DNA of 64,000 nt, taken from Gemmatimonadales bacterium. Lineage in GTDB: Bacteria > Gemmatimonadota > Gemmatimonadetes > Gemmatimonadales > GWC2-71-9. Below, piece by piece: positions 1-64,000 of this stretch (positions are counted from its first letter, which is position 1; every line of letters begins with the position of its first letter). The notes under the pieces were generated by a model. That model was not told where the DNA came from. It ran no database searches and saw only the letters and a program-made list of their open reading frames with translations. Made by a program: the position numbers and the translations under genes. The stretch is taken from positions 65,398 through 129,397 of the forward strand of contig DATIXG010000082.1 of the NCBI GenBank assembly GCA_035518815.1. The letters are read 5' to 3'.

Positions 1-2
1 TC

Positions 3-1001
3 GGGCGGGAGCCCCTCGGCACCGGCGCCGACGGACGCCCGGTCTACCTGCGCGACCTCTGGCCTTCGCCCGCGGAAGTCGATGCGCTCGTGCAGAGCGC
101 GATTCAGTCCTCGATGTTCCGCAAGGAGTACGGCGAGGTCTTCAAAGGCGACGCCCGCTGGGCGGGCCTCCCCGTCCCCGCGGGCGATCGGTTCCTGTGG
201 GAGCCCGAGTCGACCTACATCCGTCGTGCTCCCTTCTTCGACGGCATGCCTGCGACGCCCAAGCCCGTGACCGACATCCAGGGCGCCCGCGTGCTATGCC
301 TCCTGGGCGACAGCATCACCACCGACCACATCTCGCCCGCGGGTTCGATTCGCAAGACGAGCCCGGCCGGCCAGTATCTCGTGGCGCACGGGGTCGACCC
401 CGTGGACTTCAACTCCTACGGCGCGCGCCGCGGCAACCATGAAGTGATGGTGCGCGGCACGTTCGCCAACGTGCGCCTGAAGAATGCGCTCGCGCCGGGT
501 ACCGAGGGACCCGTCACGGTTCACCTGCCTGACGGGGAGCGGATGACGATCTACGACGCCTCGGTGCGCTACCAGCAGGAGGGAACGCCGCTCGTCGTCA
601 TCGCGGGGAAGGAGTACGGCGCGGGGTCGTCCCGCGATTGGGCGGCGAAAGGACCACGGTTGCTCGGCGTTCGCGCCGTGATCGCCCAGAGCTACGAGCG
701 CATCCATCGCTCGAACCTCGTGGGGATGGGAATCCTGCCCTTGCAATTCCTGGCCGGCGAGGACGCCGCCTCGCTCAGGCTCACCGGGACCGAGCGCTAC
801 GACCTCACGCGTCTCGCGGAGCTCCTCACCGAGGGATTTCCGCACGGCAAAGAGGTCGCGATCCGGGCGACCGGCTCCGACGGCACCGTCGTGACGTTCC
901 GTGCCACCATCCGCATCGACACGCCGCAGGAGCTGCTCTATTACCGCCACGGCGGCATCCTCGAGTACGTGCTGCGCCAGCTCGCCGCCGGGGCGGTCTA
1001 G
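3..1001 (+). CDS. acnA: Aconitate hydratase A, C-terminal (swivel) domain; 5' end lies outside the window
   Basis: Frame is open from the window edge to TAG 999-1001. Motifs [32 protein letters not shown] and [20 protein letters not shown] are classic aconitase domain-4 motifs. Confidence 0.9.
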
Positions 1002-1016
1002 GCCGCGGCAAACCGC

Positions 1017-2420
1017 TCAGGCCGCAAGCTCGACCTTCTGTCCGTCGGTGGGTACCTCCACCCGCCACCCGTAGCGCTTCTCGATCGCCCGCGCCAGCGC
1101 GCTCGTCGCTTCAGGCTCGCCGTGGACCAGGTACGTGACGCGCGGCGGCCGCGCGAACCCGCCCAGCCATCGGAGTGTCTCGTCCCGGTCCGCGTGGGCG
1201 GACAGCGCCGTGATTTCGGCCACTCGCGCCCGCACGGTCGTATCGATGCCGAAGATCCGGATACGTTCCGCCCCCTCTTCGAGGGCCCGGCCGCGCGTGC
1301 CCGGCGCCTGATAGCCAACGAGTAGCACCGTCGTCTTCGGATCGCCGAGGCGCAGCGCCAGGTGGTGCAGGATCCGGCCCCCCGTTGCCATCCCGCTCGA
1401 CGAAATAATGATGATCGGCCCCCGAACGTCGTTGATACGCTTGGATTCTTCAGGCGTCCGGGCGATGTGCAAGCCGCCCGGATGGAGCGGGTTCTCGCCC
1501 CGCTCGAACGCCGCCGCTACCTGCGGATCGCACTCGGCAGCGTAACGGCGGTAGATGTCGGTCACCTCAATCGCCATCGGGCTGTCGCAGTACACCGGCA
1601 GCACCGGAATCGCCCCGGCGAGCTCGAGACGGCGGAGCATCCAGAGCAGCTCCTGGGTTCGGTCCACGGCGAACGCCGGCACGAGCAAGGCACCGCCCCG
1701 GCGCGCTGTGTCTTGTACCAGCGCGGCAAGCTCGGCTTCGGCACCCGTCGCATGTGTCCGGTCGCCGTACGTCGATTCGAGCAGCAAGATGTCGGCGTCG
1801 GGGATGGGAGCGGGATCGCGCAGGATCGCCCGGTCGTAGCGGCCCAGGTCTCCGGTGTAGACCAGGCGGGTGGGTCTCGAGCCACCCAGCGCGAGCTCGA
1901 TCGTGGCCGAGCCCAGAATGTGACCGGCTGGACGCAGGGTCGCCGTCACACCACGCACTACGGGAAAGGGCGTCTCGTACTCGCGACGCGCAATCAGCCG
2001 CAGTACCGCCTCGGCGTCCGCGGCGTCGTACAGCGGTAGTGCCGGGTGATGCTTCGTGTATCCCCGGCGGTTGGCGCGCTCGGCCTCCTCTTCCTGCAGG
2101 TGTGCCGCGTCGGGAAGCACCACCTCCAGCAGATCGCCGGTTGCGGCCGTGCAGTAGATGGGACCCCGGAACCCCTTGCGCACCACGAGCGGCAGGTACC
2201 CCGAGTGATCGACGTGCGCGTGGCTCACGACGATCGCATCGATCGTCCGCGGGTCCGGTACCCGGTCGCCCCAGTTGCGCAGGCGCAGGTCCTTGCGGCC
2301 CTGGAACAACCCGCAGTCGAGGAGGATGCGCCGGCCCTCCGCGCGCACGAGGTGCATCGACCCCGTGACCGTGCCCGCGGCGCCGAGGAACTCGACCGTC
2401 GGTTGTGCGACGCTCATCAT
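1017..2420 (-). CDS. MBL-fold beta-CASP metallo-hydrolase (RNA-metabolising family)
   Basis: 467-aa ORF with HAHVDHSGYLP (HxHxDH) metallo-beta-lactamase motif followed by a beta-CASP-like half. ATG 2418-2420 overlaps the TGA 2417-2419 of the upstream gene. Confidence 0.8.
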   Translation of the reverse strand: MMSVAQPTVEFLGAAGTVTGSMHLVRAEGRRILLDCGLFQGRKDLRLRNWGDRVPDPRTIDAIVVSHAHVDHSGYLPLVVRKGFRGPIYCTAATGDLLEVVLPDAAHLQEEEAERANRRGYTKHHPALPLYDAADAEAVLRLIARREYETPFPVVRGVTATLRPAGHILGSATIELALGGSRPTRLVYTGDLGRYDRAILRDPAPIPDADILLLESTYGDRTHATGAEAELAALVQDTARRGGALLVPAFAVDRTQELLWMLRRLELAGAIPVLPVYCDSPMAIEVTDIYRRYAAECDPQVAAAFERGENPLHPGGLHIARTPEESKRINDVRGPIIIISSSGMATGGRILHHLALRLGDPKTTVLLVGYQAPGTRGRALEEGAERIRIFGIDTTVRARVAEITALSAHADRDETLRWLGGFARPPRVTYLVHGEPEATSALARAIEKRYGWRVEVPTDGQKVELAA

Positions 2421-3184
2421 TGTCCGTCGACCCTACCCAGCAACCGGAGCAAGCCGTCGAGCGTGGTGAGCGGATGGGGCGGGCACCCCGGGACCCACAG
2501 GTCCACCGGCAAGATTGTGCCCACGCCGCCCGCGACCTCCGGGCTGCCCGAGAACGGGCCACCGCTCGCGGCACACGCTCCGACCGCGATGACGAGCTTG
2601 GGCGGGGGAACCGCCTCGTACGTCTGTTCGAGCGCGAACCGCATGTTCGTGTTGACCGCCCCCGTCACGACGATCCCGTCAGCGTGCCTCGGGGATGCCA
2701 CGAATTGCACGCCGAAGCGGCCGAGGTCGAACACCACATTGCCCAGCGCCACGAGTTCCGCTTCGCAGCCGCTGCAGCTGCCCGCCACGACCGAGCGGAG
2801 CCGAAGCGAGCGCCCGAACAGTTTGCGGGCGCGCTCATCGAGGGCCCGCGCCAGCTCAATCTCTCCAGTCGGACTGACCAGCGCGTCCCGCGTGGACGTG
2901 GCCATGCGATAGTCCCGGCTATAGCTGATCGCGCCTCGCGCACAGGAAGCCGCCTCTTCCGGGCTGAAGAGACACGCACCCAAATCGAGCGCGGCCGACC
3001 CGTGTGGCTCCGCTTTCAACAAGGCCGATGGCGCCCGGTCGGCGCATTGCCGGCAACTCTCCTCGCAGCGCGCCGCATCCCGCAGCGGACGGCCGCGAAA
3101 CCGCTCGGGAAATTCGCCGCCGTCCCGCGGGAACCGGGACGTCCGGATCCCCTGCTGGAGTCTCGTCCGGATCCAATCGAGCAC
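2417..3184 (-). CDS. NuoB/HycG-type [4Fe-4S] small subunit of a Hyf/Ehr-type membrane complex, with ~110-aa Cys-containing N-terminal extension
   Basis: The C-terminal half has GSCSGCE, VGACAASGGPF and VPGCPPHP, which supply the four Cys of the NuoB/HycG cluster. The N-terminal part has CEESCRQC plus two more Cys but no complete CxxCxxCxxxCP motif. Confidence 0.8.
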   Translation of the reverse strand: MLDWIRTRLQQGIRTSRFPRDGGEFPERFRGRPLRDAARCEESCRQCADRAPSALLKAEPHGSAALDLGACLFSPEEAASCARGAISYSRDYRMATSTRDALVSPTGEIELARALDERARKLFGRSLRLRSVVAGSCSGCEAELVALGNVVFDLGRFGVQFVASPRHADGIVVTGAVNTNMRFALEQTYEAVPPPKLVIAVGACAASGGPFSGSPEVAGGVGTILPVDLWVPGCPPHPLTTLDGLLRLLGRVDGQ

Positions 3185-3200
3185 CGCTTACGCCCTCATT

Positions 3201-4712
3201 TCAGAGATCGTGCCCAGCGTAGGACAGGTTGAAGCTCTTGTTGCAGAGCGGGAAATCGGAGATCTCGTTCCCGGGCATCGCCGCCGCCAGCGCGGGCCAG
3301 TTGTGAAACGAGGGGTCGGTGACTTTGTGCCGGCGGACGCGGCCAGTAGCGTCGGTGATCGCGACATGGACGATCTCCCCCCGCCATCCCTCGACCATCG
3401 CCACGGCCAGCTCATTCGGCCGCAAGCTGCCGCAGTCCACCCGTACCGGCCCCTTGGGAAGCGCGCCCAGTTGCTCGATCGTGAACTCGAGCGATCGCTG
3501 GATCTCGAGGCGCCGCACCAGCGCCCGCGCCAGCACGTCCCCCGCCCATGCGGTGGCGACGGGGATGTGCGCGAACCGGAAGATTCCCCAGGGATGATCG
3601 TGCCGCACGTCGCGCGGCAGCTCACAGGCGCGTGCCACAGGTCCGACGAAGCCGCGCTCCGCGCACGCGCTGCCAGTCACCACGCCCACACCCTCGAGCC
3701 GGGCCTGGACGGACCCGGCCTCGAACATCAGCGTGAGCACGGGGTCCATCTCCTCCCTCAGACGCTCGAGCCGGTCGCGCATCTGCTCGGCCATGGCGGG
3801 GGTGATGTCGAATGCCGCCCCGCCGGGCCGCACGAGACCGCGGCCGTAGCGATTGCCGGAGAGGGTCATCAGGAGGTTGAGACATTCTCCCCGCATGCGG
3901 CCCAGATACGCCGCCGCCGGTTGAAACGCGACGTCGCCCGCCATTGCGCCGAGATCGCCGATGTGGTTCGCCAGGCGCTCGAGCTCGAGCGCGATCCCAC
4001 GGATCGTCTGTCCCCGCGGCGTCTTGCGACTGCGGGCGAGCGCCTCGATTGCCCCGCAGTACGCCCCCGCGTGGCCGATCACCGTGTCCCCCGCGATCGA
4101 CTCGGCGACGAGCACGGCGCGATCGCGCTCGAGGCGCTCGAGCAGCGGCTCCACGCCGCGGTGCTGATAGCCGAGCATGATCTCGAGGAGCAACACCTGC
4201 TCACCGTGCGCCTGAAACCGGAAGTGTCCGGGCTCGATGATCCCGGCGTGTACGGGGCCGACCGCGACCTCGTGCACCTCCTCCCCCTCCACGCGGAAGA
4301 ACGGATACGCTTCACGGTCCAGCGACTGCGCCCGCCGCCCGGACGGGAGGTGATCTGGTGGATGGCGCCGCAGCGGCTTGAGCGAGGGGTGGCGCTCCGG
4401 CACCACGCCGCACTGCTCGGCGATCTCGCGCTCAAAGGTGTGGGCCTGCGGGCAGTCGACCGCAAGCGACGGGTAGCGGTCCCCGACGGCGGTGCTCGTC
4501 GCGCTGAGCTCCCCCGCCGCGTCATCGGCCAGGATCGCGATGAGGCGCGTCTCGTCCGTCCCCTCCGGCATCCCGAAGAGAGACGCGAGCCGCGACCCGC
4601 CGCTGACGGCCTGCAGGATCGATTCGCGAAACCGCTCCACCGGCTCGAGCGGTACGGAAGCGAGCTGGATCGCGCGCCGGTTGCGGAGGCCCAGCGCCCT
4701 GAAGCCGTTCAT
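3201..4712 (-). CDS. HycE/HyfG/NuoCD-like large subunit homologue lacking the NiFe-binding cysteines
   Basis: 503 aa. VGPVHAGIIEPGHFRF and C-terminal DPSFHNWPALAAAMPGNEISDFPL are HycE/HyfG-type, and there is a NuoC-like N-terminal ~120 aa. At the two CxxC ligand positions it reads ESIAGDTVIGH and KSFNLSYAGHDL. 4-nt overlap with the upstream gene. Confidence 0.85.
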   Translation of the reverse strand: MNGFRALGLRNRRAIQLASVPLEPVERFRESILQAVSGGSRLASLFGMPEGTDETRLIAILADDAAGELSATSTAVGDRYPSLAVDCPQAHTFEREIAEQCGVVPERHPSLKPLRRHPPDHLPSGRRAQSLDREAYPFFRVEGEEVHEVAVGPVHAGIIEPGHFRFQAHGEQVLLLEIMLGYQHRGVEPLLERLERDRAVLVAESIAGDTVIGHAGAYCGAIEALARSRKTPRGQTIRGIALELERLANHIGDLGAMAGDVAFQPAAAYLGRMRGECLNLLMTLSGNRYGRGLVRPGGAAFDITPAMAEQMRDRLERLREEMDPVLTLMFEAGSVQARLEGVGVVTGSACAERGFVGPVARACELPRDVRHDHPWGIFRFAHIPVATAWAGDVLARALVRRLEIQRSLEFTIEQLGALPKGPVRVDCGSLRPNELAVAMVEGWRGEIVHVAITDATGRVRRHKVTDPSFHNWPALAAAMPGNEISDFPLCNKSFNLSYAGHDL

Positions 4713-6148
4713 GGGGCGGAGCCACCGAGGGCGACGGCGGCGCGCGCCAGGACCTCTTGCAGCGGGCCCGGAATGAAAACGCCCAGCATCAAAACCGTGG
4801 CCGCGAGGGCGGCTGGACCCGCAACCAGCCAGGGGCTCTCGCGGACGGGGAGGCTGGCCGACGGGGGCTCACCGAGCGCGATCCCGAGCACGAGCGCCGC
4901 CATTCCCACAAAGATGATCGCCAGCATCAGCAGCATCACCACCGCGACCCAGGGGTGGCCGGCGTCGATCGCCGCGCGCAGGATCGTGAACTCGCTCATG
5001 AAGAGACCGAACGGAGGCGACCCCGTGACGGCGAACAGCCCGAGTACGAGAAGCGCCGCCGAGGCTGGCAGCGTGCGCACCAGTCCCCTCGCGCGCGCCG
5101 CCGTCGAGCTACCAGTCGCGAGCACGATGTTTCCGGTGACCAGGAACATCCAACCCTTGGCCAAGCCGTTGTTCACGAGGTGGAGCATGCTGCCGTATGC
5201 GCCCACGCCGCCCAACCCGAGCCCCAGCACGAGGAGCCCCATGTGCTCCACGCTCGAATACGCGAGGAGGCGCTTCACGTCGCTCTGCCCGATGATGAAC
5301 ACGGCGGCCACGGCGAGGGACACGAGTCCGAAACCCACGAGCACCGGTTGAGCAAACGACCCGAGCCCCGCGGCCATGACGACCTCCGTCACGCGGGCGA
5401 CCCCGAGAAAGGCGCACCCCGTCAGCGCGCCGGCCATGAGACCGCTGACGAGGCTGGGCGCTTCCCCGTAGGCGTCGGGCTTCCAGGTGTGCATCGGGGC
5501 AAGCCCCATCTTCGTGCCAAAGCCCACGAGCAAGAAGAGGAACGCAGCGCGCAGCCAGGCGGGGTGCAGCTCCCGGGCATGCGCGACCAGATCGGGGAGG
5601 ACGAGCGGACGCCCCGGGACGCCCTCCTGCGCGCTCGCCAGGAAGAAGGTACCGAGCAGCGCGAGCGCGATCCCGACCGACGAGATGACGAGGTACTTCC
5701 AGGTGGCCTCGAGCGAGCGACGGTCCCGGCGCAGGAACACCAGCGGCGCAACCGACAGGGTCGTTGCTTCCATCCCGACCCAGAGCAACGCCAGGTGATG
5801 CGCAAGCGCCACGACGGACGCCGCCGAGAGAAACGCCAGGAGGCAACCCGCGAAGACCCGGCCGCTGCGTGGCTTCTCGTGCCGCAGGTATCCCACCGTG
5901 TAGGTCACGGTGACGACGAAGAGCACGCTCGTGAGGGTGAGGACGATCATGCCCAGCGGATCAGCGGCGAGCCAACCGCCCAGCTCCGGCGGCGGGGGCG
6001 CAACCCAGAGGGACGCAACCAGCCCGAGATGGGCCAGCGCGGCCGCGGCGAGGAGGGCGACGGGGACGCGGCGTCCCCGGAATGCGGGCAGCACGAGCAC
6101 CGGGACCGCGACCAGCAAGGGCAGCCCACAGATGACGAGCAGACGCAT
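4709..6148 (-). CDS. Antiporter-like membrane subunit (HyfF/NuoN family)
   Basis: 479-aa polytopic ORF with FGTKMGLAPMHTWKPDAYGEAPS motif of the NuoL/M/N proton-antiporter-like family. ATG 6146-6148 shares one nt with the upstream TGA. Confidence 0.8.
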   Translation of the reverse strand: MRLLVICGLPLLVAVPVLVLPAFRGRRVPVALLAAAALAHLGLVASLWVAPPPPELGGWLAADPLGMIVLTLTSVLFVVTVTYTVGYLRHEKPRSGRVFAGCLLAFLSAASVVALAHHLALLWVGMEATTLSVAPLVFLRRDRRSLEATWKYLVISSVGIALALLGTFFLASAQEGVPGRPLVLPDLVAHARELHPAWLRAAFLFLLVGFGTKMGLAPMHTWKPDAYGEAPSLVSGLMAGALTGCAFLGVARVTEVVMAAGLGSFAQPVLVGFGLVSLAVAAVFIIGQSDVKRLLAYSSVEHMGLLVLGLGLGGVGAYGSMLHLVNNGLAKGWMFLVTGNIVLATGSSTAARARGLVRTLPASAALLVLGLFAVTGSPPFGLFMSEFTILRAAIDAGHPWVAVVMLLMLAIIFVGMAALVLGIALGEPPSASLPVRESPWLVAGPAALAATVLMLGVFIPGPLQEVLARAAVALGGSAP

Positions 6149-6792
6149 CAGTCGGTCAGCTCTCTGAGCCGCGTCGAATCGAGCGAGTCGAATTCGCGGT
6201 TGATGTGGAACACGACGATGCCCATGACGAACACACCGACGAAGACGTCGAGGAGCACGCCGAGCTCCATCAGGAACGGGACGCTTTCGGTCTGCGTCAG
6301 ACCGAAGAGATAGATCCCGTTCTCGAGTATGAGATAGCCGACCACTTGCGTGATGGCTTTGCGTCGGGTGGTGAGCACGATGAAGCCGATCATCACCGTT
6401 GCGAGGGACGCCGGCACGAGCAGCGGCTGCTGCAGGGCCGGCAGGGGCAGGCGGGCGGCGATGGCGAAGGCGAGCGCCAGCGCGAGCGCGCCGAGCAGCT
6501 GCGACGCGATGAAGCCCACCATCGGCTCGATCTCCCGACGCACGGCCGCCTCACGAATCGCCCGCGCCAGGAACCAGGGCAGCACAATCGCCTTCACGAG
6601 AACGGTGCCCATGCCGAGAGCGACGGCGTGTACCGAAACCTGTGGTGCGACGAGAACCGGGAGGAGGCCGAGCAGCAGGCCCTGGGCCGCGACGCCGCGG
6701 ATGCAGCTCGAGAGCCGCGTGGTGCCCAGGATGGCGAGGTCGGACAGGACCACGAGCAGGAGGACGAGCTGGGCGGCGTTTCGCACGGTCAA
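6148..6792 (-). CDS. HyfE-like small membrane subunit
   Basis: 214-aa hydrophobic ORF with GYLILENGIYLFG. It sits between the NuoH-like and NuoN-like genes as hyfE does in hyf operons. 4-nt overlap upstream. Confidence 0.65.
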   Translation of the reverse strand: MTVRNAAQLVLLLVVLSDLAILGTTRLSSCIRGVAAQGLLLGLLPVLVAPQVSVHAVALGMGTVLVKAIVLPWFLARAIREAAVRREIEPMVGFIASQLLGALALALAFAIAARLPLPALQQPLLVPASLATVMIGFIVLTTRRKAITQVVGYLILENGIYLFGLTQTESVPFLMELGVLLDVFVGVFVMGIVVFHINREFDSLDSTRLRELTD

Positions 6793-7700
6793 CCGAGCTG
6801 CAGGACGATGCCGAACAGCGCCAGGGCGCCCGCCCCCACGAGCAGCTGCGGCACGCGGCTGAGCCGCAGCCGCGCCATGGCCGACTCCACGACGCCCACG
6901 AAGACGGCCACGACTCCAAGCCCGAGGAACAGGACCGCAAGCGCCACGGGCCCGGACAGCCCCGCGCGCGGCACGAATACGCTCACAACCAATACGCCGA
7001 ACAGCGCGAGCTTGAGCGCGCTGCCATACAGGATCAGCGCGAGGTCGGGCCCGCTGTGGTCGAGGACGATCACCTCGTGGATCATCGTCAGTTCGAGATG
7101 GGTCGCCGGGTCGTCGACCGGAACTCTGCAGTTCTCCGCCAACAGCAAGACGAAGAGACTAATACCCACGAGGCTCAGCGACGCGCCCGCGCGGGGCCAC
7201 GCCTCGGCGAGCGGTGTCCCCAACATGCCCGCGAGCGAGGTATCGCCGGTCGCCAGCACAAGCGCAATGAAGCAAAGGAACAACGTCGGCTCCGCGAAGC
7301 TCGCGATCGTCACCTCGCGGCTCGCCCCCATTCCCTCGAAGCTCGAGCCCGTGTCGAGCCCCGCGAGCACGAGCGCGAAGCGCCCCAGCGCGAGCAGCCC
7401 CGCGAACGCGACCAGATCGCCTGCGAAGCTGGCGGGCGCTTCGCGTCCGTCGAGCGGCAGGAACAGCGCCGCCACAACCAGCGACGCAAGGACCACAACC
7501 GGGCCCGCGCGGAAGATCCATGACGTGGTCCGGCTGTAGACAGTCCCCTTCCGCACGAGCTTCCAGAGGTCGTAGTAAAGCTGCAGCACCGGCGGGCCGC
7601 GCCGCCCCGTCAGGAGCGACTTGGTCTTCACCACAACTCCCGACAGCGCCGGAGCCGCGAGCCCCAAGATGCCGAGCGCAGCGAGCCCTTCCCGCGTCAC
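6789..7700 (-). CDS. HycD/HyfC/NuoH-like membrane subunit
   Basis: The track ORF runs to 8060, but that part overlaps the upstream gene. GTG 7698-7700 overlaps the upstream TGA (GTGA). The product starts VTREGLAALGILGLAAP...TGRRGPPVLQLYYDLWKL, which is HycD-like. Confidence 0.75.
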   Translation of the reverse strand: MTREGLAALGILGLAAPALSGVVVKTKSLLTGRRGPPVLQLYYDLWKLVRKGTVYSRTTSWIFRAGPVVVLASLVVAALFLPLDGREAPASFAGDLVAFAGLLALGRFALVLAGLDTGSSFEGMGASREVTIASFAEPTLFLCFIALVLATGDTSLAGMLGTPLAEAWPRAGASLSLVGISLFVLLLAENCRVPVDDPATHLELTMIHEVIVLDHSGPDLALILYGSALKLALFGVLVVSVFVPRAGLSGPVALAVLFLGLGVVAVFVGVVESAMARLRLSRVPQLLVGAGALALFGIVLQLG

Positions 7701-9655
7701 AGGCCCCTTCCGGCGATGAGGAGGTAGAAGAGCAACCCGATGACGGCCGCGCCGACATACACGAGGTACAGGGACAGCGTGCCACGTTGCACCGAACGGA
7801 GCCTGGTGGCGGCGCTCTCGATGGCGTGCCAAGCAGGTAGAAATACGCGCTCCAGCACGGGGTCGAACGCGTGGGTGGCGAAGGCCTGCACGGTGCGGTC
7901 CGCGCGGAAGCCGGCGAACGACCGGAAGGTGCCGATGAGCGGGGCCGCGAAGGACGACGCGGTGTACGCCATCCGAGGCGTCGCCATCGCATAGGCGCAC
8001 CCCCAGGTCGGGGCCAGCGCCGGACGCGCGCGGCGACCGAACGCGCGACGGACTGCCCACGCCACGAGGAGGCCGACTGCGAGCGCGAGCGTGAACACCG
8101 TCGCGCCGACACTCGCCACCGGAGACCCTGCTCCGCCAGGGAGACCACCCGCGACGAGCGAACCCACCCGGAGCGCCGGCGGGACCACGGCGATCGGCAG
8201 CAGCCCGATCACGATGCAGGCGATCGCGAGGCCGACGGGCGGGTGGATCATGCCGCGGGGGGGCTCCCGGGCGCCATCAGCGACCGGGTCACGCGGCGTC
8301 CCCAGATAGATGACGCCTACCACCTTCGCGAAGCAGGCGAGGGCTAACGCGCCCATGAACGCGAGTGCCACGGCGGCGAGTACCGCTCGCGGCATCGCAT
8401 CGTGCGCGCTCCCGCCGCGGAGCAGCGCCTGGTATACCACCCACTCACTCACGAAGCCGTTCAGCGGCGGCAGCCCGACGATCGCCGCGGCGCCAACGAG
8501 GAATGCCGCCGCCGTCGTGGGCATGCGCCGAGCGAGCCCGCCAAGCCGGTCGATGTCCCGCGTGCCGGTGGCGTGAATCACCGAACCCGCGCCGAGGAAG
8601 AGGAGGCTCTTGAACAACGCGTGATTGAGCGTGTGAAGCGCAGCTCCGGCGAAGCCGAGCACCGCGATCAGCGGGTGGCCATACGCGAGGCCCAAGGCGC
8701 CCGCTCCGATCCCGAGCAGGACGATTCCGATGTTCTCGACGCTGTGGAAGGCGAGGAGCCGCTTGATGTCGTGCTGGGCGAGGGCCCAGACCACGCCGAG
8801 CACGCCGGAGCACGCCCCGAGGGCGAGCACGGTCCATCCCCACCAGGGTGGCGGCGCGCCGAACATGACCAGCGCACGCATCAGCCCATAGATCCCCATC
8901 TTGATCACGACGCCGGACATGAGCGCGGACACGTGCGCGGGCGCCGCAGCGTGCGCTTCGGGCAGCCAGACATGCAGTGGCACCACCCCCGCCTTCAGGC
9001 CGAAGGCGACGAGGGCGAGCGCCAGGATTATTGCCCCGCGGCCCTCCGAGAACGGCGCGTGCGCGGTAAGGGCGGCAAAGCTGAAATCACTCCCGACGCC
9101 CGCCCAGGCGGCGAAGAGAGCGAATAGCAACAAGGTCCCGGTGTGGGTCGCCACGAGGTAGATGAGACCGGCCCGACGCACCTCAGGTCGCTCGTGCTCG
9201 AACACGACCAGCAGATACGCCAGCACCGCCATCACTTCCCAGGCGATGAGGAAGGGCACGGCGGCGCGCGCGGTGACGGCAAGCGCCAGCGCGGTCACGA
9301 GCAGCGCCAACAGCAGATGCGCCGCCCCGACGGCGCGGTGACCGCGCTCATGATCCAGATAGGCAAGCCCGTAGAATGCGCACGCAGCGCCGACGATCAG
9401 GATCGCAAGCACGAACACGGCAGAGAGCGAATCGAGCCCGAACACCCACGCGCCGAAAGGCGCCCGGGTCGCCAACCGCACGTCGGGCACCGCAGCGCCG
9501 CCAAGCACCGCGAGTGCCGGCACCGCTCCGGTCACTGAGCCCGCCGCGAACAAAAGGCGGAACAACCTCTCCCCCAGCGCGGGATGCCGCCTCAATGCCG
9601 CCGCAGCGGCACCCGCCATGACGAGCAGCAGCAGGCTCACCGCGAACAGGGTCAC
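7697..9655 (-). CDS. Antiporter-like membrane subunit (HyfB/HyfD/NuoL-M family), second copy
   Basis: Start chosen at GTG 9653-9655, which overlaps the upstream TGA 9652-9654; a later ATG around 9618-9620 is an alternative. Carries FGLKAGVVPLHVWLPEAHAAAPAHVSALMSG. The Arg/Gly-rich 240 aa upstream in the track ORF is non-protein-like. Confidence 0.75.
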   Translation of the reverse strand: MTLFAVSLLLLVMAGAAAAALRRHPALGERLFRLLFAAGSVTGAVPALAVLGGAAVPDVRLATRAPFGAWVFGLDSLSAVFVLAILIVGAACAFYGLAYLDHERGHRAVGAAHLLLALLVTALALAVTARAAVPFLIAWEVMAVLAYLLVVFEHERPEVRRAGLIYLVATHTGTLLLFALFAAWAGVGSDFSFAALTAHAPFSEGRGAIILALALVAFGLKAGVVPLHVWLPEAHAAAPAHVSALMSGVVIKMGIYGLMRALVMFGAPPPWWGWTVLALGACSGVLGVVWALAQHDIKRLLAFHSVENIGIVLLGIGAGALGLAYGHPLIAVLGFAGAALHTLNHALFKSLLFLGAGSVIHATGTRDIDRLGGLARRMPTTAAAFLVGAAAIVGLPPLNGFVSEWVVYQALLRGGSAHDAMPRAVLAAVALAFMGALALACFAKVVGVIYLGTPRDPVADGAREPPRGMIHPPVGLAIACIVIGLLPIAVVPPALRVGSLVAGGLPGGAGSPVASVGATVFTLALAVGLLVAWAVRRAFGRRARPALAPTWGCAYAMATPRMAYTASSFAAPLIGTFRSFAGFRADRTVQAFATHAFDPVLERVFLPAWHAIESAATRLRSVQRGTLSLYLVYVGAAVIGLLFYLLIAGRGL

Positions 9656-11556
9656 CGCCGCACTCCGGGAAGGAAGAGCAAGGCCAACACCACGAGCACC
9701 GTGGCGCCGATGTACAGGAGTGACCCCGTGACGCGCGCCTGATGGTACGCGCGTATCCGCCGGCCCGCCCGTGCGACGGCGGCGAAGAGCGGCAGATAGA
9801 GACTCGTCAGCGCGCGGTCCACGGTCTCTCGCGACCGCTCCGTGTGTAGCACGGGTTGGAGGATGCGCGTCACGGGCTGGGCGAAGGAGGTGGCCGTGTA
9901 TTGCATGGCTACCGTCGGCGCGGCGTAGGCGCACCCCCAGGTCGCGCTCCTCCGTTGCAACGATCGCCGTCCCACCGCGAGCCGCAATGTGACAATGAGC
10001 GCCGTGGCCAAGGCGAGCAGTGGGCCCACGATGGCGAGCGGCGTCAGGGCGCTCTGCGCCACCTGCACGTCGGCCGCCGGCGCGACGATCGTCACCGCTC
10101 GACCGAGCAGAGCGGCGACGCGACCCGGTATCGCCCCCATAATCACGCAGCCCGCGGCAAACAGCACCGGGGGCAGGACCATCGCCCCGCCCGGAGGCCG
10201 CGCAGCTTCCGCCTCGGCGGTGCGCGCCGAGCCCGCGAGACCAATCCCCACGAGCCGGGCGAAGCACAGCACGGCAAGGCCGCCGGCGAGCGCGACAGCG
10301 ACGATGCTCCCGAGCAATGCGACCCGTGCGATCCCCTGCAGCGCCACGGCCCCGAACAGCAGCCCGCGCACGAGCAGCCACTCACTCGCGAAGATGTTCA
10401 GACCAGGAAGCGAGGCCAAAGCGGCCGCCCCGATGCAGAGCACCGCGCCGACCACCGGCCAGCCGCGCATGAATCCCCCCAAAGCATCGAGGCTCCGACT
10501 CCGCGCGCCTTGTGCGACCGCCCCGAACCCGAGGAACAGGAGCGCCTTCGCCAAAGCGTGATTCCAAACGTGGAGCAGCGCCGCCGTCCAGGCGAGCCCC
10601 GCCAGTACGGGCTGACCCTCCACAGTTGCCAGGAGAGCCACGCCCAGCGCGAGCGTCACGATTCCCACATTCTCTATCGTCGAATAGGCAAGCACGCGCT
10701 TCACGTCGCGCTGCGCGATTGCAAAGGCAACACCGCCTGAGGCGCCTACCGCCCCGAGACCGATCAGCAGGTATCCCCACCACAGGGCGGGGGGGCCGAA
10801 GAGCGGGATGAATCGCGCCAGGCCGTAGACGCCCATGGTGATCATGATCGCCGACATGAGCGCCGAAACGTGCGACGGCGCCGCGGGATGTGCGTCCGGC
10901 AGCCACACGTGCAGCGGCACGATACCCGCCTTGGTGCCGAAGCCGATCAGGGCGAGCCCGAAGAGCAGTCCCGACGGGACCACCGGCCCGAGCGTGGAAC
11001 GGGCGGTGAGGAACAGCGCCAGCAGCACGAGCGCCCCAGTCGCGACATGCCCGGCGACGAGGTATTGCAAGCCTGCTGCGCGAACCGCTGGCGCCTCGTG
11101 ATCGCTCACCACCAGTGCCCACGAGCTCAACGTCATCAACTCCCACGCGACGACGAGAAGCACGACATCGTTGGCCGTGACCACGAGTCCCATGGCGAGT
11201 AGGAGGACGTCGTACGCGGCAAGCGACGGCCCGATCGGTCGCCCGTGCGCGTGCCAGCGCAGGTACGCAACGCCGTAGACCGCGCAAAGTCCTCCAACGA
11301 GCGCCAGAGGGAGGAGGAAGACCGCCGCCAGTGGATCGAGCCGCAGGGCGAGCGCGCCTGCGGGCACACTCCACGGCGCGCGCCAGGACTGCGACACGCC
11401 GCCCGTGAGCGCGTGAGTGGCGGCGACTCCCAACGCGATCGCACCGGCGACAGCTCCCCCGCCGCCGAACAGTGCGCCCGCCCGGTGTCGCCGCAGCAGC
11501 AGCCCACCGCAGGCACCCATGCTCCAGCACAGGAACGCGATCCCGAGCCCGCCCAC
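9652..11556 (-). CDS. Antiporter-like membrane subunit (HyfB/NuoL family), first copy
   Basis: 634 aa with FGTKAGIVPLHVWLPDAHPAAPSHVSALMSA. GTG 11554-11556 overlaps the TAG 11556-11558 of the upstream regulator gene. Confidence 0.8.
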   Translation of the reverse strand: MGGLGIAFLCWSMGACGGLLLRRHRAGALFGGGGAVAGAIALGVAATHALTGGVSQSWRAPWSVPAGALALRLDPLAAVFLLPLALVGGLCAVYGVAYLRWHAHGRPIGPSLAAYDVLLLAMGLVVTANDVVLLVVAWELMTLSSWALVVSDHEAPAVRAAGLQYLVAGHVATGALVLLALFLTARSTLGPVVPSGLLFGLALIGFGTKAGIVPLHVWLPDAHPAAPSHVSALMSAIMITMGVYGLARFIPLFGPPALWWGYLLIGLGAVGASGGVAFAIAQRDVKRVLAYSTIENVGIVTLALGVALLATVEGQPVLAGLAWTAALLHVWNHALAKALLFLGFGAVAQGARSRSLDALGGFMRGWPVVGAVLCIGAAALASLPGLNIFASEWLLVRGLLFGAVALQGIARVALLGSIVAVALAGGLAVLCFARLVGIGLAGSARTAEAEAARPPGGAMVLPPVLFAAGCVIMGAIPGRVAALLGRAVTIVAPAADVQVAQSALTPLAIVGPLLALATALIVTLRLAVGRRSLQRRSATWGCAYAAPTVAMQYTATSFAQPVTRILQPVLHTERSRETVDRALTSLYLPLFAAVARAGRRIRAYHQARVTGSLLYIGATVLVVLALLFLPGVRR

Positions 11557-12254
11557 TAGGGCTCGTCGCTCGCAGGCCGCGGGCCGCTCGCTCGCTCGAG
11601 CGTGCGCACCCGTGTCAGAATGTCCGCCGCGGGGGACCGTCGAACGAGCAGCTTCCGCAGACTCTCATCGTGGAGCGCGAAACCGAGCTGCCCGAGAATC
11701 CGGAGGTGCGCCGGGACGTTTGGGCTCACCACCGTGAACAGGGCGTGCACCGGCTTGGCGTCCACCGCATCGAAGTCCACCGGGTCGCGCAGCAGACACA
11801 GGCTCACGAACGGGGCGGTGACGTGCAGCAGGATCGGATTGCGCACGTGTGGGATCGCGATTCCGTCACCGATCCCGGTGGAGCCCATGGCCTCCCGCGC
11901 CTCGAGTGTCGTCACCAGGAACTCCCGGTCGATCTCGGCCGGCAACGGGAGGCGCTGAACGATCTCGCGCAGCACACTCGCCTTGTCCCTGCCCCCCACC
12001 TCGTGATGAATCCCGCCTGCGGACAAGAGCTCGGACAGCGGGGGGACCCGTTCCGGCTGCCGCTGCGCCTGCTCCAGCAGCGTTCGCGATACCGGGATCC
12101 CGTTCTCGGTGGCCCACTCCCAAAGCTCGATGGCGTTCAGATGCAGTCGTTCATTCACGCGATGGACGGGGAGACCGCGGCGCTGAATCCAGCGCCGCAC
12201 CGTCGCCTCGTCCACCCCCAGGTAGGAGGCCGCCTCGCGCACCGTCAGCTGCAT
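11556..12254 (-). CDS. Fusion regulator: excisionase/MerR-type HTH + PTS EIIA(Ntr)-like domain
   Basis: ATG 12252-12254. The N-terminus LTVREAASYLGVDEATVRRWIQRRGLPVHRV is an HTH. The C-terminal ~150 aa are PtsN/EIIA-2-like, including GIGDGIAIPHVRN (phosphorylatable His context). Confidence 0.75.
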   Translation of the reverse strand: MQLTVREAASYLGVDEATVRRWIQRRGLPVHRVNERLHLNAIELWEWATENGIPVSRTLLEQAQRQPERVPPLSELLSAGGIHHEVGGRDKASVLREIVQRLPLPAEIDREFLVTTLEAREAMGSTGIGDGIAIPHVRNPILLHVTAPFVSLCLLRDPVDFDAVDAKPVHALFTVVSPNVPAHLRILGQLGFALHDESLRKLLVRRSPAADILTRVRTLERASGPRPASDEP

Positions 12255-12533
12255 GTTCGAACGGCTGTCATCGTGTGGGCACGGAGGTGTGGATCGGCCG
12301 TGTCGAGCCGGGGCGGAGCGACCGCTCTCGTGGACAGGCCCGCAACGTCCTGTGCAACCCGGAAAAGAGCATGACGGCGGAGCAAGATAGCTGGCAGCGA
12401 TGAAAATTCCATGAAGAGCCGCCTCGGCGAGCATCGGCTGCAGGAAGTGAGCCCATGGAGGCGCACAAGGCACGAAAGACGTCCCTTTGCCTTCAGAATG
12501 TCACTAAGAACGTGTCAAGATTGCGAGAACTGC

Positions 12534-12562
12534 TTGACCCCTCGGCCGGCGCGGGATACGTT
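12534..12562 (+). promoter_or_regulatory. Candidate sigma70-type promoter of glnK (TTGACC-N17-TACGTT)
   Basis: TTGACC 12534-12539, a 17-nt spacer, then TACGTT 12557-12562. It ends 8 nt before the glnK ATG, and no Shine-Dalgarno lies between them. Confidence 0.35.
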
Positions 12563-12570
12563 CTCGCCCC

Positions 12571-12981
12571 ATGAAACTCATCACTACTATCGTCCGCCCC
12601 GAACGCCTTCCCGAAGTCAAGGAAGCGCTGTTCCGGGCCGGCGTCACGGGCATCACCCTCACCCGTGTGAGTGGCCACGGCGGTGAGCAGGAAGTCGTGG
12701 GACAGTACCGCGGCACGACGGTGGTCATGGAGTTCCACGAGAAGGTGAAGATCGAGATGGTCTGCTCCGAGCCGTTCGTCGAGGCGACCATCAAGGCGAT
12801 TCTCTCCTCCGCGCGCACCGGCGAGGTGGGAGACGGCAAGATCTTCATCCAGCCGATCGAGCGCGTGATCCGGATCCGCACCGGCGAAGTGGACAACGCC
12901 GCCCTGACGGCCGTCAACGCGGACGAGGTGCAGCGCCATGCGCTCGAGCACGCGCAGCAGGCCAAGGGAGGGGCGTCATGA
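12571..12981 (+). CDS. glnK: P-II nitrogen regulatory protein
   Basis: MKLITTIVRPERLPEVKEAL..., a T-loop with GQYRG (conserved Tyr) and GDGKIFIQPIE. It overlaps amtB by 4 nt (the typical glnK-amtB pair). 136 aa, i.e. about 24 aa longer than canonical P-II. Confidence 0.9.
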   Translation: MKLITTIVRPERLPEVKEALFRAGVTGITLTRVSGHGGEQEVVGQYRGTTVVMEFHEKVKIEMVCSEPFVEATIKAILSSARTGEVGDGKIFIQPIERVIRIRTGEVDNAALTAVNADEVQRHALEHAQQAKGGAS

Positions 12982-14327
12982 CGCTGCCCGCCCTGGTGGA
13001 TACGCCTGTGGTCTCGAGCGGCGACACGGCGTGGGTGCTCACGGCATCCGCACTCGTCATGGTCATGACCGTTGGCCTCGGATTCTTCTACGGCGGACTC
13101 GTCCGGCCCAAGAATGCCCTCAACACGATGATGATGAGCATCGTCGCCCTCGGCATCATCAGCGTGCAGTGGGTGCTGTTCGGCTACTCGATCGCGTTCG
13201 GCCATGGGACGCCGCTGTGGGGCGGCCTGGGGTGGTTCTTGTTCAAAGGCGTGGGGGTCGATCCCGACCCGGCCTATGCGGCCACCATCCCGCTCCATGC
13301 CCACGCGATGTTCCAGCTGATGTTCGCCATTATCACGCCCGCCCTGATTTCGGGCGCGATCGCCGAGCGGATGCGGTTCCGCGCGTACGTCGCCTTCATC
13401 TTCCTCTGGGCCACGTTCGTGTATGACCCGCTGGCGCACTGGGTGTGGGGCACGGGCGGCTGGCTCCTGTCACGCGGCGCCCTGGACTTCGCCGGCGGCA
13501 CCGTCGTGCACATCAGCGCGGGCTTCTCGGCCCTGGTGGCGGCGCGGATGCTCGGGCCGCGCAAGGACTTCAAGCGCGTCCCGATCGTCCCGCACAACGT
13601 GCCCCTCGTGCTGCTTGGCGCCGGCCTCTTGTGGTTCGGGTGGTTCGGCTTCAATGCCGGCTCCGCGCTGGCCGCGAACGGCCTTGCCGCGCTGGCGTTC
13701 ACGAACACGAACACGGCGGCCGCGATGGCGATGGTCACGTGGGTGATCCTCGACTGGATGCGGACGGGTAAGGCCACCGCCGTCGGTGCGGCCACCGGTC
13801 TCGTGGTCGGGCTCGTCGCGATCACGCCGGCCGCCGGCTACATCAGCGCGCCGGCGTCTCTCGCCGTCGGCATCCTGGGCGTGCTCGTCAGCTACACGGC
13901 GATTCAGATCCGCGCCAAGACCTCGCTCGACGACTCGCTCGACGTGTTCTCCTGCCACGGGCTCGCCGGCGTGGCCGGGGCGCTGCTCACGGGCGTGTTC
14001 GCCCAGAAGGCCATCAACCCGGCCGGCAACGACGGCTGGTTTGCCGGCAACTTCGCTCAAATGGGTACGCAGGTTATTGCGATCCTCGCGGCCATCGGCA
14101 TCTCGGTCGTGGGGACGGTGATTCTGATGGTGCTCGTCAACGCGACGCTGGGCGCCAAGGCGGCCGTGCGTGATGAGCTCACCGGGCTCGACCTGAGCGA
14201 GCACGGGGAGGAGGCCTACTTCGGAGCGGATGTGGGCGGGACGGCGAGTGCTGGAACGGCGCTTGGCGCGGGCGTCATTGTGTCGAGCGCCGGCGGCGAG
14301 CACGGGAAAAAAGCGGCTGTGGCCTGA
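12978..14327 (+). CDS. amtB: Ammonium transporter
   Basis: 449 aa, Amt/MEP family. Motifs FAGGTVVHISAGFSALV and VFSCHGLAGVAGALLTGVF carry the twin-His context. Confidence 0.9.
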   Translation: MTLPALVDTPVVSSGDTAWVLTASALVMVMTVGLGFFYGGLVRPKNALNTMMMSIVALGIISVQWVLFGYSIAFGHGTPLWGGLGWFLFKGVGVDPDPAYAATIPLHAHAMFQLMFAIITPALISGAIAERMRFRAYVAFIFLWATFVYDPLAHWVWGTGGWLLSRGALDFAGGTVVHISAGFSALVAARMLGPRKDFKRVPIVPHNVPLVLLGAGLLWFGWFGFNAGSALAANGLAALAFTNTNTAAAMAMVTWVILDWMRTGKATAVGAATGLVVGLVAITPAAGYISAPASLAVGILGVLVSYTAIQIRAKTSLDDSLDVFSCHGLAGVAGALLTGVFAQKAINPAGNDGWFAGNFAQMGTQVIAILAAIGISVVGTVILMVLVNATLGAKAAVRDELTGLDLSEHGEEAYFGADVGGTASAGTALGAGVIVSSAGGEHGKKAAVA

Positions 14328-14351
14328 GCGGCGTCGCTGCCTGAGGTGAGC

Positions 14352-14381
14352 GCGAGGGGTCCGGTGTTCCGGGCCCCTCGC
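14352..14381. terminator. Hairpin terminator between convergent amtB and the 14397-14696 gene
   Basis: 13-bp GC-rich stem (GCGAGGGGUCCGG/CCGGGCCCCUCGC, one G-U pair) with a 4-nt loop, followed by TTCGCTTCT. Confidence 0.6.
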
Positions 14382-14396
14382 TTCGCTTCTGCAGCG

Positions 14397-14696
14397 TCAG
14401 TGCCCTGCCGCGCGATGCACCTTGCCGCCCATGATGCGGAATCCGATCATCACCGCCACCGGCAGGAGCAGGAGCGAGGCCACGCTCGCCTTCACATGGC
14501 CCATCGCTGTGTCCGGTCCCGTCAGCTGATACACCACTCGCCAGACGACGACGAACAACACGTAGCTGAGCAACAACCCAATGAACTGCCGAAGCCCCGA
14601 TCCACCCGACACCTCCATATCGATCCCGCCGAAGTAGATCGCCACCGCGAACCAAAACAAGGTCAAGGGCAAGAGCCAGTCGGTAGTGATCGTCAT
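14397..14696 (-). CDS. Small integral membrane protein, unknown function
   Basis: 99 aa with three hydrophobic segments. A strong SD (AAGGAGGG) lies 5-6 nt upstream of ATG 14694-14696. Confidence 0.65.
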   Translation of the reverse strand: MTITTDWLLPLTLFWFAVAIYFGGIDMEVSGGSGLRQFIGLLLSYVLFVVVWRVVYQLTGPDTAMGHVKASVASLLLLPVAVMIGFRIMGGKVHRAAGH

Positions 14697-14742
14697 TGAC
14701 CCTCCTTGTGAGAACGCGTTGCAGCGTGGTCCTGCAGCGGGG

Positions 14743-15324
14743 CTAATCGTACGGCTCGGTGCGACAGCGCGTCAACTCGGCAAAGTGGGGTTGCTCGACC
14801 GTGTAGTAGAAGGCCAGGATGGCCGCATGATCGAAGGCCGCCGCGATCAGGCCCGGCAGGGAGGCCACCGCCAGGGCGAGGCCGTAGGTGGGCAGATAGC
14901 CCACCGTATACATCGGGTTCCTGAGCACGCGATAGGGCCCGCCGGCCGGGGGAGGAGGTGAGGCGGGGACTGCGAAGAAATTGTACCAGTAGTAGGCGCG
15001 GCCTCCCAGCGTCGCCGCCGCCCAGAGCTTGGTCGCCCCACCCACGACGATCAACACCGCACCCGTGCCGAGCAGCCAGGAGCCGGGCAGATCGAGGGAG
15101 AGGGTGTGGGCGCTCGCGAAGCACAGCACCACGAAGCTCACGGCGTCGTTGTTCATCACGAGCGCCGCGACCCGCCGGAAGCGCCGGAACCCGCCTTCCA
15201 CGCCCCAGCGCTCCGTGAAGTAGCCGTGCCGCTCCTGCGCTGACAGCGCCCGCCCCACGTACAGCACGTAGGCGAGCCGGCTCGCGATGTGATATCCGAG
15301 AATCACCCAGGCGGTAGTGTTCAC
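14743..15324 (-). CDS. Membrane methyltransferase-family protein (PEMT/ICMT-like)
   Basis: 193-aa hydrophobic ORF. GGPYRVLRNPMYTVGYL resembles the ICMT/phospholipid methyltransferase signature. GTG start. Confidence 0.5.
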   Translation of the reverse strand: MNTTAWVILGYHIASRLAYVLYVGRALSAQERHGYFTERWGVEGGFRRFRRVAALVMNNDAVSFVVLCFASAHTLSLDLPGSWLLGTGAVLIVVGGATKLWAAATLGGRAYYWYNFFAVPASPPPPAGGPYRVLRNPMYTVGYLPTYGLALAVASLPGLIAAAFDHAAILAFYYTVEQPHFAELTRCRTEPYD

Positions 15325-15345
15325 AGAAAGGCTTCGACTCTCGTC

Positions 15346-16107
15346 TTAGGGCCGCCCGTACACGTGAATCAGCGACCGGCTCTGAGCGGGGGTCTCCTTG
15401 AACGGGCTTCGGTAGGAGAACTCGATCCGACGCACCACACCGCCGGCGCCGGGCAGGTCCACCTCCCGCCCCTTTCGTAGCGCCAGGGGGACTGATGCAG
15501 GCAGCTGGACCGTCTCGCCGTTGCTGTAGGTAACCTTGATCTTGGACAGGTCGACCTCATTGGAGTCGGCCCAGAAGCGAAGGGCGCGGACCGTGTCGTC
15601 GCTCGCCGACTCGATGACACCCTGATCGTGGGCAAAATCGACCACCCGGCCACCGAGGTGAACCCAGTTGACCTCAGGCGTGGGTTGGAGAGCCAGCCGC
15701 CCGTAGACCTCGAACAGCGGAGCGATCCCCGGCGTGAGACTCTTGTACGTGAATCCCACGCGGCGAATGGCGTGCGAAGCATCCGGGAGCTTGATAAGCG
15801 AGCTGCGCGATCCCTTGCGGAACCGCAGCTTCGTGGAGGACGACCAGACGGTCCCGTTGTCGAAGGCGAGGCGGAGATCCTGCACGTCCAGATCGCCCGT
15901 GTCCACGTCGATCCGAATCTCGTTCACCATGGGCGAGCGCAGCACTTCAACCGTGTTTTCCCATCCCCCCGGCTTCAGCCGCACGTTCCCGAGTGTGTCC
16001 CAGACCTGGGCCGCGACCGTGGCGCTGGGCACGAGTGCACCGACCAGGACCATCGCGATCAGCCGTCGTGGGACGTGTCGGGCCACTGCTCTCTCCGTGC
16101 CGGTCAC
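15346..16107 (-). CDS. Secreted protein with two tandem ~100-aa repeats (DUF2541-like), unknown function
   Basis: Signal-like N-terminus (LIAMVLVGALVPSATVAAQ). Two internally similar halves both end ...LP....(I/V)RR(V/I).F.Y(K/R)S. Confidence 0.6.
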   Translation of the reverse strand: MTGTERAVARHVPRRLIAMVLVGALVPSATVAAQVWDTLGNVRLKPGGWENTVEVLRSPMVNEIRIDVDTGDLDVQDLRLAFDNGTVWSSSTKLRFRKGSRSSLIKLPDASHAIRRVGFTYKSLTPGIAPLFEVYGRLALQPTPEVNWVHLGGRVVDFAHDQGVIESASDDTVRALRFWADSNEVDLSKIKVTYSNGETVQLPASVPLALRKGREVDLPGAGGVVRRIEFSYRSPFKETPAQSRSLIHVYGRP

Positions 16108-16269
16108 GGTCTAGCATCGCCCCCGCCCGGATCGTTCGCAAGGGGCACGGCCCGCGCATTCCGTCATTTCCATTTACTCGCAGACAGTAACGGTCGTGCA
16201 ACAAGAGGCCCCGGTCGGGTCAACGACTCGCGGCCCCCGCCGTCGCGTGGGCGCTGTTACTGTCGAAAG

Positions 16270-16341
<72 letters not shown>

Positions 16342-16353
16342 CGGACGGTGAAC

Positions 16354-17514
16354 TTACGCCGGCGCCGTAACTTCGTTCAAGACCTGCGGGCTGCTCGCCG
16401 CTTCGGCGTCCGCCGCCGGCTGTAGCTCGATCACGGTGATCTCAGCCGGCGCCCCGAGGCGCAGTGGCGGACCCCAGTACCCCGTGCCGCGACTCACGTA
16501 CAGCCACATCGCTCCCACTCGATGCAACCCGTGCGCAAACGGCTGGAACAGGCGTACGAGCACGTTGAAGGGAAAGTACTGGCCGCCGTGCGTGTGGCCC
16601 GACAGCTGCAGATCGAATCCCACTTCGCGGGCCGCGAACGCGCTCCGCGGCTGGTGCGCGAGCAACACCTTCACGTCGCTCGGCGGAGCACCCGCGACCG
16701 CAGTCGCGGGATTGGATGCATGTCCTCTCACCAGGTGGCCCGTGCTCCTGTCCGTTACTCCCGCGACGAGAAGCCGTGCCGACCCCCGCGCGATGACCCG
16801 GTGCGCGTTCGTGAGCACCGTGAAACCCAGCCGCTCGAGCTCCCGCAGCCACCCCGGCGCGTCCCAGTAATACTCGTGATTGCCGCTCACGAAGAACTTC
16901 CCCTCGGGCGCGCGGAGCCTGGCCAGTGGCGCCACTTCCATGGCAAGCGCCGCGACCCGACCGTCCGCCACGTCGCCCGTGAACGCGATGAGGTCGGGAT
17001 CGAGCGCGTTCACCGCGTCGACGACCGCGTCCACGAAAGGCCGCTTGATGGTGGCGCCGACGTGGAGGTCGGAGATCTGCGCGATACGGAATCCGGCGAG
17101 CGCTGGCGGCAACCCGACGATCGGTACCACCACGCGGACGATGCGCGGCCGCCGCGCCCGCCATGTCCCCAGCGCCGTGAGCGCCACCGCGCTGACCACG
17201 AGTGCCATCGAGACCACGCGCGCCGCCACCCAGCCCCGGACCCACAGGAGGTCGGCCGCGAGCACCAGCACGATCAGGATGGACGACAGGCCCATGGCCG
17301 TGAAGCCGCCCCAGTACAGCACGGTCCCCGCGAGCTTCCGCTCCGCGGACAGCGCCGCGAACGCGGCGAGGGGCGCGAGCCCCAGCGCCACGACGCCGAG
17401 CCAGGCAAGAGCCAGCCCGACTCCGCCCAAACCCGCGCCGCTGAGCAGCCGCACACCCACATAGATGTGCAGCAGTATCCACACGCTCATCACCACGGCC
17501 AGGCGCTTGCGCAT
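16354..17514 (-). CDS. Membrane-anchored metallophosphoesterase
   Basis: N-terminal TM segments, then calcineurin-like motifs ISDLHVG, TGDVADG, GNHEYY and GHTHGGQ. Confidence 0.8.
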   Translation of the reverse strand: MRKRLAVVMSVWILLHIYVGVRLLSGAGLGGVGLALAWLGVVALGLAPLAAFAALSAERKLAGTVLYWGGFTAMGLSSILIVLVLAADLLWVRGWVAARVVSMALVVSAVALTALGTWRARRPRIVRVVVPIVGLPPALAGFRIAQISDLHVGATIKRPFVDAVVDAVNALDPDLIAFTGDVADGRVAALAMEVAPLARLRAPEGKFFVSGNHEYYWDAPGWLRELERLGFTVLTNAHRVIARGSARLLVAGVTDRSTGHLVRGHASNPATAVAGAPPSDVKVLLAHQPRSAFAAREVGFDLQLSGHTHGGQYFPFNVLVRLFQPFAHGLHRVGAMWLYVSRGTGYWGPPLRLGAPAEITVIELQPAADAEAASSPQVLNEVTAPA

Positions 17515-17515
17515 G

Positions 17516-20500
17516 TCAGTCGGCCGGATGCGGGACGGATGCAGGTGCGTTCGCGTGCGCGCCCTCCGGCGCGCCGGTCCACCGCTTGACGATCGCGCCC
17601 ACCCAGGTCCCGAAGTCGTCGAGGTACGTGTAGACCACCGGCACGACGACCAGCGTGAGCAAGGTGGACGTGATCAACCCGCCGATCACCGCGTGCGCCA
17701 TCGGCGCCCGGAACTCCGCGCCCGCGCCCAACGCGAGCGCCGTGGGGAGCATGCCGAAGATCATGGCGAGGGTCGTCATCACGATCGGCCGGAGTCTCAG
17801 CTCTCCGGCGTCGATCAGCGCCTGCCGCCGCTCGGCCCCCTTGTCCCGCGCCTTGTTCGCGAAGTCCACGAGCAGGATCGCGTTCTTCGTCACGAGTCCC
17901 ATCAACATGATCACGCCGATCATGCTCATGATGTTGAACGTCCCGCGCGTGAACATGAGCGCCAGCATCACGCCCACGAGCGAGAGCGGCAGCGACAGCA
18001 TGATCGCGAGCGGCTGCAGGAAGCTGCCGAACTGTGACGCGAGAATGAGATAGACGAATACGATCGCGAGCGTCAGCGATTCGATCATGTAACCCACCGT
18101 CTCCATGAAGTCCTTCTGCTCTCCGCCGAAATCAAACCGGTACCCGGGCGGGAGCTGCAGCTTGGCGAGCCGGAGCTGGACGTCCTTGACGACGTCGGTC
18201 AACGGGCGCTCCTGATAGTTTCCCTCGATGGTCGCCACGCGCTCCAGGTTCAGCCGCTTGATCTCGTTCGGCGCGCCCGAGAGCGACAGGCTCGCCACCT
18301 GGCCCAGCGGTACCATGACCGGTGCGCCGGTGCGGCGGTCTATCTGGCTCGAGGCGAGGGGGATGCCCGCGAGGTCCACGCCCGAGCGGCGATACTCGGG
18401 CGCAAGCCGCACGATAACGTCGTGGGCCAATCCGGTCTCATCTTCCCACGAGCCGGCCTTGCGGCCCGCCAGGATGGGGCGCAGCGCGTCGCCGATGGCG
18501 CCGATCGACAATCCGACGTCGGCGGCCAGATCGCGATTCACGTTGACCGAGAACTCGGGCTTCCTGCCTTCGAGGCTCGAGCGCAGATCCACGAGCCCCG
18601 GCACGTCGCGCACTGACGCGAGCGCCCGATCGGAGATCTCCTGCAGGCGGACCAGCTCCGGACCCTCGAGGTGCAGCTGGATCGGCGCCTGGCTCCCACC
18701 GGCCGCGCCGAGCTGCATGATGCGCGCGGAAATGCCCTGGAAGCGGGGGAGCACGGTACGGAGGTCTGCCTCGAGCTCCTGCTGCGAACGGTGCCGCGCG
18801 CTCTTGGGCGTGAGCTTGATGTAAATCTGTCCCTTGTTGACAGCCTCGTTCTGCTGCGCGCCTCCGATCGTCGCGTACGTGACCTCTACTTCGGGCAATG
18901 AATCGAGGTACCGGACGATCTCGAGAGCCTTGGCTGACGTGTAGCTCACCGACGAGCCGACCGGCGTTTCGATCGTCATCCCCGTCTGCTCGTTGTCCGA
19001 GTTGGGCATGAACTGCCCGCCGACCAGGCCCAGTCCGAAGAGGCTCATCGCCGCCACGAACGCGAGGGTGGCGAGCCCCATCGTCGCCATCCGGTGGTCG
19101 AGCGCCCACGCGATCACGCCGCGGTACCGCTTGCCCAGGCCGTGGAACGAATTGTTGAACCGCTCGAGCGCGCGCCCGATCGGCCCGCGCGGCGCCCCGC
19201 CTTCCGCCTGCGGGTCGTACCATAGGGACGAGAGCATCGGGTCGAGCGTGAACGACACGAACAGGGAAACGAGCACCGCGAACGCCACCGTGATGCCGAA
19301 CGGGAAGAAGAACCGTCCCACGATCCCCTTCATGAACGCCACGGGCACGAACACGGCCACCACCGACGCCGTGGTCGCGAGCACGGCGAAGCCGATCTCC
19401 GCCGTTCCGTGCCGCGCCGCGCTGTAGTGATCCTCCCCGCGCTCCACGTGGCGCACGATGTTTTCTCGCACCACGATGGCGTCATCGATCAGGATGCCGA
19501 TGGCGAGCGACAGCGCCATCAGCGTCATGACGTTGATCGTGAACCCGAATGCGTAAATCGCGAGAAACGCCGCGATCACGGAGACCGGAAGCGTGAGACC
19601 GGTGATGACCGTCGAGCGCCACGAATTCAGGAACAGGAACACGATGAGCACGGTGAGGCAGGCGCCCTCGAGGAGCGTCTTCTGCACGTCGTCCACGGAG
19701 TTGCGGATCCAGGTGGAGTTGTCCTGAATGGTCACGAGACTCACCCCGTGCGGCAGCACCTGCGGCAGCTCGTCCATGGCGCGCTTGATCCCGTCCGACA
19801 CGGCGACGGTGTTCGCGCCCGACGTCTTGCGGACCTCGAGCGCGACGGCGCGTACACCGTTGACGAATGCCGCGTCGCGCTCCTCCTCCTGCGCGTCCTC
19901 GATCCGGGCCACCTGACCCAGTCGCACGGGGATGCCCCCGCGCGACAGGACGATCAGCTTCGTGAAGTCCTCTGGCTCGCGGATCTTGCCGGCTACGCGC
20001 ACCAGGTTCTCGCCGCTCCCCTGCTCCAGCCGCCCCGCGGGCACGTCGCCGTTCTCGCGCTCCACGGCGCGGGCCACCATGTCGGGCGAGACGCCGAGCC
20101 CGTTCATGCGGTCGGGGAGCAGCAACACGTGGATCTCGCGCTTCAGTCCGCCCACGAGCGTGACGCTGCCGACGCCCGAGATGTTCTCGAGGCGCCGGCT
20201 GACGACCTCGTCGGCCAGACGGGTGAGGTCGCGCAGCTCCCAGCCCTGCCCCCGCACGGAGAGCACGAAGATCGGCTGGTCGGACGGGTTGGCCCGCGAG
20301 ATCACGGGCGGGTCGATGTCCCGCGGCAGGTCTTGGCGGATCGCGTCGATCTTGGCGCGCACGTCGGCCTGCGCGTCCATCACCTTCGTGCCCAGGTTGA
20401 ATTGCACGAAGATCGTCGAGAACCCCTCGGTGGACGTGCTTTGGATCTGCTTCACGCCCTCGACGGTGTTCACGGTCTCTTCGATCTTCTTCGTGACGTC

Positions 20501-20683
20501 GCGCTCGACCGACTCGGGGCTCGCCCCCGTGTAGCGCGTCTGGATCACGATGAAGGGAAACTCGACGTCCGGGAACTGGTCGATATTCAGCCGCCGGTAC
20601 GAGAACAACCCCAGCACCACGAGCGTCATGATCATCATCGTGGCGAGCACCGGCCGCTTGATGGAGAGATCGCTCAGGAACAC
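17516..20683 (-). CDS. RND efflux pump permease (AcrB/HAE1-like)
   Basis: 1055 aa with the typical N-terminus [28 protein letters not shown] and the duplicated 6-TM plus large periplasmic loop architecture. Confidence 0.9.
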
Positions 20684-20686
20684 GGC

Positions 20687-21763
20687 TCAGCCCTCCCCGC
20701 CCGCAATGGTGACTGCCTGTCCGGGCTCGAGCCCGTTGGCGGCGCCGAGCACGACCGTTTCCCCACCTTGGAGCCCCGTGACCTGCACCAGCGACGCCTG
20801 CTCGTCCGTCGCCCCCGTCGTCACGTCGCGGCGGGCAATCCGACCGCCATCAATGACGAGCACGTAGGCCTGGGTCCCTTCCTTATGCAGGGCCGTCGCC
20901 GGCACCGCGATCGCCCCCTTGATCTCATTGAGGACGATCCGCCCCGACGCGTACAAACCGCCGACGAGCGTCCCACCCGGGTTCGACAGCGCGACATACA
21001 CCTTCACCTGTCGCGTCGCGGGATCGACCGTCGCGTTCACGCGCGACACCCGGCCGGACAAGGTGCCGTTCCCGGCACCCGTCACTGCCAGGACGACCGG
21101 CGCGTCCACGTGCACCTGGGAGGCGTACTCGCTCGGCACAGTCGCTTCGAACTCGAGCTCCGACGTGTTGACGAGCTGGAACAGCAGATCGCCGTCCTTC
21201 ACCCGGTCCCCGGAATCGACCGCGCGCTGGCTGATCACGCCGTCGGTCGGCGCGCGCACCGTGGACTCAAGAAGTTTTTTCCTGGCCAGGGCGGCGTTGG
21301 CCTCGGCCGCGCGCAGACTCACCTCGGCGTTCTCAACGTCCCGCTGAGAAACGGCTCCCTCTTTGTAAAGGTTCTGCATGCGCTCGTAGTCCGATGCCGC
21401 AAGCCGCCGCTGAGCGTCGGCCGAAAGCGCGGCCGGTTCCACGGCGCTCGTCCGGAACCGCGCCAGCGCCTGGCCCCGGCGCACCGCGTCTCCCTCCCGC
21501 ACCAGCACTTCCTCTACGACTTCCGGGATCGGCGAGGCGATACGCACGCTGACTGACGGCTCGAGCGTCCCGGAGACGGGAACTCCGGCAATCAGGTCAG
21601 CGGTGGTCGCCCGAGCCACGTCGCTCGCGCCGAGCACCGCCGTATGGCCGGCGTCCGCCGCCGGTTGGGTGGCTGCCCGCGCCCGCTCTCCGCGCCGCAC
21701 GACCAGGAGGCCGATGAGGACGACGCCGACGACGGCTCCCACGATCACGTATCGCCGCTTCAT
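20687..21763 (-). CDS. RND periplasmic adaptor (membrane fusion protein)
   Basis: 358 aa with an N-terminal anchor and HlyD/AcrA-like organisation. It sits between the OMF and RND genes with a 4-nt overlap upstream. Confidence 0.85.
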   Translation of the reverse strand: MKRRYVIVGAVVGVVLIGLLVVRRGERARAATQPAADAGHTAVLGASDVARATTADLIAGVPVSGTLEPSVSVRIASPIPEVVEEVLVREGDAVRRGQALARFRTSAVEPAALSADAQRRLAASDYERMQNLYKEGAVSQRDVENAEVSLRAAEANAALARKKLLESTVRAPTDGVISQRAVDSGDRVKDGDLLFQLVNTSELEFEATVPSEYASQVHVDAPVVLAVTGAGNGTLSGRVSRVNATVDPATRQVKVYVALSNPGGTLVGGLYASGRIVLNEIKGAIAVPATALHKEGTQAYVLVIDGGRIARRDVTTGATDEQASLVQVTGLQGGETVVLGAANGLEPGQAVTIAGGEG

Positions 21764-23157
21764 GGCTGTGTTCCCTTCCCGTTGGGGGCCTGCGCCACTT
21801 GATCGATCGGCCGCTCGACGACCGGCACCGGCCGTCCGAGCGCGCGCTCGAGCTGAGCGATTGCCACGACGTAGTCACGGAATGCCTGCACTTCGTTCAC
21901 TTCGGCCTGCGATGCCGCGACGCGCGCGTCCGACACGTCGAGCTGCGTCGACATGCCGTTCGTGTAGCGCACGCCGACCAGATACTGAGCCCGCTGGGCC
22001 TGGCGGACGGTCACCCGCCGCGCCGCGAGCAGTGCCTGCGCCCGCGCGACTTCCGCGCGTGCCTGGGCGACCTCGATATCCACCTGCCTGCGCACTTGAT
22101 CCCGCTGGGCCTCCGCGCGCAGGAGGTTGGCCTTGGCTTGCTGGATCGTTCCACTCGTGCGGAAACCCTGGAAGATCGGAATCGACAGCTTCACCTCGGC
22201 GTTCCAGCCACGCAGGTACTGCGCGTCCCACGGCAGCGCCTGCGTGGGAAACCCTTGCTCGTTGTAAATGGTCGAGACTGACAGCGTGGGCCAGCGGTCG
22301 GCCCGCGCCACTTTGACCAGATGCTCCTGCTCGATGACGGTGGCGTCCGCGGCGGCCACGCCCGCCCGGGTCGGGCCCCCGAGCGAATCCGTGGCCGGCA
22401 CCGAGATGGTCGCCTCGGGCGACACGATCTTGGTGGTGAGCACGAGCGGTTGCTCCGCGGGCAGGTCCACCAGCCGCCGCAGCTCGAGCAACGCGATGTC
22501 GTAGTTGTTCTGCGCGGCCACGACCATGGGCTCCTGGTTGGCGGCGTCTACCTGCGCGCGCAGGAGGTCGAACTCGGCGCGGGTGCCCGCCTGCTGGTAC
22601 AGCTGCACCTCGTGCAGATGCTGGCGCGCCTGGTCGAGATTGTCGACGGCGATCCTCACGAGCCGCGCACCGAGCGCCGCGTTCCAATACGCCTGCTTGA
22701 CCTGGAACGTGATATCCGCCGCGGTCTCTGATGACTGGAGGTTGGCGACCTCGCGGAACGATTTCGCCGCCCCGAGGGCCGCCCCCACCTTGCCGCCGGA
22801 CCAGAGGAGCTGCGTCGCCTGGAGCTGGAAGTTCCACTGGTTGGCGGCGCCGAACGGCGTCTTGCTGAAGTCGATCGTGCTGTCGCCCCCGCTGAGCCCC
22901 TGATAGATGGACGCGAACTGGCGCGTGTAGGTGACCGTGCCGTTGATCTGCGGCAGGGCGGACGACATCGCTTCGCGGACCTGGCCGTTGGCCTGAACGA
23001 CGTTCGCGCGCGCGATCCGCATCTCGGTCCCGTGGTCGAGCGCCCGTTGCACGGCCTGGTCGACGGTCAGGCTCAGCGTGTCGGTGGGCGCCTGGGCGGC
23101 CGCGGAGCGGGCCGTCCCGGCCAGCGCGGCGATCAACACGAGCGTCAAGCGGTGCAT
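21760..23157 (-). CDS. TolC-family outer membrane efflux protein
   Basis: Start placed at ATG 23155-23157 (MHRLTLVLIAALAG..., a signal peptide) with GGAGG 8 nt upstream; the track start 23172 is a GTG. Two OEP-type repeats. Confidence 0.85.
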   Translation of the reverse strand: MHRLTLVLIAALAGTARSAAAQAPTDTLSLTVDQAVQRALDHGTEMRIARANVVQANGQVREAMSSALPQINGTVTYTRQFASIYQGLSGGDSTIDFSKTPFGAANQWNFQLQATQLLWSGGKVGAALGAAKSFREVANLQSSETAADITFQVKQAYWNAALGARLVRIAVDNLDQARQHLHEVQLYQQAGTRAEFDLLRAQVDAANQEPMVVAAQNNYDIALLELRRLVDLPAEQPLVLTTKIVSPEATISVPATDSLGGPTRAGVAAADATVIEQEHLVKVARADRWPTLSVSTIYNEQGFPTQALPWDAQYLRGWNAEVKLSIPIFQGFRTSGTIQQAKANLLRAEAQRDQVRRQVDIEVAQARAEVARAQALLAARRVTVRQAQRAQYLVGVRYTNGMSTQLDVSDARVAASQAEVNEVQAFRDYVVAIAQLERALGRPVPVVERPIDQVAQAPNGKGTQP

Positions 23158-23158
23158 G

Positions 23159-23773
23159 TCACTTCCCTCCACGCGGCGCGAGACCCTCGATGGCGAGCAT
23201 CAAGCGCCGGCGCAGCTCGGTTCTCAGCGGAAAGGGGGGTTTCGGCGTAGCGACGAACTCGAGGATCGTGCCCTGGTGCACGCAGTGCAGCACGCCGGCC
23301 AACCGCTCCGCCGCCTCGTCCTTCCGGAGCTCGCCGTTCGCCTGGAGCTTCTGGATCAGCCGCAGCGCGAGGTCGTCCCACTGCTTGCACAGCTCGTCAT
23401 CCTCGTTGTGCTGTCGCTGCATCCACTCGTCGAGGACGTACTTCGCCAGTGCGGGCTCTTCCTCGTAGAATGCCGCCAGCTCGGAGAACATCGTGATCAG
23501 CTGGGGCCCCACCCGCCCGGGCCTCGCGACGATCGCCGCGGACTCCTCCTCGGCCTGGGCGAACCAGTCCTCGGCCAGATAGCCGAACACGGCTTCCTTG
23601 CGCGGGAAGTAGTTGAAGAATGTGCCCTTGGCGATGTCCGCCTTCTCGCAGATCTCGTCGACCGTGGTCGCTTCGACGCCCTGGCGCTTGAACAGGGCAA
23701 AAGCGGCTTTGAAGATCCGATCCTTGGTCGCTTCTTTCTTGCGCTCTCGGCGGGAGAGTTCGACTTCCGTCAT
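23159..23773 (-). CDS. TetR-family transcriptional regulator
   Basis: 204 aa. N-terminal HTH KDRIFKAAFALFKRQGVEATTVDEICEKADIAKGTFFNYF. First gene of the efflux operon. Confidence 0.9.
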   Translation of the reverse strand: MTEVELSRRERKKEATKDRIFKAAFALFKRQGVEATTVDEICEKADIAKGTFFNYFPRKEAVFGYLAEDWFAQAEEESAAIVARPGRVGPQLITMFSELAAFYEEEPALAKYVLDEWMQRQHNEDDELCKQWDDLALRLIQKLQANGELRKDEAAERLAGVLHCVHQGTILEFVATPKPPFPLRTELRRRLMLAIEGLAPRGGK

Positions 23774-23798
23774 ATATCACCTGGACTCGGGTCAAGAA

Positions 23799-23810
23799 TG
23801 ACTGCAGTCA
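23799..23810. promoter_or_regulatory. Candidate TetR operator: perfect 12-bp palindrome TGACTGCAGTCA
   Basis: It lies 26 bp upstream of the tetR ATG. A second 7-bp inverted repeat, GGAGTCG(23816-23822)/CGACTCC(23837-23843), follows. Confidence 0.4.
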
Positions 23811-23908
23811 CATTTGGAGTCGGGACAATATTAGAACGACTCCAATACGTCAAGCCCCCGCTCCCGGTTTCAGGGAGGGAGGCCGGACTGCGGGGTTTTC
23901 TGTTGGAC

Positions 23909-25528
23909 TTAGAAGACGATGCCGCGGCGGATCGTGACGGCCCACCCGTCGATGGGCGTGCCTCCGATATCAACGCCGAAGCGGTATCCGATCGCGATTT
24001 CGGTGACTTCTCCGCGCACCGCCCGCGTGGGGCCAAGCCGGGCCGAGACGCCGACGTTGCCGCCGACCCGCGTCTCCTTGCCCTGGTACCATGCTCCACC
24101 CCAATCGAAGTAGGGGGCGAGCCCGACTCCCACCAAGCCCCAAGCCTCCTCCTCCACCAGGATGCGGTCCTCGAACGCGAACCAGACCGTCCGATCGCCG
24201 GTGACGGCGTGCGCGGGGAAGAGCCGCGGCCCGGTCTGGTCCTCCCAGGGGTCGTACTCCGCACCGGGCCGGGGACGACGCAGCGCGCCGGCTTCGAAGT
24301 GAACGATGATTGTCTGGTCGGCGATATTCTGGCTCGCGATCGTCACGCCGCCGCGGATCCGGGCGGAATCGACTTCCGAGCCGGTGAAGAGTGCGTTCGT
24401 ACGCACGCGCAGCGACACGAACCCCCCGGACCAGCCGCCGCTGACTCCGCCCCCAAACTCGGCGCCGACCCCGGCTTTCCCCGCCGGGTACCCGAACGAC
24501 TCAGGGGCCGCCCACAACCCCACGCGCAGGAACTGCGAGACATTGACGTCCTCACGGCGCGCATAGGTGTTGAAGTGCCGCAGCACATGGAAGTCGGGGT
24601 GGCCATACTCGATCCCTGCGCCCACCGTACCGTAGATCGAATCAGGCAGCACTTCGAGGCCAACCGGCGTGTCGCCGACTAACTCTCTCGGCCCGAATTG
24701 CTCGCGCCGCCAGATGGCGGTCCCCCACAACCGCACATACGAGCTACTGGTTGCGTGCAGGGCCACCCCGCCGTTCACGTTGAAGCGCAGGACCTCGCGC
24801 CTCACGCTGTCCCTGAACACGCCATTCTCGAACTCGAGCACGCGGACCGTGCCGACCTCGCCGTTCGTGCCGTATGACCGCCGGGCCGCGGTCTCGTAGA
24901 ATGGCACCCCGACGCTCCACGAGGCGAGGTTGCCGTCCGAAAGCGCCAGGTAGCTCACCGACATCCGGGGGCGCCGGCCGAGGAAGTGCGGATTCGAATA
25001 CACGAATTGCCCGAGGCTCCGGTCGGGCGTCTTGGTGTACAGCGCTCTCAGCGACGTCGCCGTGCCAAGAAGGTTGTCTTCCTCAATGCCCGCCGCCCAC
25101 GTGATACTGCCGCCCGAGCTCGAGAAATTGAATTGCGGCTTCGTGCTCCATCCGTCCGCCGTCTCCACGAGCAGTGCCAGCCGCCCATGCACACGCACGG
25201 TGTCGACGCCGACCTCCCGAAATACGCCCAGGCCCCGCAGCGCCCGCGCGCTCTCCGCGACCCGCTTCGGATCGTAAGGGTCGCCCTGATTCACGGTCAA
25301 CGTCCGCCGGATGACGGAAGTACGGGTGCGCACGTGGAGCGCGTCGGCGACGCGCGTGATCATCGACGGAGTCTCGATCATCTCGCCCGGGTCGAAGATG
25401 TCTCGCGCCACGACGATGATCGTGTCGATGACGAGCGGGTCGGCCCGCGTCTGCGACTGGAGCGAACGGAGCGGCAGCGCGGCGAGGAATACGAGGCCGG
25501 CCGCTATGGCCTTACTTGATGGCATCAA
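23909..25528 (-). CDS. Omp85/BamA-family outer membrane protein (one POTRA-like region + beta-barrel)
   Basis: 539 aa with a signal peptide, alternating beta-strand pattern and C-terminal ...IRRGIVF (aromatic terminal residue typical of OMPs). Confidence 0.6.
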   Translation of the reverse strand: MMPSSKAIAAGLVFLAALPLRSLQSQTRADPLVIDTIIVVARDIFDPGEMIETPSMITRVADALHVRTRTSVIRRTLTVNQGDPYDPKRVAESARALRGLGVFREVGVDTVRVHGRLALLVETADGWSTKPQFNFSSSGGSITWAAGIEEDNLLGTATSLRALYTKTPDRSLGQFVYSNPHFLGRRPRMSVSYLALSDGNLASWSVGVPFYETAARRSYGTNGEVGTVRVLEFENGVFRDSVRREVLRFNVNGGVALHATSSSYVRLWGTAIWRREQFGPRELVGDTPVGLEVLPDSIYGTVGAGIEYGHPDFHVLRHFNTYARREDVNVSQFLRVGLWAAPESFGYPAGKAGVGAEFGGGVSGGWSGGFVSLRVRTNALFTGSEVDSARIRGGVTIASQNIADQTIIVHFEAGALRRPRPGAEYDPWEDQTGPRLFPAHAVTGDRTVWFAFEDRILVEEEAWGLVGVGLAPYFDWGGAWYQGKETRVGGNVGVSARLGPTRAVRGEVTEIAIGYRFGVDIGGTPIDGWAVTIRRGIVF

Positions 25529-26078
25529 GTCGCTGGTGCACCGCGTAGCGCGCGTGCCGAGTGGAATCGTTCCATTCGCTGAAGTAGAACGCCGCGTCCA
25601 AGCGCCCCGTCAGCTGGCGCATCCCCCGGGTCGCGAGCCGGAGCCTGCCGCGCACGGAATCGAGCTTCAGGGGCCGGCATAGACATGCGATGGTCGCGAA
25701 AGCGGGAATCCGCGCGGGCGGCGGCCCAAGCGCGAGCGATTGTCCCAGAGGGAGCTCGCGGACCCTGCCGAGCCCCAGCCCGACCGTGAGCGCGTACTCG
25801 TCGCCATCCGTGTCTGTGGGATTGAACTCGTAGCGCGCGAGCACGACATCACCCGCCGCGGCCGCGGCGCTCGTGTCGATCCGCAGGCGAGCCAGCGTGA
25901 GATGCGAATCGGGTTCGGCGACGAGCCGGCCGTGCCACTCCCAGCGGCCCAGCGTCTGGACGGCGCGGGTATCGGGTTCGCGAGGCGCGCCTCGACACCC
26001 GCTGAGCAGTGTGACCGCGGCGGCCCACAGCGGCGCGGCATCGCCCCTCAACCCTCGAGGGAAGCGACGAAGTGCCAC
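25512..26078 (-). CDS. Lipoprotein, unknown function
   Basis: 188 aa, GTG start, lipobox LLSGC. Overlaps the downstream Omp85-like gene by 17 nt. Confidence 0.5.
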   Translation of the reverse strand: MALRRFPRGLRGDAAPLWAAAVTLLSGCRGAPREPDTRAVQTLGRWEWHGRLVAEPDSHLTLARLRIDTSAAAAAGDVVLARYEFNPTDTDGDEYALTVGLGLGRVRELPLGQSLALGPPPARIPAFATIACLCRPLKLDSVRGRLRLATRGMRQLTGRLDAAFYFSEWNDSTRHARYAVHQRLDAIK

Positions 26079-26272
26079 AGCTCGACGGCGGAGAACTCCC
26101 CGAATCGCTCCTGGACGTCCCGCTCGGTCGACTCGAGAAAGATCCAGGTCGTCGCCCGGGACTTGCCCCCACCTACGAAGTGCAGACGGCCCCGTACCGC
26201 CTGCAGCTCGCCGTCAGGCTCGACCTCCACGAACACGTCCCAGCGCTGGTCTCCGCGCCTCAGCTCGCCCAT
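26048..26272 (-). CDS. Small hypothetical protein (74 aa; alternative start 26311)
   Basis: The C-terminal part of track ORF 26048-26677 is protein-like (MGELRRGDQRWDVFVEVEPDGELQAV...). GGAG lies 12 nt upstream of ATG 26270-26272. The rest of the ORF overlaps the divergent mqn-like gene. Confidence 0.4.
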   Translation of the reverse strand: MGELRRGDQRWDVFVEVEPDGELQAVRGRLHFVGGGKSRATTWIFLESTERDVQERFGEFSAVELWHFVASLEG

Positions 26273-26353
26273 GTGCTTCGCCCGCTCCTGCCCTGGAAAC
26301 GGGGCACTCATGGGAGCGAGGCACACATCGGACGATGGGGGACGGGGGCGTGC

Positions 26354-27304
26354 ATGACAGCGAACTCTACCCTCCCACCGGCAATCGTGCCAGTTAGATT
26401 CCCCGCCGCCTGCCGACGCCCGGCGGGCACCACAGGAGGACTCCTGACCACTACCACGCGCACGATCCACGTATCGCACAGCCCAGACGCGGACGACGCA
26501 TTCATGTTCTGGCCGCTTGCGGCTGGACGCATCGATAGCGGCGACCGCCGCTACGTCCATGAGCTGGCCGATATCGAGAGTCTGAACAGGCGCGCGTTGC
26601 GGGGCGAGCTCGAGGTGACTGCGGTGTCGTTGCATGCGTACGCCTACCTCACCGACCGCTATGCGCTGCTCGCGCACGGCGCGAGTATCGGCGACGGCTA
26701 CGGCCCTCGCGTGGTCGCCCGCACACCACCGCCTCCGGACCCGAGGACCGCCCTCGCGGGCCGCCTGGTAGCCGTCCCCGGCGAGCTAACCACCGCGTTC
26801 CTCGCGCTGCGCCTCTACCAGCCAGCGGTGCGACACGTGGTCGTCCCCTTCGATCAGATCGAAGACGTCGTCGCCCGAGGAGAGGCGGAGGCCGGGCTAC
26901 TCATTCACGAGGGCCAGCTCACCCATCAGGACCGGGGGCTGCACCTGTGGCTGGATACTGGCCAATGGTGGCGCGAGGAAGTCGGTCTCCCGCTCCCGCT
27001 CGGCGGGAACGTGGTCCGCCGCGACCTCGGCGCCGAGCTGACCCAAAACATTGCGCGCGACCTCAAAGCCAGCATCGAGTACGCGCTGTCCCATCGCGCC
27101 GAGGGCCTCGCCTACGCCCAGGGGTTCAGCCGCGGCCTGGACGCGGCGCGCACGGATCGCTTCATCGCGATGTACGTGAACGCATTCACCGTCGACTACG
27201 GAGCCGTGGGCCGCCAGGCTGTGCGGGAACTGCTCGAGCGCGGCGCGCGGGCGGGAATCCTGCCCCCGCCCAAGGACCTCACGTTCGTGAGTGCCGGGGC
27301 CTAG
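26354..27304 (+). CDS. MqnA/MqnD-family (futalosine-pathway menaquinone biosynthesis) protein
   Basis: IHVSHSPDADDAFMFWPLAAG... followed by a periplasmic-binding-like fold typical of the VitK2_biosynth family. The start is uncertain (ATG 26354 or GTG 26387). Confidence 0.65.
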   Translation: MTANSTLPPAIVPVRFPAACRRPAGTTGGLLTTTTRTIHVSHSPDADDAFMFWPLAAGRIDSGDRRYVHELADIESLNRRALRGELEVTAVSLHAYAYLTDRYALLAHGASIGDGYGPRVVARTPPPPDPRTALAGRLVAVPGELTTAFLALRLYQPAVRHVVVPFDQIEDVVARGEAEAGLLIHEGQLTHQDRGLHLWLDTGQWWREEVGLPLPLGGNVVRRDLGAELTQNIARDLKASIEYALSHRAEGLAYAQGFSRGLDAARTDRFIAMYVNAFTVDYGAVGRQAVRELLERGARAGILPPPKDLTFVSAGA

Positions 27305-27364
27305 CCCGCTGGCGTGCGGTGGGACCGGATACCATCTTAGGCCGGCCCCGCAAGGAGTTCGTGA

Positions 27365-28435
27365 GTGGACGAGTCCAGTGCTCCCATCGCCGTGCTCGTG
27401 GTCGACGATGAAGAGCCGATCCGCAACGCCCTCAAGAAGTTCATGGCGCAACAGCAGTTCGAGTCGTACGCCGCAGGGTCGGGGGAGGAAGCCCTCAATC
27501 AGTTGCGACGCCACAAGATCGCGCTGATGCTCTGCGACATCCGCATGCCCGGCACGAGCGGCGTGGATCTCGTCCCGCAAGCGCTCGAGATCGAACCCGA
27601 TCTCGCCATTCTCATGCTCAGCGCGGTGAACGACGCGACCAGCGCCGCCCTCTGCATGCAGCGCGGCGCCATGGACTACCTCACAAAGCCGATCGAGCTC
27701 GCCGACCTCGGGCGGGCGGTGCAACGGGCGCTCAAGCGGCGCGACTCCTTGCTTGAGAGCCGCGAGCTGAATCGCTGGCTCAAAGAAGAAGTCACCACGC
27801 GCACGGCCGAGCTGCATCGGGAGCGCCAGAAACTCGAGCGCATCTCCGTCGCGACCCTCGAGGCCCTGGTGAATGCCCTCGAAGCGAAGGACCCCTACAT
27901 GCGGGGTCACTCGGCGCGCGTCGCCGATCTCTCGGCCACGATCGCCGCGCAGCTCGGGATGCCGGACGACGAGATCGAGCACGTGCGCGTCGGGGGCCGG
28001 CTGCACGACGTAGGCAAGATCGGGACGCGCGAAGCGGTGCTCAACAAGGAGGGTCCTCTCACCCCCGAGGAATTCGAGCACGTTCAGCAGCACGTCATCA
28101 TCGGCTCCCAGATCCTCGCGCCCCTGCGCCACCTCGAGCACATCATTCCGATGGTCCGCAGCCATCACGAGCGCTGGGACGGCACCGGGTATCCTGATGG
28201 CTTGCGGGGCGAACAGATCCCGCTCGGCGGCCGGATCATCGGCGCGGCCGAGGTCTTCGACGCCCTCTGCTCCGCGCGCCCGTACCAAGACAAGCTCACC
28301 GCCGATGAGGCCGCCGAGCGTATCGGCGACCTGGCCGGTACAGTAGTCGATCCACGCGTGTACGAGGCCCTCGCGGCCGTGGTCGCCCGGCGCAGCACAC
28401 TCGTCTTTCTCGATGAGGGCGGCGCGAACCCGTAG
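27365..28435 (+). CDS. Response regulator with HD-GYP domain (c-di-GMP phosphodiesterase type)
   Basis: Receiver (VLVVDDEEPIRN...MLCDIRMPG) plus HDVGKIG and HHERWDGTGYPDGL. The GTG start has AAGGAG 7 nt upstream. Confidence 0.85.
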   Translation: MDESSAPIAVLVVDDEEPIRNALKKFMAQQQFESYAAGSGEEALNQLRRHKIALMLCDIRMPGTSGVDLVPQALEIEPDLAILMLSAVNDATSAALCMQRGAMDYLTKPIELADLGRAVQRALKRRDSLLESRELNRWLKEEVTTRTAELHRERQKLERISVATLEALVNALEAKDPYMRGHSARVADLSATIAAQLGMPDDEIEHVRVGGRLHDVGKIGTREAVLNKEGPLTPEEFEHVQQHVIIGSQILAPLRHLEHIIPMVRSHHERWDGTGYPDGLRGEQIPLGGRIIGAAEVFDALCSARPYQDKLTADEAAERIGDLAGTVVDPRVYEALAAVVARRSTLVFLDEGGANP

Positions 28436-28450
28436 CCCCGCCCCCTCCTG

Positions 28451-29350
28451 ATGGTCATCGCAGTCACCGGCGCCACCGGATTCGTCGGCCGCCACCTGGT
28501 CGCCACGCTGGTCCAACGGGGCCATCGTGTGCGCGCGCTCGTCCGTGCACCCCGCCGCGCCAGCCTGGCACTACCACGCGAGGTAGACCTCGTCATCGGG
28601 TCCCTGGACCACCCCGCGGCCCTTACCGCGCTCTGCCAGGGCGCCGAGGCGGTAGCGCATCTGGTGGCGATCATCACAGAGTCCCCGCGGGCGACCTTCA
28701 CCGGCGTACATGTCGACGGGACCCGGCAGCTCCTCGACGCGGCTCGCATGGCGGGCGTCGCCCGCATCGTTTACGTCAGCGCGGTGGGAGCGCGCCCCGA
28801 CGCCGCCGCCACGCGCTACCACCGCACGAAGTGGCAAGCCGAGGAGCTGGTGCGAGCCTCGCGGCTCTCATCCGCGATCCTCCGCCCGTCACTCATCAAC
28901 GGCCCCGAGAGCGTCCCGATCCGGACGCTCGCGCGCTTGCAGCGCTCGCTGCCCGTCGTGCCGGTGTTCGGGAAGGGCGACTTCCTCATGCAGCCGGTTT
29001 GGATCGGGGATGTAGCGCTGGCGTGCGCGCTTGCGCTCGAGCGACGGGACATCGAGGGGGCGCACGAGCTTGGTGGCCCTGAAGTGATGACGTTCGAGAA
29101 CGTGGTCCGGGCCGTCGGTCGCGCTGTGGGCCACGACCGCCCGTTGCTACACATCCCGCTTCCGCTCGCCCGCCTCGCGGCCCGGCTCGCAGACCCACTT
29201 GGCCCGCTCGCTCCGATCACGAGCGATCAACTCCGGATGCTGGTCGAGGGCAACACCACCCCCGCCAACGCGATCACCTCTGTCTTTGAGATTCAACCGG
29301 TAGGGTTCGAGGAAGGCTTGCGGCACTTCCTTGGCGTTCCCCCCCCCTAA
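28451..29350 (+). CDS. NAD(P)-binding SDR/NmrA-like protein
   Basis: Rossmann motif VIAVTGATGFVGRHL; 299 aa. Confidence 0.75.
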   Translation: MVIAVTGATGFVGRHLVATLVQRGHRVRALVRAPRRASLALPREVDLVIGSLDHPAALTALCQGAEAVAHLVAIITESPRATFTGVHVDGTRQLLDAARMAGVARIVYVSAVGARPDAAATRYHRTKWQAEELVRASRLSSAILRPSLINGPESVPIRTLARLQRSLPVVPVFGKGDFLMQPVWIGDVALACALALERRDIEGAHELGGPEVMTFENVVRAVGRAVGHDRPLLHIPLPLARLAARLADPLGPLAPITSDQLRMLVEGNTTPANAITSVFEIQPVGFEEGLRHFLGVPPP

Positions 29351-29354
29351 AAAA

Positions 29355-29387
29355 CCAAACCCGGGGCCGATAGCTCCCCGGGTTTGG
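29355..29387. terminator. Hairpin terminator (12-bp stem CCAAACCCGGGG/CCCCGGGTTTGG)
   Basis: It lies between the convergent SDR and pseudopilin genes. The T-run is on the minus-strand side (AAAA at 29351-29354). Confidence 0.55.
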
Positions 29388-29511
29388 AGGTCGGGGGAAG
29401 TGGCCGTCACACTTCCGCCGCGACCTTATGTTGCGCTGGTATGGCACCCTGTTAGATGCACACCCCCGGCGGAGCGTCGCACCGCGCTTACAGGTCGTCG
29501 CAAGTCAATAT

Positions 29512-29940
29512 TCACCAACGTTTTATGCGGCCGACACGCGAGGCGGTGATCGTCGCCCCTGCCACGCCGCGCTCGAGCACGATCCGGGTATTGGAGGCCC
29601 CCCACCCCACTCCGAGTGGGCTGAAGGCGATCGCAGGGTTCGATACCGTCGCGGTCACGCCCAGCTGAACAGGGCCAGCCCACCGTTTGAGAGCCTCCCA
29701 CGCGTCGCCATTCCAGACATCCAGGCGGAGCGAGTCGGGCGCCACGGAGAGCCTGGCGCGGCGCGCCCCCATGACCGCCGTGTTGCGTGTGATCGCCAGG
29801 GCGGTGGTGAGCTCGGCAGCGGCACGCTCGACCGCGATTCCATCCAGTAACCTGCCCAGCGAGGGCAGGGTGATCATCGTCACAAGCCCCACCACCGCGA
29901 GCGCGACGGCCAACTCGACGAAGGAATACCCCCGGCGCAT
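29512..29940 (-). CDS. GspH/FimT-like pseudopilin (prepilin-type N-terminal methylation domain)
   Basis: MRRGYSFVELAVALAVVGLV: G-Y cleavage context with Glu at +5 and a hydrophobic helix. Start chosen at ATG 29938-29940. Confidence 0.7.
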   Translation of the reverse strand: MRRGYSFVELAVALAVVGLVTMITLPSLGRLLDGIAVERAAAELTTALAITRNTAVMGARRARLSVAPDSLRLDVWNGDAWEALKRWAGPVQLGVTATVSNPAIAFSPLGVGWGASNTRIVLERGVAGATITASRVGRIKRW

Positions 29941-30141
29941 GGCCGACAAGGTTGCGTGCCCTGCATCACACGCCGTCATCCGAATCATGCCGCGAAAGGC
30001 CTGAAACCCCGAGGAATGCGGGCTAACGCCGTGCCCTGGAAAAGGCTATGTTGTGTCGCGCGAGCGGCTTGGGCCACGGGCACAGCCGCTGCACTTGCAC
30101 CGTGCGGGAGCCAACGAGACCTCGGGGAGGACCACAAGGCG

Positions 30142-31407
30142 ATGTCGGTCGGGCCGGTCGAGTTGCAGTCATTGCCGCACGCCATTTTCCTGCAGCGAGC
30201 CGCGCGTTCGCCGCAGGGAAAGGGCGTGGAGTCCCGCTTGGGCCAGGGGGCGTTCTTGGTGCTGCGCCTCATCGACCTGCTGGCGCCGGCGCGCGAGCCC
30301 GTGCATGCCGACGCGTTCACCTACCAGCGCGCGGCGACGGAGCGGTTCTGTCAGGAACTCCGCGCGACGTCCACGGAGGGCTCGCATCTTCAGGGGCTCG
30401 TGTCGAGTGTGGCGGCGGCGCAGGAGGCGGGCGACGTGCGGCTGCTCGCGCCGGCGTTGCTGGCGTACGCTCACTATCTCGAAAACGACCTGCATCTTCA
30501 GGAGGCGCTCGACGTGCTGCAGACCCTGCAGCATGTCGGCGGCGACCGCGTTTCGCACGCGGATCTCGTCGCGCTCGCCCTGCGCGTGGGTCGAGTGAAC
30601 CGGAAGCTCAACCGGTTCGACGAAGCGGAGCAGGCGTATGAGGAAGCCGCTACCCTCGCCCTGTCGGCAGGCGACAGGCACGGCGAGCTGCTGAGCCGCA
30701 TCGGACGCGTGAACACACTCCTCGGCCGCGGCAATCTGCCGGAAGCCGAACGCCGCTTGGGCGGAATTCTCGCGGATGCGCAGCGCGCCAGCGACCCGGC
30801 AGCGGAAGCGTTGGCGGAGCACTCGCTGGCCACCGTGCTCCAGCATCGAGGCTCGCCCGACGTAGCGTTGCTCCACGCGTGGCGGGCATACGAACTCTAC
30901 GACGACGAGGAAGCGCGTCTGCGCGCGTTGGGTGACGTCGGATTGATGCTATTGATGTTGGGGGATGCCCAGGGTGCGGAGCGGGCCCTGGCGCAGGTAG
31001 CGCGAAGGGGCGCGTCGAGCGATATGGTCGCCAACGCACTCGTCGAGCTGATGTACGCGGCGTCCTACCGGCGCGATCAGGTGGCCTTCGCGCGCTGGCG
31101 CGGCCAATGCGAGCGAAAACTCGACGACATGCCACCCAACATTCAGGCGGACTACTATCTGAAGCTCGGGATTGGCGAAGCGCGCTTTGGACAGTTTGCG
31201 CGCGCGCGGAATACGATGGATCGCGCCCTCGCGATCGCGGAGCAAGCCGGCATTCACGAAGCCGTCTTCAAGATCGAGCGAATCAGGAACGGCCTCCACG
31301 CCCTCGAGGAGGAGCAGGTTGCCACCTCGCTCGAGGACGGGGAGCCGGTCGTTCAGAGCGAAGCCGTCAGAGAGGTGTCGGCCTCTGTCGCCCTGCTCGC
31401 GGAATAG
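30142..31407 (+). CDS. All-alpha TPR-like repeat protein, unknown function
   Basis: 421 aa from ATG 30142, with GGGGAGG about 10 nt upstream. Repeated helical A/L/E-rich ~34-40-aa units. Confidence 0.6.
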   Translation: MSVGPVELQSLPHAIFLQRAARSPQGKGVESRLGQGAFLVLRLIDLLAPAREPVHADAFTYQRAATERFCQELRATSTEGSHLQGLVSSVAAAQEAGDVRLLAPALLAYAHYLENDLHLQEALDVLQTLQHVGGDRVSHADLVALALRVGRVNRKLNRFDEAEQAYEEAATLALSAGDRHGELLSRIGRVNTLLGRGNLPEAERRLGGILADAQRASDPAAEALAEHSLATVLQHRGSPDVALLHAWRAYELYDDEEARLRALGDVGLMLLMLGDAQGAERALAQVARRGASSDMVANALVELMYAASYRRDQVAFARWRGQCERKLDDMPPNIQADYYLKLGIGEARFGQFARARNTMDRALAIAEQAGIHEAVFKIERIRNGLHALEEEQVATSLEDGEPVVQSEAVREVSASVALLAE

Positions 31408-31539
31408 CTAGCGGCAAACGTTGGAGCCGTTCGTGTCGCACTGCGCGCCGTGGGGGCCGGCAACATCGGCGCAGGCGGCAGCGGACAACGCGAACGAGAT
31501 AGCGACGAGAGCGAATAGGGCGCGAAGACTGCGGGACAT
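31408..31539 (-). CDS. 43-aa secreted Cys-containing peptide precursor
   Basis: ATG 31537-31539 is preceded by GGGAGG 5 nt upstream. MSRSLRALFALVAISFALSAAA is a signal peptide. The predicted mature part is CADVAGPHGAQCDTNGSNVCR. Third-position G+C is about 79 percent (counted by hand), like real genes here. Confidence 0.55.
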   Translation of the reverse strand: MSRSLRALFALVAISFALSAAACADVAGPHGAQCDTNGSNVCR

Positions 31540-31613
31540 AGGGCCTCCCATAGTCAGGTTGAGAAGAGTTGGGCGTGAACCTCCAAGTTGGCGGAGCGGC
31601 AGGGTTTCGATTA

Positions 31614-31650
31614 GGGCGTTTTTGCGGCACCGAGGGGCGCTTTTGCGACA
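31614..31650. promoter_or_regulatory. Two 16-nt direct repeats GGGCG(T/C)TTTTGCG(G/A)CA spaced 21 bp
   Basis: 31614-31629 and 31635-31650 match at 14/16 positions. They lie in the 114-bp divergent region between the peptide gene and the AraC-type gene. Confidence 0.4.
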
Positions 31651-31653
31651 TCT

Positions 31654-32460
31654 ATGCTGATCCTGGCAGCGGTCCCGGACGTCCAGCTTCACAAACTGCG
31701 CCGCGCCGCCGCGACGCGGTTTGCCTTGGCTCGCGCGTTCACCTGGGGAGAAGCCCTGGCCGCGATCCGGAGCCGCCCGGTCGAGCTGGCTGTCGTCGAC
31801 CCCCTCCTTGCCGGGACGGCGAGCGCTCAGGAAATCGAGCGGCTCCGCGTACTCTTTCCATCGCTCCCGCTGATTCTCTACACCAGTCTGTCGCCTGAAA
31901 CGGCGGCGGTGCTACTCACCCTTGGCCAGCGCGGCATTCGCCACGTCGTGTTCGCACGCTACGACGATCATCCGACGAGGCTACGGGACGTGCTCGTGCG
32001 AGAAGAAGCCCGGGCGGCTTCCCGCCTCTTCCTCGACCAGCTCGCCGGTGCCCTCGCACCTCTGCCGCGGGAGCTGCGCTGGGTGCTGGAGGAAGCCTTC
32101 CAGGCCCCGGAGCGCGTGCAGACGGTGGGGCAGATTGCCGCCCGTGCCCGTGTGGACCGGCGTACCTGCGAGCGCTGGTTCACGCGCATCGGGTTGCCGA
32201 GCCCCCGGCACTTCCTCGCCGCGGCACGGGTGCTGTACGCCCACCGCTTGCTCCAGGACCCCGGGTTCACCGTTGAAGACGTCGCGCAGCGTCTCGGGTA
32301 CGCGCAGGTGAAGACTCTGCAACAGCATGCCCGCGCCTACCTCGGTTTGACCGCTGGGGAGATGCGCCTGTCTCTGTCGCCCGGCGACGCGCTGGAGCGG
32401 GTCGCACAGCGCTTCCTCGCCGCGCCCAGTGCCGTCGCCGTGGCGCTGGGGGCGTCGTGA
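31654..32460 (+). CDS. Receiver-like domain + AraC-type HTH regulator
   Basis: The N-terminal CheY-like fold has Asp in LAVVDP but no clear conserved Lys. The C-terminus TCERWFTRIGLPSPRHFLAAARVLYAHRLL...VEDVAQRLGY is an AraC HTH pair. Confidence 0.7.
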   Translation: MLILAAVPDVQLHKLRRAAATRFALARAFTWGEALAAIRSRPVELAVVDPLLAGTASAQEIERLRVLFPSLPLILYTSLSPETAAVLLTLGQRGIRHVVFARYDDHPTRLRDVLVREEARAASRLFLDQLAGALAPLPRELRWVLEEAFQAPERVQTVGQIAARARVDRRTCERWFTRIGLPSPRHFLAAARVLYAHRLLQDPGFTVEDVAQRLGYAQVKTLQQHARAYLGLTAGEMRLSLSPGDALERVAQRFLAAPSAVAVALGAS

Positions 32461-32864
32461 CGCCCCCCCAACCCCTTCCCACAGTCCTCATCGTCGACGA
32501 CGAAGCGCCGGTGCGCCGCGTACTCGAGCGCATGCTGAGCCGGGGCGGGTATCGGGTGCTCAGTACCGGCAGCGCGGAAGCCGCCTATGCGTTGCTCGAG
32601 GCTGAGACGGCCGACGCCCTACTGCTCGACATTCACCTTCCGACGATGTCGGGCCTTGCGTTGTATCTGGCCATCGTGCATCGCTGGCCGGCGCTCCAAG
32701 GACGCATCGCGATCATGACCGGCGACGCCGACGCGTTCGAGGTGCGCAACTGGCTGGATCATCATCGCTGCGTGGTGCTGCGGAAGCCATTCGACATCGG
32801 CGAGATCTCCGCCTGGCTCGCGACAGTCCTGCGAGTTCAGCAACGGGAGCTGGGTAACGGCTGA
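32457..32864 (+). CDS. Single-domain response regulator (CheY-like)
   Basis: VLIVDDEAPVRRVL...LLLDIHLPTMSG...KPF. 4-nt overlap with the upstream gene. Confidence 0.8.
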   Translation: MTPPQPLPTVLIVDDEAPVRRVLERMLSRGGYRVLSTGSAEAAYALLEAETADALLLDIHLPTMSGLALYLAIVHRWPALQGRIAIMTGDADAFEVRNWLDHHRCVVLRKPFDIGEISAWLATVLRVQQRELGNG

Positions 32865-32867
32865 CCG

Positions 32868-33506
32868 ATGACGGGAGCCCCTCAGCACGACCCGCTCCAT
32901 GTCCTGCGCGAGTACCGTAACCTCGCTCCCTGGAATTTGCGCGACCTCGCGGCCCTCGTCGGCGCCATCCTCGACGCCTCCGCGATCACACCCATCAACG
33001 CCGCCGCCCGCGCGCAGCCGAGTGAGCGCACCATCCGGTTCTACGTTACCAAGGGGCTGGTGAGCCCTCCGGAAGGGCGGGGGACGGCGGCCACCTATTC
33101 CTACCGCCACTTCCTCCAATTGCTGTGCATCAAGCTCCGGCAGATGGAGGGCGGCACGCTCGCGGCAATCACCAAGGAGATGCAGAACCAGACCGGGGAC
33201 GTGCTCGAGCGGCGCGCGGCCCAGACCCTGGGCGCGTCCCTGCCCCTGCCCGACCGCCTCCCGCTGGCGAGCCCCGGCGGGCCGCCGCGCGGCCGGTCCG
33301 GGCGGGCGCTCACCGCGTGGATGGCCAAGGATGCGGGACGCGACGCGGCGGACCCGAGTACGTGGCGGCGGATTCCCCTGGCTCGCGGCCTCGAGCTGCA
33401 CGTCGAGTCGGGGACTCCCCTCGCCCGGCTTGGCCCGGGCGACGCCGCCATCGCGGACGCGGTGCGCCAGGCCGTTGCCAAACTCATCCCGCAGGGCTCG
33501 ACATAG
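32868..33506 (+). CDS. MerR-type HTH protein with low-complexity C-terminal half
   Basis: SERTIRFYVTKGLVSPPEGRGTAATYSYRHFLQLLCIKLRQMEGGTLAAI resembles the MerR HTH-wing-dimerisation helix. Confidence 0.5.
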   Translation: MTGAPQHDPLHVLREYRNLAPWNLRDLAALVGAILDASAITPINAAARAQPSERTIRFYVTKGLVSPPEGRGTAATYSYRHFLQLLCIKLRQMEGGTLAAITKEMQNQTGDVLERRAAQTLGASLPLPDRLPLASPGGPPRGRSGRALTAWMAKDAGRDAADPSTWRRIPLARGLELHVESGTPLARLGPGDAAIADAVRQAVAKLIPQGST

Positions 33507-33561
33507 CACGACACGCATCGGGAGCGGTTGCGCCGCACGACCATCAACGTGGGAGCGAGTG

Positions 33562-34146
33562 ATGCCGTCCTGGATTCTGCTGATCCTCATCGTAGCCGTG
33601 GCGCTGTGGGTCGTCGCCGCGTACAACGGCCTGGTGTCCCTCAAGAACCAGACCGCGAACGCGTTCAAGCAGATCGACGTCCAGCTCAAGCGCCGTCACG
33701 ACCTCGTGCCGAACCTCGTGAATGCGGTGCGCGGAGCGATGGAGTTCGAAAAAGGCACGCTCGAGGCCGTGATCCAAGCGCGCAATCAGGCGGTCAAGGT
33801 CAACACGGGCGGGCCGGACGCGGTCAAGCAGATCAGCCAGGCCGAAAACGCGTTGTCGGCGGCGCTCTCCCGCCTCATGGTCGTGGTCGAGCAGTATCCG
33901 CAGCTCAAAGCCACGGGCAACATCGGCCAGCTGCAGGAAGAGCTGACGTCGACCGAGAACAAGGTCGCGTTCGCGCGCCAGCTCTACAACGACACGGCCA
34001 CGCTCTACAACACGAAGCAGCAGCAGTTTCCGACGTCGCTGGTCGCGGGACTGGCGCACGCGGAGCCCGCGACCCTGTGGGAGATCGTTGACAGCGCGGA
34101 GCGCGCGGTGCCGCAGGTCGATCTGTCGATGAAGCCGAAATCGTGA
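33562..34146 (+). CDS. lemA: LemA family membrane protein
   Basis: MPSWILLILIVAVALWVVAAYNGLVSLKNQ...QIDVQLKRRHDLVPNLV...YNDTATLYNTKQQQFP. GGGAG about 6 nt upstream of ATG 33562. Confidence 0.85.
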   Translation: MPSWILLILIVAVALWVVAAYNGLVSLKNQTANAFKQIDVQLKRRHDLVPNLVNAVRGAMEFEKGTLEAVIQARNQAVKVNTGGPDAVKQISQAENALSAALSRLMVVVEQYPQLKATGNIGQLQEELTSTENKVAFARQLYNDTATLYNTKQQQFPTSLVAGLAHAEPATLWEIVDSAERAVPQVDLSMKPKS

Positions 34147-35174
34147 CGGACGAGTCGTCGCTCAATCTGTTTCAGCAGCAGGACCTGAACCGACGTCGCA
34201 CATTCGGGCTGCTGTGCGGGTTCGTGCTGTTTCTGGGATGGCTGGGCTTCGGCGGCGACTACATCTACGCCCTCTCCACGGCGCACGCGCCCCCGGCCGA
34301 GCAACACCACGTGTGGTGGTTTGGGATGGTCATGCTCGCCGTCGGCGTCGTGCTCGCGGGATACGCATACCGCACGGGCCCCGACAAGGTGCTGTGGGCG
34401 ACCGGCGCGGTGGAGGTGCTCGATCCGGTCGACGAACAGCAGAAGCAGCTCGTCAACGTCGTCGAGGAGATGGCGATCGCCGCTGGCGTGCCTCGCCCCC
34501 GCATTTGGATCGTGCCGGACAGCGATCCCAATGCCTTCGCGACGGGCACCGACCCCACGCGCGCGCACGTCGCGGTGACCCAGGGGCTGCTCGACATGTG
34601 CAACCGCGACGAGCTCCAGGCCGTGATCGGCCACGAGCTCGGACACGTGAAGAACCTCGATGTGAGACTGATGACCACGCTCGCCGCGCTCGTGGGGGCG
34701 GTGGTGCTGATGCGCGACGGCACGAGCCGCCTCTTCCTGTCCGGGGGGAGCGGGAGCAGCGGGAGCGGGGGGGGCAGCCGGAAAAAGGGCGATCTCGGGC
34801 CGCTGGTGGTCGTGCTGCTCGTATTGTGGATGCTCTCCTGGATCCTGGCGCCGATCATCACCCAGGTGCTGGCGCTCGCCGTCAGTCGCAAACGCGAGTA
34901 CCTCGCTGACGCTATGAGCGCCCAATTCACCCGCAATCCGCTCGCGCTCGCCAGCGCGCTCCAGAAGATCGAAGCGGCCGGGATGCCTACTTCGCGGATC
35001 AAGGGGGGAACGGCGCACATGTGCATCGCGGATCCGCTTGGCCGCCGGCTGACGACGCACGAAGGCTTCGTGGCCGACATTCTGGCCACTCATCCCCCGA
35101 TGGCGAAGCGGGTGGCGATCCTCAGGGGAATGGGGTACGCCCAGCTCAAGAAGGCCGGAGGGGCGGCGTCGTGA
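34143..35174 (+). CDS. M48-family zinc metalloprotease (HtpX-like)
   Basis: HELGHVKN zinc motif and TM segments. 4-nt overlap with lemA. Confidence 0.8.
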   Translation: MTDESSLNLFQQQDLNRRRTFGLLCGFVLFLGWLGFGGDYIYALSTAHAPPAEQHHVWWFGMVMLAVGVVLAGYAYRTGPDKVLWATGAVEVLDPVDEQQKQLVNVVEEMAIAAGVPRPRIWIVPDSDPNAFATGTDPTRAHVAVTQGLLDMCNRDELQAVIGHELGHVKNLDVRLMTTLAALVGAVVLMRDGTSRLFLSGGSGSSGSGGGSRKKGDLGPLVVVLLVLWMLSWILAPIITQVLALAVSRKREYLADAMSAQFTRNPLALASALQKIEAAGMPTSRIKGGTAHMCIADPLGRRLTTHEGFVADILATHPPMAKRVAILRGMGYAQLKKAGGAAS

Positions 35175-36604
35175 CTGACTGGCTGCGTCGCCGCGCCCTG
35201 CGCACGCTCCACGAGTTCCGCACCAGGTTGGCCCGCTACCATCTGCAGCAGCGGCGCCAGGCGCGCGACGCCCTCCAGCAGGACCCGGTTGTGGCCGCCG
35301 CCGTCGCCGATCATGCGAGGGCGCTGAGCGTCCCCGAGGACGACGTGCGCCGGCGCGTGGACGAATACGTGGCGGAGATCGTCCCGCACTTCAACGTGTT
35401 GTCGTACTACAAGGTCGGATACAATCTCGCCAAGATCATCGTGAATCTGTTGTACAAGGTCAGCGTGGACTATCAGGACGAGGAGGCCCTCGAGCGCATC
35501 CCCAAGAAGGACGTCGTCATCTATCTGATGAATCATCGCTCGAACGCCGACTATGTCGTCCTGGCTTACGTGCTCGCCTACGGCGTCCACGTGAGCTATG
35601 CGGTGGGCGAATGGGCCCGCGCGTGGCCGCTCGAGTACATGTTCAAGTCCTTTGGCGCCTACTTCATTCGCCGCCAGTTCCGGGAGCCCTTGTACCACGC
35701 GGTGCTCGAGCGCTACGTGCAGCTGATCACGCGCAACGGCGTGACGCAGGGCGTCTTTCCCGAAGGCGGCCTCACGCGCGATGGCCGCCTGCGACCCCCC
35801 AAGCTCGGCCTGCTCGATTACATCTGCCGCACCCTGCGCGACCCCGCCTTCACGCGCGACATCTGGCTCGTGCCCGTGGGGATCAACTACGACCGCGTGC
35901 TGGAAGACCGATCCCTGATCCGCGAGCTGGTCGATGAGGACGGCCGCCCGGGGCGGCTGTCGCAGCTGGCCACGGTGACCGGCTACGTGTCCCGGAACGT
36001 GGGCCGGCTCCTCACGGGCCGCCTCAAGCGGTACGGCCGGGTGGCGGTGAATTTCGGCACCCCTCGCTCCGTGCGGGAATGGCTTGCCGGAGAGCCTCCG
36101 GACGTGCTGGACTGGCCCAAGGAGCGCCGCTTGCCTGAGGTCGAGCGCCTCGCGCGCACGATGATGGATCGTATCGGCGGGATCGTGCCCGTGACCCCCG
36201 TACCGCTCGCCGCGGCGGCCCTGCTGTCCTTCGATCGCAGCCTCGTGTCGAGGACCGCTGTCCTCGAGCGGATGGACGAGCTCCGCGACCGCTTGCGTGA
36301 CGTGAATGCGAAGGTGGTCCGCGGCGGGGCGCGCATCGCGGAGATCTGGGACCGCGCCAGGCGCATGCTCATGCTGCGGAAGCTCATCGTGGCGGGCGCC
36401 GACAGTGACAGCCTGATCGTGCTGCCGCGCGCTAGACCACTGCTCGAGTTCTACGCGAATTCCATCGCCCACCTGCTCCCGATCCGCGGGCCGCGAGTGC
36501 CTTTTCACAAGGCCCACGAGCTCGAGACCGGCCTCCCGCGGCTCAGGGTGCGCAAGCGTGACACCCGGTCGACGGACGACGTGCGCGGCGCCGCAAGCCC
36601 ATAA
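35171..36604 (+). CDS. Glycerolipid acyltransferase (PlsB/GPAT-like)
   Basis: GTG 35171 overlaps the upstream TGA. Has the NHRSNADY (HX4D) and FPEGGLTRDGRL acyltransferase motifs. Confidence 0.7.
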   Translation: MTDWLRRRALRTLHEFRTRLARYHLQQRRQARDALQQDPVVAAAVADHARALSVPEDDVRRRVDEYVAEIVPHFNVLSYYKVGYNLAKIIVNLLYKVSVDYQDEEALERIPKKDVVIYLMNHRSNADYVVLAYVLAYGVHVSYAVGEWARAWPLEYMFKSFGAYFIRRQFREPLYHAVLERYVQLITRNGVTQGVFPEGGLTRDGRLRPPKLGLLDYICRTLRDPAFTRDIWLVPVGINYDRVLEDRSLIRELVDEDGRPGRLSQLATVTGYVSRNVGRLLTGRLKRYGRVAVNFGTPRSVREWLAGEPPDVLDWPKERRLPEVERLARTMMDRIGGIVPVTPVPLAAAALLSFDRSLVSRTAVLERMDELRDRLRDVNAKVVRGGARIAEIWDRARRMLMLRKLIVAGADSDSLIVLPRARPLLEFYANSIAHLLPIRGPRVPFHKAHELETGLPRLRVRKRDTRSTDDVRGAASP

Positions 36605-36664
36605 TTGTGCCGAACATCGGGTGACCCTGGCGCCAGCCGGCCTCTCCTGAACACCTTGTTCCCC

Positions 36665-37051
36665 GTGTCGTACCGCTTTCTTCCCCACACCGGTGACGTG
36701 GCCGTCGAGCTCGTCGCACCCGACGAAGCGGGCCTGCGCGCCGCGGGAATCGATGCGCTTCGCGAGCTGCTCGTGGGCACGAGCCCTGTCCGTGAAGTGG
36801 TCGAACGCCCGATCGCACCGCAGGGACGGGATGCCGGCGAACAGCTGGTCCGCTTCCTCGAAGAAGCGCTCTACCTGTATGACGCGGAGGGGTTCGTCCC
36901 GGCGCGGGGATCCGCGGCAGGCGTCCTGGGCGAGCCATTCGATCCCGCGCGGCACACCCCGGCGGGCGAGGTCAAAGCTGTCACCTACCACCAGGCCGCC
37001 GTGCGCCGCGACGCGGCCGGGTTGCACGTCACCGTCGTCTTCGACGTATGA
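36665..37051 (+). CDS. Archease
   Basis: YRFLPHTGDVAVEL...VKAVTYHQAAV...VTVVFDV. The start is uncertain (GTG 36665; the track start is 36605). Overlaps rtcB by 4 nt. Confidence 0.75.
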   Translation: MSYRFLPHTGDVAVELVAPDEAGLRAAGIDALRELLVGTSPVREVVERPIAPQGRDAGEQLVRFLEEALYLYDAEGFVPARGSAAGVLGEPFDPARHTPAGEVKAVTYHQAAVRRDAAGLHVTVVFDV

Positions 37052-38523
37052 GCCGGGGAGGTGAACCGCGCGGCGCGGTGGACGCCTCGAGCCGCGTCGA
37101 GCGCATTGATGCCTACCGCTGGCGCGTGCCGCGGCGTGGCGGCATGCGGACCGAAGGGCTCATCTTCGCGGATCAGGAGCTGATGGCCGGCCTTGTGGAC
37201 GATCAGGCGATCGAGCAGGTGGCCAACGTCGCGCACCTGCCCGGCATCGTGGGGCCGTCCATCGCCATGCCGGACATCCACTGGGGATACGGCTTTCCCA
37301 TCGGAGGCGTCGCCGCGTTCGATGCGAGCGATGGCGTGGTGTCGCCGGGTGGCGTGGGCTACGACATCAACTGCGGCGTCCGATTGCTCGCCACGCCCCT
37401 CGGCATCGCCGACGTTCGACCCCGTCTCGCCGCCCTGATGGATGCCTTGTTCGCCGCCATCCCCTCGGGCGTGGGGGCGGCGCGGTCGGACGTGAAACTG
37501 TCACGGCCCGACCTGGATGGGGTGCTCCGCGACGGCGCGCGCTGGGCGGTGGCGCGAGGGTACGGGCGCGACGGCGATCTCGAGGCCATCGAGGCCAACG
37601 GCACGCTCCCCGACGCCGAAGCCGCCTCGGTCTCCGACCGCGCCAAGGAGCGCGGCAAGAGCCAGCTGGGCACGGTCGGGAGCGGCAATCATTTCGTGGA
37701 GGTCGGTTACGTCGCCGAGCGCTTCGACGAGCGGGCGGCGGACCGGCTGGGGCTCGCGCCGGGCATCGTCACCATCTTCATTCACTCCGGCTCCCGCGGG
37801 CTGGGCTACCAGGTGTGCGACGATTCCCTGCAGGCCATGCTGGCGGCTGCGGACCGGTACAACATCACCTTGCCAGACAAGCAACTCTGCTGCGCGCCGC
37901 TCCACTCCCCGGAGGGACGGCATTACTGGGGCGCGATGAACGCGGCCGCGAACTACGCGTTCGCCAATCGCCAGATGATGGCCCACTATGCGAGGGGAGC
38001 GGTGGCCCAGGTGCTCGGCCAGACGGCTGCTGAGGGCACCCGGCTCGTGTACGACGTGTGTCACAACATCGCCAAGCACGAGACCCATGACGTGGCCGGG
38101 CGTCCGCGGCGGTTGTGCGTTCACCGCAAGGGCGCCACCCGGGCCTTTCCGCCGAGGCATCCCGACCTGGCCCCGCAGTTCCGCGACCTGGGGCAGCCGG
38201 TGCTCATTCCCGGCGACATGGGACGCTGCTCGTACGTGTTGCTGGGAACGGATGGTGCGTATCGCGAGACGTTCGGCTCGAGCTGTCATGGCGCCGGGCG
38301 CCGCCTCAGCCGCCACCGGGCCAAGCAGCTGGCCCGCTCGCGCAACATTCCCAGGGAGCTCGAGGCCCAGGGTATTCTCGTCCGGGCGGCGACCCGCGCC
38401 ACCGTCGACGAGGAAATGCCCGAGGCGTACAAAGACGTGACCCGCGTCGTCGATGTCGTCCACGCGGCGGGAATCGGCCGCAAGGTCGCCCAGCTCAAGC
38501 CCATCGGCGTGGTCAAGGGCTGA
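37048..38523 (+). CDS. rtcB: RNA-splicing ligase RtcB
   Basis: 491 aa with PDIHWGYGFPIGGV, GGVGYDINCGVR, HSGSRGLGYQV and VCHNIAKHE. Confidence 0.9.
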   Translation: MSRGGEPRGAVDASSRVERIDAYRWRVPRRGGMRTEGLIFADQELMAGLVDDQAIEQVANVAHLPGIVGPSIAMPDIHWGYGFPIGGVAAFDASDGVVSPGGVGYDINCGVRLLATPLGIADVRPRLAALMDALFAAIPSGVGAARSDVKLSRPDLDGVLRDGARWAVARGYGRDGDLEAIEANGTLPDAEAASVSDRAKERGKSQLGTVGSGNHFVEVGYVAERFDERAADRLGLAPGIVTIFIHSGSRGLGYQVCDDSLQAMLAAADRYNITLPDKQLCCAPLHSPEGRHYWGAMNAAANYAFANRQMMAHYARGAVAQVLGQTAAEGTRLVYDVCHNIAKHETHDVAGRPRRLCVHRKGATRAFPPRHPDLAPQFRDLGQPVLIPGDMGRCSYVLLGTDGAYRETFGSSCHGAGRRLSRHRAKQLARSRNIPRELEAQGILVRAATRATVDEEMPEAYKDVTRVVDVVHAAGIGRKVAQLKPIGVVKG

Positions 38524-38524
38524 T

Positions 38525-40414
38525 ATGACGCCCGGTGCCGAACGGCGCAGCGCCCGCTATGCCGCGCTCCTCGCGCTCGCCGCGCTCGGGGTCGTCTATG
38601 GCGATATCGGTACGAGCCCGCTGTACTCGGTCCGCGAGGCGTTCCACGGGCCTCACGCCATTGCCCTCACGCCCGGTAACGTGCTGGGTGTGCTCTCGCT
38701 GATCTTCTGGGCACTCGTACTGGTCGTGACGATCAAATACCACATCGTGATCATCCGCGCTGACAACAAGGGCGAAGGGGGCGTACTCGCCCTGATGGCG
38801 CTCATCCAGGGAAACCGCGGGGCGCGGGGCCTGTCCCCTCGCCATGTCGTCATGGTGCTCGGAATGTTCGGCGCCGCTCTCATGTACGCTGATGGCGCCC
38901 TGACACCGGCGATCTCGGTGCTGAGCGCGGTCGAGGGGCTCGAAGTCGCGACTCCGGCCCTGGCGGAGTGGGTAGTGCCCATCACGACGGTGATCCTGGT
39001 CGGCCTGTTCCTCCTCCAGCACCGAGGCACAGCCCGCGTCGGGGCAGTGTTCGGGCCGGTGATGCTGGTCTGGTTCGCGAGCCTAGCGGTCCTGGGCGTG
39101 CGGGGCATCCTCGGCGCGCCGGGCGTGCTGGCCGCGGTGTCGCCGCTCGAGGCCATTCGGTTCATCGCGGAGGACCCCCACCGCGCGCTGATCGTGCTCG
39201 GCGCGGTCTTTCTCGTTGTCACCGGCGGCGAGGCGCTGTATGCGGACCTGGGGCATTTTGGCCACAGCGCCATCCAACATGCGTGGTTCACAATCCCCCT
39301 CCCGGCCCTCATGCTCAACTATTTCGGCCAGGGGGCGTTGCTCCTCCGACATCCGGAGGCGGCCGTGAATCCGTTCTACCTCCTGTCGCCGGACTGGGCC
39401 CTGTATCCGCTCATCGCGCTCGCCACAGCCGCCACGATCATTGCGGCTCAAGCCGTGATCACGGGGGCCTTCTCGCTCACGCGGCAGGCTGTGCAGCTCG
39501 GATACTGTCCCCGCGTGCAGATCGAGCACACCTCCTCGCGCGAGATGGGCCAGATCTACGTTCCGGCGGTGAACTGGGGGCTGATGCTCCTCACGTGCGC
39601 CATCGTGTTCGGGTTCCGCACATCGAGCAACATCGCAGGCGCGTACGGCGTCGCGCTCTCGACCCTGATGGTCATCACTACGCTCATGTTCTACGTCATG
39701 AGCCGGGATGTGTGGGGATGGAGTCCGTTGCGCGCGAGTCTCGTCGCCGGGCTGTTCCTCCTCCTCGACCTGCCGTTCCTGATCGGGAACGCGTTGAAGA
39801 TCCCGCACGGCGGCTGGTTCCCGTTGGTGCTGAGCGCGGGCATCTACCTGCTGCTCACGACGTGGAAGTTGGGACGCGAAATCCTCGTCCGACGGATGCA
39901 GGAGAAGACCGTACCCCTCACCATGCTGCTCGCCGATCTGGCGGCGGAACCGCCGACGCGCGTGCCGGGCACGGCAGTCTTCATGTACGGCACGACCGAC
40001 GGCACTCCACCCCCCTTCGTGCACAATCTGGCGCACAACAAGGTCGTCCACGAGAAGGTGGTCTTTCTGACCGTCGTCACGCGCGAAGAGCCGCATGTCC
40101 CCCTCGCCGAGCGCGTGGAGGTCAAGCGCCTCGGCAAAGGATTCCATCGCGTCACCGCCTTCTACGGGTTCATGCAGGACCCGCACATCGAGGAGATTCT
40201 CGAGGCCTGCAAGCCGCAGGGACTCAACATCCCGATCGCGGGGACGACGTTTTTCCTGGGCCGCGAGACGCTCATCGCCGCGGATCGCCCGGGCATGCCG
40301 ATCTGGCGGGAGAAGATCTTCGCGTTCATGTCACGCAACGCGCTCCGCGCCACCGCGTTCTTCCGCATTCCGGCGGAGCAGGTATTCGAAGTCGGGACAC
40401 AGGTGGAGCTGTAG
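38525..40414 (+). CDS. kup: KUP/HAK/KT potassium uptake protein
   Basis: ATG 38525. LGVVYGDIGTSPLYS and VTGGEALYADLGHFG motifs, a 12-TM core and a cytoplasmic C-terminal domain. Confidence 0.9.
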   Translation: MTPGAERRSARYAALLALAALGVVYGDIGTSPLYSVREAFHGPHAIALTPGNVLGVLSLIFWALVLVVTIKYHIVIIRADNKGEGGVLALMALIQGNRGARGLSPRHVVMVLGMFGAALMYADGALTPAISVLSAVEGLEVATPALAEWVVPITTVILVGLFLLQHRGTARVGAVFGPVMLVWFASLAVLGVRGILGAPGVLAAVSPLEAIRFIAEDPHRALIVLGAVFLVVTGGEALYADLGHFGHSAIQHAWFTIPLPALMLNYFGQGALLLRHPEAAVNPFYLLSPDWALYPLIALATAATIIAAQAVITGAFSLTRQAVQLGYCPRVQIEHTSSREMGQIYVPAVNWGLMLLTCAIVFGFRTSSNIAGAYGVALSTLMVITTLMFYVMSRDVWGWSPLRASLVAGLFLLLDLPFLIGNALKIPHGGWFPLVLSAGIYLLLTTWKLGREILVRRMQEKTVPLTMLLADLAAEPPTRVPGTAVFMYGTTDGTPPPFVHNLAHNKVVHEKVVFLTVVTREEPHVPLAERVEVKRLGKGFHRVTAFYGFMQDPHIEEILEACKPQGLNIPIAGTTFFLGRETLIAADRPGMPIWREKIFAFMSRNALRATAFFRIPAEQVFEVGTQVEL

Positions 40415-40423
40415 GAAAGGGCA

Positions 40424-40459
40424 AGCCCCCGGGACGGCCCAGAAGGCCGCCCGGGGGCT
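40424..40459. terminator. Long GC hairpin after kup (10-bp outer + 5-bp inner stem)
   Basis: AGCCCCCGGG...CGGCC-CAGAA-GGCCG...CCCGGGGGCT. There is no T-run on the plus side; CCCTTTCC follows on the minus side. Confidence 0.5.
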
Positions 40460-41015
40460 CAGCACACCGGCTACCCGGAGCCGGGGGATTGCTCCCTCGT
40501 TCTTCATCCTGCCGCCGCCGGTTGACTGATGCGTCGCTCGGTAGGGCGAACAGGAGCTCCGGCTTTGATCCCCAAGCAGCCTGGCCGGGCCGCAAGGTTC
40601 ACCGGTATGGGTGCTACGGCTCAGATCGGGTCGCGGACCGACCTTCCGCACTGCTCGCCGAGGCACCGCGTCGGCGAGGATGGGCACACGCGACTGGCCC
40701 CATCTGTCCAAGCCGGAGAGCTAGCTCCCGGATCGCCGGCCGCCTGAGCCCTTGTTTGCGTCGGCGGCCTCCCCGGAATTTCCGCTCGGACCCACCCTGA
40801 AGGCGTTGTCAAAGCGCGAGGCTTCGACCCTTCCCTGCAAGGTGCGTGGACGCCAATATAGGGGCCCCACGAAACCGCGCAAGTGCCGATGTTTCTTCGG
40901 GTTAGCTCACTTCACTGTGAATCGCATGTGGACACTAACCCACGCCTTCACCAGCCCTTGCACGAGCCATCCACATAATGTGGAGTGATCAATCCACAAT
41001 CCGTCCACGGACCGA

Positions 41016-41471
41016 CTAGGAGGGTTGTCCGACTCGGTGCTGGAACGTGCGAGCGGCGCCTCGGTATCGACGGATGGCGTCATCCAGACGCGCGAGGCGG
41101 TACGGCGCCCACGCGGCCAGGGAGTCCACCTTGCGGTACCCTACCCCAGTCGTGAAATCGGCGGCGCAAACATTGAGCGCGGTGCGGAGGGACGTGAGTT
41201 CGTGGCGCAGTTGAGAGTCGAGCGAGTCGGCAGCGAGGCGCTGACCCTGCGCGGCAGCGCTGGCGCAGTGCCGCTGGACCCGGGCCGCCCGCGAAAGCAC
41301 CAGGTCGGGAGAAGCGTGATTCAGGTCTGCGCGAAACGCCGTCGTAGCGGCAGAAACCGCTGTCAGCGAGTCGTCGAATGCTTTGAGGGCCGCGAGCCGC
41401 TGCGTCCGCGCGGCGGAGTCCGGAATCTGGGCGTGGAGGATCGCGGTGAGCGCGATCAACGGGCCCAGCAT
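41016..41471 (-). CDS. Hypothetical helical protein with two Cys, short signal-like N-terminus
   Basis: 151 aa. It starts 1 nt after the stop of the upstream gene. Helical A/L/R-rich sequence with C69 and C102. Confidence 0.5.
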   Translation of the reverse strand: MLGPLIALTAILHAQIPDSAARTQRLAALKAFDDSLTAVSAATTAFRADLNHASPDLVLSRAARVQRHCASAAAQGQRLAADSLDSQLRHELTSLRTALNVCAADFTTGVGYRKVDSLAAWAPYRLARLDDAIRRYRGAARTFQHRVGQPS

Positions 41472-41472
41472 G

Positions 41473-42093
41473 TTACAGATCTATGCCGACTTCGTCGTAG
41501 CGGTAGGCGTCCTGGGAATCCGTCGACCCGAACAAGCAGCCCGCGCCTCCCGCAGCGAACCATCCGGCAACGAGCTGTGTGGCGCCCGGCTGGGCGGTGT
41601 CGGCGAACAGTGCCCGCAGCCAGCGGCTGATATGACGAAGCTCCGGCGCGCGCCGCGAGAGGAGCGCCAGCACGGCGCCGGTACCCTGCGTGGCGCGGAG
41701 AAAATGGGCCATCGCGTGCGCGCGCTGCGCGAAGCTGTACGCGCGCACACCCGGCTGGTCGAAGAGGAGCGTGCTCTCGTACGGATCGGCCGGTGGCGCG
41801 TCCATCCGGGGCCCGAAATAGACGTAGACCCGCTCCTCCCCCTCGCGGCGCTCGACGACGACGGCTGCCGAGTCCGGGCTCAGGCGCGCCGCGTGGATCA
41901 CATCGCCGTCGACGAGGATGCCGACGGCCATGGTCCACTCGATCGCCGCAAGTCCCTGATCCAGCGGGCATCCGACCGCGTCATCGTACGCGAGCAACCG
42001 CGGGGCGGCCCCGGCCCGGAGGAAGAAATGCGCCAGGGCATCGGCACGGTCGTCGAAGATCCGGGTTTGCCGTGAGGTTGCGGGAACCGTCAT
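41473..42093 (-). CDS. Hypothetical cytoplasmic protein (206 aa)
   Basis: ATG 42091-42093. The protein-like C-terminal 206 aa of track ORF 41473-42585; the upstream part overlaps the divergent gene and is Pro/Arg-rich. Confidence 0.5.
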   Translation of the reverse strand: MTVPATSRQTRIFDDRADALAHFFLRAGAAPRLLAYDDAVGCPLDQGLAAIEWTMAVGILVDGDVIHAARLSPDSAAVVVERREGEERVYVYFGPRMDAPPADPYESTLLFDQPGVRAYSFAQRAHAMAHFLRATQGTGAVLALLSRRAPELRHISRWLRALFADTAQPGATQLVAGWFAAGGAGCLFGSTDSQDAYRYDEVGIDL

Positions 42094-42139
42094 GGCGGGA
42101 TTATAACCCACACCTAGACCATCTGACAGAGGAGCTTCG

Positions 42140-42652
42140 ATGCGTGTGCTCACGCTGGCCATGTGGCTGATCGCCAGCAGCGCCGCCGCCCAAGAGCCCG
42201 TGGCGGTGAGCGCCGAGTCGGCGCGCACGGAATCCGTTCCCGCGCCCCCACCACCCAGTCCGGAGCAGCTGAAGTATCTCGATGGGCTCAAGACGGCGGG
42301 TCGAGGGGTCGCGCAGCTCAAGTCTGGTGTGACGAGCGTCGCGAACGCAGGGCGCGATACGACCAAGCTCAAGCTCGCCGGCCGGCGCCTCGGCGGTCTG
42401 TGCGGGGCCGCCCGTGGCTTCATGTCGAGCGGCCGATCCAAGATGCAGGCCAACGCGTATGCCGACTCGACCCAGCTCAGGGCGCGTCGCCTCGCCACGC
42501 AGATCGACACGCTGGTGAAGGTTGCTGGCCGGTGCGAATCGAGCGCCGCCAGGCAGACGGACAGCACTGCTAGTGCCGTCCTCAATGGGCTCCGCGCCTA
42601 CGAGGCCGCCCTGCGTGATTTCCGAGGAGCCATCGGCCTCCCGAATCACTGA
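42140..42652 (+). CDS. Secreted helical protein with two Cys, unknown function
   Basis: GAGGAG lies 6-11 nt upstream of ATG 42140. Signal peptide MRVLTLAMWLIASSAAAQ. Architecture resembles 41016-41471. Confidence 0.6.
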   Translation: MRVLTLAMWLIASSAAAQEPVAVSAESARTESVPAPPPPSPEQLKYLDGLKTAGRGVAQLKSGVTSVANAGRDTTKLKLAGRRLGGLCGAARGFMSSGRSKMQANAYADSTQLRARRLATQIDTLVKVAGRCESSAARQTDSTASAVLNGLRAYEAALRDFRGAIGLPNH

Positions 42653-42706
42653 GCCCGGCCGCCAGGTGTCGGCGTGATGTCAGCATACTGTCATTACTGG
42701 CCGTGA

Positions 42707-42735
42707 TTGACAGCACGAAAAGCGGGCTCTAGCTT
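42707..42735 (+). promoter_or_regulatory. Candidate sigma70 promoter of the cold-shock gene (TTGACA-N17-TAGCTT)
   Basis: TTGACA 42707-42712 and TAGCTT 42730-42735. Predicts a ~150-nt 5' UTR, as is usual for cspA-type genes. Confidence 0.45.
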
Positions 42736-42893
42736 TTGCCCCGGTTCAAGCAATACGTGGCACCGTCACCGGTTTGTCTGCGCACCGCGAGGACCATATG
42801 TCTCGCGGTTTTTGTTTGAGCCCGTCTCTGGTCGCGGTGACCTGAGCCGTTCTTTCCCGGGGCAGTGCCCCTCAGTGCCGAGGTTCAAACGGT

Positions 42894-43094
42894 ATGGCAA
42901 AGGGTAAAGTGAAGTGGTTCAACGACGCGAAGGGCTTTGGCTTCATCGCACAGGAGTCGGGTCCGGACGTGTTCGTCCACTTCACGGCGATCCAGGCCGA
43001 GGGCTTTCGCAGCCTCGCCGAGGGCGACACAGTGGAGTTCGAGGTCGCTCAGGGTCCCAAGGGTTTGCAGGCCCAGAACGTTCGTAAGGTCTGA
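42894..43094 (+). CDS. csp: Cold-shock protein (CspA family)
   Basis: [33 protein letters not shown]; RNP1 and RNP2 motifs are present. Confidence 0.95.
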
Positions 43095-43113
43095 GCCAAG
43101 TCCGTCGTCGAAG

Positions 43114-43144
43114 CGGGCCCGGGTCACCGGGCCCGTTTCGTTTT
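43114..43144 (+). terminator. Rho-independent terminator of csp
   Basis: 9-bp stem CGGGCCCGG/CCGGGCCCG, loop GTCA, then TTTCGTTTT. Confidence 0.8.
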
Positions 43145-43164
43145 CCGTACCTTATATTGGCTCC

Positions 43165-43692
43165 ATGACGCTTGCCCCGCGCGCAGTCCTGCTGCTCGCC
43201 GTCGGCGCTCTCGGCGCGAGCCCGGTGCCCCCACCCACCTACCGCGGCTTCTCCCCGGGCATGAGCTACCGCACCTTCGCAGACCGCGCTCGCACCCTCG
43301 CCGCGCGAGACACGCTGCGCTGCAATACATCCGCGAGCACCGCGCAGCTGATGGAGTGCGGGGTGAAGATCCGAGACCCGAAGGATAGCGCGCGGTTCTA
43401 CCTGAGCGCGTACGTGATCGAAGGGCGGATCGCCATGGTGGCGCTGTTCGACTCGGCAGGCTTCGGCGACAATAAAGGGGTCGCCCTCGTCGACCGCACC
43501 AAGCGCGACCTGACGCGGCAGTTCGGACAGCCCCATCCACTCGGCGCGAGCAGCGTGCAGTGGGCATACGGCCGCCAGGTCGTTCGCTTCAGCTGGCGTG
43601 GCCGGAAAACGGCGCGCTGGATCTCGATCACTCTGTCCGACAACGACGTCATGGATGGCATTTCGCGCTACGTAAAGCGATCCCCTCCTTAG
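43165..43692 (+). CDS. Secreted hypothetical protein
   Basis: ATG 43165, signal peptide MTLAPRAVLLLAVGALGA, 175 aa. Confidence 0.55.
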   Translation: MTLAPRAVLLLAVGALGASPVPPPTYRGFSPGMSYRTFADRARTLAARDTLRCNTSASTAQLMECGVKIRDPKDSARFYLSAYVIEGRIAMVALFDSAGFGDNKGVALVDRTKRDLTRQFGQPHPLGASSVQWAYGRQVVRFSWRGRKTARWISITLSDNDVMDGISRYVKRSPP

Positions 43693-43706
43693 CGCGTCCC
43701 ACAACG

Positions 43707-45377
43707 TCAGTAAGTCAGTTCGACCGCGCCGCTGTTGGGTGAAACCCGGGCCGCGAAGTCACCGCGGTCGCTGTGGGGGCCAGTGTAGGGGTGCGCGACG
43801 TTGTAGGCGGCCACGCTCGAGTTCGCATAGAGGCGGTAATAGCCGATGTGGGCCCGGACCGCACCGCGGGGCACCAGGCAGCCGCAGCGGACGGCCGCCG
43901 CGGTCCCGGGGTTTACTTCGAGGGTGACGTCCGAGGCCGTCGTGTTCGTCACCAGCGGCGCGAAGTACCGCTGGCCGTCGACGAGCGGGGTCAATTCCGA
44001 GACGTGCCGCCCCAGGCGCGTCGTAACGGCCGGCATCGGCCCTTCCATCGCTTCGCCGAGCGGCGGATTCCCCGGACGGAGCACTCGCCACGTCATCGGC
44101 ACGCCCGCGCGACGAGGTACCCAGACCTTCACGGTCTTCCCGGGACCGACGGTATCGGCAGGGGCCCCGTTTCTCACGATCTGCACGGGCTCGACAAGGG
44201 AATTCTCGACCCACACGGCGGAGCGACCTCCGAACGCCGCCCGCCACGCGTAGAGCCCGAGGGCGCCAATCGCGACGCCGCAAATCCACCATGCCCACAC
44301 GCGCAGCCGGCGGGACCCGCCACCGCCCGCCGAGCGCCGCAGCTCACGCTCCACGGTCTGCGAGCCGACAAGCCGCGCCGAGCCGCTCGCTTGGCCTGCT
44401 GTGAGCGCGGCGAGCACGGCGTCCGCACTCTGAAAGCGCTCGTCCGGCTTCTTGGCCAGACACTTGAGGATCACGTCGGACAGCCAGCGGGGGATCTTGG
44501 CATTCACTTCGCTTGCGACCGGCACCGGATCGGCGAGGTGCTTCCCGACGATCTCGGCGCTCGACTTGCCATCGTAGGGCGGCGCGCCGGTCACCATCTG
44601 GAACAGCATCGCGCCGAACGCGTACAGGTCGCTCCGGCCGTCCAGGTCCGCCTGCCCGAGCGCCTGCTCGGGACTCATGTACTGCACGGTCCCGACGGTG
44701 AACCCCGTCGCGGTCTTGCTGCCGCCGGCGCCAGGATCGAGCAATTTCGCGATGCCGAAATCGACGAGCAGCACGCGCCCCGTGGTCGCTTCGAGCATCA
44801 CGTTGTCGGGCTTGATGTCGCGGTGCACGAGCCCCTGCGTGTGCGCATGCGCGAGCGCCTGCAGGATCGGCTCGGCCACGCGCAGCGCTTCTGCGACCGG
44901 CAACATCCCGCGACGCCGCAACGTCTCCGCTAGCGACTCGCCTTCGATGAACGGCATGACATAGTAGACCAGGCCCTCACCGTCGCCCGTAAAATGGATC
45001 GGCAGGATCGCCGGGTGCTGGAGTCGCGCCAGCGCTTTCGCCTCCTGGCGGAACCGCGCGATCATCCCCGGAGTCCACGCGATTTCGGGGTGGAGCACCT
45101 TGCAAGCGAGCCGTCGATCCAGATCCAGGTCCCCGACCTCGTAGACCTCGGCGAATCCGCCCTGACCCACCAGCCGGCGCACCTCGTACTTGGAGCCGAG
45201 CGCCCGGGCGAGTCGCGTACTCGTCGCCTCCCCGATCGCCGACGCGACGCTGACCGGCGTCACCGTCGCTCGCTCGCTCGAAATCACTGTTGGGGACGGT
45301 TTGCCGCAGGAGGGACAGAAGGCGGACCCTGTGGGAATCTCCGCCCTGCAAGACGGACACGTGAGCTGGATCGACAC
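43707..45377 (-). CDS. Ser/Thr protein kinase with N-terminal zinc ribbon, one TM and an extracytoplasmic C-terminal domain
   Basis: CPSCRAEIPTGSAFCPSCG, a Hanks kinase core (GQGGFAEVYEV, HRDIKPDN, DFGIAK, SPEQ) and TM segment WAWWICGVAIGALGLYAW. Start set at GTG 45375-45377 to avoid overlap with the divergent gene. Confidence 0.8.
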   Translation of the reverse strand: MSIQLTCPSCRAEIPTGSAFCPSCGKPSPTVISSERATVTPVSVASAIGEATSTRLARALGSKYEVRRLVGQGGFAEVYEVGDLDLDRRLACKVLHPEIAWTPGMIARFRQEAKALARLQHPAILPIHFTGDGEGLVYYVMPFIEGESLAETLRRRGMLPVAEALRVAEPILQALAHAHTQGLVHRDIKPDNVMLEATTGRVLLVDFGIAKLLDPGAGGSKTATGFTVGTVQYMSPEQALGQADLDGRSDLYAFGAMLFQMVTGAPPYDGKSSAEIVGKHLADPVPVASEVNAKIPRWLSDVILKCLAKKPDERFQSADAVLAALTAGQASGSARLVGSQTVERELRRSAGGGGSRRLRVWAWWICGVAIGALGLYAWRAAFGGRSAVWVENSLVEPVQIVRNGAPADTVGPGKTVKVWVPRRAGVPMTWRVLRPGNPPLGEAMEGPMPAVTTRLGRHVSELTPLVDGQRYFAPLVTNTTASDVTLEVNPGTAAAVRCGCLVPRGAVRAHIGYYRLYANSSVAAYNVAHPYTGPHSDRGDFAARVSPNSGAVELTY

Positions 45378-45439
45378 GGCACTAAGATTCGCTTCGGAGG
45401 TTCCGGGGGCAACAGTGACGAAGGGGTTATCTTGGCCCC

Positions 45440-46279
45440 ATGCCGATTCTGCGGGTCGCTCTCGGTCTAGCGCTCGCTTATGTCGCACTGGTCGTGCTGG
45501 GATGGCTGTTCCAGAACCGTCTCGCCTTCCCGGCTCCCCGCAGCCCGGTCCCCAATCCCCAACAGCTCGGGATGGCAAACGGTGAACGCCTCGAGCTCGG
45601 GCTCGGTGACGGCACGACCCTCGTGGGATGGTATCTGCGGCCGCTCGCTGCCGGCGTGGGACCGGCGCGGGCCCTGCTGTGGTTCTACGGCAACGGTGAG
45701 AACCTCGGGCGGATCTGGCCGGTCCTGCAGGAATTCCAACCTCCTGGCACCGCCCTCCTCGCGGTGGACTACCCGGGCTATGGGGAGAGCGGCGGCTCGG
45801 CCACGGAAGGCGCGCTGTACATCGCCGGAGATGCCGCGTACCGCGCGCTCGCGGACCGACTGGGCATGGAGGGCCGCATTTTCATCTATGGCCGCTCGCT
45901 CGGCACTGCGGTCGCGATCCGCACTGCAGCGGCGCACCCGGCCGCAGGCCTCATCCTCGAATCACCGTTTACGAACGCCCGCGAGATGGCGCGACTTCAC
46001 TACCCGGCGATGCCCAGCTGGCTTGTGCGCCTGCGTCTCGACAACGTCGCGACCATCCGGCACGTCCGCTGCCCCGTCTTGATCTTTCACGGCGACGCCG
46101 ACCGCCTCGTGCCGATCGCCATGGGGCGTCGCGTGGCCGAAGCGGCGCCGGGCCCGGTCGAGCTGGTGACGATCCACCAGTCGGGACACAACGACACCTA
46201 CGACGTAGGCGGTCGCGAGTACCGGGACAGGATATGGGCGTTCGTGACCCGTCCCTCGTCCCCCGTGCCTCGTCCCTAG
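45440..46279 (+). CDS. Alpha/beta hydrolase
   Basis: N-terminal anchor, nucleophile elbow GRSLGTAVA (GxSxG), later D and H (SGHND). Confidence 0.75.
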   Translation: MPILRVALGLALAYVALVVLGWLFQNRLAFPAPRSPVPNPQQLGMANGERLELGLGDGTTLVGWYLRPLAAGVGPARALLWFYGNGENLGRIWPVLQEFQPPGTALLAVDYPGYGESGGSATEGALYIAGDAAYRALADRLGMEGRIFIYGRSLGTAVAIRTAAAHPAAGLILESPFTNAREMARLHYPAMPSWLVRLRLDNVATIRHVRCPVLIFHGDADRLVPIAMGRRVAEAAPGPVELVTIHQSGHNDTYDVGGREYRDRIWAFVTRPSSPVPRP

Positions 46280-46280
46280 G

Positions 46281-47123
46281 TCAGATGACAGTGACAGGCG
46301 GGATGCGATCGCGCGTCGCATCGAAGCGACATTGCGCATCGTCCAACGCGCGGCACACCTCGGGCGCCAACTCGTCGGGGAACTTCACGCTCGGGGCCAC
46401 CCGTCCCGTCATCACGCGGACGGCGACCAGCGCGCGCGTCACCTCGCAGTGGTCCACATCGGGATCCGTGTGGCCGGCGACGAGGAGACCCTCGAATAAC
46501 GGCAGGCTGCGGGGATCTCGGAGGACGTATAACGATTCGAGGATCTTGGGCCCAAGAAAGCGGCGCAGCAGTTCATCGCCGCGGATCCTATCGAACAACC
46601 GCATCAGGACATCGACGCCTCGTGGGTAATAGCGGGCGGCGTCCACGGCCGCGCCTACGAATGCGTGATGCGCGCCGGGAGTCGTGAGGTAGCACTCGAA
46701 CAACGGCCACGCCGCGGCGGGGTGGCGGTCGGCGAGTCCAAGAAAGGCGAAGTAGCGGCGCGCGCGGGGTGCCGAGATGTCGGCGACGACCGTACGCAGC
46801 CCGGCCACGCCCCATCGTGCACCCACGAGCGCCGCCGCCGCCGCGTGCTGCCACCGTTCGATCTCAGGGACGCGAAACGTCACGAGATGCGGCTCGAAGA
46901 AGCCGCGACTTCGGTCGAGGAGAGCGAGGAGCCGCCGGTCCACTCTTGCGAGGAACGGGGCGAGTGCGACGCGGTCCGTTCGCCGGGCGAGATCGAGCGC
47001 GTCCCAGCTCAGCCGATCCAGGTCATCGTCGGTCCAGGCGGCCTCGAATGCCGCGGGATCGGGCGCCGACAGCAACCCCTCGAGCGCGCCCGCAAACCGA
47101 CAAACTTGCGACACCGCATCCAT
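46281..47123 (-). CDS. Hypothetical helical protein (280 aa)
   Basis: Single long ORF with no recognisable motif. Convergent with the hydrolase gene. Confidence 0.45.
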   Translation of the reverse strand: MDAVSQVCRFAGALEGLLSAPDPAAFEAAWTDDDLDRLSWDALDLARRTDRVALAPFLARVDRRLLALLDRSRGFFEPHLVTFRVPEIERWQHAAAAALVGARWGVAGLRTVVADISAPRARRYFAFLGLADRHPAAAWPLFECYLTTPGAHHAFVGAAVDAARYYPRGVDVLMRLFDRIRGDELLRRFLGPKILESLYVLRDPRSLPLFEGLLVAGHTDPDVDHCEVTRALVAVRVMTGRVAPSVKFPDELAPEVCRALDDAQCRFDATRDRIPPVTVI

Positions 47124-47317
47124 GACCAGAGGAAACTATGCGGCGCGGAGCACACGGCGAGGGGGGGGCCCGGCTGGCTGGGCCGCCGCGGTTGTCCACA
47201 CCGATCTGGAAAACCGCGTGGAAATCGTCGCCCAACCTATTGTCTGGACCGTGCTTAAGTGATGCGCAATATTGCAATTCCGACTACCCGGCCTTAACCT
47301 TGCCCGCGTCCATCATC

Positions 47318-48436
47318 GTGCGATCCACCCGCCCCCTCGCCCTCGTCGGCGCCGCCCTGTTCCTCGCGGCCTGCTCCCGCCAACGGGGGCCGATCCAGAT
47401 CGGCCTGGCCGGACCCCTGTCGGACCCCAGGGGGGTCGCCATGCAACATGGCGCCCAGCTCGCTGTGGACGAGATCAACGCCAAGGGTGGCGTGCGCGGG
47501 AGACTCTTGCAGTTGCGGCCCCTCGACGACAGCGCAAGCGATGACCGCGCCACCCGCGTGGCGCAGCTGCTGTATGACGATCCCGCCGTCATCGCCGTAA
47601 TCGGACATCTCACATCCGGCACCTCGATCGCCGCCGGAGAGGTATACGGCAACGGCGCCCACCCGCTCACCATGATCACGCCGGGCACCTCGAGTCCCGA
47701 CCTGACGAGCCTCAACCCATACGCCTTTACCGTCTTCCCCTCCGACTCGGTCCACGGCGCCGCGATGGCGCGGTTCGCGTGGCAAACCCTGGTCGCCCGA
47801 CGAGCCGGTGTCCTGTTCGCGGCGAGCGACTATGGGCGCGGATTACGCAAGGCCTTCGTGGCGGATTTCACGAAGACGGGCGGAGTGATCGTAGAAGCCG
47901 ACCCCTACCTGCCGACGACCGCGTCGCTCGAGCCTTACCTCTCACGGATGCGCGGCGCCGGAATCGATGTTCTCGTGCTGGCCGCAGACGAGGCGGCTGG
48001 CGAGGCCGCGCTCCGGCAGCTCGATGCCCGTGGCGCGCGCTGGCCCGTCCTTGGAGGCGAGGAGCTTGCCGGGATCGAAGGGCTTGGGGCACCCGCCGTC
48101 GGCGTGCGAATCGCCACGGCCTATCTGTCGGACCGGCCCGGGGAACGAAACGCGGCGTTCGTCACCGACTTCGGACGGGCCTACGCTGGAGCGCGACCCG
48201 ACTACCGGAGCGCCGGCGCGTATGACGTGGTGTACCTCCTGGCGCAGGCGATCGCGACAGTGGGGCCGCGGCGCACGGCGATCCGCGACTATCTCGCGCG
48301 CGTGGGCGGCGACATCCCGCCGTTCGAGGGAGTGACGGGCCGCATTGGCTTCGACGAAACCCGCAACGTGACGTCCCGCGGTGTGGTGATCGGCCTGGTG
48401 CGAGACGGACACCTCGTGGCGGAGGCGACCCAGTGA
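47318..48436 (+). CDS. Periplasmic binding lipoprotein, LivJ/type-1 PBP (branched-chain amino acid type)
   Basis: GTG 47318, lipobox [41 protein letters not shown] is the typical LivJ-family N-terminus. Confidence 0.75.
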
Positions 48437-50124
48437 AGTTGGACACGATCCGTGCCCGCATATTGGGTGGCCTGGCGTTGCTTGGCCTCGCCAACGTTTG
48501 CGGGGCGGGGTTCAGCATCTACACACTCCGGACCATCCGCCGCTCCGAAGTCACCCAGCTCGAGACCGCACAGCGCACCGGTGAGCTCTCAAACGGGGTC
48601 GTGACGAGCGTCTTCCAGCAGATCAACTCGGGGCAGCAGTACCTGATCACGCCCACGCCAGCGCTGCGGGCCCAATTTCAGGATGCGGCGGACCAGAGCT
48701 TCGATTTCGCCCGCGAGCTCGGCCGAGTGCCCGATCTCACCCTCGAGCAGCGCCTCGCGATCAGCCGCATCAAGGAGCTGCAGACCTCGATCGAAACGGA
48801 CTACGCAATCGCGCACGCTCAACGCGATTTGGGTCGCGATGACGCCGCGCGCGCGGCAGCCCTCGGCGTGATCCAACCTGCCGCTGAGCTGACGCGTCTG
48901 GTACGCACGTTCGCGGCCACGCTCGCGCAGAACGCGCGTCAGGCCCAACAGCGCGTGGCGGCCCTCGCGGCGCGCTGGCAGGTCTATCTGTATCTCGGCC
49001 TCTTCATGGTCATGATCACCACCGCCCTCATCGGCTACTGGACCCTCCAAGCGGTCGAGGGTCCACTCGGCCGCGTCGTGCTCGCCGCCGAGCGATTCGG
49101 CGAGGGTGACCTCCGCCCGGTGACCACCGGGTACATGCCTGGCGACATCCAGGTCCTCGCCGACGCGATGCGACTCATGGGAGAACGGCTCCGCACGATC
49201 GTCGGCAGCGTGATCGGCGAGGCGGACCGTATTGCCGGATCGGCGACCGACCTCTCCGCCATCAGTCAGGAGCTCGCGGCATCCTCGGGCGAAGTGACGA
49301 CGGCGATGGTGGACGTCTCGAAGGGAGCGGACGACCAGCGCGCGGAAGTCGACCAGATCGGGGCCGGCCTCGCGACCTTGCGGCGGGCAACGGCGGATAC
49401 GGCCGATGCAGCCGATCGCGTAGCGCGCTTGAGTGAGGAGATCCGCGGCGTCGCCGAGCGGCACCGGGGAACAATGGTCTCGGCCTCGAACGTGTTGCTC
49501 GACGTGCACGAGGTGGTGCGGACGACGTCGAAGCAGGTATCCGCACTCGCCCAGCAAACCGCGGCGATCGACGATTTCGTCGACCTCATTCGCCGTATCT
49601 CGTCACAAACCAACCTGCTGGCGCTGAATGCCGCGATCGAAGCGGCCCGCGCGGGCGAGCACGGAAGGGGGTTCGCGGTGGTGGCCGAGGAAGTGCGTCA
49701 GCTCGCGGATGAATCGGCGCGCGCCGCGGAGGATGTCACCCAGACCACCAACACCATTCGGGAGCAGGTCGAGGATGTCACCGCAACCATGGCTGCCGGC
49801 ACCGCCAAGGTTCGCGGAATCGAGGACGTCGCGGGCGGAGCCGCGCGCGGCCTCGCCGAAATCACCAACGCGGTCGCGCAGGTCGAGGAAGCCGCCACGC
49901 GCGTCGCGCAGGCGGCGCAGCAGTACCGCGAGATCACCGAGCGGCTGGAGCATCAGTCCCGCCAGGTGGCGGCTCAGGCGGTGGCGCACGCATCGAGCGC
50001 GCAACAGGTCACGGCCGCAGCCGAGGAGCAAGGCGCCTCGACCCAGGAGATGGCCGCCGCCGCCGCCCACCTGCTCCAGGCGGCCGAGAAGCTGCGGGGT
50101 ATGGTGAAGGGATTTCGGGTGTAG
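48433..50124 (+). CDS. Methyl-accepting chemotaxis protein (4-helix-bundle sensor, HAMP, MA domain)
   Basis: The GTG start overlaps the PBP stop (GTGA). Two TM segments and the signalling hairpin [36 protein letters not shown]. Confidence 0.9.
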
Positions 50125-50133
50125 CCGGTCGGG

Positions 50134-51492
50134 CTACGGAAGTATCGTCACGCCACCGGGTGCCGCGATCACCCTGTTTCCGCGGACAAAATCAGTTCCC
50201 GTCCCAGCCGCGGTCATGCCGAGCATCTGAACCGCGTAGGGTGTGACCCCGAACTCGACGGCCGTGAACCACAGCCGGATCAGTGTCGGCGCGCCGCCGG
50301 CACCGATGGGATTCACGTCCCCGAACTGCAGCGCTCCCCCACCCGTCGAATCCGGGCTCACCGCCGGTTGCGTCGTGAAGAACCCGGGGCCCGCACTGCT
50401 GCTGTCGAACCGGACCATCCCCGCGTTCCATACGAGTCGCGCCTGATAGCTCTGCAGAAGCTCGGTCGGCACGGACTTCAGGTCCACCACTACGTCGACC
50501 GCAAACGGCTTCCCGATGTGCGCCGTGGCAAAGGGCTGGCCTCCGGCGAGGGGAACCACTATGGCGTCGCCCGATGGCGCTGGGTTGCTCACTGCCACGA
50601 CGGCGGAGTCGAGCGTCGCTCCAAAGGATGCCACGATTACGGCTGTTCCTCTCCCCTTGGCCGTGACGAGGCCGGTGGGGTCTACCGTGGCTACGCTGGG
50701 GTCGCCGCTCACCCAGCTCGCGCCCGGTACGCTCGCGGTGAACTGGATAGCGTTCGCCGGCGCCTGGGTCGTCAACGTCACGAAGCTGGGCGTGACGACC
50801 AAGCCCTGCGCCGTCACGTTCACGCGCAAGGTATCCACCGCGCCGCTCGTCGCGGCAATTACCTGCGCCAGGCCCCCGGTCGTGGCGGTCAGGACCGTGA
50901 TGAACCCGTCTGGCTTCACCGCGATGAGCTGCGGCGTGAGGTTCGTGAGGACAACAGGAACACCCGCGATAGCCTTGCGCGCCGAGTCCACGAGAATCCG
51001 CATCGCGAAGGCGCTGCCCGGATCGACGCTCGTGTCCTGGGGCTCGGCGGTGAGGGTGCATCCCGAGGACGGACCACAGGGTCCGACGTAGCTCACCGGC
51101 ACGTCCGCTACAGCAGTCGAGACGCCGGCGTTGACCGTCACGGTGTCCGCGCCCGTGTAGAGCACGGCCCCATCACTCGAGCGAATACCTTCCAGCAACA
51201 CCTCGAAGCGCTCCGTCGTCTCCGATAATGCCACTTTGACCGCTAGGTCGGCATTTCCCGCGGTGTCCACCGCCACCGTGTCGTCAAATACGACGGTCCC
51301 GGGGGGCGACGGCAGCCGCGTGACGCGGACGTGAAGCTCGTCCAGGTCACCGGTAAAGACGTCGAGCGTCTGCGAGGAAAACACCGGCGCGATCACGAGG
51401 CTCAAACGCCTGCCAGGGCCCATGGCGTCGGCGCACGCAAGCGCCGCAGTGACGGACAGCACGATGCCGAAGCGCCGCACTATCGGGTCCAT
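50134..51492 (-). CDS. Surface/secreted protein with Ig-like (Big_2-type) repeats and a cohesin-like C-terminal domain
   Basis: Signal/lipobox LSVTAALAC and a Big_2-like segment GDPSVATVDPTGLVTAKGRGTAVIVAS. 452 aa. Confidence 0.6.
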   Translation of the reverse strand: MDPIVRRFGIVLSVTAALACADAMGPGRRLSLVIAPVFSSQTLDVFTGDLDELHVRVTRLPSPPGTVVFDDTVAVDTAGNADLAVKVALSETTERFEVLLEGIRSSDGAVLYTGADTVTVNAGVSTAVADVPVSYVGPCGPSSGCTLTAEPQDTSVDPGSAFAMRILVDSARKAIAGVPVVLTNLTPQLIAVKPDGFITVLTATTGGLAQVIAATSGAVDTLRVNVTAQGLVVTPSFVTLTTQAPANAIQFTASVPGASWVSGDPSVATVDPTGLVTAKGRGTAVIVASFGATLDSAVVAVSNPAPSGDAIVVPLAGGQPFATAHIGKPFAVDVVVDLKSVPTELLQSYQARLVWNAGMVRFDSSSAGPGFFTTQPAVSPDSTGGGALQFGDVNPIGAGGAPTLIRLWFTAVEFGVTPYAVQMLGMTAAGTGTDFVRGNRVIAAPGGVTILP

Positions 51493-52592
51493 TCCAGCAT
51501 GGCGCTGAGCCGCGGGCCGACCAGGGAGATCGTGGAGCCTTGGTCCTTCAGATAGCCGAAGGGCACCTGTGCCTGAAACACGAGCGCGGCGGGTCCGCTC
51601 ACGCGATACCGCAGGTCGAGCCCTGGTCGGACAATCAACCCGAGAGGGGTGAGCGATGAGTCTTGCTCGGTCAGTTCGTGGCGCAGCTCGACCGACGGCG
51701 CCAGCGTGGCGCGGACGGAAAGCGGGTGCTCAACCCGCGCCCCCAACGCGAGCACGTTGCCGCGCGGGACCTCCACAACTGACGTCGCGGTTGTGTTGAA
51801 CTTGCGAGCGCGCATCCGGTACATGTCGAACCCGTAGAGGGACAGGCTGCTCCGTCCCATCGGCATGGACAGGTGCGAGTAGAACAGCACTCGGTCCCCG
51901 GAGACGCTCGGCGCACCCCCCGTCACCTCGTCGTGCTGACTCAGCGTGTACAGGAGCGCGACCCGCAGATAGTGCCCGCCACCGAGCGGCCCTTCGGCGC
52001 CAAGCCGGGCGCGGGCTTCGTTGCCTGGCTTCAGCTCGCCGCCGCCGGCCACTGGCTCGTAGCTCCCGCAATACCGCAGGCTCGCCCCACCGCCGACCGC
52101 CCACGAGCCCCACCGAGTCGCCGTTGCAACGCCACCCGTGACGCCGCCACCCGATCCGAAACTCGGCGTCGTGAAATCGAAGAGGTCGGTCGCGAGGATG
52201 GTGAAGAGCGGCAAGGTCGTGTCCGGCAGCGCCTTGGTCCCCGTCGGCAGCGTGCCGACGAAGGTCAGGAGCAGGCGTCCCGCTACCGCCGCGAACGTGG
52301 CTCGGACGTCAATGTCCGTCGGGCCGGATACGTTGCTCTCGGCGCCGTCCGAGGCGCGCACCGTGGCAGTCGCATACGCCCCCGCAACATCCAGACGGAG
52401 GCGGGATCCAAAGTCGTGCGACGCCGTCACGGGAATAGTCAGCTCGCTGACCCGATCGAACGCCAGCCCTGACCCGAACGAATAGGCTTCGAAAATCGGG
52501 CCAGTGCGCGCCGTGGTCCCAGGGGCGTCGGCTGGGACCTGCGCCGCGAGCGGCGCCGCCGCGAGCAGGGCAAGAACCACTGCCTGCTTCAC
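51480..52592 (-). CDS. Outer-membrane beta-barrel protein, unknown family
   Basis: Signal peptide MKQAVVLALLAAAPLAAQ and an alternating amphipathic strand pattern. Overlaps both neighbouring genes. Confidence 0.55.
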   Translation of the reverse strand: MKQAVVLALLAAAPLAAQVPADAPGTTARTGPIFEAYSFGSGLAFDRVSELTIPVTASHDFGSRLRLDVAGAYATATVRASDGAESNVSGPTDIDVRATFAAVAGRLLLTFVGTLPTGTKALPDTTLPLFTILATDLFDFTTPSFGSGGGVTGGVATATRWGSWAVGGGASLRYCGSYEPVAGGGELKPGNEARARLGAEGPLGGGHYLRVALLYTLSQHDEVTGGAPSVSGDRVLFYSHLSMPMGRSSLSLYGFDMYRMRARKFNTTATSVVEVPRGNVLALGARVEHPLSVRATLAPSVELRHELTEQDSSLTPLGLIVRPGLDLRYRVSGPAALVFQAQVPFGYLKDQGSTISLVGPRLSAMLEWTR

Positions 52593-53965
52593 CGCGGGCG
52601 CCTGAAGATGATGTGGATGATGCCGGACTCGGATACGACCGTCGGGCCCTGGCTCTCAGGCGTGACCTGGCGGGTGGTCAGATCGCCCCCGGTCCGACTC
52701 TCGCCGCCCACGGCGTTGAAGATGTCGCCCGTGCTGGGAGCCACGTCCCGCGATGTCGCGCCCAACACGCCGTGGAGGGGCGGCATGGCGGGGGTGGCGG
52801 CCGCCGCCGCCGCTGCGATTGTGAGCGCACTACCTCCCCCGGCGCTCGCCGAAGCCTGCTCGACCGCGGGGGCCACCTGCGCGGCCTCCTGGGCCTGTCT
52901 CGCGGACTGGAAGGTCGGGTCGGCGCGCAGCGCGGCGCCGAACGCACGCGTGGCTGCCGGGTAGTCCCCGCGATCCATCGCGTCGAGCCCGTCGCTGTAG
53001 GCCAGGAATGCCGCGAGGTTCTTCGGGCCCTCCCGCAGTATGCGCTCGCGCTCGGCCTGCGTCAGCTCGATGCCGAGTTGCCCGCTGAGGTCAATCACCA
53101 GCCGCTTCTCCAGATCGAGCAGATTCGCGAACGGCCCCGTCACCGGACTCACCGGACGCACCGCCCCGGTCACTATCACCACCGACGCGGACAGCTGCAC
53201 CACTCCGTGTGGCGGGATCGACGCCACGCCCTGCACCATTCTCTCTGCGCGCAGCAGGCGCCCCACGCGCGCCGCCGTCGCGGGATCGACCGACGAGCCC
53301 TCCGCCAGCTTCAGTTCGTCGACCAACGCACCGACTTGCACCCGCTCGAGCAGCCGGAGACTGCGAATGGCGGCGAGATCGGTGGTGATCAGCTCTGCGA
53401 GCCCGCGTGACAAGGGCTGCACGCTCGAGTCACCCGACACGACGAGCGGCAACACGGCCAACGTGCTCGGCTCTGGTGCCTGCTGGGCCAGCTCGGCTTC
53501 GTGAGCGAGCGCCGTTTGCGCGGTGTGCTCTGCGCCGGTGCGCAACGCGAGCTGCGCCTTGGCGAGCACCGCGGCGACCCCGCGCGCGTCGGGATGGGCT
53601 CCTGCGAACTCGTTGTAGGTCGTGACAGCCGCGTCGAAGCGCCCCGCTCGCTCCTGACAGGCCCCGATGACGAGTGGGCCGAGCGCGTCGTCGGGAGCCA
53701 GCGCGTTCGCCGCTTGGGCAACGACAATCGCTGTGTCGCAGCGATCGCCCGCAGCAAGGGCAGCGGCAAGGCGGAAGCGCGCCCCTAGGTCTTCAGGGTG
53801 CTCCCGCGTCGTGACGAGCAGGCTCGGAATCTCGGCCGGCGTGACGTCGGCTGGCCGCGGAGCGCGCGCACACGCGCCGCCCGCCACCAACAGCAGGCAA
53901 ATGAAGTGACGCAAGCTATCGATCCACTTGAAGTTGAGAGGCCGCCGCGCGACCACTCCCTCCAA
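52589..53965 (-). CDS. Lipoprotein with TPR-like helices flanking a CsgG/LpoB-like alpha-beta domain
   Basis: Lipobox LLVAGGAC. The central segment LAVLPLVVSGDSS..LSRGLAELITTDLAAIRSLRLLERVQVGALVDELKL is typical of CsgG/TolB-N-like lipoprotein modules. Confidence 0.5.
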   Translation of the reverse strand: MEGVVARRPLNFKWIDSLRHFICLLLVAGGACARAPRPADVTPAEIPSLLVTTREHPEDLGARFRLAAALAAGDRCDTAIVVAQAANALAPDDALGPLVIGACQERAGRFDAAVTTYNEFAGAHPDARGVAAVLAKAQLALRTGAEHTAQTALAHEAELAQQAPEPSTLAVLPLVVSGDSSVQPLSRGLAELITTDLAAIRSLRLLERVQVGALVDELKLAEGSSVDPATAARVGRLLRAERMVQGVASIPPHGVVQLSASVVIVTGAVRPVSPVTGPFANLLDLEKRLVIDLSGQLGIELTQAERERILREGPKNLAAFLAYSDGLDAMDRGDYPAATRAFGAALRADPTFQSARQAQEAAQVAPAVEQASASAGGGSALTIAAAAAAATPAMPPLHGVLGATSRDVAPSTGDIFNAVGGESRTGGDLTTRQVTPESQGPTVVSESGIIHIIFRRPR

Positions 53966-54062
53966 GCTACGCCCCGCTCATAGGACCCAGGTCACAGCGG
54001 GGCGTGCCTTGAGCTCGATTGCGGAACCTGCTGATTATACAGGGCTTAGGATGCTCTACCGG

Positions 54063-54386
54063 TCAGCGGTGGGTCTTCTTTTTCGCAGCCTTCTTGGGTT
54101 TCGACTTAGGCTTGGGGGCCCGGCCCACTTTACGCCGGCCCTTGAGCCCGGATTGCACGTCGGCCAGCACCCGGTCGCCCTCATCAGGCCCGATCAGGCC
54201 GCGGCGTACCGCGTACCGCACCAACTCCTCGGCATCCTCATAGGCGAACTCACCCTCGCCTGCAGCCGCTCGGATGGCTTTGACCAGGGCGTCCGCTACC
54301 GGGCTGCGCAGTACGCTCGCAATGCCCGGCAACGCCTCGAGCAGCGAAGAGATCTGCGACCCGCCGAGTTCGGCTGGCATCGACAA
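54063..54386 (-). CDS. Small protein with Lys/Pro-rich histone-H1-like C-terminal tail
   Basis: 107 aa ending GRRKVGRAPKPKSKPKKAAKKKTHR. Confidence 0.5.
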   Translation of the reverse strand: MSMPAELGGSQISSLLEALPGIASVLRSPVADALVKAIRAAAGEGEFAYEDAEELVRYAVRRGLIGPDEGDRVLADVQSGLKGRRKVGRAPKPKSKPKKAAKKKTHR

Positions 54387-54588
54387 GCTGCTCCGGCGTT
54401 TAGGGTCGCGCCAACCTACACCCCGCCCTAGACAGCGTCAAGAATTTGACCGGGTCAGGGGTAGCACCCAGCCAACCTCCTATCCCATAGAGAGATAGGC
54501 GTCCTGCCGGGAAGGTACACGGGAGCACCCAAGGCTTTGCTGCCCTGCCAGGTGTGGCTAGATTGGTGGTCGGAGGTGCACGGAAGAC

Positions 54589-54870
54589 GTGGGGCGACGG
54601 GGCATTAAAGAGTATCGGGCGCCTGAGGCGCTGGCGTTGATCGCGGCGGACCGAGAGCACTCCCCCTTGGTCTGTCCTTCCTGTGGGACGCGCTCCATCC
54701 AGCGTGTGCCGCGGCGGCGCGGCGAGAGAGCCGGCGTGATTCTCCAGTCGGAGCGCATCACGCTCACGTGCCAGACCTGCGGTCGCCACGCGGCATACAT
54801 CGAGCGCGGGCCAGAGCCTCCGCGTGACAGCACGATGGATCCGCACCCCGAGGTGTCCCGGGTCCGTTAG
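54589..54870 (+). CDS. Small zinc-ribbon protein (two CxxC pairs)
   Basis: GGAGG lies 12 nt upstream of GTG 54589. CPSCG...27 aa...CQTCG. Third-position G+C is about 80 percent (hand count). Confidence 0.4.
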
Positions 54871-54922
54871 CCGACCGCCCCAGCATTTCATTTGTCACTC
54901 AGGGAAGGAGCACGCGCGGCAC

Positions 54923-55138
54923 GTGGCAGGCGACGCCATACAAATGATGGGGACGATCAGCGAGGTCCTCCCCAACACCACCTTCCGCGTCAAGCTCGAG
55001 AACGGTCACGAAGTACTCGCCTACGTGAGTGGCAAGATGCGCAAGAACTACATCCGCATACTGCAAGGCGATCGGGTTGCGGTCGATCTGTCGCCCTACG
55101 ATCTCACGCGCGGCCGCATCACCTACCGCTACAAGTAA
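54923..55138 (+). CDS. infA: Translation initiation factor IF-1
   Basis: GTG 54923 with GAAGGAG 12 nt upstream. [58 protein letters not shown]. Confidence 0.9.
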
Positions 55139-55260
55139 CGCCCTGTTACGTGCACGAGCGACTGCACGGACGATCGGATGCACTCCGGAACTCTGGTCCT
55201 GCTTGCTGGTACTTGAAGCTCAGGATATTCTACCCGTGTTGCAGCATTCCCACGCGAACG

Positions 55261-55953
55261 GTGGTCTGGAAGGGAGGCACCATTTCAACACCACGGACGC
55301 GCGCGAGTGCCGCGGCGGTGGGTTGCGTCATTGCCGTCGGCCTGTTGGCGCCGGACTCAGGCGCCGCCCAGGCCGTGGACATTGGACTAGCCGCAGGCGT
55401 GTACTTCCCGATCGGCGCTCTCGTCCAGACAGGGTCGGAATCCCACCCGGCGACCTTCTTCCAGCAACGGCTCCAGATCACCCCCATGCTCTCGGGCAAT
55501 GCCGTGGTTTGGACCTCGGATCGGTTTGGCATCCAGGGCGCCGTGACGTATTGCCCGAGCACACTAGCGGTGCAGGACAGCTCCGGCATCAGCGACCATC
55601 ATAGCTCGGTCGTACTCGCCAGCATTCGCGCTCTCTATGCCTTCTCGCCGATGCCCTTCAAGCCCCCTCCGGGCAAGCGGGAGGCCCCCTGGTCCTTCTA
55701 TGTGGGGCTCGGGGCCGGCGTTGTGAGTCGCAGCGGGAACGTCTGGACCTACACGAGCGGCCTGGTTGCACCGGCGGCGGTGTTCGATGTCGGCGTCCGG
55801 ACCCCCCTTGGGGGTCGCAGCGTGTTGCGGATCAACATCGAGAACTACCTGTCGGTCGCCCAGTTCGACAAAGGACTGCCCACCGAGACCGAGGCGCGGC
55901 TGCATGGAGACTTGGCCTTCAACGCGACATTCGCCTACCGCCTCAAGCGATGA
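55261..55953 (+). CDS. Small outer-membrane beta-barrel protein (OmpW/OmpA-beta-like)
   Basis: Signal-like AAAVGCVIAVGLLAPDSGAAQA, alternating strands and a C-terminal FAYRLKR. The start is uncertain (GTG 55261 or 55318). Confidence 0.55.
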   Translation: MVWKGGTISTPRTRASAAAVGCVIAVGLLAPDSGAAQAVDIGLAAGVYFPIGALVQTGSESHPATFFQQRLQITPMLSGNAVVWTSDRFGIQGAVTYCPSTLAVQDSSGISDHHSSVVLASIRALYAFSPMPFKPPPGKREAPWSFYVGLGAGVVSRSGNVWTYTSGLVAPAAVFDVGVRTPLGGRSVLRINIENYLSVAQFDKGLPTETEARLHGDLAFNATFAYRLKR

Positions 55954-56402
55954 TGTCTACGCCCCGCGACCTTCCGCGCGTCACGCTGACTGCGGCGCTC
56001 ATGTTCACCACGTGCTTCCAGAGCAAGAAGTCATACGAGAACTGGAGCAGCTCAGTCCCCCCCGGGCGATTCAGGACCGTGGCGACCATCGCCGGAGGCG
56101 ATGGTCGTAACGATCTCCGCATGTCGGTCCAGGTGCGTAATTCCCTGCACAAGGCAGGGGTAAACGCCCTGAAGGTTTCCGGTCGCTGGGAAACCATCCC
56201 TCAGGCGATCAGCCAGGTCTGCTCCCCCAGCGCGCCGCAACCAGTCGACGGCATCGTGGTGGTGAAGTACGACTACTTGATCCTGTATGACTGCAAGACC
56301 AGCAAGGCGGCGTTCGAAATGCAGGGGGGAGCGGACGTGGGCCTCACCCAGATGACCGACCACCTGATCAAGTACATCAAGCGACCGGCACCCAACCCGT
56401 AG
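55950..56402 (+). CDS. Lipoprotein, unknown family (paralogue of 63455-63940)
   Basis: ATGA overlap with the upstream gene, lipobox-like FTTC. Shares the blocks ATIAGG..RN..RMS, GRW.T..QA, C.P, VDG and DC.....AF with the right-hand paralogue. Confidence 0.65.
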   Translation: MMSTPRDLPRVTLTAALMFTTCFQSKKSYENWSSSVPPGRFRTVATIAGGDGRNDLRMSVQVRNSLHKAGVNALKVSGRWETIPQAISQVCSPSAPQPVDGIVVVKYDYLILYDCKTSKAAFEMQGGADVGLTQMTDHLIKYIKRPAPNP

Positions 56403-56450
56403 TTTCCCGTCCGCGACAAGTCGGCTGCCAGCGACATTCCTGAATACACG

Positions 56451-56479
56451 AGAGGCCGGGAGCAACGCTCCCGGCCTCT
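56451..56479. terminator. Bidirectional hairpin (13-bp stem AGAGGCCGGGAGC/GCTCCCGGCCTCT, 3-nt loop)
   Basis: It lies between convergent genes and is followed by TTCAGGTT on the plus strand. Confidence 0.6.
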
Positions 56480-56517
56480 TCAGGTTGCGTACAACCCTGA
56501 GTACGCGAGCCGAATTC

Positions 56518-56976
56518 TTACGGCGAGACCGGCCCGATCGCGCCGGACGACAGACCGGCCGGGTCGCTGTCGCTATAGACCCTAACCGTGGCACCGTAGT
56601 TACGCAGCGTGCGGTACAGCACCGTATCCGTGACACCGGCGACGGAGCCGCTGGCCGCGCACGGAGCTGCCGCGCAAATCGTTCCCTTCGTGACCGTCCC
56701 CTGCAGAATCCGGATCAGGTTGACCGTGCCGTGACCGGCGGCCGTGACGGCATACGTGAACGTGAACGTCGTTCCGGAGCCGTTGATCGTGAAGGAATGA
56801 CGGGCCGCGGTATCCGCGGGGTTCTTGTGTGGGGTCACGTTGTTACCGGCCGCGACCGCCTGAAAAGCAGTGATCACGTCATCCGGGGAATCCGGCCCCG
56901 TACACGCAACCCCGACGACGAGCGCGCCTGCCATCACTGTGCCTACCAGCGCGGCGTGTTTAACGGACGAGCGCAT
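56518..56976 (-). CDS. Secreted protein, tentatively CHRD-like
   Basis: ATG 56974-56976 with AAGGAGG upstream. Signal/lipobox VVGVAC. The mature part loosely fits the CHRD pattern (..GHGTVNLIRILQG....VRVYSDSDPAGLSSGAIG). Confidence 0.6.
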   Translation of the reverse strand: MRSSVKHAALVGTVMAGALVVGVACTGPDSPDDVITAFQAVAAGNNVTPHKNPADTAARHSFTINGSGTTFTFTYAVTAAGHGTVNLIRILQGTVTKGTICAAAPCAASGSVAGVTDTVLYRTLRNYGATVRVYSDSDPAGLSSGAIGPVSP

Positions 56977-57121
56977 CCTAGTCCTCCTTGGCGTTTGTTG
57001 AGAGTGTTGCCAACTCCTGGTGCTCCATCCCGGCCCACCTCGGAGGCAATACAGTACCACGTGCTGGGCCGCTTGTCGAGGACCCCGGGGAACTTCGCGG
57101 CCGCTAGTCCTATCGTATGTC

Positions 57122-57145
57122 CATACCACCCGATCGGGTGGTATG
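57122..57145. promoter_or_regulatory. Perfect 24-bp palindrome CATACCACCCGATCGGGTGGTATG
   Basis: It lies in the 288-bp divergent region between the CHRD-like gene and the first YceI-like gene, and is followed by CCGGGTTTTT. Confidence 0.45.
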
Positions 57146-57264
57146 CCGGGTTTTTGCCCTCTCGCCGGGCTTGCGCGAAGCCAAAAGCCGCGGTTATTTC
57201 CATGGTCGCCCGTCGTTGCATAACGCACCGTTGCACTCACCACAGTTGCAGGAGCCACCGAAAC

Positions 57265-58035
57265 ATGAGTCGTTATTCGCTGTTGCTGGGATGCCTTGTC
57301 CTGGCCGCGCCGGCGGCCGCCCGGGCCCAAACACGCTGGACCGTTGATTCCAAGAGCAGTTTGGCCTGGTGGCAGATGAGCCCAAACCTGAACCACCTCT
57401 GGGCCACCACGTGCCCTGGCGATTCCTCGTGGCGCCCCGGCGAAGGCCGGAGCACCGGCTGGTACATCAATCCGAGACTCAAGCTCCCCAAGACGGGGTA
57501 CGCCGGCGTCGACGACACGATCCACGTCCCGTTGTATCCGCGCACGACCGTCTACCCGCTCTGCGTCGAAGCTCTCCGCGGCGAGATCGTCGTGCCTGAC
57601 ACGGTGCACTGGCGCGGTGTACATGGCAGGGTCACGGTACTGGGAGACGCGCTCATCACAGGCGAGATGATGCGCGACGTGTTGATGCATCAGGTCATGC
57701 AGACGTCTTCGTTCCCGGAAGTCGTGTTCACGATCGACAGCGTTACGAACCCAAGGCAGGACGGCGACACGCTGCGCGCGACCGCGGTCGGCTCCCTGAC
57801 TGTGCGCGGCATCGTGACGCCGACGACCGCCCAGGTGAGGGCGTTCCATGATGCGGGTGGCATGCGCGTCCTGGCGAAGTTCCGGATGCCCGCGACGTCG
57901 CTTCTCGAGCTCACGCCGCGTATCCATAATTTGGGCCTTGGCGTCAGTACCAACATCTGGCACGACCTCTTCATGGGAACCGACCTCGTGCTGCGCCCCG
58001 AAGGGTCGAAACCAGCTACACAAGGGAGTGACTGA
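57265..58035 (+). CDS. YceI-like periplasmic protein with ~50-aa Cys-containing insertion, copy 1
   Basis: GGAG lies 10 nt upstream of ATG 57265; signal peptide ...AAARAQ. YceI-type blocks WTVDSKSSLAWWQ, MRDVLMHQVMQTSSFPEVVFTIDS and GSLTVRGIVTP. Confidence 0.7.
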   Translation: MSRYSLLLGCLVLAAPAAARAQTRWTVDSKSSLAWWQMSPNLNHLWATTCPGDSSWRPGEGRSTGWYINPRLKLPKTGYAGVDDTIHVPLYPRTTVYPLCVEALRGEIVVPDTVHWRGVHGRVTVLGDALITGEMMRDVLMHQVMQTSSFPEVVFTIDSVTNPRQDGDTLRATAVGSLTVRGIVTPTTAQVRAFHDAGGMRVLAKFRMPATSLLELTPRIHNLGLGVSTNIWHDLFMGTDLVLRPEGSKPATQGSD

Positions 58036-58038
58036 TCC

Positions 58039-58803
58039 ATGAGGCGTCACGCCACGATAGTGCTGGGGAGCCTGCTTCTGGCTGCCCCGGCCGCTGCGCC
58101 AGCGCAAACCCGCTGGACTGTCGATACGAAGAGCAGCCTCGCTTGGTGGCAGGTGAGCCCGCACCTCAATCACTTGTGGGCCACCACGTGTCCTGGCGAT
58201 TCGTCCTGGCGCCCAGGCGAGGGTCGCAGCAGTGGCTGGTACATCAACCCGAAGCTCAAGCCGCCGAAGACCGGATATGCCAACGTCGACGACACCGTCC
58301 ACGTGCCGATGTACCCGCGCACGACCGTCTACCCGCTGTGCGTCGAGGCAGTGAAGGGAGAAGTGACGACGCCCGACACCGTCCATTGGCGCGGTGTACA
58401 TGGCAAGGTCACGGTCGTGGGAGACGCGCTGATCACGGGCGAGATGATGCGTGACGTGCTGGCGCACCAGGTCATGCAAACATCCCAATATCCCGACATT
58501 GTCTATACCGTCGACAGTCTCACAAACGTCGGGCACAAGGGCGATACCCTCACCGCCACGGCGGTCGGAAGCCTCAGCTTCCGTATGATCCCTTACCCGA
58601 TGACGGCGGTGGTTAAGGCGTTTCACGACGCCGGCGGTATGCGCGTCCTCGCGAAGATGCGCATGCCCGCTCACAACCTGCTCGACATGACCCCGAAGCT
58701 CCATTACCTCGGACTCGGCGTGAACACGAACATCTGGCATGATTTCTTCATGGGCGTCGACGTCGTATTTCGTCCCATGCAGTCGGGCGCCAGCGGGAAA
58801 TAG
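58039..58803 (+). CDS. YceI-like periplasmic protein, copy 2 (tandem duplicate)
   Basis: By eye about three-quarters identical to copy 1, with many synonymous nucleotide differences. AAGGGAG upstream. Confidence 0.7.
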   Translation: MRRHATIVLGSLLLAAPAAAPAQTRWTVDTKSSLAWWQVSPHLNHLWATTCPGDSSWRPGEGRSSGWYINPKLKPPKTGYANVDDTVHVPMYPRTTVYPLCVEAVKGEVTTPDTVHWRGVHGKVTVVGDALITGEMMRDVLAHQVMQTSQYPDIVYTVDSLTNVGHKGDTLTATAVGSLSFRMIPYPMTAVVKAFHDAGGMRVLAKMRMPAHNLLDMTPKLHYLGLGVNTNIWHDFFMGVDVVFRPMQSGASGK

Positions 58804-58842
58804 AGGCGGATCCCTAGCAGCATTGGCATCAGCCTCCGGCAC

Positions 58843-58878
58843 GGGCGTCGCGATCTGCGGCGCCCGTTTCGTCTTTCT
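58843..58878 (+). terminator. Terminator after the YceI tandem
   Basis: Hairpin GGGCGTCGCG-ATCT-GCGGCGCCC followed by GTTTCGTCTTTCTC. Confidence 0.55.
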
Positions 58879-58929
58879 CACCCTCCGCATCGGTTGACAC
58901 GTCCCGGCGAGCACGGCGAACGTTAGGGC

Positions 58930-59589
58930 GTGATCTCCGCACTGCTGGGAGCGCTGTTGCTGAACCCGCCCTGGAGCCCCCGCGTCCTTTCCCGTTTCGA
59001 TGTCGCGAAGGCCGAGTGGCTCATCCGTAATCGCCTCCCCTGTCTCGGCTGCCACGAGCTCGGCGGTGAGGGGGGCCGCATTGGCCCTAGCCTCTCCCAG
59101 CTCAAAGGACGGCCGTTCCCCGAGCGCGTGTACGAGCAGATCCGCGATCCCAAGGGCGGGGTCATGCCCCGCGTGCCCATGAGCGAAACCACGCTTGATC
59201 TGATCGCCAGCTATCTGGTTCAACGAGACCCAAGCCCGGCCCCGGCCAGCGTGCCACCCCCGGCCGTCGAATCGAGCCGGGACGTGACCGAGGATCTGTA
59301 CGCTCGGCATTGCTCCCCCTGTCACGGCGTGAAGGGGGCGGGGGACGGCTACAACGCGCCTTTCCTACCCGTACGGCCGACTGCTCACGCCGACAAGGCC
59401 TACATGTCCCGCCGGTCGGACGACGCGCTGTTCGACGCGATCTACGCGGGCGGCTACGTTATGAACCGCAGCAATCGCATGCCACCGTTCGGACAGACGC
59501 TAGCCCGTGAGCAGATCTGGTCTCTCGTGCACTATCTCCGGGTGTTGTGCGGCTGTGAGGGACCCGCGTGGTCGCTGGATAACCATTGA
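58930..59589 (+). CDS. Dihaem c-type cytochrome
   Basis: Two CxxCH motifs (CLGCH, CSPCH), each followed by a candidate Met ligand region (VMPRVPM, RMPPFG). GTG start directly after an in-frame TAG. Confidence 0.75.
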   Translation: MISALLGALLLNPPWSPRVLSRFDVAKAEWLIRNRLPCLGCHELGGEGGRIGPSLSQLKGRPFPERVYEQIRDPKGGVMPRVPMSETTLDLIASYLVQRDPSPAPASVPPPAVESSRDVTEDLYARHCSPCHGVKGAGDGYNAPFLPVRPTAHADKAYMSRRSDDALFDAIYAGGYVMNRSNRMPPFGQTLAREQIWSLVHYLRVLCGCEGPAWSLDNH

Positions 59590-61946
59590 GCAAGAAGAAA
59601 GCGCGCGCGCAACCCGCGGTCGAGGCGGGACGCACCGGGGCTCGGCGCTTCGGCCGGCGCAGCCTGTTTGCCGTCGCCGTAATCATGGCCGCGGCGGCCG
59701 CCGTGGCTGGCCGAGCCCTCTACGATCGCGCCGGCCGCAATCTCAAGCTTCCCCCTCCCCCTCCCAGCGACATGACGGCGCCGGCTGAGACGACCGTCGC
59801 TTACGGTGATTTTGTTGGGTCCGAGGCATGTGCCTCGTGCCACCCATCGGAGTACAGGTCGTGGTCCAGCTCGACGCATGGCAAGGCCGGTGGGCCGCCG
59901 ACCCCGGAGCGCGTCAAGGGTCCTTTCGACGGCCGGCCCATCCACTTCCGCGACGCCACGGTCACGCCCTCTCGGAGCCAGAGTGGCGGGTTCATTTTCA
60001 CGGTGGTGCAGGAGCAGCGGCCGGCGGTCGTATACCGCGTCGAAGCGGTCGTCGGCGGCGGCTTCATGGCTGGTGGCGGCACCCAGGCAGCCTTCGGACG
60101 GTTCCCCGACGGAACGCTGCGATTCCTCCCCTTCGACTATTCGCCGGCGGAGCATGCTTGGTTCTGCCAGCTGCGGCCAGGCAACAGGGGGTGGGTACCC
60201 ATTACACCTGCGCTGGCACTCGCTGACTGCGATGCCTGGCCGCCCACACGCATCCTGGGCAGTTCTGAGCGGTTCCAGAGCTGCCAGCAGTGCCACGGCA
60301 GCCAGATCGAGGTTGCGTTCGATTCCGCGTCCAAGCACTACGACACCCGCTTTTCGACCCTCGCGATCAATTGTGAATCCTGCCACGGCCCCGGACGGAG
60401 GCACGTCGAGCTCGCCCGATCAGGCACGCTCCCGACTGCTCAGGACATTGGCATGCGGTCCCTCGCAGCCCTCACGAAGGATCAGTCGCTCGAGGTCTGC
60501 TTTCAATGCCACGCCGTGAAGGCGGCGCTCGAGCCGGGATACCTGCCCGGGAAGGAGCGCGATCGACACTTCGCCCTCAAGCTTCCGATTCTGCTCGACA
60601 CGATCTACTTCGCCGACGGTCGCACACGCGTGTTCGCGTACCAAGAGGGGCACCTTTCGAGCGATTGCTACCTGAACGGGTCCATGACATGTGTGGACTG
60701 CCATGACCCGCACTCCCAGCACTATCGCGACATCAACGGAGTAGCCCTGCCGGGCAGGTTCGACGACGGCCAATGCGTCGATTGTCATGCCAGCAAGACG
60801 CAGCCGATCGGCCGGCACACGCATCACGGAGCGACCTCGGCTGGCAGCCGCTGCGTGTCGTGCCATATGCCTTACCTACAGGAGCCGAGCGTCGGCCCGC
60901 GGATCCGGTATGCGCGGTCCGATCATACCATCCCCATCCCCCGGCCGTCCTACGATGCCCGGATCGGAATCGAGAACGCCTGCGTCGGCTGTCATCGCGA
61001 TCGCACAGTCCAGGAGCTCGACGACCAAGTGGCGAAGTGGTACGGGGCCTTGAAGCCGCAGGCGGCCATGGTCGCCGCAGTCCTCGCCGCAGACGCCGCG
61101 AGCGACCCCACCGTCGCAGCGAGGACCGTTCTGTCCGCAGGCGGGAGCCATCCCATGGCTCAAGTCGCCGGGTTGGGATTGGTGCTGAAGCAATACACGA
61201 AACCCGACGTGGCCGCGCTCGACGCGGAGACCACCAAGCGCCTAGAGCAGTGGTCGCAGGACTCCGATCTGGACGTATCGGCACTGGCGCTGGCATCGCT
61301 CCACCAGCTACGTGGCACCGACCCGCAGATCCGCCGGTTTCTTGCGGGTGCGTTGCGCCGATTGGGGCCGCGCGACGGCTTGGTTCGCTCGCGGTGGGCC
61401 TGGATTCTGCGGGTGCGTGGGGAAGCCCTCCTCACGGCCGGGGACCCGCGGAGCGCGCTCGTCACCTACAACAAGGCCCTAGAGGTGACGCCCGACGATC
61501 CTGCGGTCTGGAGGAGCCTCGGCGTCGTGTACACGCGCCTCCACGACTACCCCAGCGCTATCGAGCGTTTCCAACACAGCCTGTCACTCCGCCCCAGGCA
61601 GCCACAAGTGCTTGTAGAGCTGGGGTTTGCGCTCTCGCAGCAAGGGCAGGCTGATAGTGCTATCACCGCCTACCGGCAAGCCATCGATCTCGATCCGTGG
61701 GACCCGGCGGCCTACGCCAATCTCGGGGTCGCCGCCCTGCGCCGTGGAGCCATCCGGCCCGCCATTGAAGCCCTCCAGCGCGCCGTACAGCTCAACCCCG
61801 GCCTCGCCGAAGCCCAGTTCGCTCTGGCGAGCGCCTATGGCCAACTCGGCGATACCAAGCGAGCTTTAGATGCGCTGCAGCGCGGCCTTGAGTTCGACCC
61901 CAACAACGCCGCGGCGCGTCGCCTCCTCGAAGCAAATCGTCGCTAA
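59586..61946 (+). CDS. Membrane-anchored octahaem c-type cytochrome fused to C-terminal TPR repeats
   Basis: Eight CxxCH motifs (CASCH, CQQCH, CESCH, CFQCH, CVDCH x2, CVSCH, CVGCH), an N-terminal TM anchor and C-terminal TPR units (e.g. AYRQAIDLDPWDPAAYANLG). 4-nt overlap upstream. Confidence 0.8.
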   Translation: MSKKKARAQPAVEAGRTGARRFGRRSLFAVAVIMAAAAAVAGRALYDRAGRNLKLPPPPPSDMTAPAETTVAYGDFVGSEACASCHPSEYRSWSSSTHGKAGGPPTPERVKGPFDGRPIHFRDATVTPSRSQSGGFIFTVVQEQRPAVVYRVEAVVGGGFMAGGGTQAAFGRFPDGTLRFLPFDYSPAEHAWFCQLRPGNRGWVPITPALALADCDAWPPTRILGSSERFQSCQQCHGSQIEVAFDSASKHYDTRFSTLAINCESCHGPGRRHVELARSGTLPTAQDIGMRSLAALTKDQSLEVCFQCHAVKAALEPGYLPGKERDRHFALKLPILLDTIYFADGRTRVFAYQEGHLSSDCYLNGSMTCVDCHDPHSQHYRDINGVALPGRFDDGQCVDCHASKTQPIGRHTHHGATSAGSRCVSCHMPYLQEPSVGPRIRYARSDHTIPIPRPSYDARIGIENACVGCHRDRTVQELDDQVAKWYGALKPQAAMVAAVLAADAASDPTVAARTVLSAGGSHPMAQVAGLGLVLKQYTKPDVAALDAETTKRLEQWSQDSDLDVSALALASLHQLRGTDPQIRRFLAGALRRLGPRDGLVRSRWAWILRVRGEALLTAGDPRSALVTYNKALEVTPDDPAVWRSLGVVYTRLHDYPSAIERFQHSLSLRPRQPQVLVELGFALSQQGQADSAITAYRQAIDLDPWDPAAYANLGVAALRRGAIRPAIEALQRAVQLNPGLAEAQFALASAYGQLGDTKRALDALQRGLEFDPNNAAARRLLEANRR

Positions 61947-62088
61947 GGAACGGCAACGACACGGGGGGCCAGGTAACGTCTTGGCACGTTGCGAGTTGCA
62001 ACGCTGCGTGCACACTGCCAGCTTGCGAGGCCACCAAAATGGTGGTTACTTCGTGCTTGGCTTGGAATCTACCGACGGAGGTCGCCGT

Positions 62089-62484
62089 ATGCGTGCACTA
62101 CTGGGTTGTACATTGGTCGTGACCGCACTTTCGAGCGTCGCCTGCCACACCATGGCGCCCGCAACGCTGGACCAATTGGGCACGATGAAGCCCTCACGGG
62201 CGTGGGTCACGCTGGGTGACAAGTCCGTGGTGGAGATTTCGGGCCCCCAGATCATGGGCGACACTCTGGTAGGATACGTGAATGGGGTATACCAGGAGCT
62301 CCCCGCCGCTACGGTAAAAAGTGTGACCGTACAGAAGACGTCCACCGGCAAAACGGTGGCCCTGGTCGTGGCAAGCACCGTCGCGTTCGGCGGGTTCGCC
62401 TACCTGATCACCTCGGCGGCGTCTAACCAGGACGACAAGGGTCCGACGGTAGAGTGCCAAGAGAACCCCGATCGGTGTATGTAG
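62089..62484 (+). CDS. Small lipoprotein with C-terminal TM segment
   Basis: GGAGG lies 7 nt upstream of ATG 62089. Lipobox LSSVAC and a hydrophobic VALVVASTVAFGGFAYLI. Confidence 0.6.
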   Translation: MRALLGCTLVVTALSSVACHTMAPATLDQLGTMKPSRAWVTLGDKSVVEISGPQIMGDTLVGYVNGVYQELPAATVKSVTVQKTSTGKTVALVVASTVAFGGFAYLITSAASNQDDKGPTVECQENPDRCM

Positions 62485-62536
62485 CATGTCGACGGCCGTC
62501 AATCACCTCTCGGATGACGAAGGAGGTAGGCATACC

Positions 62537-63322
62537 ATGATCTCTCTGCGGGCCTGGCGACGGGTCGCAATCATGGGCTTCGCTTGCGTATTGGGCGCGC
62601 CCGTGGCTGCGCGAGCGCAGGTCCACTGGAAAGTCAATTCGAAGGCCAGCTTGGCGTGGTGGCAGATCGATCCGAACATGAACCACCTGTGGGCCACCAC
62701 CTGCCCGGAAGAGCCTTCGTGGCGCCCTGGGGAAGGACGCAGCGGCGGCTGGTCAACCAACGAGGCCATGCAGGCCCGGGTGGGACACGGGTTCGCCGCC
62801 ATCTCCGATACCGTCCACGTACCCCTCTATCCGCGGCGTCGCGTCCGGTTCCTCTGCACCGAGGCCGTGAAGGGCGATTTCACGTTCCCGGATACCGTGC
62901 ACTGGCGTGGCGGGCATGGGAGGCTCACGATCGACTCCAAGAAGATCACGAGCGGTGAAAACCTGCGCGATGAGTACGCGCGCGACGGTGTGCTGGCGAC
63001 CGCGAACTTCCCGGAGCTCACGTTTGTCCTGGACAGCGTGACCGATGTGAAGCGCGCGGGAGACACGCTCAGGGGCAAGGGATGGGGTGTCTTCACCCTG
63101 CGTGGCGTTCCGAAGGTGGTGGCCACCGACGTTAAGACCTTCCCGGAAGCGGGTGGCCTGCGGGTCATCGGTAAGTTCGGCATCCCGGCCAAGGCGCTCG
63201 CCACCGACTACGGAGTTACCAGGCGCACCTTGGGTTTGGGCGTATACATGGGGATCTGGAAGACGCTCTTCATGGGCGTGGACCTGCTTCTCGAACCTGA
63301 ACAGCCACCCGGCGCCAACTAG
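62537..63322 (+). CDS. YceI-like periplasmic protein, copy 3 (diverged)
   Basis: AGGAGG lies 10 nt upstream of ATG 62537. Keeps SLAWWQ, NHLWATTCP, SWRPGEGRS, DTVHVPLYPR and PDTVHWRG.HG. Roughly 45 percent identical to copies 1 and 2 by eye. Confidence 0.7.
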   Translation: MISLRAWRRVAIMGFACVLGAPVAARAQVHWKVNSKASLAWWQIDPNMNHLWATTCPEEPSWRPGEGRSGGWSTNEAMQARVGHGFAAISDTVHVPLYPRRRVRFLCTEAVKGDFTFPDTVHWRGGHGRLTIDSKKITSGENLRDEYARDGVLATANFPELTFVLDSVTDVKRAGDTLRGKGWGVFTLRGVPKVVATDVKTFPEAGGLRVIGKFGIPAKALATDYGVTRRTLGLGVYMGIWKTLFMGVDLLLEPEQPPGAN

Positions 63323-63357
63323 CCAAACCGGGCAGCGGGTAGAGCGAGGAAGCATTC

Positions 63358-63386
63358 GCGGGGCAGCCCCCACAGGGCTGCCCCGC
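63358..63386. terminator. Hairpin terminator (12-bp stem GCGGGGCAGCCC/GGGCTGCCCCGC)
   Basis: It lies between convergent genes, with TTCATTTC downstream on the plus strand. Confidence 0.6.
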
Positions 63387-63454
63387 TTCATTTCACCAGA
63401 CCCGATCGGAATGCGTGTCGGAAGTCGGAGGAAGGCGGGCGGAACCGGCTCGGC

Positions 63455-63940
63455 CTAGTGGTCGGTGGCTGGCGCCGACTCGCCTCGCAGGTAGTGAAAG
63501 AGCCGCTTGGTCATCTCCTGCATGCCGGCGCCCCGCTCGGGAGCGCCTTCGACGGTGAAAGCCGTCTGATGCGACGTGCAGTCCATAAGCTCCAGGCGGT
63601 TGTACGCGACGAACAGAACTCCATCCACATCACCGGGCTCGCAGATCTCCTTCACGGCCTGGGCCGGCGTATCCCAGCGGCCGGCCCGCGCCACGCCCTT
63701 CCAGCCGCTGTCACTGAGCTCTTTGCGAACGGTCGCGGACATCCGGATCTCGTTTCTACTCGCGCCCCCGGCAATCGTCGCGATGACCTTGAACTTGGTT
63801 CCCCCGATGGTGGGGCTCGGGTGCTCGACAGCTTCCTTGCCGGTCCACAGGCAACCCCCCAGCCCGAGCAGCGCGCTGGCCACGAGCGCCGCGCCCGCCT
63901 GCCGGGCACGCAATGGCGACACGAAACCCACAGGGCTCAC
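63455..63940 (-). CDS. Lipoprotein, unknown family (paralogue of 55950-56402)
   Basis: GTG start, lipobox LGLGGC. See the left-hand paralogue for the shared blocks. Confidence 0.65.
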   Translation of the reverse strand: MSPVGFVSPLRARQAGAALVASALLGLGGCLWTGKEAVEHPSPTIGGTKFKVIATIAGGASRNEIRMSATVRKELSDSGWKGVARAGRWDTPAQAVKEICEPGDVDGVLFVAYNRLELMDCTSHQTAFTVEGAPERGAGMQEMTKRLFHYLRGESAPATDH

Positions 63941-64000
63941 GCGACCCTCTCTCTCCGATTTGTTGGTTATAGACGCACAGTAGGGGCACGGTATGCTCCC

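Follow-up and report, generated by a model that had tools for sequence, protein, structure and literature searches.

The operon described here encodes a further member of the known Ehr/Hyq type of complex, and its product is probably an Fe-S-dependent, ion-translocating oxidoreductase: a minimal complex-I-like enzyme of group-4 [NiFe]-hydrogenase ancestry that no longer has the NiFe site. The host is a member of the Gemmatimonadales, a soil bacterium, and the operon, of a well-conserved type, lies in a 64-kb stretch of DNA that was analyzed as a whole (hereafter the window). Seven tightly packed genes on the minus strand (2417-11556) encode two HyfB-like proteins, a HycD/NuoH-like, a HyfE-like and a HyfF-like protein, and the large and small subunits. 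An initial annotation of this DNA had proposed a seven-gene Hyf/Ehr-type operon, with which the reading frames and their sizes agree, and the Pfam profiles it had named as a check all found matches (Proton_antipo_M three times, NADHdh, Complex1_49kDa and Oxidored_q6). All seven genes are present, but the operon does not begin with them, as its first gene encodes a coupled HTH-EIIA regulator. The features of the locus are as follows.

1017-2420, minus strand: beta-CASP metallo-beta-lactamase-fold nuclease, 467 aa (Pfam Beta-Casp 1.3e-36, RMMBL 3.7e-18, Lactamase_B_2)
2417-3184, minus strand: small subunit, a fusion protein, 255 aa (Oxidored_q6 2.4e-28; NuoB subfamily 116.7 bits, cut-off 116)
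3201-4712, minus strand: large subunit, a NuoC::NuoD/HycE/HyqG-like fusion, 503 aa (Complex1_49kDa 7.4e-36)
4709-6148, minus strand: antiporter-like subunit 3, HyfF/NuoN-like, 479 aa (Proton_antipo_M 2.1e-48)
6148-6792, minus strand: HyfE-like small membrane subunit, 214 aa from a TTG start, C-terminal half NuoK-like
6789-7700, minus strand: HycD/HyfC/NuoH-like membrane subunit, 303 aa (Pfam NADHdh 2.7e-31)
7697-9655, minus strand: antiporter-like subunit 2, HyfB/HycC/MbhH counterpart, 652 aa (Proton_antipo_M 8e-54)
9652-11556, minus strand: antiporter-like subunit 1, HyfB/NuoL-like, 634 aa (Proton_antipo_M 8.6e-41)
11556-12254, minus strand: HTH-EIIA regulator, first gene of the operon, 232 aa (Pfam HTH_17 6.4e-09, PTS_EIIA_2 2.1e-22)

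Read at the sequence level, the junctions are 1-nt overlaps at 11556 (the regulator stop codon and the next start, which points to translational coupling) and 6148, and 4-nt overlaps at 9652-9655, 7697-7700, 6789-6792 and 4709-4712. Only the large- and small-subunit genes do not overlap, being separated by a 16-nt spacer; the pattern of 1-4 nt overlaps noted previously thus holds for six of the seven junctions (that of the regulator with the first of the seven genes and the six between them). At least 574 species genomes, most of them from Gemmatimonadota, share the arrangement reg-B-(B)-C-E-F-G-(F~I fusion), which is also found in Verrucomicrobiia and Brocadiia; its recurrence in the approximately 80 genome loci compared and in other phyla indicates that it is not due to chance.

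Loss of the NiFe site is evident in the large subunit, which is nearer to E. coli HycE (PDB 7z0s_E, 8.7e-48) and MbhL (4.3e-34) than to any NuoD (Nqo4, 1.9e-27). In the alignment to 7z0s_E, CGIC of the HycE L1 motif corresponds to AGDT and CYSC of the L2 motif to SYAG, such that all four cysteine ligands are replaced (Ala207, Thr210, Ser497 and Gly500); the protein had been described as cysteine-less, which is accurate for the NiFe ligands but not for the chain as a whole, in which 8 Cys are found. The substitutes belong to a conserved signature, AESIAGDTVIGH ... DFPLCNKSFNLSYAGHDL, the residues of which occur in 70-80 of 80 Gemmatimonadota orthologues (most in 78-80), and [AS]GD[ST] together with DFPL[CIV]NKS...SY.G.DL is common to most of the best 150 50%-identity representatives. 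Gly208 occupies the position of the quinone-binding Tyr87 of complex I (Nqo4), and the beta1-beta2 loop, HAGIIEPGHFRF (IIEPGHFRF), is of the hydrogenase type rather than the His38 type, retains the proton-relay Glu160, and is near-invariant in the 80 orthologues. Positions conserved at 95% or more make up 39% of the large subunit, the highest share among the eight proteins (range 20%-39%). The near-invariance of the AGDT and SYAG replacements supports the Ehr-type reading and, together with that of the C-terminal signature and the IIEPGHFRF loop, points to purifying selection and not to decay. In a neighbor-joining tree of 104 relatives, the large subunit falls inside a big clade that has none of the four NiFe-ligand cysteines, and intact CxxC pairs are found in only six sequences, which form one separate clade; neither this tree nor the alignment to HycE places the protein among group-4 [NiFe]-hydrogenases with intact ligands.

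Pfam searches of the nine ORFs at the locus and 40 others, and six-frame motif scans, found no hyp, hycI, fdh, nuo or stand-alone ferredoxin genes in the 64-kb window, and the scans returned no CxxCxxCxxxC, R.CG.C, DPCxxC, HypC or HypB motif. The reported absence of formate dehydrogenase and hyp/hycI genes is therefore confirmed for the window, and hyp, hycI and fdh genes likewise adjoin none of the approximately 90 related loci examined. Together with the ligand loss and the tree, this supports the initial assignment to an Ehr-type ion-translocating complex. The accompanying claim that no partner genes are in view holds for stand-alone ferredoxin genes but must be softened, because the small subunit carries a fused HycF/NuoI-type ferredoxin domain.

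This ferredoxin domain (HycF/HyfH/NuoI-type) spans approximately residues 1-104 of the small subunit (NCBIfam 'formate hydrogenlyase complex iron-sulfur subunit', 5.9e-09, residues 1-104) and is followed by a NuoB/HycG domain at approximately 120-252; matches in the PDB are MbhJ (6cfw_J, 8.6e-31), HycG (7z0s_G, 4e-30) and, for residues 3-100, HycF (7z0s_F, 1e-05). The N2-type cluster cysteines of the NuoB/HycG domain (137, 140, 204 and 234) are present in 75/75 orthologues. One [4Fe-4S] motif set is kept in the ferredoxin domain (Cys40, 44, 47 and 81), and of the second only Cys71 is left, with Ala51, Ser74 and Glu77 in place of the other three. The ferredoxin-domain cysteines are present in only about 37 of 75 Gemmatimonadota orthologues and are deleted or mutated in the rest; the motif-2 set alone survives in the Brocadiia orthologue, as opposed to the motif-1 set in the Gemmatimonadales protein, and alpha-proteobacterial HyqI is without any ferredoxin domain. 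Verrucomicrobial orthologues keep all eight cysteines, and a complete 2x[4Fe-4S] domain, and with it a full three-cluster chain, is found in Verrucomicrobia, Variovorax and Bacteroidota. These complete domains in other phyla show that the small subunit was ancestrally a module for electron input, comparable to MbhN+MbhJ or HycF+HycG. The lineage-wise losses make clear that several lineages can dispense with an intact three-cluster relay. As predicted from the sequences, the peripheral arm consists of a large subunit free of NiFe ligands and a HycF~HycG fusion with an N2-type [4Fe-4S] site and one residual ferredoxin-type site.

The membrane arm comprises the HycD/NuoH-like subunit, the HyfE-like subunit and three antiporter-like subunits, with the canonical Glu/Lys ion-transfer residues intact. 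Subunit 2 matches HycC (7z0s_C, 1.3e-74) and MbhH (6cfw_H, 2.6e-62), and its Glu140, Lys221, Lys252, Lys349 and Glu404 are invariant in 49/49 sequences; in subunit 3 ('hydrogenase 4 subunit F', 343.6 bits, under the cut-off of 610), Glu127, Lys213 and Lys331 are found in 68/68 sequences and Glu386 in 66/68. Subunit 1 is a variable, duplicated copy, a second HyfB-like gene being present in about one-third of related loci; its top NCBIfam match is 'hydrogenase 4 subunit B' (449.7 bits, below the cut-off of 667), and the same Glu (TM5), Lys (TM7 and TM11) and Glu (TM12) occur in 12/12 sequences, with Thr at the TM8 position. The HycD/NuoH-like subunit, which connects the membrane arm with the peripheral arm, has 20 charged residues conserved at 97% or more among 63 orthologues. 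The HyfE assignment is weak, with both matches below cut-off (Oxidored_q2 3.2e-05; NCBIfam 'hydrogenase 4 membrane subunit' 2.3e-22); the gene occupies the same position in all loci compared and has an alternative GTG start at 6786, which gives the 212 aa of the public gene call.

Ehr complexes are defined in the literature as exactly such a complex, to which no function is attributed (PMC6349859, PMC10284858, PMC10432482, PMC6728331), and are treated in the field as non-hydrogenases (PMC6728331, PMC10284858). The 'endo-hydrogenase' operon hyqRBCEFGI of Azorhizobium and Rhizobium belongs to the same superfamily; Rhizobium HyqG has 37% identity to the Gemmatimonadales large subunit and the same signature (SGDS ... 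DFPLCNKSFNCSYSGHDL); in the 104-relative tree it is placed in the other main clade. As mutant genetics link hyqRBCEFGI in vivo to H2 recycling and H2 evolution (PMC2650096, PMC3357923), the initial statement that the substrate of Ehr complexes is not known was correct yet partial.

In the mechanism we propose, a soluble low-potential (ferredoxin-like) carrier would deliver electrons to the Fe-S centre or centres in the fused small subunit, from where they would reach a remodeled pocket at which the large and small subunits and HycD meet. This pocket would be lined by the conserved Asp209, Thr210, Cys490, His501 and Asp502 and by the proton-relay loop kept from hydrogenases. The redox reaction in it would either power the translocation of H+/Na+ by the three antiporter-like subunits or be powered by it, and the phosphorylation state of the EIIA domain may tune transcription as a PTS-Ntr-type readout of carbon, nitrogen or energy status. 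Beside the operon, no lineage examined has a conserved separate redox partner, which fits direct docking of a soluble carrier. The electron wire is the weak part of this mechanism, given that the ferredoxin cysteines are lost in about half of the Gemmatimonadota orthologues and that HyqI does without the domain.

One may postulate alternatively that the complex is a ferredoxin:menaquinone oxidoreductase, a six- or seven-subunit analogue of NDH-1/Fpo in which the N2-type cluster would reduce menaquinone in a putative cavity between the large, small and HycD-like subunits and protons would be pumped; the Hyq authors modeled their quinone side in this way. The architecture is that of the Q-module and P-module of complex I, the N2-type cysteines are invariant, and the NuoI-type domain, for which a match to 6cfw_N was obtained, is the ferredoxin entry point in MBH. 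A quinone site has moreover been inferred for Hyq by Sprecher et al. (PMC3357923), and an MqnA-like gene of the futalosine pathway to menaquinone lies within the same window (26072-27304). The complex I quinone ligands are absent, however (Gly208 in place of Tyr87, and a loop without His38), which argues against this reading, as do the closer similarity of the large subunit to HycE and MbhL and the lack of separate NuoA and NuoJ homologues in the operon, where a NuoK-like region is found only within the HyfE-like gene; we hold this reading to be possible at best. A redox-independent or redox-gated, Mrp-like cation/proton antiporter is less likely still. The former hydrogenase arm would then be a structural or sensory cap, with the single invariant Fe-S cluster as redox sensor and expression set by the PTS-Ntr-type EIIA, comparable to PtsN in K+ homeostasis of Proteobacteria; E. 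coli PtsN is linked to K+ transport. This would fit the lineage-by-lineage decay of ferredoxin clusters beside invariant antiporter residues, the lack of a conserved redox partner nearby, the EIIA(Ntr)-like regulator as invariant first gene in three phyla, and the Mrp subunits A and D that rank among the top PDB matches for the antiporter-like subunits. The large-subunit pocket and proton-relay loop are nevertheless the most conserved part of the operon, and with the four invariant N2-type cysteines they imply a stronger constraint than the role of a cap alone would call for; the full three-cluster chain of other lineages also speaks against it.

Genuine H2 metabolism at a non-canonical active site without CxxC pairs, as in Azorhizobium Hyq, is improbable, even though the hyq genetics, the signature shared with HyqG and the retained Glu160 loop would accord with it. 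The Hyq evidence is indirect, resting on mutant phenotypes, and the authors of that work themselves considered a NiFe centre 'uncertain, if not unlikely' (PMC3357923); for the Gemmatimonadales complex, the absence of all four ligands and of hyp/hycI maturation genes from the window and related loci, the non-hydrogenase status of Ehr complexes, and the position of HyqG in a different major clade weigh further against it. A decaying, functionless relic of a hydrogenase operon might be suspected from the lost catalytic ligands and partly lost ferredoxin clusters, but has next to no chance of being correct: the reading frames are all intact with 1-4 nt overlaps, synteny extends over hundreds of species in several phyla, 20%-39% of residues per protein are conserved at 95% or more, and the replaced active-site residues are nearly invariant. 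The conservation data thus already contradict it.

Besides the Ehr/Hyq-type complex itself, the locus encodes two flanking proteins. The regulator joins an HTH_17 (excisionase/MerR-like) DNA-binding domain to a PtsN-like PTS_EIIA_2 domain, its PtsN-type NCBIfam matches being under their cut-offs, and the public gene call agrees on 232 aa. Its predicted phospho-acceptor, His136 in the motif GIAIPHVRNP, is conserved with the surrounding motif at 96% or more among 54 sequences from three phyla. The gene is directly upstream in all of the approximately 50 Gemmatimonadota/Eisenbacteria loci with upstream DNA and is also found with the Verrucomicrobiota and Planctomycetota orthologues; in the operons of Verrucomicrobiia and Brocadiia it is again first, with a 4-nt overlap with the next gene. 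At the other end, the beta-CASP nuclease gene overlaps the small-subunit gene by 4 nt (2417-2420). The operons compared from Verrucomicrobia, Brocadiia, Bacteroidota and Proteobacteria lack this gene, which is probably a lineage-specific passenger of the operon and not a subunit; five related loci (L015, L016, L017, L020 and L030) have a homologue immediately downstream, and one more (L003) carries one elsewhere.

The seven genes and their lengths proposed in the initial annotation were borne out by the ORF list and translations, and the Pfam families it had suggested looking for were recovered: Proton_antipo_M in the 634-, 652- and 479-aa proteins (E = 8.6e-41, 8e-54 and 2.1e-48), NADHdh in the 303-aa protein (2.7e-31), Complex1_49kDa in the 503-aa large subunit (7.4e-36) and Oxidored_q6 in the 255-aa small subunit (2.4e-28). 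The 214-aa protein is HyfE-like by sub-threshold matches only (NCBIfam ‘hydrogenase 4 membrane subunit’, 2.3e-22; Oxidored_q2, 3.2e-05), and its start is ambiguous, lying either at a TTG at 6792 or at a GTG at 6786, the latter being the public gene call. The junctions were also as listed earlier, with 1-nt overlaps at 11556 and 6148 and 4-nt overlaps at 9652-9655, 7697-7700, 6789-6792 and 4709-4712; the large- and small-subunit genes are separated by a 16-nt spacer, and the small-subunit gene overlaps the downstream beta-CASP nuclease gene by 4 nt (2417-2420). When the window proteins were compared by tblastn with 80 genome loci, namely those recovered with the large subunit, the operon order was identical in every locus long enough, and this recurrence indicates that the ORFs do not stand together by chance. 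For promoter and terminator consensus sequences in 1-13000, counts did not exceed those of shuffled sequence, and the scan was uninformative on transcript ends. The window DNA is high in GC (about 0.64-0.70), and the closest relatives of its proteins belong to Gemmatimonadales MAGs. A strong positive AT skew on the plus strand across 4001-12000 (0.23-0.33, against ~0 elsewhere) coincides with the minus-strand membrane-protein genes and is probably a codon-composition effect of hydrophobic proteins.

We searched the large subunit against PDB sequences using phmmer, which gave matches to HycE of E. coli (7z0s_E, 8.7e-48), MbhL of P. furiosus (6cfw_L, 4.3e-34), Nqo4 of T. thermophilus (1.9e-27) and MbsL (6u8y_L, 6.7e-23). 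In the HycE alignment, the L1 segment ‘drvCGICgfaH’ lies opposite ‘aesiAGDTvigH’ (CGIC to AGDT) and the L2 segment ‘sldpCysC’ opposite ‘sfnlSyaG’ (CYSC to SYAG), from which it follows that all four NiFe ligands are gone, with Ala207, Thr210, Ser497 and Gly500 in their places. The L1 (RxCGxCxxxH) and L2 (DPCxxCxxH/R) ligand motifs of bona fide group-4 [NiFe]-hydrogenases are absent from the protein, and a six-frame scan of the whole window found no R.CG.C or DPCxxC motif. The earlier description of this subunit as cysteine-less is right for the four NiFe-ligand cysteines but not for the protein as a whole, which has eight cysteines, including a conserved Cys490 in DFPLCNKS. In the Nqo4 alignment (2fug_4), D-Y-L-H stands opposite A-G-D-T, with Gly208 at the position of Tyr87, and the beta1-beta2 loop is of the hydrogenase type (HAGIIEPGHFRF) as opposed to the QHPSTHG of complex I, the loop of His38. 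Tyr87 and His38 (T. thermophilus Nqo4 numbering) are residues that we take, from established structures, to be the quinone head-group ligands of complex I. Taken together, the two alignments indicate that the large subunit lacks both the site of hydrogenases and the quinone site of complex I.

Conservation of the large subunit was assessed in 80 Gemmatimonadota/Eisenbacteria orthologues. The residues that replace the NiFe ligands are nearly fixed in this set (Ala207 in 80/80; Thr210 in 71/80, with Ser in the other 9; Ser497 and Gly500 each in 79/80), and VGPVHAGIIEPGHFRF, AESIAGDTVIGH and DFPLCNKSFNLSYAGHDL are identical in 70-80 of the 80 at almost every position. In all, 39% of the positions of the large subunit are at least 95% conserved, the highest share among eight proteins. 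Judging from these residues, the altered active-site region is not the outcome of decay, and the same data show the former NiFe site to be a putative pocket that has been remodelled yet remains highly constrained. This substitute pocket comprises Ala207-Gly-Asp209-Thr210, Cys490, Ser497, His501 and Asp502 together with the retained hydrogenase proton-relay loop, and it is predicted to adjoin the invariant N2-type cluster of the small subunit. We have seen no earlier description of its strict conservation.

HMMER was run exhaustively against 1.84 billion representatives at 50% identity and yielded 843 at E < 1e-30. Most of the best 150 of these 843 share [AS]GD[ST] and DFPL[C/I/V]NKSF.LSY[C/A/S]G.DL, and CG.C ... 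C..C is kept in only six of the best 150 (the large-subunit relatives P0205, P0208, P0235, P0243, P0244 and P0248), which share 36-40% identity with the window protein. When 104 full-length large-subunit sequences were placed in a neighbour-joining tree, which is indicative only given that it lacks bootstrap support, these six joined in one clade nested in the half that holds Rhizobium HyqG and proteins of Bacteroidota/Ignavibacteria. The window protein fell in the other half, alongside proteins of Verrucomicrobia, Brocadiia and Variovorax, where not one sequence retains the four NiFe-ligand cysteines. Clustering inside bona fide hydrogenases with intact ligands, the outcome that the initial annotation had named as contrary to its Ehr-type (energy-converting-hydrogenase-related) reading, was not seen in this tree; that placement and the missing NiFe ligands support the Ehr-type reading. 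On plasmid 3 of Variovorax sp. PBL-E5 (locus L088), a second hyfB-C-E-F... operon (14586-19413) lies ~3.4 kb downstream of the Ehr-type one, and this plasmid therefore carries two paralogous complexes side by side.

The small subunit proved to be a fusion. Its residues 136-252 match NuoB in NCBIfam, and residues 1-104 match ‘formate hydrogenlyase complex iron-sulfur subunit’ (5.9e-09) and HyfH (9.2e-05); against PDB sequences, MbhJ (8.6e-31) and HycG (4e-30) align on residues 120-252 and HycF (1e-05) on residues 3-100. The reported lack of a HyfH-type ferredoxin thus holds for stand-alone genes, but a HycF/HyfH-type domain is present as part of the small subunit. The NuoB-type Cys137, 140, 204 and 234 are kept in 75 of 75 orthologues. 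In the ferredoxin domain of the window protein, C40-x3-C44-x2-C47 of motif 1 survives with Ala51 replacing the fourth Cys, and motif 2 keeps its first (C71) and last (C81) Cys with Ser74 and Glu77 between them. Cluster ligand sets follow from the usual 2x[4Fe-4S] ferredoxin wiring, by which one full set, C40/44/47/81, would be left and the other destroyed. The C40/44/47/81 set is kept in only about half of the 75 orthologues, and the region is deleted in many; all eight ferredoxin cysteines are present in the verrucomicrobial orthologues, only the other ligand set in the Brocadiia orthologue, and full Fer4 domains in the Variovorax and Bacteroidota/Ignavibacteria versions, with the domain wholly absent from Rhizobium HyqI. 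This lineage pattern suggests an ancestor that looks like a three-cluster input chain in the style of MbhN+MbhJ or HycF+HycG. Constraint on the two relay clusters looks to have been relaxed in several lineages, but never on the N2-type cluster, and we have not seen such patchwork decay of ferredoxin clusters beside an invariant N2-type site described before. Taken with the gene content, these patterns show a predicted complex-I-like core that is complete, selectively maintained and furnished with one invariant Fe-S site.

Within the membrane arm, the 652-aa protein is the counterpart of HycC and MbhH (1.3e-74 and 2.6e-62). Helices were assigned by comparing motifs against aligned HycC and MbhH and from established background. 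On that assignment, each of the three antiporter-like proteins has a TM5 Glu, a TM7 Lys, a TM11 Lys and a TM12 Glu that do not vary among its orthologues, and the 652-aa protein also has an invariant TM8 Lys. All five serve ion transfer in complex I and in subunits of the Mrp type. The HycD-like protein has 20 and the HyfE-like protein 16 charged residues that are near-invariant (at least 97%). By these residues the predicted ion-translocation apparatus is shown to be intact. A second HyfB-like gene occurs in about one third of the related loci and a single copy in the remainder; the 634-aa antiporter-like copy is optional.

The 232-aa regulator (HTH_17 + PTS_EIIA_2) adjoins the first structural gene on its upstream side with a 1-nt overlap; a longer ORF of 305 aa was set aside as an artefact of the ORF rule, and homologues begin at MQLTV. 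The gene precedes the operon in all ~50 Gemmatimonadota/Eisenbacteria loci that have upstream sequence, and it is the first gene, with a 4-nt overlap, in the orthologous operons of two Verrucomicrobiia genomes and one Brocadiia genome. It is absent from the Bacteroidota, Ignavibacteria and Variovorax operons, and an unrelated 98-aa HTH protein takes its place in the Rhizobium operon. Across 54 sequences, conservation of the predicted EIIA phospho-histidine motif GIAIPHVRNP (His136) is 96% or higher. These data show what is predicted to be a dedicated EIIA-type regulator, and we have seen no earlier description of a cross-phylum association of this kind. A k-mer search for a common operator, run on the 250 nt that precede the regulator gene in 53 loci, gave no motif occurring in more than 10 of them.

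The absence of hyp, hycI, fdh, nuo and stand-alone ferredoxin genes was upheld by Pfam searches of 40 further window ORFs and by six-frame scans of the window, in which the diagnostic motifs were not found. NiFe maturation genes (hyp, endopeptidase) were found neither in the 64-kb window nor within 10 kb of related loci; neither the window nor the flanking DNA of related loci carries HyfA/HycB, FdhF, HycH/HyfJ, HycI or hyp genes, and no nif genes were seen among the window ORFs scanned. Clustering of ORFs up to 5 kb either side of the operon in ~75 loci gave no conserved redox partner upstream or downstream. Some genes recur there only patchily, namely those for TetR (12 loci), a SulP transporter (10 loci), a second HTH-EIIA paralogue (11 loci) and a copper-oxidase-like protein (4 loci), and they were rejected as parts of the system. 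The beta-CASP nuclease (RNA-type, with a metallo-beta-lactamase fold; 1017-2420, minus strand, 467 aa; top NCBIfam match ‘Cas14 MBL-CASP’, 376 bits against a cut-off of 800) was likewise rejected as an eighth subunit and is taken to be a passenger, given that its homologue lies directly downstream of the operon in only five related loci of one sub-clade. Other features of the window are as follows.

12571-14327, plus strand: glnK (P-II) and amtB (ammonium transporter), divergent from the regulator gene
17516-23773, minus strand: complete RND efflux operon with a TetR regulator, outer-membrane factor, membrane-fusion protein and AcrB-type pump of 1055 aa
26072-27304, plus strand: VitK2_biosynth/MqnA-like gene of the menaquinone futalosine pathway
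58930-61946, plus strand: multihaem cytochrome region, by motif count ten haem-binding CXXCH motifs in two adjacent ORFs

The glnK-amtB pair was rejected as a nitrogen link and regarded as a chance adjacency, as it is conserved in no other locus. The MqnA-like gene suggests that menaquinone is the quinone of this organism; taken from its first start codon, the ORF has ~130 residues before the domain, which a later true start may explain.

Among complexes of solved structure, E. coli Hyc (7Z0S) supplied the best match for the large subunit, the antiporter-like subunit and the ferredoxin part, and HycG was second for the small subunit, just behind MbhJ. The gene order of the window follows hyfB-C-E-F-G-(H)-I of Hyc/Hyf, although the window operon lacks the NiFe ligands and has HycF and HycG fused. 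NCBIfam equivalog cut-offs were missed by the HyfB (548 and 450 against 667 bits), HyfF (344 against 610) and HyfE (80 against 136) matches, and the large subunit matched no HycE/HyfG model and reached only 181 of 360 bits for NuoD. MBH (6CFW) and MBS/Mbx (6U8Y) of P. furiosus share the modular plan of the window operon, which leads from ferredoxin by way of a NuoI-like subunit (MbhN) and a NuoB-like one (MbhJ) to a large-subunit site coupled to antiporter-like subunits, and the ferredoxin domain of a verrucomicrobial orthologue matches MbhN (3.7e-12); however, MBH keeps its NiFe site, both complexes have 13-14 subunits including an Mrp module, and MBS is more distant by its MbsL match. Complex I shares homologues of NuoB, C, D, H and L/M/N, with NuoI and NuoK represented as domains, and its N2-type cysteines and antiporter Lys/Glu residues are conserved; it differs in the NuoE/F/G NADH module, which is found in neither the operon nor the window, in having separate NuoA and NuoJ genes, and in its Tyr87 and His38.

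The following features that define Ehr complexes were found in the window operon: a large subunit homologous to group-4 hydrogenase/NuoD with both CxxC pairs absent, a four-Cys NuoB-type small subunit, and NuoH/HycD-like and Mrp/NuoL-type antiporter-like subunits in the same operon. Published Ehr complexes have the same kind of large and small subunits, NuoL-, NuoH- and HyfE-like membrane subunits and a seven-gene cluster, those of Geobacter and Mycobacterium being compared here by published description; the window differs in the HTH-EIIA regulator that heads its operon and in the half-decayed ferredoxin domain fused to its small subunit. We therefore regard the complex as very probably of the Ehr type and not a NiFe hydrogenase. 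The original reading is supported once it is amended in three ways, to take in the ferredoxin domain fused to the small subunit, the HTH-EIIA gene at the head of the operon and the Hyq literature. Ehr complexes have been described in Geobacter sulfurreducens (GSU0739-0745), where EhrA-1, EhrC, EhrL and EhrS are more abundant on formate (PMC7894505), in Margulisbacteria and others (PMC6349859), in comammox Nitrospira (PMC10284858), in ammonia-oxidising archaea (PMC10432482) and in M. tuberculosis (Rv0082-0087), and their function is unknown (PMC7894505, PMC10284858, PMC10432482, PMC6349859, PMC6728331). Our literature search found no published description of an Ehr-type complex in Gemmatimonadota.

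An older line of literature on this superfamily deals with Hyq. Mutant phenotypes of the seven-gene hyqRBCEFGI of Azorhizobium caulinodans pointed to recycling of nitrogenase H2 and to H2 evolution at very low O2 (PMC2650096, PMC3357923), and Hyq is part of the nif regulon of diazotrophs (PMC2650096); HyqG (504 aa, NuoC::NuoD) is without both CxxC motifs, and its authors considered a NiFe centre ‘uncertain, if not unlikely’ (PMC3357923). The operon of Rhizobium johnstonii 3841 pRL11 has the order regulator-B-C-E-F-G-I with overlapping genes, a 504-aa HyqG against 503 aa in the window, both NuoC::NuoD without the CxxC pairs, and the same four N2-type cysteines in HyqI. Its HyqG reads ...SGDS... 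and DFPLCNKSFNCSYSGHDL, which is the window signature (SGDS/AGDT and DFPLCNKSFN.SY.GHDL, with a conserved Cys490/491). The two nevertheless differ in several respects: the large subunits are 37% identical and belong to separate major neighbour-joining clades, and the NuoB domains are 56% identical; HyqI has 177 aa and no ferredoxin domain; HyqR is a 98-aa HTH protein without EIIA, and gave no BLAST match to the window regulator; there is one HyfB-like gene as opposed to two; nif context was not seen in the window; and the position of HyqG Cys-497 is Leu496 in the window protein. On this comparison, the window operon is best placed as a member of the Ehr/Hyq superfamily that has the same core order and is not an orthologue of the alpha-proteobacterial Hyq clade.

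We consider it reasonably likely that these parts work as one package, in which the fused small subunit would receive electrons from a soluble low-potential carrier, the remodelled pocket would host a redox reaction with some acceptor, this reaction would be coupled to H+/Na+ movement, and operon expression would track a PTS-Ntr-like phosphorylation signal. That a hydrogenase-derived complex can reduce a different substrate is known from MBS. The main weakness of the package is the lineage-specific loss of the relay clusters, and this loss keeps two rivals alive. One, which we judge improbable, is an antiporter, redox-gated or redox-independent; MrpA/D-like domains are present, but the window operon differs from Mrp antiporters in possessing a NuoB/C/D/I-type peripheral arm and in having no MrpE/F/G. 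The other, a ferredoxin:menaquinone oxidoreductase, would be a special case of the main model, and we entertain it tentatively; the canonical quinone ligands are lacking, however.

A dead relic is excluded by the conservation data. At the opposite extreme, the substitute pocket would itself carry out nickel-free catalysis, up to the H2 oxidation or evolution claimed from Hyq genetics; such a nickel-free hydrogenase is what those genetics imply, and we regard it as very unlikely. Were nickel-free H2 chemistry true, this family, with its hundreds of genomes from Gemmatimonadota, Verrucomicrobiota and Planctomycetota, would be a class of hydrogen-cycling enzyme whose active site is of a novel type and whose switch is a PTS-Ntr-type EIIA protein. 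A less extreme reading would be a PTS-Ntr-controlled, redox-gated cation pump.

The Ehr/Hyq family is a long-standing loose end in bioenergetics, a widespread and clearly functional intermediate between membrane hydrogenases and complex I for which no substrate or physiological role is established; the window locus does not solve that, and the EIIA association, cluster decay and pocket conservation should be seen as useful leads rather than as a new system. Gemmatimonadota are abundant in soil, and in this phylum the family is standard and highly conserved; automatic annotation gives it the names ‘Ni,Fe-hydrogenase III large subunit’ or ‘NADH-quinone oxidoreductase subunit C’, both of them misleading. 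Evolution can dispense with the electron-input ferredoxin clusters but not with the N2-type cluster, the remodelled pocket or the ion-transfer residues. The operon is headed, in no fewer than three to four phyla, by an HTH-EIIA (PtsN-like) regulator, which offers a testable handle on when the complex is made through PTS-Ntr signalling (nitrogen, carbon or K+ status).

Several further observations were made around the operon and its relatives. In Verrucomicrobia, the operon is followed by a small Zn_ribbon_9 gene (12422-12802 in locus L082; 12341-12721 in L084) and then by a convergent gene for a Rex-type repressor, redox-sensing and NADH-responsive (L082 12866-13495; L084 12880-13569). In a Brocadiia locus (L083), a beta-carbonic anhydrase gene (3354-4133) lies divergently upstream, and the SulP-family (bicarbonate/sulfate-type) transporter of 10 Gemmatimonadota loci is also upstream of the operon (e.g., L073 2434-4167); these neighbours could be there by chance, or they could point to a connection with the transport of inorganic carbon or anions. 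At the far end of the window, GC falls to 0.63-0.66 in 54000-64000, against 0.67-0.70 elsewhere, and several large ORFs there have no Pfam match (e.g., 54892-55953 and 56518-59325, minus strand). In the 786-aa product of the larger ORF of the multihaem region, a multihaem cytochrome c is followed by a long TPR array fused at the C-terminal end, and YceI-like proteins are encoded nearby at 56485-58035 and 62486-63322.

What the first reader, a model, noticed from the sequence alone, without database searches (positions are those of the whole stretch)
3201..4712. Hydrogenase large-subunit homologue has lost all four [NiFe]-ligating cysteines
Seen: the protein keeps the HycE/HyfG hallmark VGPVHAGIIEPGHFRF and the C-terminal DPSFHNWPALAAAMPGNEISDFPL. 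Group-4 hydrogenases carry the N-terminal ligand motif R-x-C-G-x-C-x-x-x-H; here that position reads ESIAGDTVIGHAGAY. They carry the C-terminal motif D-P-C-x-x-C-x-x-R; here the protein ends KSFNLSYAGHDL-stop. Established: both CxxC pairs are needed to bind the NiFe centre, and their loss is what separates NuoD and the Ehr group from true hydrogenases. My alignment is by eye against the remembered E. coli HycE sequence and needs confirmation. Inference: this is not a hydrogenase; the pocket is either repurposed or structural.
Basis: partly seen in the sequence, partly recalled or inferred. Interest (0 to 1): 0.7.

Follow-up and report, generated by a model that had tools for sequence, protein, structure and literature searches.

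The report
Cysteine-less hydrogenase-like Ehr large subunit
This gene encodes the large subunit of an "Ehr" complex, a widespread membrane machine built like a hydrogenase and like respiratory complex I; it has no nickel-iron site, the family is already described, and its job is still unknown.

Summary
The 503-aa protein (3201-4712, minus strand) is a full-length HycE/NuoCD-type subunit. In it the four [NiFe] cysteines of E. coli HycE are replaced by A207, T210, S497 and G500, and the protease-cleaved C-terminal tail is missing.

This is not a new kind of protein. It is the large subunit (EhrL) of an Ehr, "energy-converting hydrogenase related", complex, known since 2005/2013. It lies in the standard operon: regulator, ehrA1, A2, B, C, D, L, S. 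The cysteine loss is ancient, with one Cys-less clade sister to Cys-containing relatives, and relatives occur in at least 596 species representatives.

The pocket looks repurposed, not decayed. The replacement residues and two Ehr-specific aspartates (D209, D466) are near-invariant, and the hydrogenase/complex-I proton-path residues, the N2-type cluster ligands and all antiporter charges are kept.

Three points were not in the papers I could read. An HTH+PTS-EIIA gene heads about 80% of ehr operons. Fe-S ligand sets are lost mosaically across lineages. This Gemmatimonadota clade lacks the canonical ligands of the middle relay cluster (N6b).

The function remains unknown. My best guess is a non-hydrogenase, ion-translocating complex-I-like module.

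The parts
3201..4712 (-). ehrL: large subunit, 503 aa. It is a NuoC-like N-domain (about residues 1-125) fused to a HycE/NuoD-like domain. All four [NiFe] Cys are replaced and there is no C-terminal extension.
   Evidence: AF2 model pLDDT 92.9. Best fold match is HycE 7z0s_E, TM 0.88.
4071..4103 (-). Former L1 motif, residues 204-214, ESIAGDTVIGH. A207 and T210 replace Cys1 and Cys2. G208 is shared with hydrogenases. D209 is Ehr-specific (98/106 Asp).
3204..3245 (-). Former L2 motif, residues 490-503, CNKSFNLSYAGHDL. S497 and G500 replace Cys3 and Cys4. N495 replaces the canopy Asp. C490 is near-invariant. Position 499 is Ala here but Cys in most other phyla.
4215..4262 (-). Beta1-beta2 loop region, residues 151-166, VGPVHAGIIEPGHFRF. 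E160 is the equivalent of the proton-transfer Glu193 of HycE. I159 sits where complex I has its quinone-ligating His. Residues 157-161 are the only segment of the model with pLDDT below 50.
   Evidence: PMC9474812.
3309..3317 (-). D466-P467-S468, an Ehr-specific Asp-Pro. True hydrogenases have Ser/Ala-Ala here; NuoD has Thr-Pro-Ser.
2417..3184 (-). ehrS: small subunit, 255 aa. It is a HycF/NuoI-like ferredoxin domain (1-125) fused to a NuoB/HycG-like domain (126-255). The four N2-type ligands C137, C140, C204 and C234 are kept.
3029..3067 (-). EhrS ferredoxin motif 1, residues 40-52, C-EES-C-RQ-C-ADR-A-P. Three Cys are kept (N6a-type cluster together with C81). The fourth Cys, an N6b ligand, is replaced by Ala.
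2939..2974 (-). EhrS ferredoxin motif 2, residues 71-82, C-LF-S-PE-E-AAS-C-A. Cys2 and Cys3 are replaced by S74 and E77, so the canonical N6b ligand set is absent. The remodelled block GACLFSPxE is invariant in 121 Gemmatimonadota relatives.
4709..6148 (-). ehrD: HyfF/NuoN-like antiporter-type subunit. TM5 Glu127, TM7 Lys213, His323/Lys331 and TM12 Glu386 are kept.
6148..6792 (-). ehrC: HyfE-like membrane subunit. Conserved K67, E157, E176 and D182 are shared with HyfE.
6789..7700 (-). ehrB: HycD/NuoH-like subunit (start inferred at 7700). It keeps R33, D44, R128, E137, D196, E203 and R277, all shared with HycD, HyfC and NuoH.
7697..9655 (-). ehrA2: HyfB/NuoL-like antiporter-type subunit (start inferred at 9655). 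E140, K221, H341/H345/K349 and E404 are kept.
9652..11556 (-). ehrA1: second HyfB/NuoL-like antiporter-type subunit. E139, K209, H329/H333/K337 and E392 are kept.
11556..12254 (-). First gene of the operon: HTH_17 plus PTS_EIIA_2 (PtsN-like) protein. The likely start is Met74 of the longer ORF that runs to 12473. The phospho-acceptor motif GIAIPH is present.
   Evidence: Conserved position in 44/56 related loci and His kept in 45/46.

Best explanation
The gene is ehrL, the large subunit of an Ehr (energy-converting-hydrogenase-related) complex of a Gemmatimonadales bacterium. It is not a [NiFe] hydrogenase and not complex I. The complex has complex-I-like architecture. The membrane arm has three antiporter-type subunits (EhrA1, EhrA2, EhrD) plus a NuoH-like EhrB and a HyfE-like EhrC. 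The peripheral arm has only two polypeptides: EhrL (NuoC+NuoD equivalents) and EhrS (NuoI+NuoB equivalents).

Shown: the former NiFe pocket has been remodelled into a conserved polar, acidic site (A/S207, G208, D209, S/T210, D466, N495, S497, Y498, G500). The site is still connected to the conserved proton-transfer residues of hydrogenases and complex I (E160, H250, R361, E403, R444). It lies next to the N2-type [4Fe-4S] ligand set, which is kept.

Inferred: a proton-coupled event at this pocket, most probably reduction of an acceptor other than H+ with electrons arriving through the Fe-S clusters of EhrS, drives or gates ion translocation by the antiporter modules, as in MBH, MBS and complex I.

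In this Gemmatimonadota lineage the canonical ligands of the relay cluster (N6b) are gone. The site is remodelled to an invariant C-x2-S-x2-E, while the N6a and N2 ligands stay under strong constraint. The electron route therefore differs from the family norm.

Expression or activity is probably controlled by the co-transcribed HTH+PTS-EIIA protein through phosphorylation of its conserved His.
For: Identity: loss of both CxxC pairs. The best sequence and fold match is HycE. The NJ tree places the query inside one Cys-less clade that is sister to Cys-containing relatives. The operon A-A-B-C-D-L-S has the same composition as G. sulfurreducens Ehr GSU0739-45 (PMC7894505) and is syntenic in 80 loci from more than 8 phyla, including Geomonas and Geobacter.

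Selection on the pocket: G208, D209, N491, K492, S493, S497, Y498, G500 and D502 are 90-100% conserved in 60 sequences whose mean column identity is 37%. The Ehr-versus-hydrogenase discriminating positions are D209, D466, P467, S497, G500 and L503. The signature is virtually invariant across the 80 loci.

Proton path kept: E160 98/106, H250 101/106, R361 95/106, E403 100/106, R444 99/106, mapped from the FHL structure paper PMC9474812.

Redox hardware: 51 of 70 EhrS sequences keep all 12 Cys for three [4Fe-4S] clusters. In 121 Gemmatimonadota EhrS sequences the N2 ligands are 121/121 and the N6a ligands 117-121/121.

Pump hardware: the TM5 Glu, TM7 Lys, TM11 His/Lys and TM12 Glu are present in all three antiporter-like subunits. 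Conserved charges are present in EhrB and EhrC.

Operon structure: gene overlaps of 1-4 nt run from the EIIA gene through ehrL, consistent with one transcription unit.

Regulator: HTH_17+PTS_EIIA_2 lies in the operon in 44/56 loci, and the GxAxPH His is kept in 45/46.
Against: None of the papers I could read reports a biochemical assay of an Ehr complex, and no Ehr structure came up in the PDB copy searched. The acceptor and even the requirement for redox chemistry are therefore inferred.

The Q-ligating Tyr and His of NuoD are absent (G208, I159). No donor module (FDH, NuoEFG, HycB) is encoded nearby, either here or recurrently in related loci.

The canonical wire is interrupted in this clade because the N6b ligands are lost. 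Six loci from three phyla lack the N2 ligands altogether yet keep the same pocket signature. That argues that pocket conservation does not depend on electron delivery.

The assignment of the lost cluster to N6b, the one next to N2, rests on a review table (PMC9783039) combined with my own residue numbering of human NDUFS8.
Confidence: 0.6

Rival explanations
1. Redox-independent, or only redox-gated, cation/proton transporter. The complex-I-like scaffold works as a regulated Mrp-like antiporter. The acidic pocket (E160, D209, D466) with its proton path is an ion- or proton-loading and gating site. The remaining Fe-S clusters are structural or sensory. The PtsN-like EIIA protein links the complex to ion or nitrogen/carbon homeostasis.
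For: Each of the three Fe-S ligand sets is dispensable in some lineage while the EhrL pocket signature stays invariant: N6b is lost in Gemmatimonadota, N6a in 4 loci, both ferredoxin clusters in 2 loci, and N2 in 6 loci. No electron-input module is encoded nearby. All antiporter charges are intact. The conserved partner is a PtsN-like EIIA; from general knowledge, not tested here, PtsN proteins regulate K+ transport in E. coli. SulP-type anion transporters are adjacent in 8/80 loci.
Against: 51 of 70 EhrS sequences keep all 12 cluster Cys across distant phyla. In this clade the N2 and N6a ligands are 97-100% conserved, which is costly for a purely structural role. Known Mrp antiporters need no peripheral arm. 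The Fe-S-deficient variants could be neofunctionalised paralogues.
Confidence: 0.2
2. Ferredoxin:menaquinone oxidoreductase. This would be a stripped-down functional analogue of NDH-1 or complex I in which the remodelled pocket binds a quinone head group.
For: The architecture matches 11-subunit complex-I-like enzymes that take electrons from ferredoxin through N6a, N6b and N2 (PMC6616624). The fold also matches NuoCD. The DPSF motif resembles TPSF of NuoD. The authors of the Hyq work argue that the quinone-cavity elements are conserved (PMC3357923).
Against: The two quinone ligands of NuoD are missing; the Tyr87 and His38 equivalents are G208 and I159. The pocket is rich in carboxylates. I could not test for a quinone channel because model coordinates and multimer modelling were unavailable. 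The N6b ligands are missing in this clade.
Confidence: 0.12
3. A non-canonical, cysteine-free hydrogenase (H2:quinone 'endo-hydrogenase'), as claimed for the Hyq complex of Azorhizobium caulinodans.
For: Deletion of hyqRBCEFGI raised H2 evolution 10-15-fold in N2-fixing cultures (PMC3357923, PMC2650096). An Azospirillum HyqG-like protein, from a genus the Hyq authors list as hyq-bearing, carries the same Cys-less signature (SGDS...NCSYSGHDL). The proton-transfer Glu and the canopy Arg of hydrogenases are retained.
Against: All four metal ligands are absent, and no hyp, hycI or other maturation genes occur in the 64 kb. The protein has no C-terminal maturation tail. No cell-free hydrogenase assay exists for Hyq, as the authors themselves state. 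The phenotype could be indirect. Other authors treat Ehr as non-hydrogenases. Hyq is a distant subgroup, about 36% identical, with a different regulator and no ferredoxin domain.
Confidence: 0.05
4. An evolutionary relic: a decaying former hydrogenase operon with no selected function.
For: The catalytic ligands are lost, and Fe-S ligands are eroded in some lineages.
Against: All eight core genes (regulator through ehrS), and the downstream beta-CASP gene, are intact ORFs, most with tight 1-4-nt overlaps. The replacement residues are near-invariant over sequences that are 50% identical or less, from many phyla. Relatives occur in at least 596 species representatives. Ehr subunits are detected and regulated at protein level in Geobacter (PMC7894505).
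Confidence: 0.03

Closest known systems
Ehr (energy-converting / Ech-hydrogenase-related) complexes, e.g. Geobacter sulfurreducens EhrA-1, A-2, B, C, D, L, S (GSU0739-45). Defined by Coppi 2005 and Marreiros et al. 2013, as cited in PMC7894505 and PMC6349859.
   Same: The large subunit is related to group 4 hydrogenases but lacks both CxxC motifs. The subunit set and gene order are the same. Geobacteraceae and Geomonas orthologues are about 52% identical and syntenic. The function is unknown.
   Different: This is a Gemmatimonadota member. Its EhrS has lost the canonical N6b ligands and its EhrL has Ala instead of the common Cys at position 499. I could not read the founding paper, so I cannot say which of my family-wide observations it already contains.
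Hyq 'endo-hydrogenase' (hyqRBCEFGI) of Azorhizobium caulinodans and other alphaproteobacterial diazotrophs
   Same: Cys-less HyqG of 504 aa with a NuoC::NuoD fusion. Membrane genes of types B, C, E and F. An N2-type small subunit. The operon starts with its own regulator.
   Different: About 36% identity. A single HyfB-like gene. HyqI is NuoB-only, without a ferredoxin domain. In the Rhizobium rhizogenes plasmid operon I examined, the first gene is a 98-aa Xre-type HTH unrelated to the HTH_17-EIIA protein here. The A. caulinodans operon is under NifA/sigma-54 control and linked to H2 recycling.
Cys-containing relatives sharing the DFPL-x-NKSF motif. The literature calls group 4f hydrogenases the group closest to Ehr (PMC10284858).
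   Same: About 37-41% identity. They share VGPxHAGxIEPGHFRF and NKSF. They form the sister clade in my NJ tree.
   Different: They keep CGxC...CxxC. They have a hydrophobic residue where Ehr has D209, and Ser-Ala where Ehr has D466-P467. I did not verify their HydDB class.
E. coli formate hydrogenlyase HycE/HycG/HycF (PDB 7Z0S) and hydrogenase-4 HyfG
   Same: Best sequence match (E = 8.7e-48) and best fold match (TM 0.88). NuoC-like N-domain fusion. The beta1-beta2 loop Glu, canopy Arg and the His/Glu/Arg proton path are shared. The membrane subunits are Hyf-like.
   Different: No NiFe ligands. No C-terminal tail for HycI. The HycF and HycG equivalents are fused into one protein. No HycB or FdhF partner.
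Respiratory complex I NuoCD/NuoB/NuoI and cyanobacterial NDH-1
   Same: Overall fold and modular architecture. An N2-type cluster. Antiporter-like subunits with the canonical charges. No NiFe site.
   Different: The quinone-ligating Tyr and His are lacking (G208, I159). Sequence is closer to hydrogenases. No NuoA, NuoJ, NuoK or NuoEFG set. NCBIfam NuoD models score far below their cut-offs, 181 bits against 360.
Pyrococcus furiosus MBS/Mbx (PDB 6U8Y), a hydrogenase-derived sulfane reductase
   Same: It is a precedent for a group-4-derived complex whose pocket was re-used for a non-H2 substrate. It matches the query at E = 6.7e-23.
   Different: A separate, more distant lineage. Its substrate chemistry has no demonstrated relevance here, and I did not test this beyond the PDB sequence match.

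Membership tests
Ehr complexes | Large subunit homologous to group 4 [NiFe]-hydrogenase large subunits but lacking both CxxC metal-binding motifs | tested here: met
   the four columns read A207, T210, S497, G500. The best PDB match is HycE.
Ehr complexes | Falls in the Cys-less clade adjacent to Cys-containing group 4 (4f-like) sequences | tested here: met
   an NJ tree of 117 sequences gives a single Cys-less clade sister to the CCCC clade, with the query nested inside. The tree is a rough distance tree with no bootstrap.
Ehr complexes | Operon encoding NuoL-like (EhrA), NuoH-like (EhrB), HyfE-like (EhrC) and NuoN/HyfF-like (EhrD) subunits plus large and small subunits | tested here: met
   (domain content). 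(Geobacter subunit list). (synteny in 80 loci).
Ehr complexes | Absence of the complex I quinone-binding residues in the large subunit | tested here: met
   the Nqo4 His38 equivalent is I159 and the Tyr87 equivalent is G208. That this is a defining feature is my recollection of Marreiros et al. 2013, which I could not read.
Ehr complexes | No dependence on Hyp/HycI maturation machinery | tested here: inconclusive
   There is no C-terminal extension and no hypA, hypB or hycI homologues in the 64-kb window. The rest of the genome is unseen.
Group 4 [NiFe] hydrogenases | L1 motif RxCGxCxxxH and L2 motif DPCxxCxxR providing four Cys ligands | tested here: not met
Group 4 [NiFe] hydrogenases | C-terminal extension removed by a maturation endopeptidase (as in HycE/HyfG) | tested here: not met
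   the protein ends at the position of HycE R537.
Group 4 [NiFe] hydrogenases | H2 evolution or uptake activity | not testable with these tools
   This needs purified enzyme. Only indirect in-vivo genetics exists, and for the distant Hyq relatives.
Complex I NuoD / NDH-1 NdhH | Quinone-ligating Tyr (Nqo4 Y87) and His (Nqo4 H38), and NuoD family model scores above cut-off | tested here: not met
   NCBIfam NuoD equivalog models score 181 and 146 bits against cut-offs of 360 and 459.
NuoB/HycG-type small subunit with an N2-type [4Fe-4S] cluster (EhrS C-domain) | Four conserved Cys (CxxC ... GAC ... GCPP) | tested here: met
   121/121 in close relatives. Actual cluster occupancy was not tested.
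NuoI/HycF-type 2x[4Fe-4S] ferredoxin domain (EhrS N-domain) | Two CxxCxxCxxxCP motifs (8 Cys) | tested here: not met
   only C40, C44, C47, C81 (an N6a-type set) and C71 remain. The N6b set is reduced to one Cys. The 8 Cys are present in 57 of 70 family members (the 51 with all 12 Cys plus the 6 N2-less loci).
PTS EIIA(Ntr)/PtsN-like regulators (first operon gene) | PTS_EIIA_2 fold with the phosphorylatable His in a GIAIPH-type motif | tested here: met
   Pfam PF00359, E = 2e-22. The motif is present and the His is conserved 45/46. The score is below the NCBIfam PtsN equivalog cut-off, 61.7 against 138.7, so it is PtsN-like rather than PtsN. Phosphorylation was not tested.

The most novel reading that the evidence does not exclude
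The remodelled pocket of EhrL may be a new active centre rather than a scar. One possibility is a cysteine-free metal or substrate site (ligand candidates D209, D466, S497, C490, H501) that still turns over H2 or another small molecule, as the 'endo-hydrogenase' genetics of the related Hyq complex implies. The other is a proton/cation-loading site that lets a complex-I-type machine pump ions without a conventional redox reaction, under PTS-type phospho-control. The mosaic loss of each Fe-S cluster with an unchanged pocket leaves both open.
Probability: 0.2. Interest if true: 0.85.

Novelty: new member of a known kind. Interest (0 to 1): 0.35.

Why it matters
Ehr complexes are among the most widespread members of the complex-I/hydrogenase superfamily with no known function.

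They are routinely annotated as "hydrogenase large subunit" or "NuoC", which inflates estimates of H2 metabolism in metagenomic surveys. This locus shows that aerobic soil lineages such as Gemmatimonadales carry one.

The family-wide comparison made from this locus gives concrete handles for experiments. These are two Ehr-specific aspartates in the former NiFe pocket, a retained proton pathway, a conserved PtsN-like regulator, and natural variants that lack individual Fe-S clusters. If the complex proves to pump ions without a classical redox substrate, or to catalyse new chemistry at the pocket, that would bear on how complex I evolved from hydrogenases.

Tried and rejected
1. A literature search for 'EhrL/EhrS' was swamped by electronic-health-record papers. 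The founding Ehr paper (Marreiros 2013) is not held. A search on Geobacter locus tags gave nothing on function or on the regulator.

2. I looked for a conserved electron-input partner next to ehr operons by clustering 2141 flanking ORFs from 80 loci. No FDH, NuoEF or ferredoxin recurs. Only generic families and a SulP transporter (8/80 loci) do. I therefore rejected the FDH-Ehr idea of PMC6349859 for this clade.

3. A tblastn search of the window with HypA, HypB, HycI, HycH, HycB, HyfA, HyfR and NuoE/F/G gave no hits.

4. A scan for sigma-54 or NifA-type control, as in hyq, found only a weak 2-mismatch match that lacks the GG of the -24 element. I did not pursue it. The sigma-70 promoter and terminator scan gave nothing above the shuffle expectation.

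5. NCBIfam has no model that reaches its cut-off for any subunit. Database names never say 'Ehr'.

6. I tested whether HyqR equals the HTH-EIIA protein. It does not: the first gene of the Rhizobium rhizogenes Hyq-type operon is an Xre-type HTH with no similarity.

7. I considered that the N2-less EhrS sequences might be frameshift artefacts. I rejected this because the flanking motifs align perfectly and the substitutions are consistent (S/D, E, W/F).

8. The pocket lining and a possible quinone cavity could not be examined, because the structure tool returns no coordinates and no multimers.
Full report
THE OBSERVATION

Pfam sees a Complex1_49kDa (NuoD/HycE) domain and a weak Complex1_30kDa (NuoC) N-terminal domain.

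phmmer against all PDB chains gives E. coli HycE (7z0s_E) as the best hit, E = 8.7e-48. Next come P. furiosus MbhL, T. thermophilus Nqo4 and many NDUFS2 chains. The printed alignment puts HycE RVCGICGFAH over query SIAGDTVIGH, and HycE SLDPCYSC over query SFNLSYAG. A MAFFT alignment with E. coli HycE, HyfG and NuoCD, fetched from NC_000913, gives the same columns.

In HycE numbering, C241, C244, C531 and C534 correspond to A207, T210, S497 and G500. The protein ends exactly where mature HycE ends, so the tail removed by the HycI protease is absent. EchE was not included in the alignment.

WHAT THE GENE BELONGS TO

The protein is 100% identical to a "hypothetical protein" of a Gemmatimonadales MAG. 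It sits in a tightly packed minus-strand operon in which most neighbouring genes overlap by 1-4 nt. The order is:

- an HTH_17+PTS_EIIA_2 protein (11556-12254);
- two HyfB/NuoL-like subunits (9652-11556 and 7697-9655);
- a HycD/NuoH-like subunit (6789-7700);
- a HyfE-like subunit (6148-6792);
- a HyfF/NuoN-like subunit (4709-6148);
- the large subunit (3201-4712);
- a 255-aa small subunit (2417-3184).

This is the composition described for the Ehr ("Ech-hydrogenase-related" or "energy-converting hydrogenase related") complex of Geobacter sulfurreducens: EhrA-1, A-2, B, C, D, L, S, GSU0739-45 (PMC7894505). Several papers define Ehr as relatives of group 4 hydrogenases, close to group 4f, that lack the CxxC motifs and whose function is unknown (PMC10284858, PMC6349859, PMC6728331, PMC10432482, PMC7304191).

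HOW OLD AND HOW WIDESPREAD THE LOSS IS

An exhaustive HMMER search of 1.84 billion cluster representatives found 843 proteins at E ≤ 1e-30. Of the 116 near-full-length proteins among the top 150, all but six lack the cysteines. They share a signature: [A/S]-G-D-[S/T] in place of C-G-x-C, and DFP-x-x-NKSF-x-x-S-Y-x-G-x-D-L in place of the L2 motif.

The six Cys-containing sequences form one clade. It is sister to a single Cys-less clade in an NJ tree, and the query is nested deep inside the Cys-less clade (a distance tree only).

The best 80 loci come from Gemmatimonadota, Planctomycetota, Verrucomicrobiota, Omnitrophota, Geobacterales/Desulfuromonadales, Acidobacteriota, Spirochaetota, Myxococcota, Actinomycetota, Bacteroidota and Riflebacteria. 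Gene order A(-A)-B-C-D-L-S is conserved in essentially all of them.

IS THE POCKET A SCAR OR A SITE?

In 60 diverse Ehr large subunits the mean column identity is 37%. Against that background, G208 and D209 are at least 90% conserved, N491, K492, S493, Y498, G500, D502 and L503 are invariant, and L496 and S497 are at least 90% conserved.

I compared 106 Ehr sequences with 8 Cys-containing ones. The positions that discriminate the two groups are D209 (hydrophobic in hydrogenases), D466-P467 (Ser/Ala-Ala in hydrogenases), S497, G500 and L503. So the loss of the metal ligands came with the gain of two conserved aspartates.

Using the residues highlighted in the E. coli FHL structure paper (PMC9474812), I mapped the proton machinery:

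| HycE residue | Role | Query residue | State in 106 Ehr |
|---|---|---|---|
| E193 | beta1-beta2 loop Glu | E160 | E in 98 |
| H284 | proton path | H250 | H in 101 |
| R395 | proton path | R361 | R in 95 |
| E437 | proton path | E403 | E in 100 |
| R478 | canopy Arg | R444 | R in 99 |
| D529 | canopy Asp | N495 | N in 67, D in 21 |

Across the 80 loci the whole signature is almost invariant. That includes C490. Position 499 is Cys in most phyla but Ala in all Gemmatimonadota.

The AlphaFold2 model is confident: pLDDT 92.9, pTM 0.94. The only segment below 50 is residues 157-161, the beta1-beta2 loop that is mobile in FHL and complex I. Foldseek's best hit is HycE (TM 0.88), followed by E. coli NuoCD. 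No closer structure came up in the PDB copy searched.

These data favour "repurposed" over "relic". The complex-I quinone ligands are not present: the Nqo4 H38 equivalent is I159 and the Y87 equivalent is G208.

THE SMALL SUBUNIT AND THE ELECTRON WIRE

EhrS is a fusion. Residues 1-125 align with HycF/NuoI and residues 126-255 with HycG/NuoB. The four N2-type ligands are present. In 51 of 70 EhrS sequences from the related loci, all 12 Cys for three [4Fe-4S] clusters are present.

In the Gemmatimonadota clade (the query and L004-L009), motif 1 keeps three Cys but its fourth is A/M/V/F/L. Motif 2 reads C-x2-S/A-x2-E-x3-C. In 2x[4Fe-4S] ferredoxin folds each cluster takes three Cys from one motif and the fourth from the other; this is established knowledge.

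The review PMC9783039 states that mature Cys126 of NDUFS8 ligates N6a. By my numbering of the human sequence, Cys126 is the fourth Cys of motif 2. The chain runs donor, N6a, N6b, N2 (PMC6616624). The canonical ligand set that is missing here is therefore that of N6b, the relay next to N2. This assignment partly rests on my own numbering.

In 121 further Gemmatimonadota EhrS cluster representatives:

- the N2 ligands are 121/121;
- the N6a ligands are 117-121/121;
- the remodelled block G-A-C71-L-F-S74-P-x-E77 is invariant;
- the fourth-ligand position varies freely.

Only 28 of the 125 N-domain positions are this conserved. The site is therefore remodelled and constrained, not eroding. What occupies it is unknown.

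Other lineages show other losses:

- four loci (L029, L032, L078, L070) lack the N6a ligands;
- two Omnitrophota loci lack both ferredoxin clusters;
- six loci from Planctomycetota, Verrucomicrobiota and Actinomycetota lack the N2 ligands. The Cys are replaced by S/D, E, and W/F, within otherwise perfectly aligned motifs.

All of these variants keep the EhrL pocket signature. Hyq-type small subunits have no ferredoxin domain at all.

THE MEMBRANE ARM

EhrA1, EhrA2 and EhrD keep the canonical TM5 Glu, TM7 Lys, TM11 His/Lys and TM12 Glu of NuoL/M/N and HyfB/D/F. EhrB keeps a set of charges shared with HycD, HyfC and NuoH (R33, D44, R128, E137, D196, E203, R277). EhrC keeps K67, E157, E176 and D182, shared with HyfE. 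The ion-translocation hardware looks intact.

THE REGULATOR

The first gene has an HTH_17 domain and a PTS_EIIA_2 domain. The latter is most similar to PtsN but scores below that model's cut-off.

A homologue lies on the same strand in the ehr cluster in 41 loci and divergently adjacent in 3 more. That is 44 of the 56 loci with at least 1 kb of upstream sequence. In some loci it sits between the two ehrA genes or directly before ehrL. Pfam confirms the architecture in Geomonas, a planctomycete and a verrucomicrobium. The phospho-acceptor His of the GxAxPH motif is kept in 45 of 46.

None of the papers I could read mentions this association. In the Rhizobium rhizogenes plasmid Hyq-type operon I examined, the first gene is instead an unrelated Xre-type HTH.

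No formate dehydrogenase, NuoEF, HycB-like or other donor gene recurs next to ehr operons. A SulP-family transporter is adjacent in 8 of 80 loci. The window holds no hyp, hycI, hycB or nuoEFG homologues.

MECHANISM

Shown:
- the complex has a complete complex-I-like pumping scaffold;
- it has a conserved, proton-connected, acidic pocket in place of the NiFe site;
- the N2-type cluster ligands are kept;
- a PtsN-like regulator is co-encoded.

Inferred: for the family at large, a three-cluster wire in one fused subunit, with no dedicated donor module, most simply implies direct reduction by a soluble low-potential carrier such as ferredoxin. A non-H+ acceptor would then be reduced at the pocket and ion translocation coupled to that event, as in MBH, MBS or NDH-1.

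For this Gemmatimonadales copy the canonical relay is missing, so the electron route is altered or the clusters now serve another role. I put about 0.95 on the identity (EhrL, not a NiFe hydrogenase) and about 0.5 on the redox-coupled pump mechanism.

The main rival is a redox-independent or redox-gated cation/proton transporter. Its support is the mosaic dispensability of each cluster with an unchanged pocket, and the PtsN-like partner. Against it stands the very strong conservation of the Cys ligands in most lineages.

The quinone-reductase version lacks the known quinone ligands. The "cysteine-free hydrogenase" version has only the indirect Hyq genetics: a delta-hyqRI mutant evolves 10-15 times more H2, and no cell-free assay exists (PMC3357923). 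The relic version is contradicted by the conservation data.

VERDICT

The object is a new (Gemmatimonadota) member of the already described Ehr family, so novelty is modest.

The residual interest lies in the family's unknown function and in three features that may not have been described: the Ehr-specific aspartates with a retained proton path, the mosaic loss of Fe-S ligand sets (including the remodelled N6b site of this clade), and the conserved HTH-EIIA gene. I could not check these against the founding paper.

Noticed in passing
window 1017-2420 (-): A beta-CASP / metallo-beta-lactamase RNase-type gene (Beta-Casp, RMMBL and Lactamase_B domains) starts 4 nt inside the end of ehrS, so it looks co-transcribed. 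In the closest related locus (L004) the homologue lies elsewhere, so the linkage is not conserved.
   Followed up: partly
window 12571-14327 (+): A P-II nitrogen regulator and an AmtB ammonium transporter are transcribed divergently from the ehr operon, whose first gene is PtsN-like. PII-AmtB lies within 10 kb of ehr in only 2 of 80 other loci (L051, L060), so this is probably coincidence.
   Followed up: partly
L019, L024, L048, L061, L069, L079 (EhrS genes just downstream of position ~11500, or ~5200 in L048 and ~9200 in L079): These Ehr small subunits have all or most of the N2-cluster cysteines replaced (S/D, E/V, E/D/S, W/F/N). They keep the eight ferredoxin-domain Cys, and their EhrL pocket signature is unchanged. 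These are natural N2-less variants in three phyla.
   Followed up: partly
L046 13476-20557 and L056 2496-9950: A second, divergent Cys-less Ehr paralogue cluster (35-39% identical large subunit) sits directly next to the first in a Geobacteraceae MAG and a Verrucomicrobia MAG.
   Followed up: partly
L009, L028, L035, L040, L050, L053, L058, L079 (flanks of the ehr operon): A SulP/SLC26-family anion transporter gene lies next to, or within a few kb of, the ehr operon in 8 of 80 loci. It is the only non-generic recurrent neighbour found.
   Followed up: no
L035 177-3214; L047 9152-12339; L061 9219-12279: In these Planctomycetaceae and Verrucomicrobiia loci an HTH-EIIA gene sits immediately upstream of ehrL-ehrS. 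In L035 and L047 no membrane-subunit genes lie immediately upstream, and in L061 this is a second HTH-EIIA copy inside the operon.
   Followed up: no
window 16270-16341 (-) and 17516-23773 (-): One tRNA gene, and a TetR / outer-membrane factor / membrane-fusion / AcrB-type RND efflux operon. Both are ordinary.
   Followed up: no
database annotations of homologues (P0001-P0120, P0271-P0390, L084-L086): Cys-less Ehr large subunits are variously named 'hydrogenase large subunit', 'nickel-dependent hydrogenase large subunit', 'Ni,Fe-hydrogenase III large subunit', 'NADH-quinone oxidoreductase subunit C' or 'hypothetical protein'. No NCBIfam model reaches its cut-off for them. Surveys that count hydrogenases by annotation will over-count.
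   Followed up: partly

Follow-up and report, generated by a model that had tools for sequence, protein, structure and literature searches.

A conserved Gemmatimonadota gene cluster with c-type cytochromes beside unusual YceI-like proteins

Near the end of a 64,000-nucleotide stretch of Gemmatimonadales DNA (the window), c-type cytochromes are encoded among other exported proteins, some of which resemble lipid binders of the YceI family. What do these genes do together? An earlier note on this DNA had called them an undescribed periplasmic redox locus. The gene cluster is real and conserved in soil Gemmatimonadota, where c-type cytochromes stand beside unusual proteins of the YceI-like lipid-binding family; it is a redox locus of periplasm and envelope, and a literature search found no published description of it. 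We give roughly even chances to the reading that the region is part of a conserved Gemmatimonadota cluster that carries electrons between outer membrane and periplasm, built in three layers and related to the Cyc2 pathways.

Gene content and layout

All nine open reading frames (ORFs) of the earlier note were present where it had placed them, as were its haem counts, three YceI-like paralogues, inverted lipoprotein paralogues and three hairpins; independent gene calls on the same DNA gave the same genes (Table 1). A tenth exported gene was added to the cluster, that of the small outer-membrane barrel OMPb, whose last 4 nt are also the first of LipA. The public gene call for OMPb begins at 55318; a start at 55261 gives a full signal peptide ending AQA-VD. 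Export signals (signal peptides, lipoboxes, TM) were assigned by eye. The two lipoproteins had been seen as bracketing the locus; two inward-reading operons explain the arrangement better, with OMPb-LipA on the left and LipA' downstream of a Cyc2-like gene on the right. The palindrome between X and Yce1 could be an operator or a hairpin and is kept only in close relatives. Neither a quinol dehydrogenase nor a cytochrome b accompanies these genes, which counts against the electron-transfer reading. A menaquinone gene (VitK2_biosynth) is encoded within the window.

Table 1. Features of the cluster, in window positions.
Feature	Position	Strand	Description and basis
OMPb	55261..55953	+	small outer-membrane beta-barrel; weak NCBIfam OMP_myx_plus match; start uncertain (55261 or 55318)
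LipA	55950..56402	+	lipoprotein, paralogue of LipA'; Cys22 aligned with the family-invariant lipobox Cys
Hairpin	56451..56479		perfect 13-bp stem, 3-nt loop, no T-run; between convergent LipA and X; read directly from the sequence
X	56518..56976	-	degenerate CHRD-domain lipoprotein; VGVAC lipobox; profile-profile comparison
Palindrome	57122..57145		CATACCACCC GATC GGGTGGTATG; 10-bp arms; in the 288-bp divergent X/Yce1 intergenic region
Yce1	57265..58035	+	YceI fold; Pfam YceI 26.2 bits; AF2 model and Foldseek
Yce2	58039..58803	+	YceI-fold paralogue; 74% identity to Yce1; starts 3 nt downstream of Yce1; Pfam 12.4 bits
Hairpin	58841..58867	+	terminator-like; 3' of Yce2; terminator scan
Dihaem cytochrome c	58930..59589	+	c4-like; two Cytochrome_CBB3/Cytochrom_C domains; 2 CxxCH
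Octahaem cytochrome c-TPR	59586..61946	+	membrane-anchored, C-terminal TPR; 8 CxxCH; OcwA/MccA/c554/NrfA superfamily; start overlaps dihaem stop by 4 nt
sLip	62089..62484	+	small lipoprotein; N-terminal signal with Cys; C-terminal TM helix, residues 89-110
Yce3	62537..63322	+	YceI-fold paralogue; 50% identity to Yce1; Pfam 43.3 bits
Hairpin	63358..63386		GC-rich, 12 pairs, 11 G-C; between convergent Yce3 and LipA'; terminator scan
LipA'	63455..63940	-	lipoprotein, PelC-like alpha/beta fold; lipobox LGGC; downstream of the Cyc2-like gene

Cytochromes and outer-membrane proteins

The octahaem protein is anchored by an N-terminal TM segment (residues 22-46) and has at its C-terminus a TPR domain of about 180 residues; its subfamily comprises more than 1800 proteins. 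In all of the loci examined a dihaem-type cytochrome c gene comes before the octahaem gene. The dihaem protein of the window has a short, only weakly hydrophobic N-terminus, where orthologues are 8 residues longer. The pair is found at 45-60% identity across several phyla and occurs in KSB1-type and other genomes, and on one Gemmatimonadales contig, without YceI-like, Cyc2-like or LipA genes; coupling among the three layers of the cluster is therefore not obligatory.

Compared with solved structures, the octahaem domain matched OcwA best (6i5b, E=6e-12), with alignments over haem motif 1, over motifs 2 and 3, and over the final two haems; MccA, c554 and NrfA gave weaker matches. The two cytochromes could be a periplasmic enzyme system that, in the manner of NrfA, MccA, HAO and OcwA, reduces or oxidises a small molecule such as nitrite, hydroxylamine or sulfite, and in which the dihaem protein would be the electron partner and the YceI-like, CHRD, LipA and Cyc2-like proteins mere neighbours sharing a need for export and ccm. 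The sequence relationship, the conservation of the pair on its own in several phyla and the catalytic high-spin haems of OcwA, which reduces nitrite and hydroxylamine (PMC6703420), agree with such an enzyme. However, all eight motifs are CxxCH, with no CxxCK or other catalytic-haem signature among them, and both in another chromosomal context and in rearranged orders the pair is still accompanied by YceI-like, LipA, OMPb and Cyc2-like genes, so that we regard an enzyme with incidental neighbours as rather unlikely.

LipA and LipA' are 35% identical (E=1e-29), and OMPb orthologues adjoin LipA in 8 of 48 loci. The AF2 model of LipA' is confident (core pLDDT above 90), and its best fold match is PelC (E=4.5e-5). 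The Cyc2-like gene, for a fused cytochrome-porin, has its stop codon outside the window, at about window position 64068, and is given as beginning about 130 bp past the window end. Its last 42 codons are what is visible in the window's own genome; the N-terminal signature is known from the 11 orthologues whose N-terminus is complete, each of them with a single CxxCH after VPxF[A/V/T]RQTGL. This sequence matches the Cyc2-defining motif PXFAR[Q/K][T/Y] (Keffer et al. 2021, PMC8406198), and the orthologues appear to be Cyc2-type by motif only. Counted from the likely start, complete orthologues are about 425-450 aa long, and their last residue is aromatic. Some organisms that are not known to be iron oxidisers have Cyc2 homologues too (PMC7029218).

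In relatives the Cyc2-like gene is followed by a monohaem cytochrome c, ccmAB, another cytochrome c and ccmCEFGH. The remark that no ccm genes are present is true of the window, and only because the window stops there. With an outer-membrane cytochrome and a ccm operon just outside, the emphasis moves from lipid or quinone handling to electron transfer across the envelope.

YceI-like proteins, accessory lipoproteins and conservation

The YceI assignment withstood both profile and fold searches. Yce1 and Yce3 score above the Pfam YceI cut-off of 23.7 bits and Yce2 below it, and with the AF2 model of Yce1 the best 17 Foldseek matches were all YceI structures (target-normalised TM 0.5-0.8). The signal peptides of the three proteins end ARA-Q or APA-Q. 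Of their 31 invariant residues 18, two Cys among them, lie in an insertion of about 55 residues that follows the first strands and that AlphaFold models poorly. Because this insertion, and not the barrel, is the most conserved part, function may differ from that of classical YceI. Paralogues have multiplied greatly in this family, to 136 copies in 88 loci, and many of them lie in unrelated contexts beside Mla, GGDEF and TonB-receptor/metal-uptake genes. The YceI-like, sLip and CHRD genes of the cluster are known here from Gemmatimonadota only; as the cytochrome pair is widespread without YceI genes, the YceI-like proteins are a lineage-specific addition and not an obligatory partner.

The commonest neighbour of YceI-like genes is sLip. 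X, which had been called CHRD-like, gave no direct CHRD match in Pfam and has lost the conserved CHRD histidines; it proved to be a remote, degenerate homologue, since comparison of its family with bona fide CHRD lipoproteins by hhalign gave a probability of 98.8% (E=1e-16). The X family comprises only 10 representative clusters, of which one member (P0284) matches CHRD at 38.9 bits.

A self-contained periplasmic module is conceivable. Its YceI-like lipocalins would bind isoprenoid quinones (or another lipid) and pass electrons or lipid to the multihaem cytochromes, linking the quinone pool to electron transfer in the periplasm without a membrane quinol dehydrogenase and leaving the outer membrane uninvolved. 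The confirmed fold and the VitK2_biosynth gene speak for this, as do YceI-like genes placed directly 3' of the octahaem-TPR gene in several arrangements (L050, L055, L056, L113). There are also precedents: YceI-family proteins of solved structure bind polyisoprenoid or ubiquinone-8, the YceI-like X158 domain of Cellvibrio Cbp2D is fused to c-type cytochrome domains (PMC8981238), and in Shewanella YceJ and YceI have been proposed to form an electron-transfer chain (PMC8981235). Against it stand the conservation of the insertion in place of the barrel and the retention of the cytochrome pair without YceI in other phyla, and the conserved OMPb, LipA and Cyc2-like genes are left unexplained; we consider a module of this kind improbable.

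Across Gemmatimonadota the cluster was met again with its genes in several orders, and in one case in another chromosomal setting. Its genes are syntenic in other genomes, a point on which the earlier note had staked its proposal. The full order of the window is found on other Gemmatimonadales contigs (L001, L033, L034, L040), with YceI-like proteins 62-77% identical to Yce1. Of 395 ORFs lying no more than 6 kb from a YceI-like gene, 37 had CxxCH, as did 1 of 188 at greater distance (Fisher p=7e-6; loci not phylogenetically independent). In some genomes the cluster also includes cupredoxin/SoxE and PQQ-dehydrogenase genes.

Much of this synteny lies within one conserved neighbourhood (infA ... 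ccm ... lepB-tkt-hem-cox), so that vertical inheritance, not selection for linkage, could explain it. The genes might then form no functional unit, a variable hot-spot between infA and the ccm/lepB/tkt/hem/cox block having gathered genes for exported proteins and expanded paralogues whose co-occurrence reflects shared ancestry. Content from infA to lepB-tkt does vary greatly: TonB receptor/metal-uptake genes lie there in L024 and L029, three to five YceI-like copies elsewhere, and only the cytochrome pair in L122, where haem biosynthesis and cox genes follow. Hairpins divide the region into separate transcription units, and its GC content is slightly below that of the rest of the window. Nevertheless, L120 keeps the module outside this neighbourhood, in a context of pdxJ and LPG synthase, as dihaem>octaTPR>YCE>ORF>YCE>...LipA<OMPb<Cyc2-like< at about 50% identity; L017 retains the components rearranged and inverted, its YceI-like proteins being only about 47% identical; and the pairings sLip-YCE, CHRD-YCE, OMPb-LipA-Cyc2-like and dihaem-octahaem recur in many loci. 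We hold a mere hot-spot to be quite unlikely.

Proposed function and comparison with known systems

The cluster is composite, and its position beside a Cyc2-type gene and cytochrome c maturation genes makes the movement of electrons across the cell envelope its most likely function. The redox core, found in several phyla, would be the translationally coupled dihaem c4-like and inner-membrane-anchored octahaem-TPR cytochromes. The outer-membrane module would comprise OMPb and the PelC-like LipA and LipA' and, beyond the window, the Cyc2-type cytochrome-porin and the monohaem cytochrome c. The third, Gemmatimonadota-specific layer would consist of accessories, namely three YceI-fold proteins with a highly conserved, putatively Cys-bridged insertion, sLip and the degenerate CHRD lipoprotein.

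Gene content, protein folds and families, conserved synteny and adjacency to cyc2-like and ccm genes were observed; what follows on the substrate, on the way the electrons run and on any part played by the YceI-like, CHRD and sLip proteins is inferred. The Cyc2-like porin-cytochrome may exchange electrons with an external or periplasmic substrate, for which Fe(II) is the precedent; these would pass between it and the aerobic chain, in one direction or the other, by way of soluble mono- and dihaem cytochromes and the membrane-anchored octahaem-TPR protein. The complex might be organised by the TPR domain and the ring-type LipA lipoproteins, and the YceI-like proteins might serve the chain by carrying a hydrophobic ligand or cofactor such as isoprenoid quinone.

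Like PelC, the lipoprotein ring of the Pel exporter in the outer membrane (with TolB-N/CsgG-type relatives), LipA' is a lipoprotein encoded beside a barrel or porin. The likeness is limited (TM only about 0.5, identity 12-13%), no Pel genes accompany LipA', and a conserved Cys pair is specific to the LipA/LipA' family. OcwA has nine haems and the cluster protein eight; from OcwA, MccA, c554 and NrfA the latter also differs by its N-terminal membrane anchor, its C-terminal TPR and the preceding dihaem-type gene. With the YceI/TT1927b/BcnA family (PF04264) the YceI-like proteins share the 8-stranded barrel, but they differ by the insertion of about 55 residues with its Cys pair, by occurring as tandem or triple paralogues, and by having sLip and CHRD lipoproteins as partners instead of cytochrome b561 (YceJ).

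The Cyc2 iron-oxidation pathways of Acidithiobacillus, Zetaproteobacteria and Gallionellaceae lead from Cyc2 through periplasmic Cyc1 or other cytochromes c to a terminal oxidase, dihaem Cyc1 being a periplasmic carrier (PMC7029218). As described, they are without the octahaem-TPR protein, YceI-like paralogues, CHRD lipoprotein, sLip, OMPb and PelC-like lipoproteins of the cluster, whose host is a soil Gemmatimonadales MAG, presumably heterotrophic, and whose neighbouring gene is assigned to Cyc2 by motif only. The cluster nevertheless adjoins a gene for a monohaem cytochrome-porin with PxFxRQT...CxxCH, it likewise has mono- and dihaem periplasmic cytochromes c, and the cupredoxin genes that join it in some relatives recall rusticyanin and sulfocyanin.

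Gene content and transcription units

The cluster is real and conserved, its function is putative, and its carriers so far are all MAGs. All nine open reading frames of the earlier note were present at their coordinates, in agreement with independent gene calls on the same DNA; a tenth exported gene, which had not been listed and encodes a small outer-membrane barrel (OMPb), is part of the cluster. The claim that every product is exported was borne out by export signals read by eye on all of them, the N terminus of the dihaem protein being short and weakly hydrophobic and, in its orthologues, 8 residues longer than in the window copy. The signal peptides of the YceI-like paralogues Yce1, Yce2 and Yce3 end in ARA or APA, followed by Q, and lipobox-type cysteines were found in LipA', LipA, X and the small lipoprotein sLip (all by eye). 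A C-terminal TM helix (residues 89-110) was located in sLip. Scanned directly against Pfam and NCBIfam, LipA, LipA', X, sLip, OMPb and the Cyc2-like protein had no significant match.

Features of the cluster and of the remaining window (window coordinates, nt)
Feature	Position	Strand	Suggested unit	Remark
Complex I/Mrp-antiporter-like run	3201-11556	-
RND efflux system	17516-23199	-
VitK2_biosynth gene	26015-27304	+
Surface protein, 370-aa protein, 455-aa lipoprotein	50134-53965	-
105-107-aa protein	54063-54386	-
OMPb	55261/55318-55953	+	1	4-nt overlap with LipA
LipA (lipoprotein)	55950-56402	+	1
Hairpin	56451-56479			perfect 13-bp stem, no T-run
X (CHRD-like protein)	56518-56976	-	2
Palindrome	57122-57145			10-bp arms
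Yce1	57265-58035	+	3	3-nt gap to Yce2
Yce2	58039-58803	+	3
Hairpin	58841			found by terminator scan
Dihaem cytochrome	58930-59589	+	4	4-nt overlap with octahaem-TPR
Octahaem-TPR cytochrome	59586-61946	+	4
sLip	62089-62484	+	(4)
Yce3	62537-63322	+	(4)
Hairpin	63358			found by terminator scan
LipA' (lipoprotein)	63455-63940	-	5

Five transcription units were suggested by intergenic distances and strand changes, and the three hairpins reported previously were found again. The stretch 54-64 kb yielded no sigma-70-like promoter. Rfam models matched 53.5-64 kb at E<=1 just once, by chance (IGF2 IRES, 20 bits), and no riboswitch or sRNA is evident. The 288-bp divergent gap between X and Yce1 contains a perfect palindrome, CATACCACCC-GATC-GGGTGGTATG, followed by a T-run, which occurs once in the window (expected 0.01). 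It is conserved only in the near-identical loci L031, L032 and L039 and therefore gives no evidence of a regulatory site.

The GC content is 63-66% over 54001-64000 versus 66-70% elsewhere in the window, a mild dip spanning the whole cluster. Elsewhere, the antiporter-like run comprises a NuoD-like 49-kDa subunit, a NuoH-like subunit and three Proton_antipo_M subunits, a make-up that matches group-4 membrane-bound hydrogenase-type or Mrp-type complexes; the strong AT skew of 0.22-0.33 at 4-12 kb is probably due to these hydrophobic minus-strand genes. The RND efflux system consists of an AcrB-family pump (E=2e-277), an OEP outer-membrane factor and a probable membrane-fusion gene between them.

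Cytochromes and the neighbouring Cyc2-like gene

The haem counts of two and eight given for the dihaem and octahaem proteins were confirmed as CxxCH motifs (8/8 in the latter). Two cytochrome c domains were recognised in the dihaem protein. The octahaem protein carries an N-terminal TM anchor (residues 22-46), scored above the cut-offs of Pfam Cytochrom_C552 and Cytochrome_C554 and has an ordinary TPR array at its C terminus. The PDB was searched with the haem domain alone, the full-length query being swamped by TPR matches; the best solved relative was OcwA (6i5b; E=6e-12, over three haem-motif blocks), with weaker matches to MccA (6e-4), c554 (8e-3) and NrfA (0.02-0.04). A catalytic octahaem protein, as in OcwA, NrfA and MccA, is a serious rival to the electron-transfer role that is proposed below by analogy with Cyc2 pathways.

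Two other candidates were discarded. A role of the TPR domain as a CcmI-like apocytochrome chaperone was dropped, TPR_CcmH_CycH scoring 50 bits, no better than generic TPR; an MtrAB/PCC-type conduit was rejected because no MtrB-like porin is present. The DmsE and MtrC models of Pfam/NCBIfam matched in part only, with scores well short of the family cut-offs.

More than 1800 proteins from several phyla, KSB1, Armatimonadota and Bacteroidota among them, belong to the octahaem-TPR family. The dihaem/octahaem-TPR pair of the cluster is conserved across several phyla and is without an assigned function. On three contigs outside the YceI-carrying lineages (one labelled KSB1), the gene upstream of octahaem-TPR encodes a cytochrome c that is 48-51% identical to the dihaem protein in its C-terminal part, and no YceI-like gene is present.

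Public contigs identical to the window reach 129 bp further, into the 3' end of a gene on the minus strand; its final 42 codons are visible, and the product closes with ...NLQWHFLY. In relatives, the product of this Cyc2-like gene is 425 and 434 aa long by public gene calls and ~450 aa in others. All 11 N-terminally complete orthologues have a signal peptide, a single CxxCH and the motif VPxF[A/V/T]RQTGLxCxQCH, in which the A position is A, V or T; a long region follows the haem motif, and the C-terminal residue is aromatic. For Cyc2 fused cytochrome-porins, Keffer et al. (2021) gave as defining features a porin, at least 365 aa in length, a single CxxCH and, upstream of it, a PXFAR[Q/K][T/Y] motif that they regarded as exclusive to Cyc2 (PMC8406198). 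Judged from its sequence, the Cyc2-like gene appears to agree with this description in haem motif, upstream motif and length, and its porin part is putative. Cyc2 homologues in Gemmatimonadota had been mentioned in surveys, without genomic context (PMC11316326, PMC9769843); the cluster supplies such context in the form of defined, recurrent partner genes around the Cyc2-like porin-cytochrome. Past the Cyc2-like gene in relatives come genes for a monohaem cytochrome c and ccmAB, next a further cytochrome c gene with ccmCEFGH, and after these lepB, a PD40 gene and tkt.

LipA and LipA' were indeed paralogous (35% identity, E=1e-29). Their family is small, consists of lipoproteins annotated as "hypothetical" and shares a conserved pair of cysteines. 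The model of LipA' was confident (core pLDDT above 90), and its predicted fold is closest to that of PelC, the outer-membrane ring lipoprotein, with a TM of only ~0.5 and with anticodon-binding-domain folds scoring nearly equal. In L009, L014 and L105, a cytochrome c gene, the Cyc2-like gene, OMPb and LipA follow one another on one strand. In the window-type arrangement, LipA' comes after the Cyc2-like gene and a second OMPb-LipA pair lies at the opposite end. The placement of the two inverted lipoproteins noted earlier thus stands, but not their reading as brackets: they are the tails of two inward-reading gene sets.

YceI-like and CHRD-like proteins

The YceI-like assignment held. Against Pfam YceI (PF04264; gathering threshold 23.7 bits), Yce1 scored 26.2 bits and Yce3 43.3 bits; Yce2, with 12.4 bits, stayed below the threshold. 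Identity to Yce1 is 74% for Yce2 and 50% for Yce3. An AF2 model of Yce1 made from 58 homologues (pLDDT 76.9) gave an eight-stranded lipocalin-like beta-barrel, and its top 17 Foldseek matches in the PDB (E 1e-7 to 1e-4), which include TT1927b, E. coli YceI, BcnA/B, HP1286 and Cj YceI, were exclusively YceI-family structures. On the strength of the Pfam scores and these matches, the assignment is sound. The unusual feature of the Gemmatimonadota proteins within the YceI family is an insertion of ~55 residues (about 45-103 in Yce1) after the first strands, modelled with low confidence. Residues 32-100 of Yce1, insertion included, hold 18 of the 31 family-invariant columns, two invariant cysteines among them.

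The label CHRD-like for X survived only in part. A direct match to Pfam PF07452 was not obtained even at E<=10, and neither phmmer nor a profile of X found a match among PDB sequences, but homology to CHRD emerged from profile methods: the X family (10 representative clusters among 1.84 billion proteins) aligned by hhalign with bona fide CHRD lipoproteins (60.3 bits in Pfam) at a probability of 98.8% (E=1e-16), and the family member P0284 scored 38.9 bits across the full CHRD model. The conserved CHRD histidines (HIH ... H..GEIRGQ) are missing in X, where ILQ and SDSDPAGLSSGAIG stand instead. From the P0284 match and the hhalign alignment, X is taken to be a degenerate CHRD lipoprotein that has lost its histidines. 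Canonical CHRD lipoproteins occupy the same position beside a YceI-like gene at three to five other loci (L017, L052 and L081; probably L002 and L105).

For quinone handling by YceI-like proteins there is precedent in the YceI-like domain X158, which binds ubiquinone-8 and, in Cbp2D, is part of a fusion with cytochrome domains (PMC8981238), and in the YceJ-YceI electron-transfer chains proposed previously (PMC8981235); the proteins studied here may have such a role, the analysis speaking neither for nor against it. The window also contains a menaquinone biosynthesis gene (MqnA/MqnD-type, futalosine pathway; E=2e-67), from which the organism probably uses menaquinone; this bears on any quinone-binding hypothesis for the YceI-like proteins. 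A further proposal, which we consider improbable, is that the YceI-like proteins with their invariant Cys-bridged insertion, the sLip anchor and the CHRD lipoprotein would form a new periplasmic carrier for menaquinone or haem, as a cofactor of hydrophobic redox or tetrapyrrole type, wiring the inner membrane to the Cyc2-type outer-membrane cytochrome and the octahaem-TPR protein. If true, the carrier would amount to a protein-borne shuttle of a lipid cofactor, a soluble step in cytochrome biogenesis or in moving electrons across the envelope.

Conservation and proposed function

Motif-based scans yielded 30 genome loci and, from 222 confirmed matches, 79 retained metagenome loci. The YceI-like family was found in Gemmatimonadota only, in MAGs throughout, and is strongly expanded (136 copies at 88 loci, up to five per locus). 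Neighbours within 6 kb of a YceI-like gene were counted at 48 non-redundant loci of at least 8 kb: sLip at 20, any CxxCH protein at 19, octahaem-TPR, Cyc2-like and monohaem cytochrome at 10 each, OMPb and a TonB-dependent receptor at 8 each, LipA and ccmA at 7 each. CxxCH ORFs made up 37/395 near YceI-like genes versus 1/188 farther away (p=7e-6, for loci that are not phylogenetically independent).

A serious rival is the mere co-location of these genes in a variable chromosomal region. The combination, for which a survey of synteny was proposed earlier, does recur in the Gemmatimonadota surveyed. The full window order was found in L001, L033, L034 and L040, with YceI-like proteins 62-77% identical to Yce1, and a rearranged, inverted version in L017 (only ~47%); in L050, L055, L056 and L113 YceI-like genes directly follow the octahaem-TPR gene. 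In the different chromosomal context of L120, at ~50% identity, the dihaem and octahaem-TPR genes are followed by a YceI-like gene, an ORF and another YceI-like gene, with Cyc2-like, OMPb and LipA genes converging from the other strand. These loci argue for real linkage. That the coupling is not obligatory follows from the spread of octahaem-TPR over several phyla, from the three contigs with the pair but no YceI-like gene, and from L122, where the infA neighbourhood is that of the window and the pair stands alone.

Several observations concern the surroundings. On the Gemmatimonadales contig L122 (12390-22370) the pair is followed by lepB, PD40, tkt, the haem biosynthesis genes HemY-like, ferrochelatase, URO-D and HemQ-like, haem O synthase and cox genes; by its gene content, this whole neighbourhood serves haem and respiration. 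Directly beside the pair, L033 (3068-6637), L121 (5600-9038) and L017 have an insertion with genes for a PQQ-dependent dehydrogenase, a SoxE/sulfocyanin-like cupredoxin and a porin, one more periplasmic redox module at this place, which fits a periplasmic redox theme. TonB-dependent receptors adjoin YceI-like genes in L020, L023, L024, L026, L029, L105 and L113; in L020, L023 and L029 the receptor is followed by genes for DUF4331, a TPR protein, a HupE/UreJ transporter and an ECF-sigma-like protein (by sequence only), a set that looks like a metal-uptake cluster. Conserved upstream in many related loci is the trio of an Ig-like (Big/Ig_Eae) surface protein, a 370-aa protein without a family match, whose sequence resembles that of an outer-membrane beta-barrel, and a 455-aa TPR and CsgG-like lipoprotein; the trio has the look of a module of its own for secretion or assembly, for which no function is described. 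Several related loci also share, close to infA, the 105-107-aa protein, which has no Pfam family and whose C-terminal tail (…KPKSKPKKAAKKK) is rich in lysine and resembles histone H1.

In the best reading, the cluster has three layers and lies beside cytochrome c maturation genes: a widely conserved dihaem/octahaem-TPR core that would be redox-active, a putative outer-membrane module of Cyc2-like porin-cytochrome, OMPb and PelC-like LipA, and probable Gemmatimonadota-specific accessories, namely the YceI-like paralogues, sLip and the CHRD lipoprotein. In Cyc2 pathways, electrons pass from Cyc2 to the dihaem Cyc1 or other periplasmic cytochromes and on to a terminal oxidase (PMC7029218). By analogy, the cluster may move electrons across the cell envelope, Fe(II) being the substrate for which there is precedent; the substrate itself, the way the electrons flow and whatever the YceI-like, CHRD and sLip proteins contribute are what we infer.

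Gemmatimonadota are abundant in soils and, to our knowledge, their respiratory and metal-cycling biology is largely unknown. After Cbp2D, the cluster is a second natural case of YceI-fold proteins associated with c-type cytochromes, and the long-standing question of YceI function would become more testable. No paper that links YceI in this way to multihaem cytochromes, to Cyc2 or to CHRD turned up in full-text searches, in keeping with the earlier view that the combination is undescribed. What is undescribed here is the accessory set; the cross-phylum cytochrome pair is uncharacterised, and the cluster as such is of a known kind, that of Cyc2-type and periplasmic cytochrome electron-transfer clusters.
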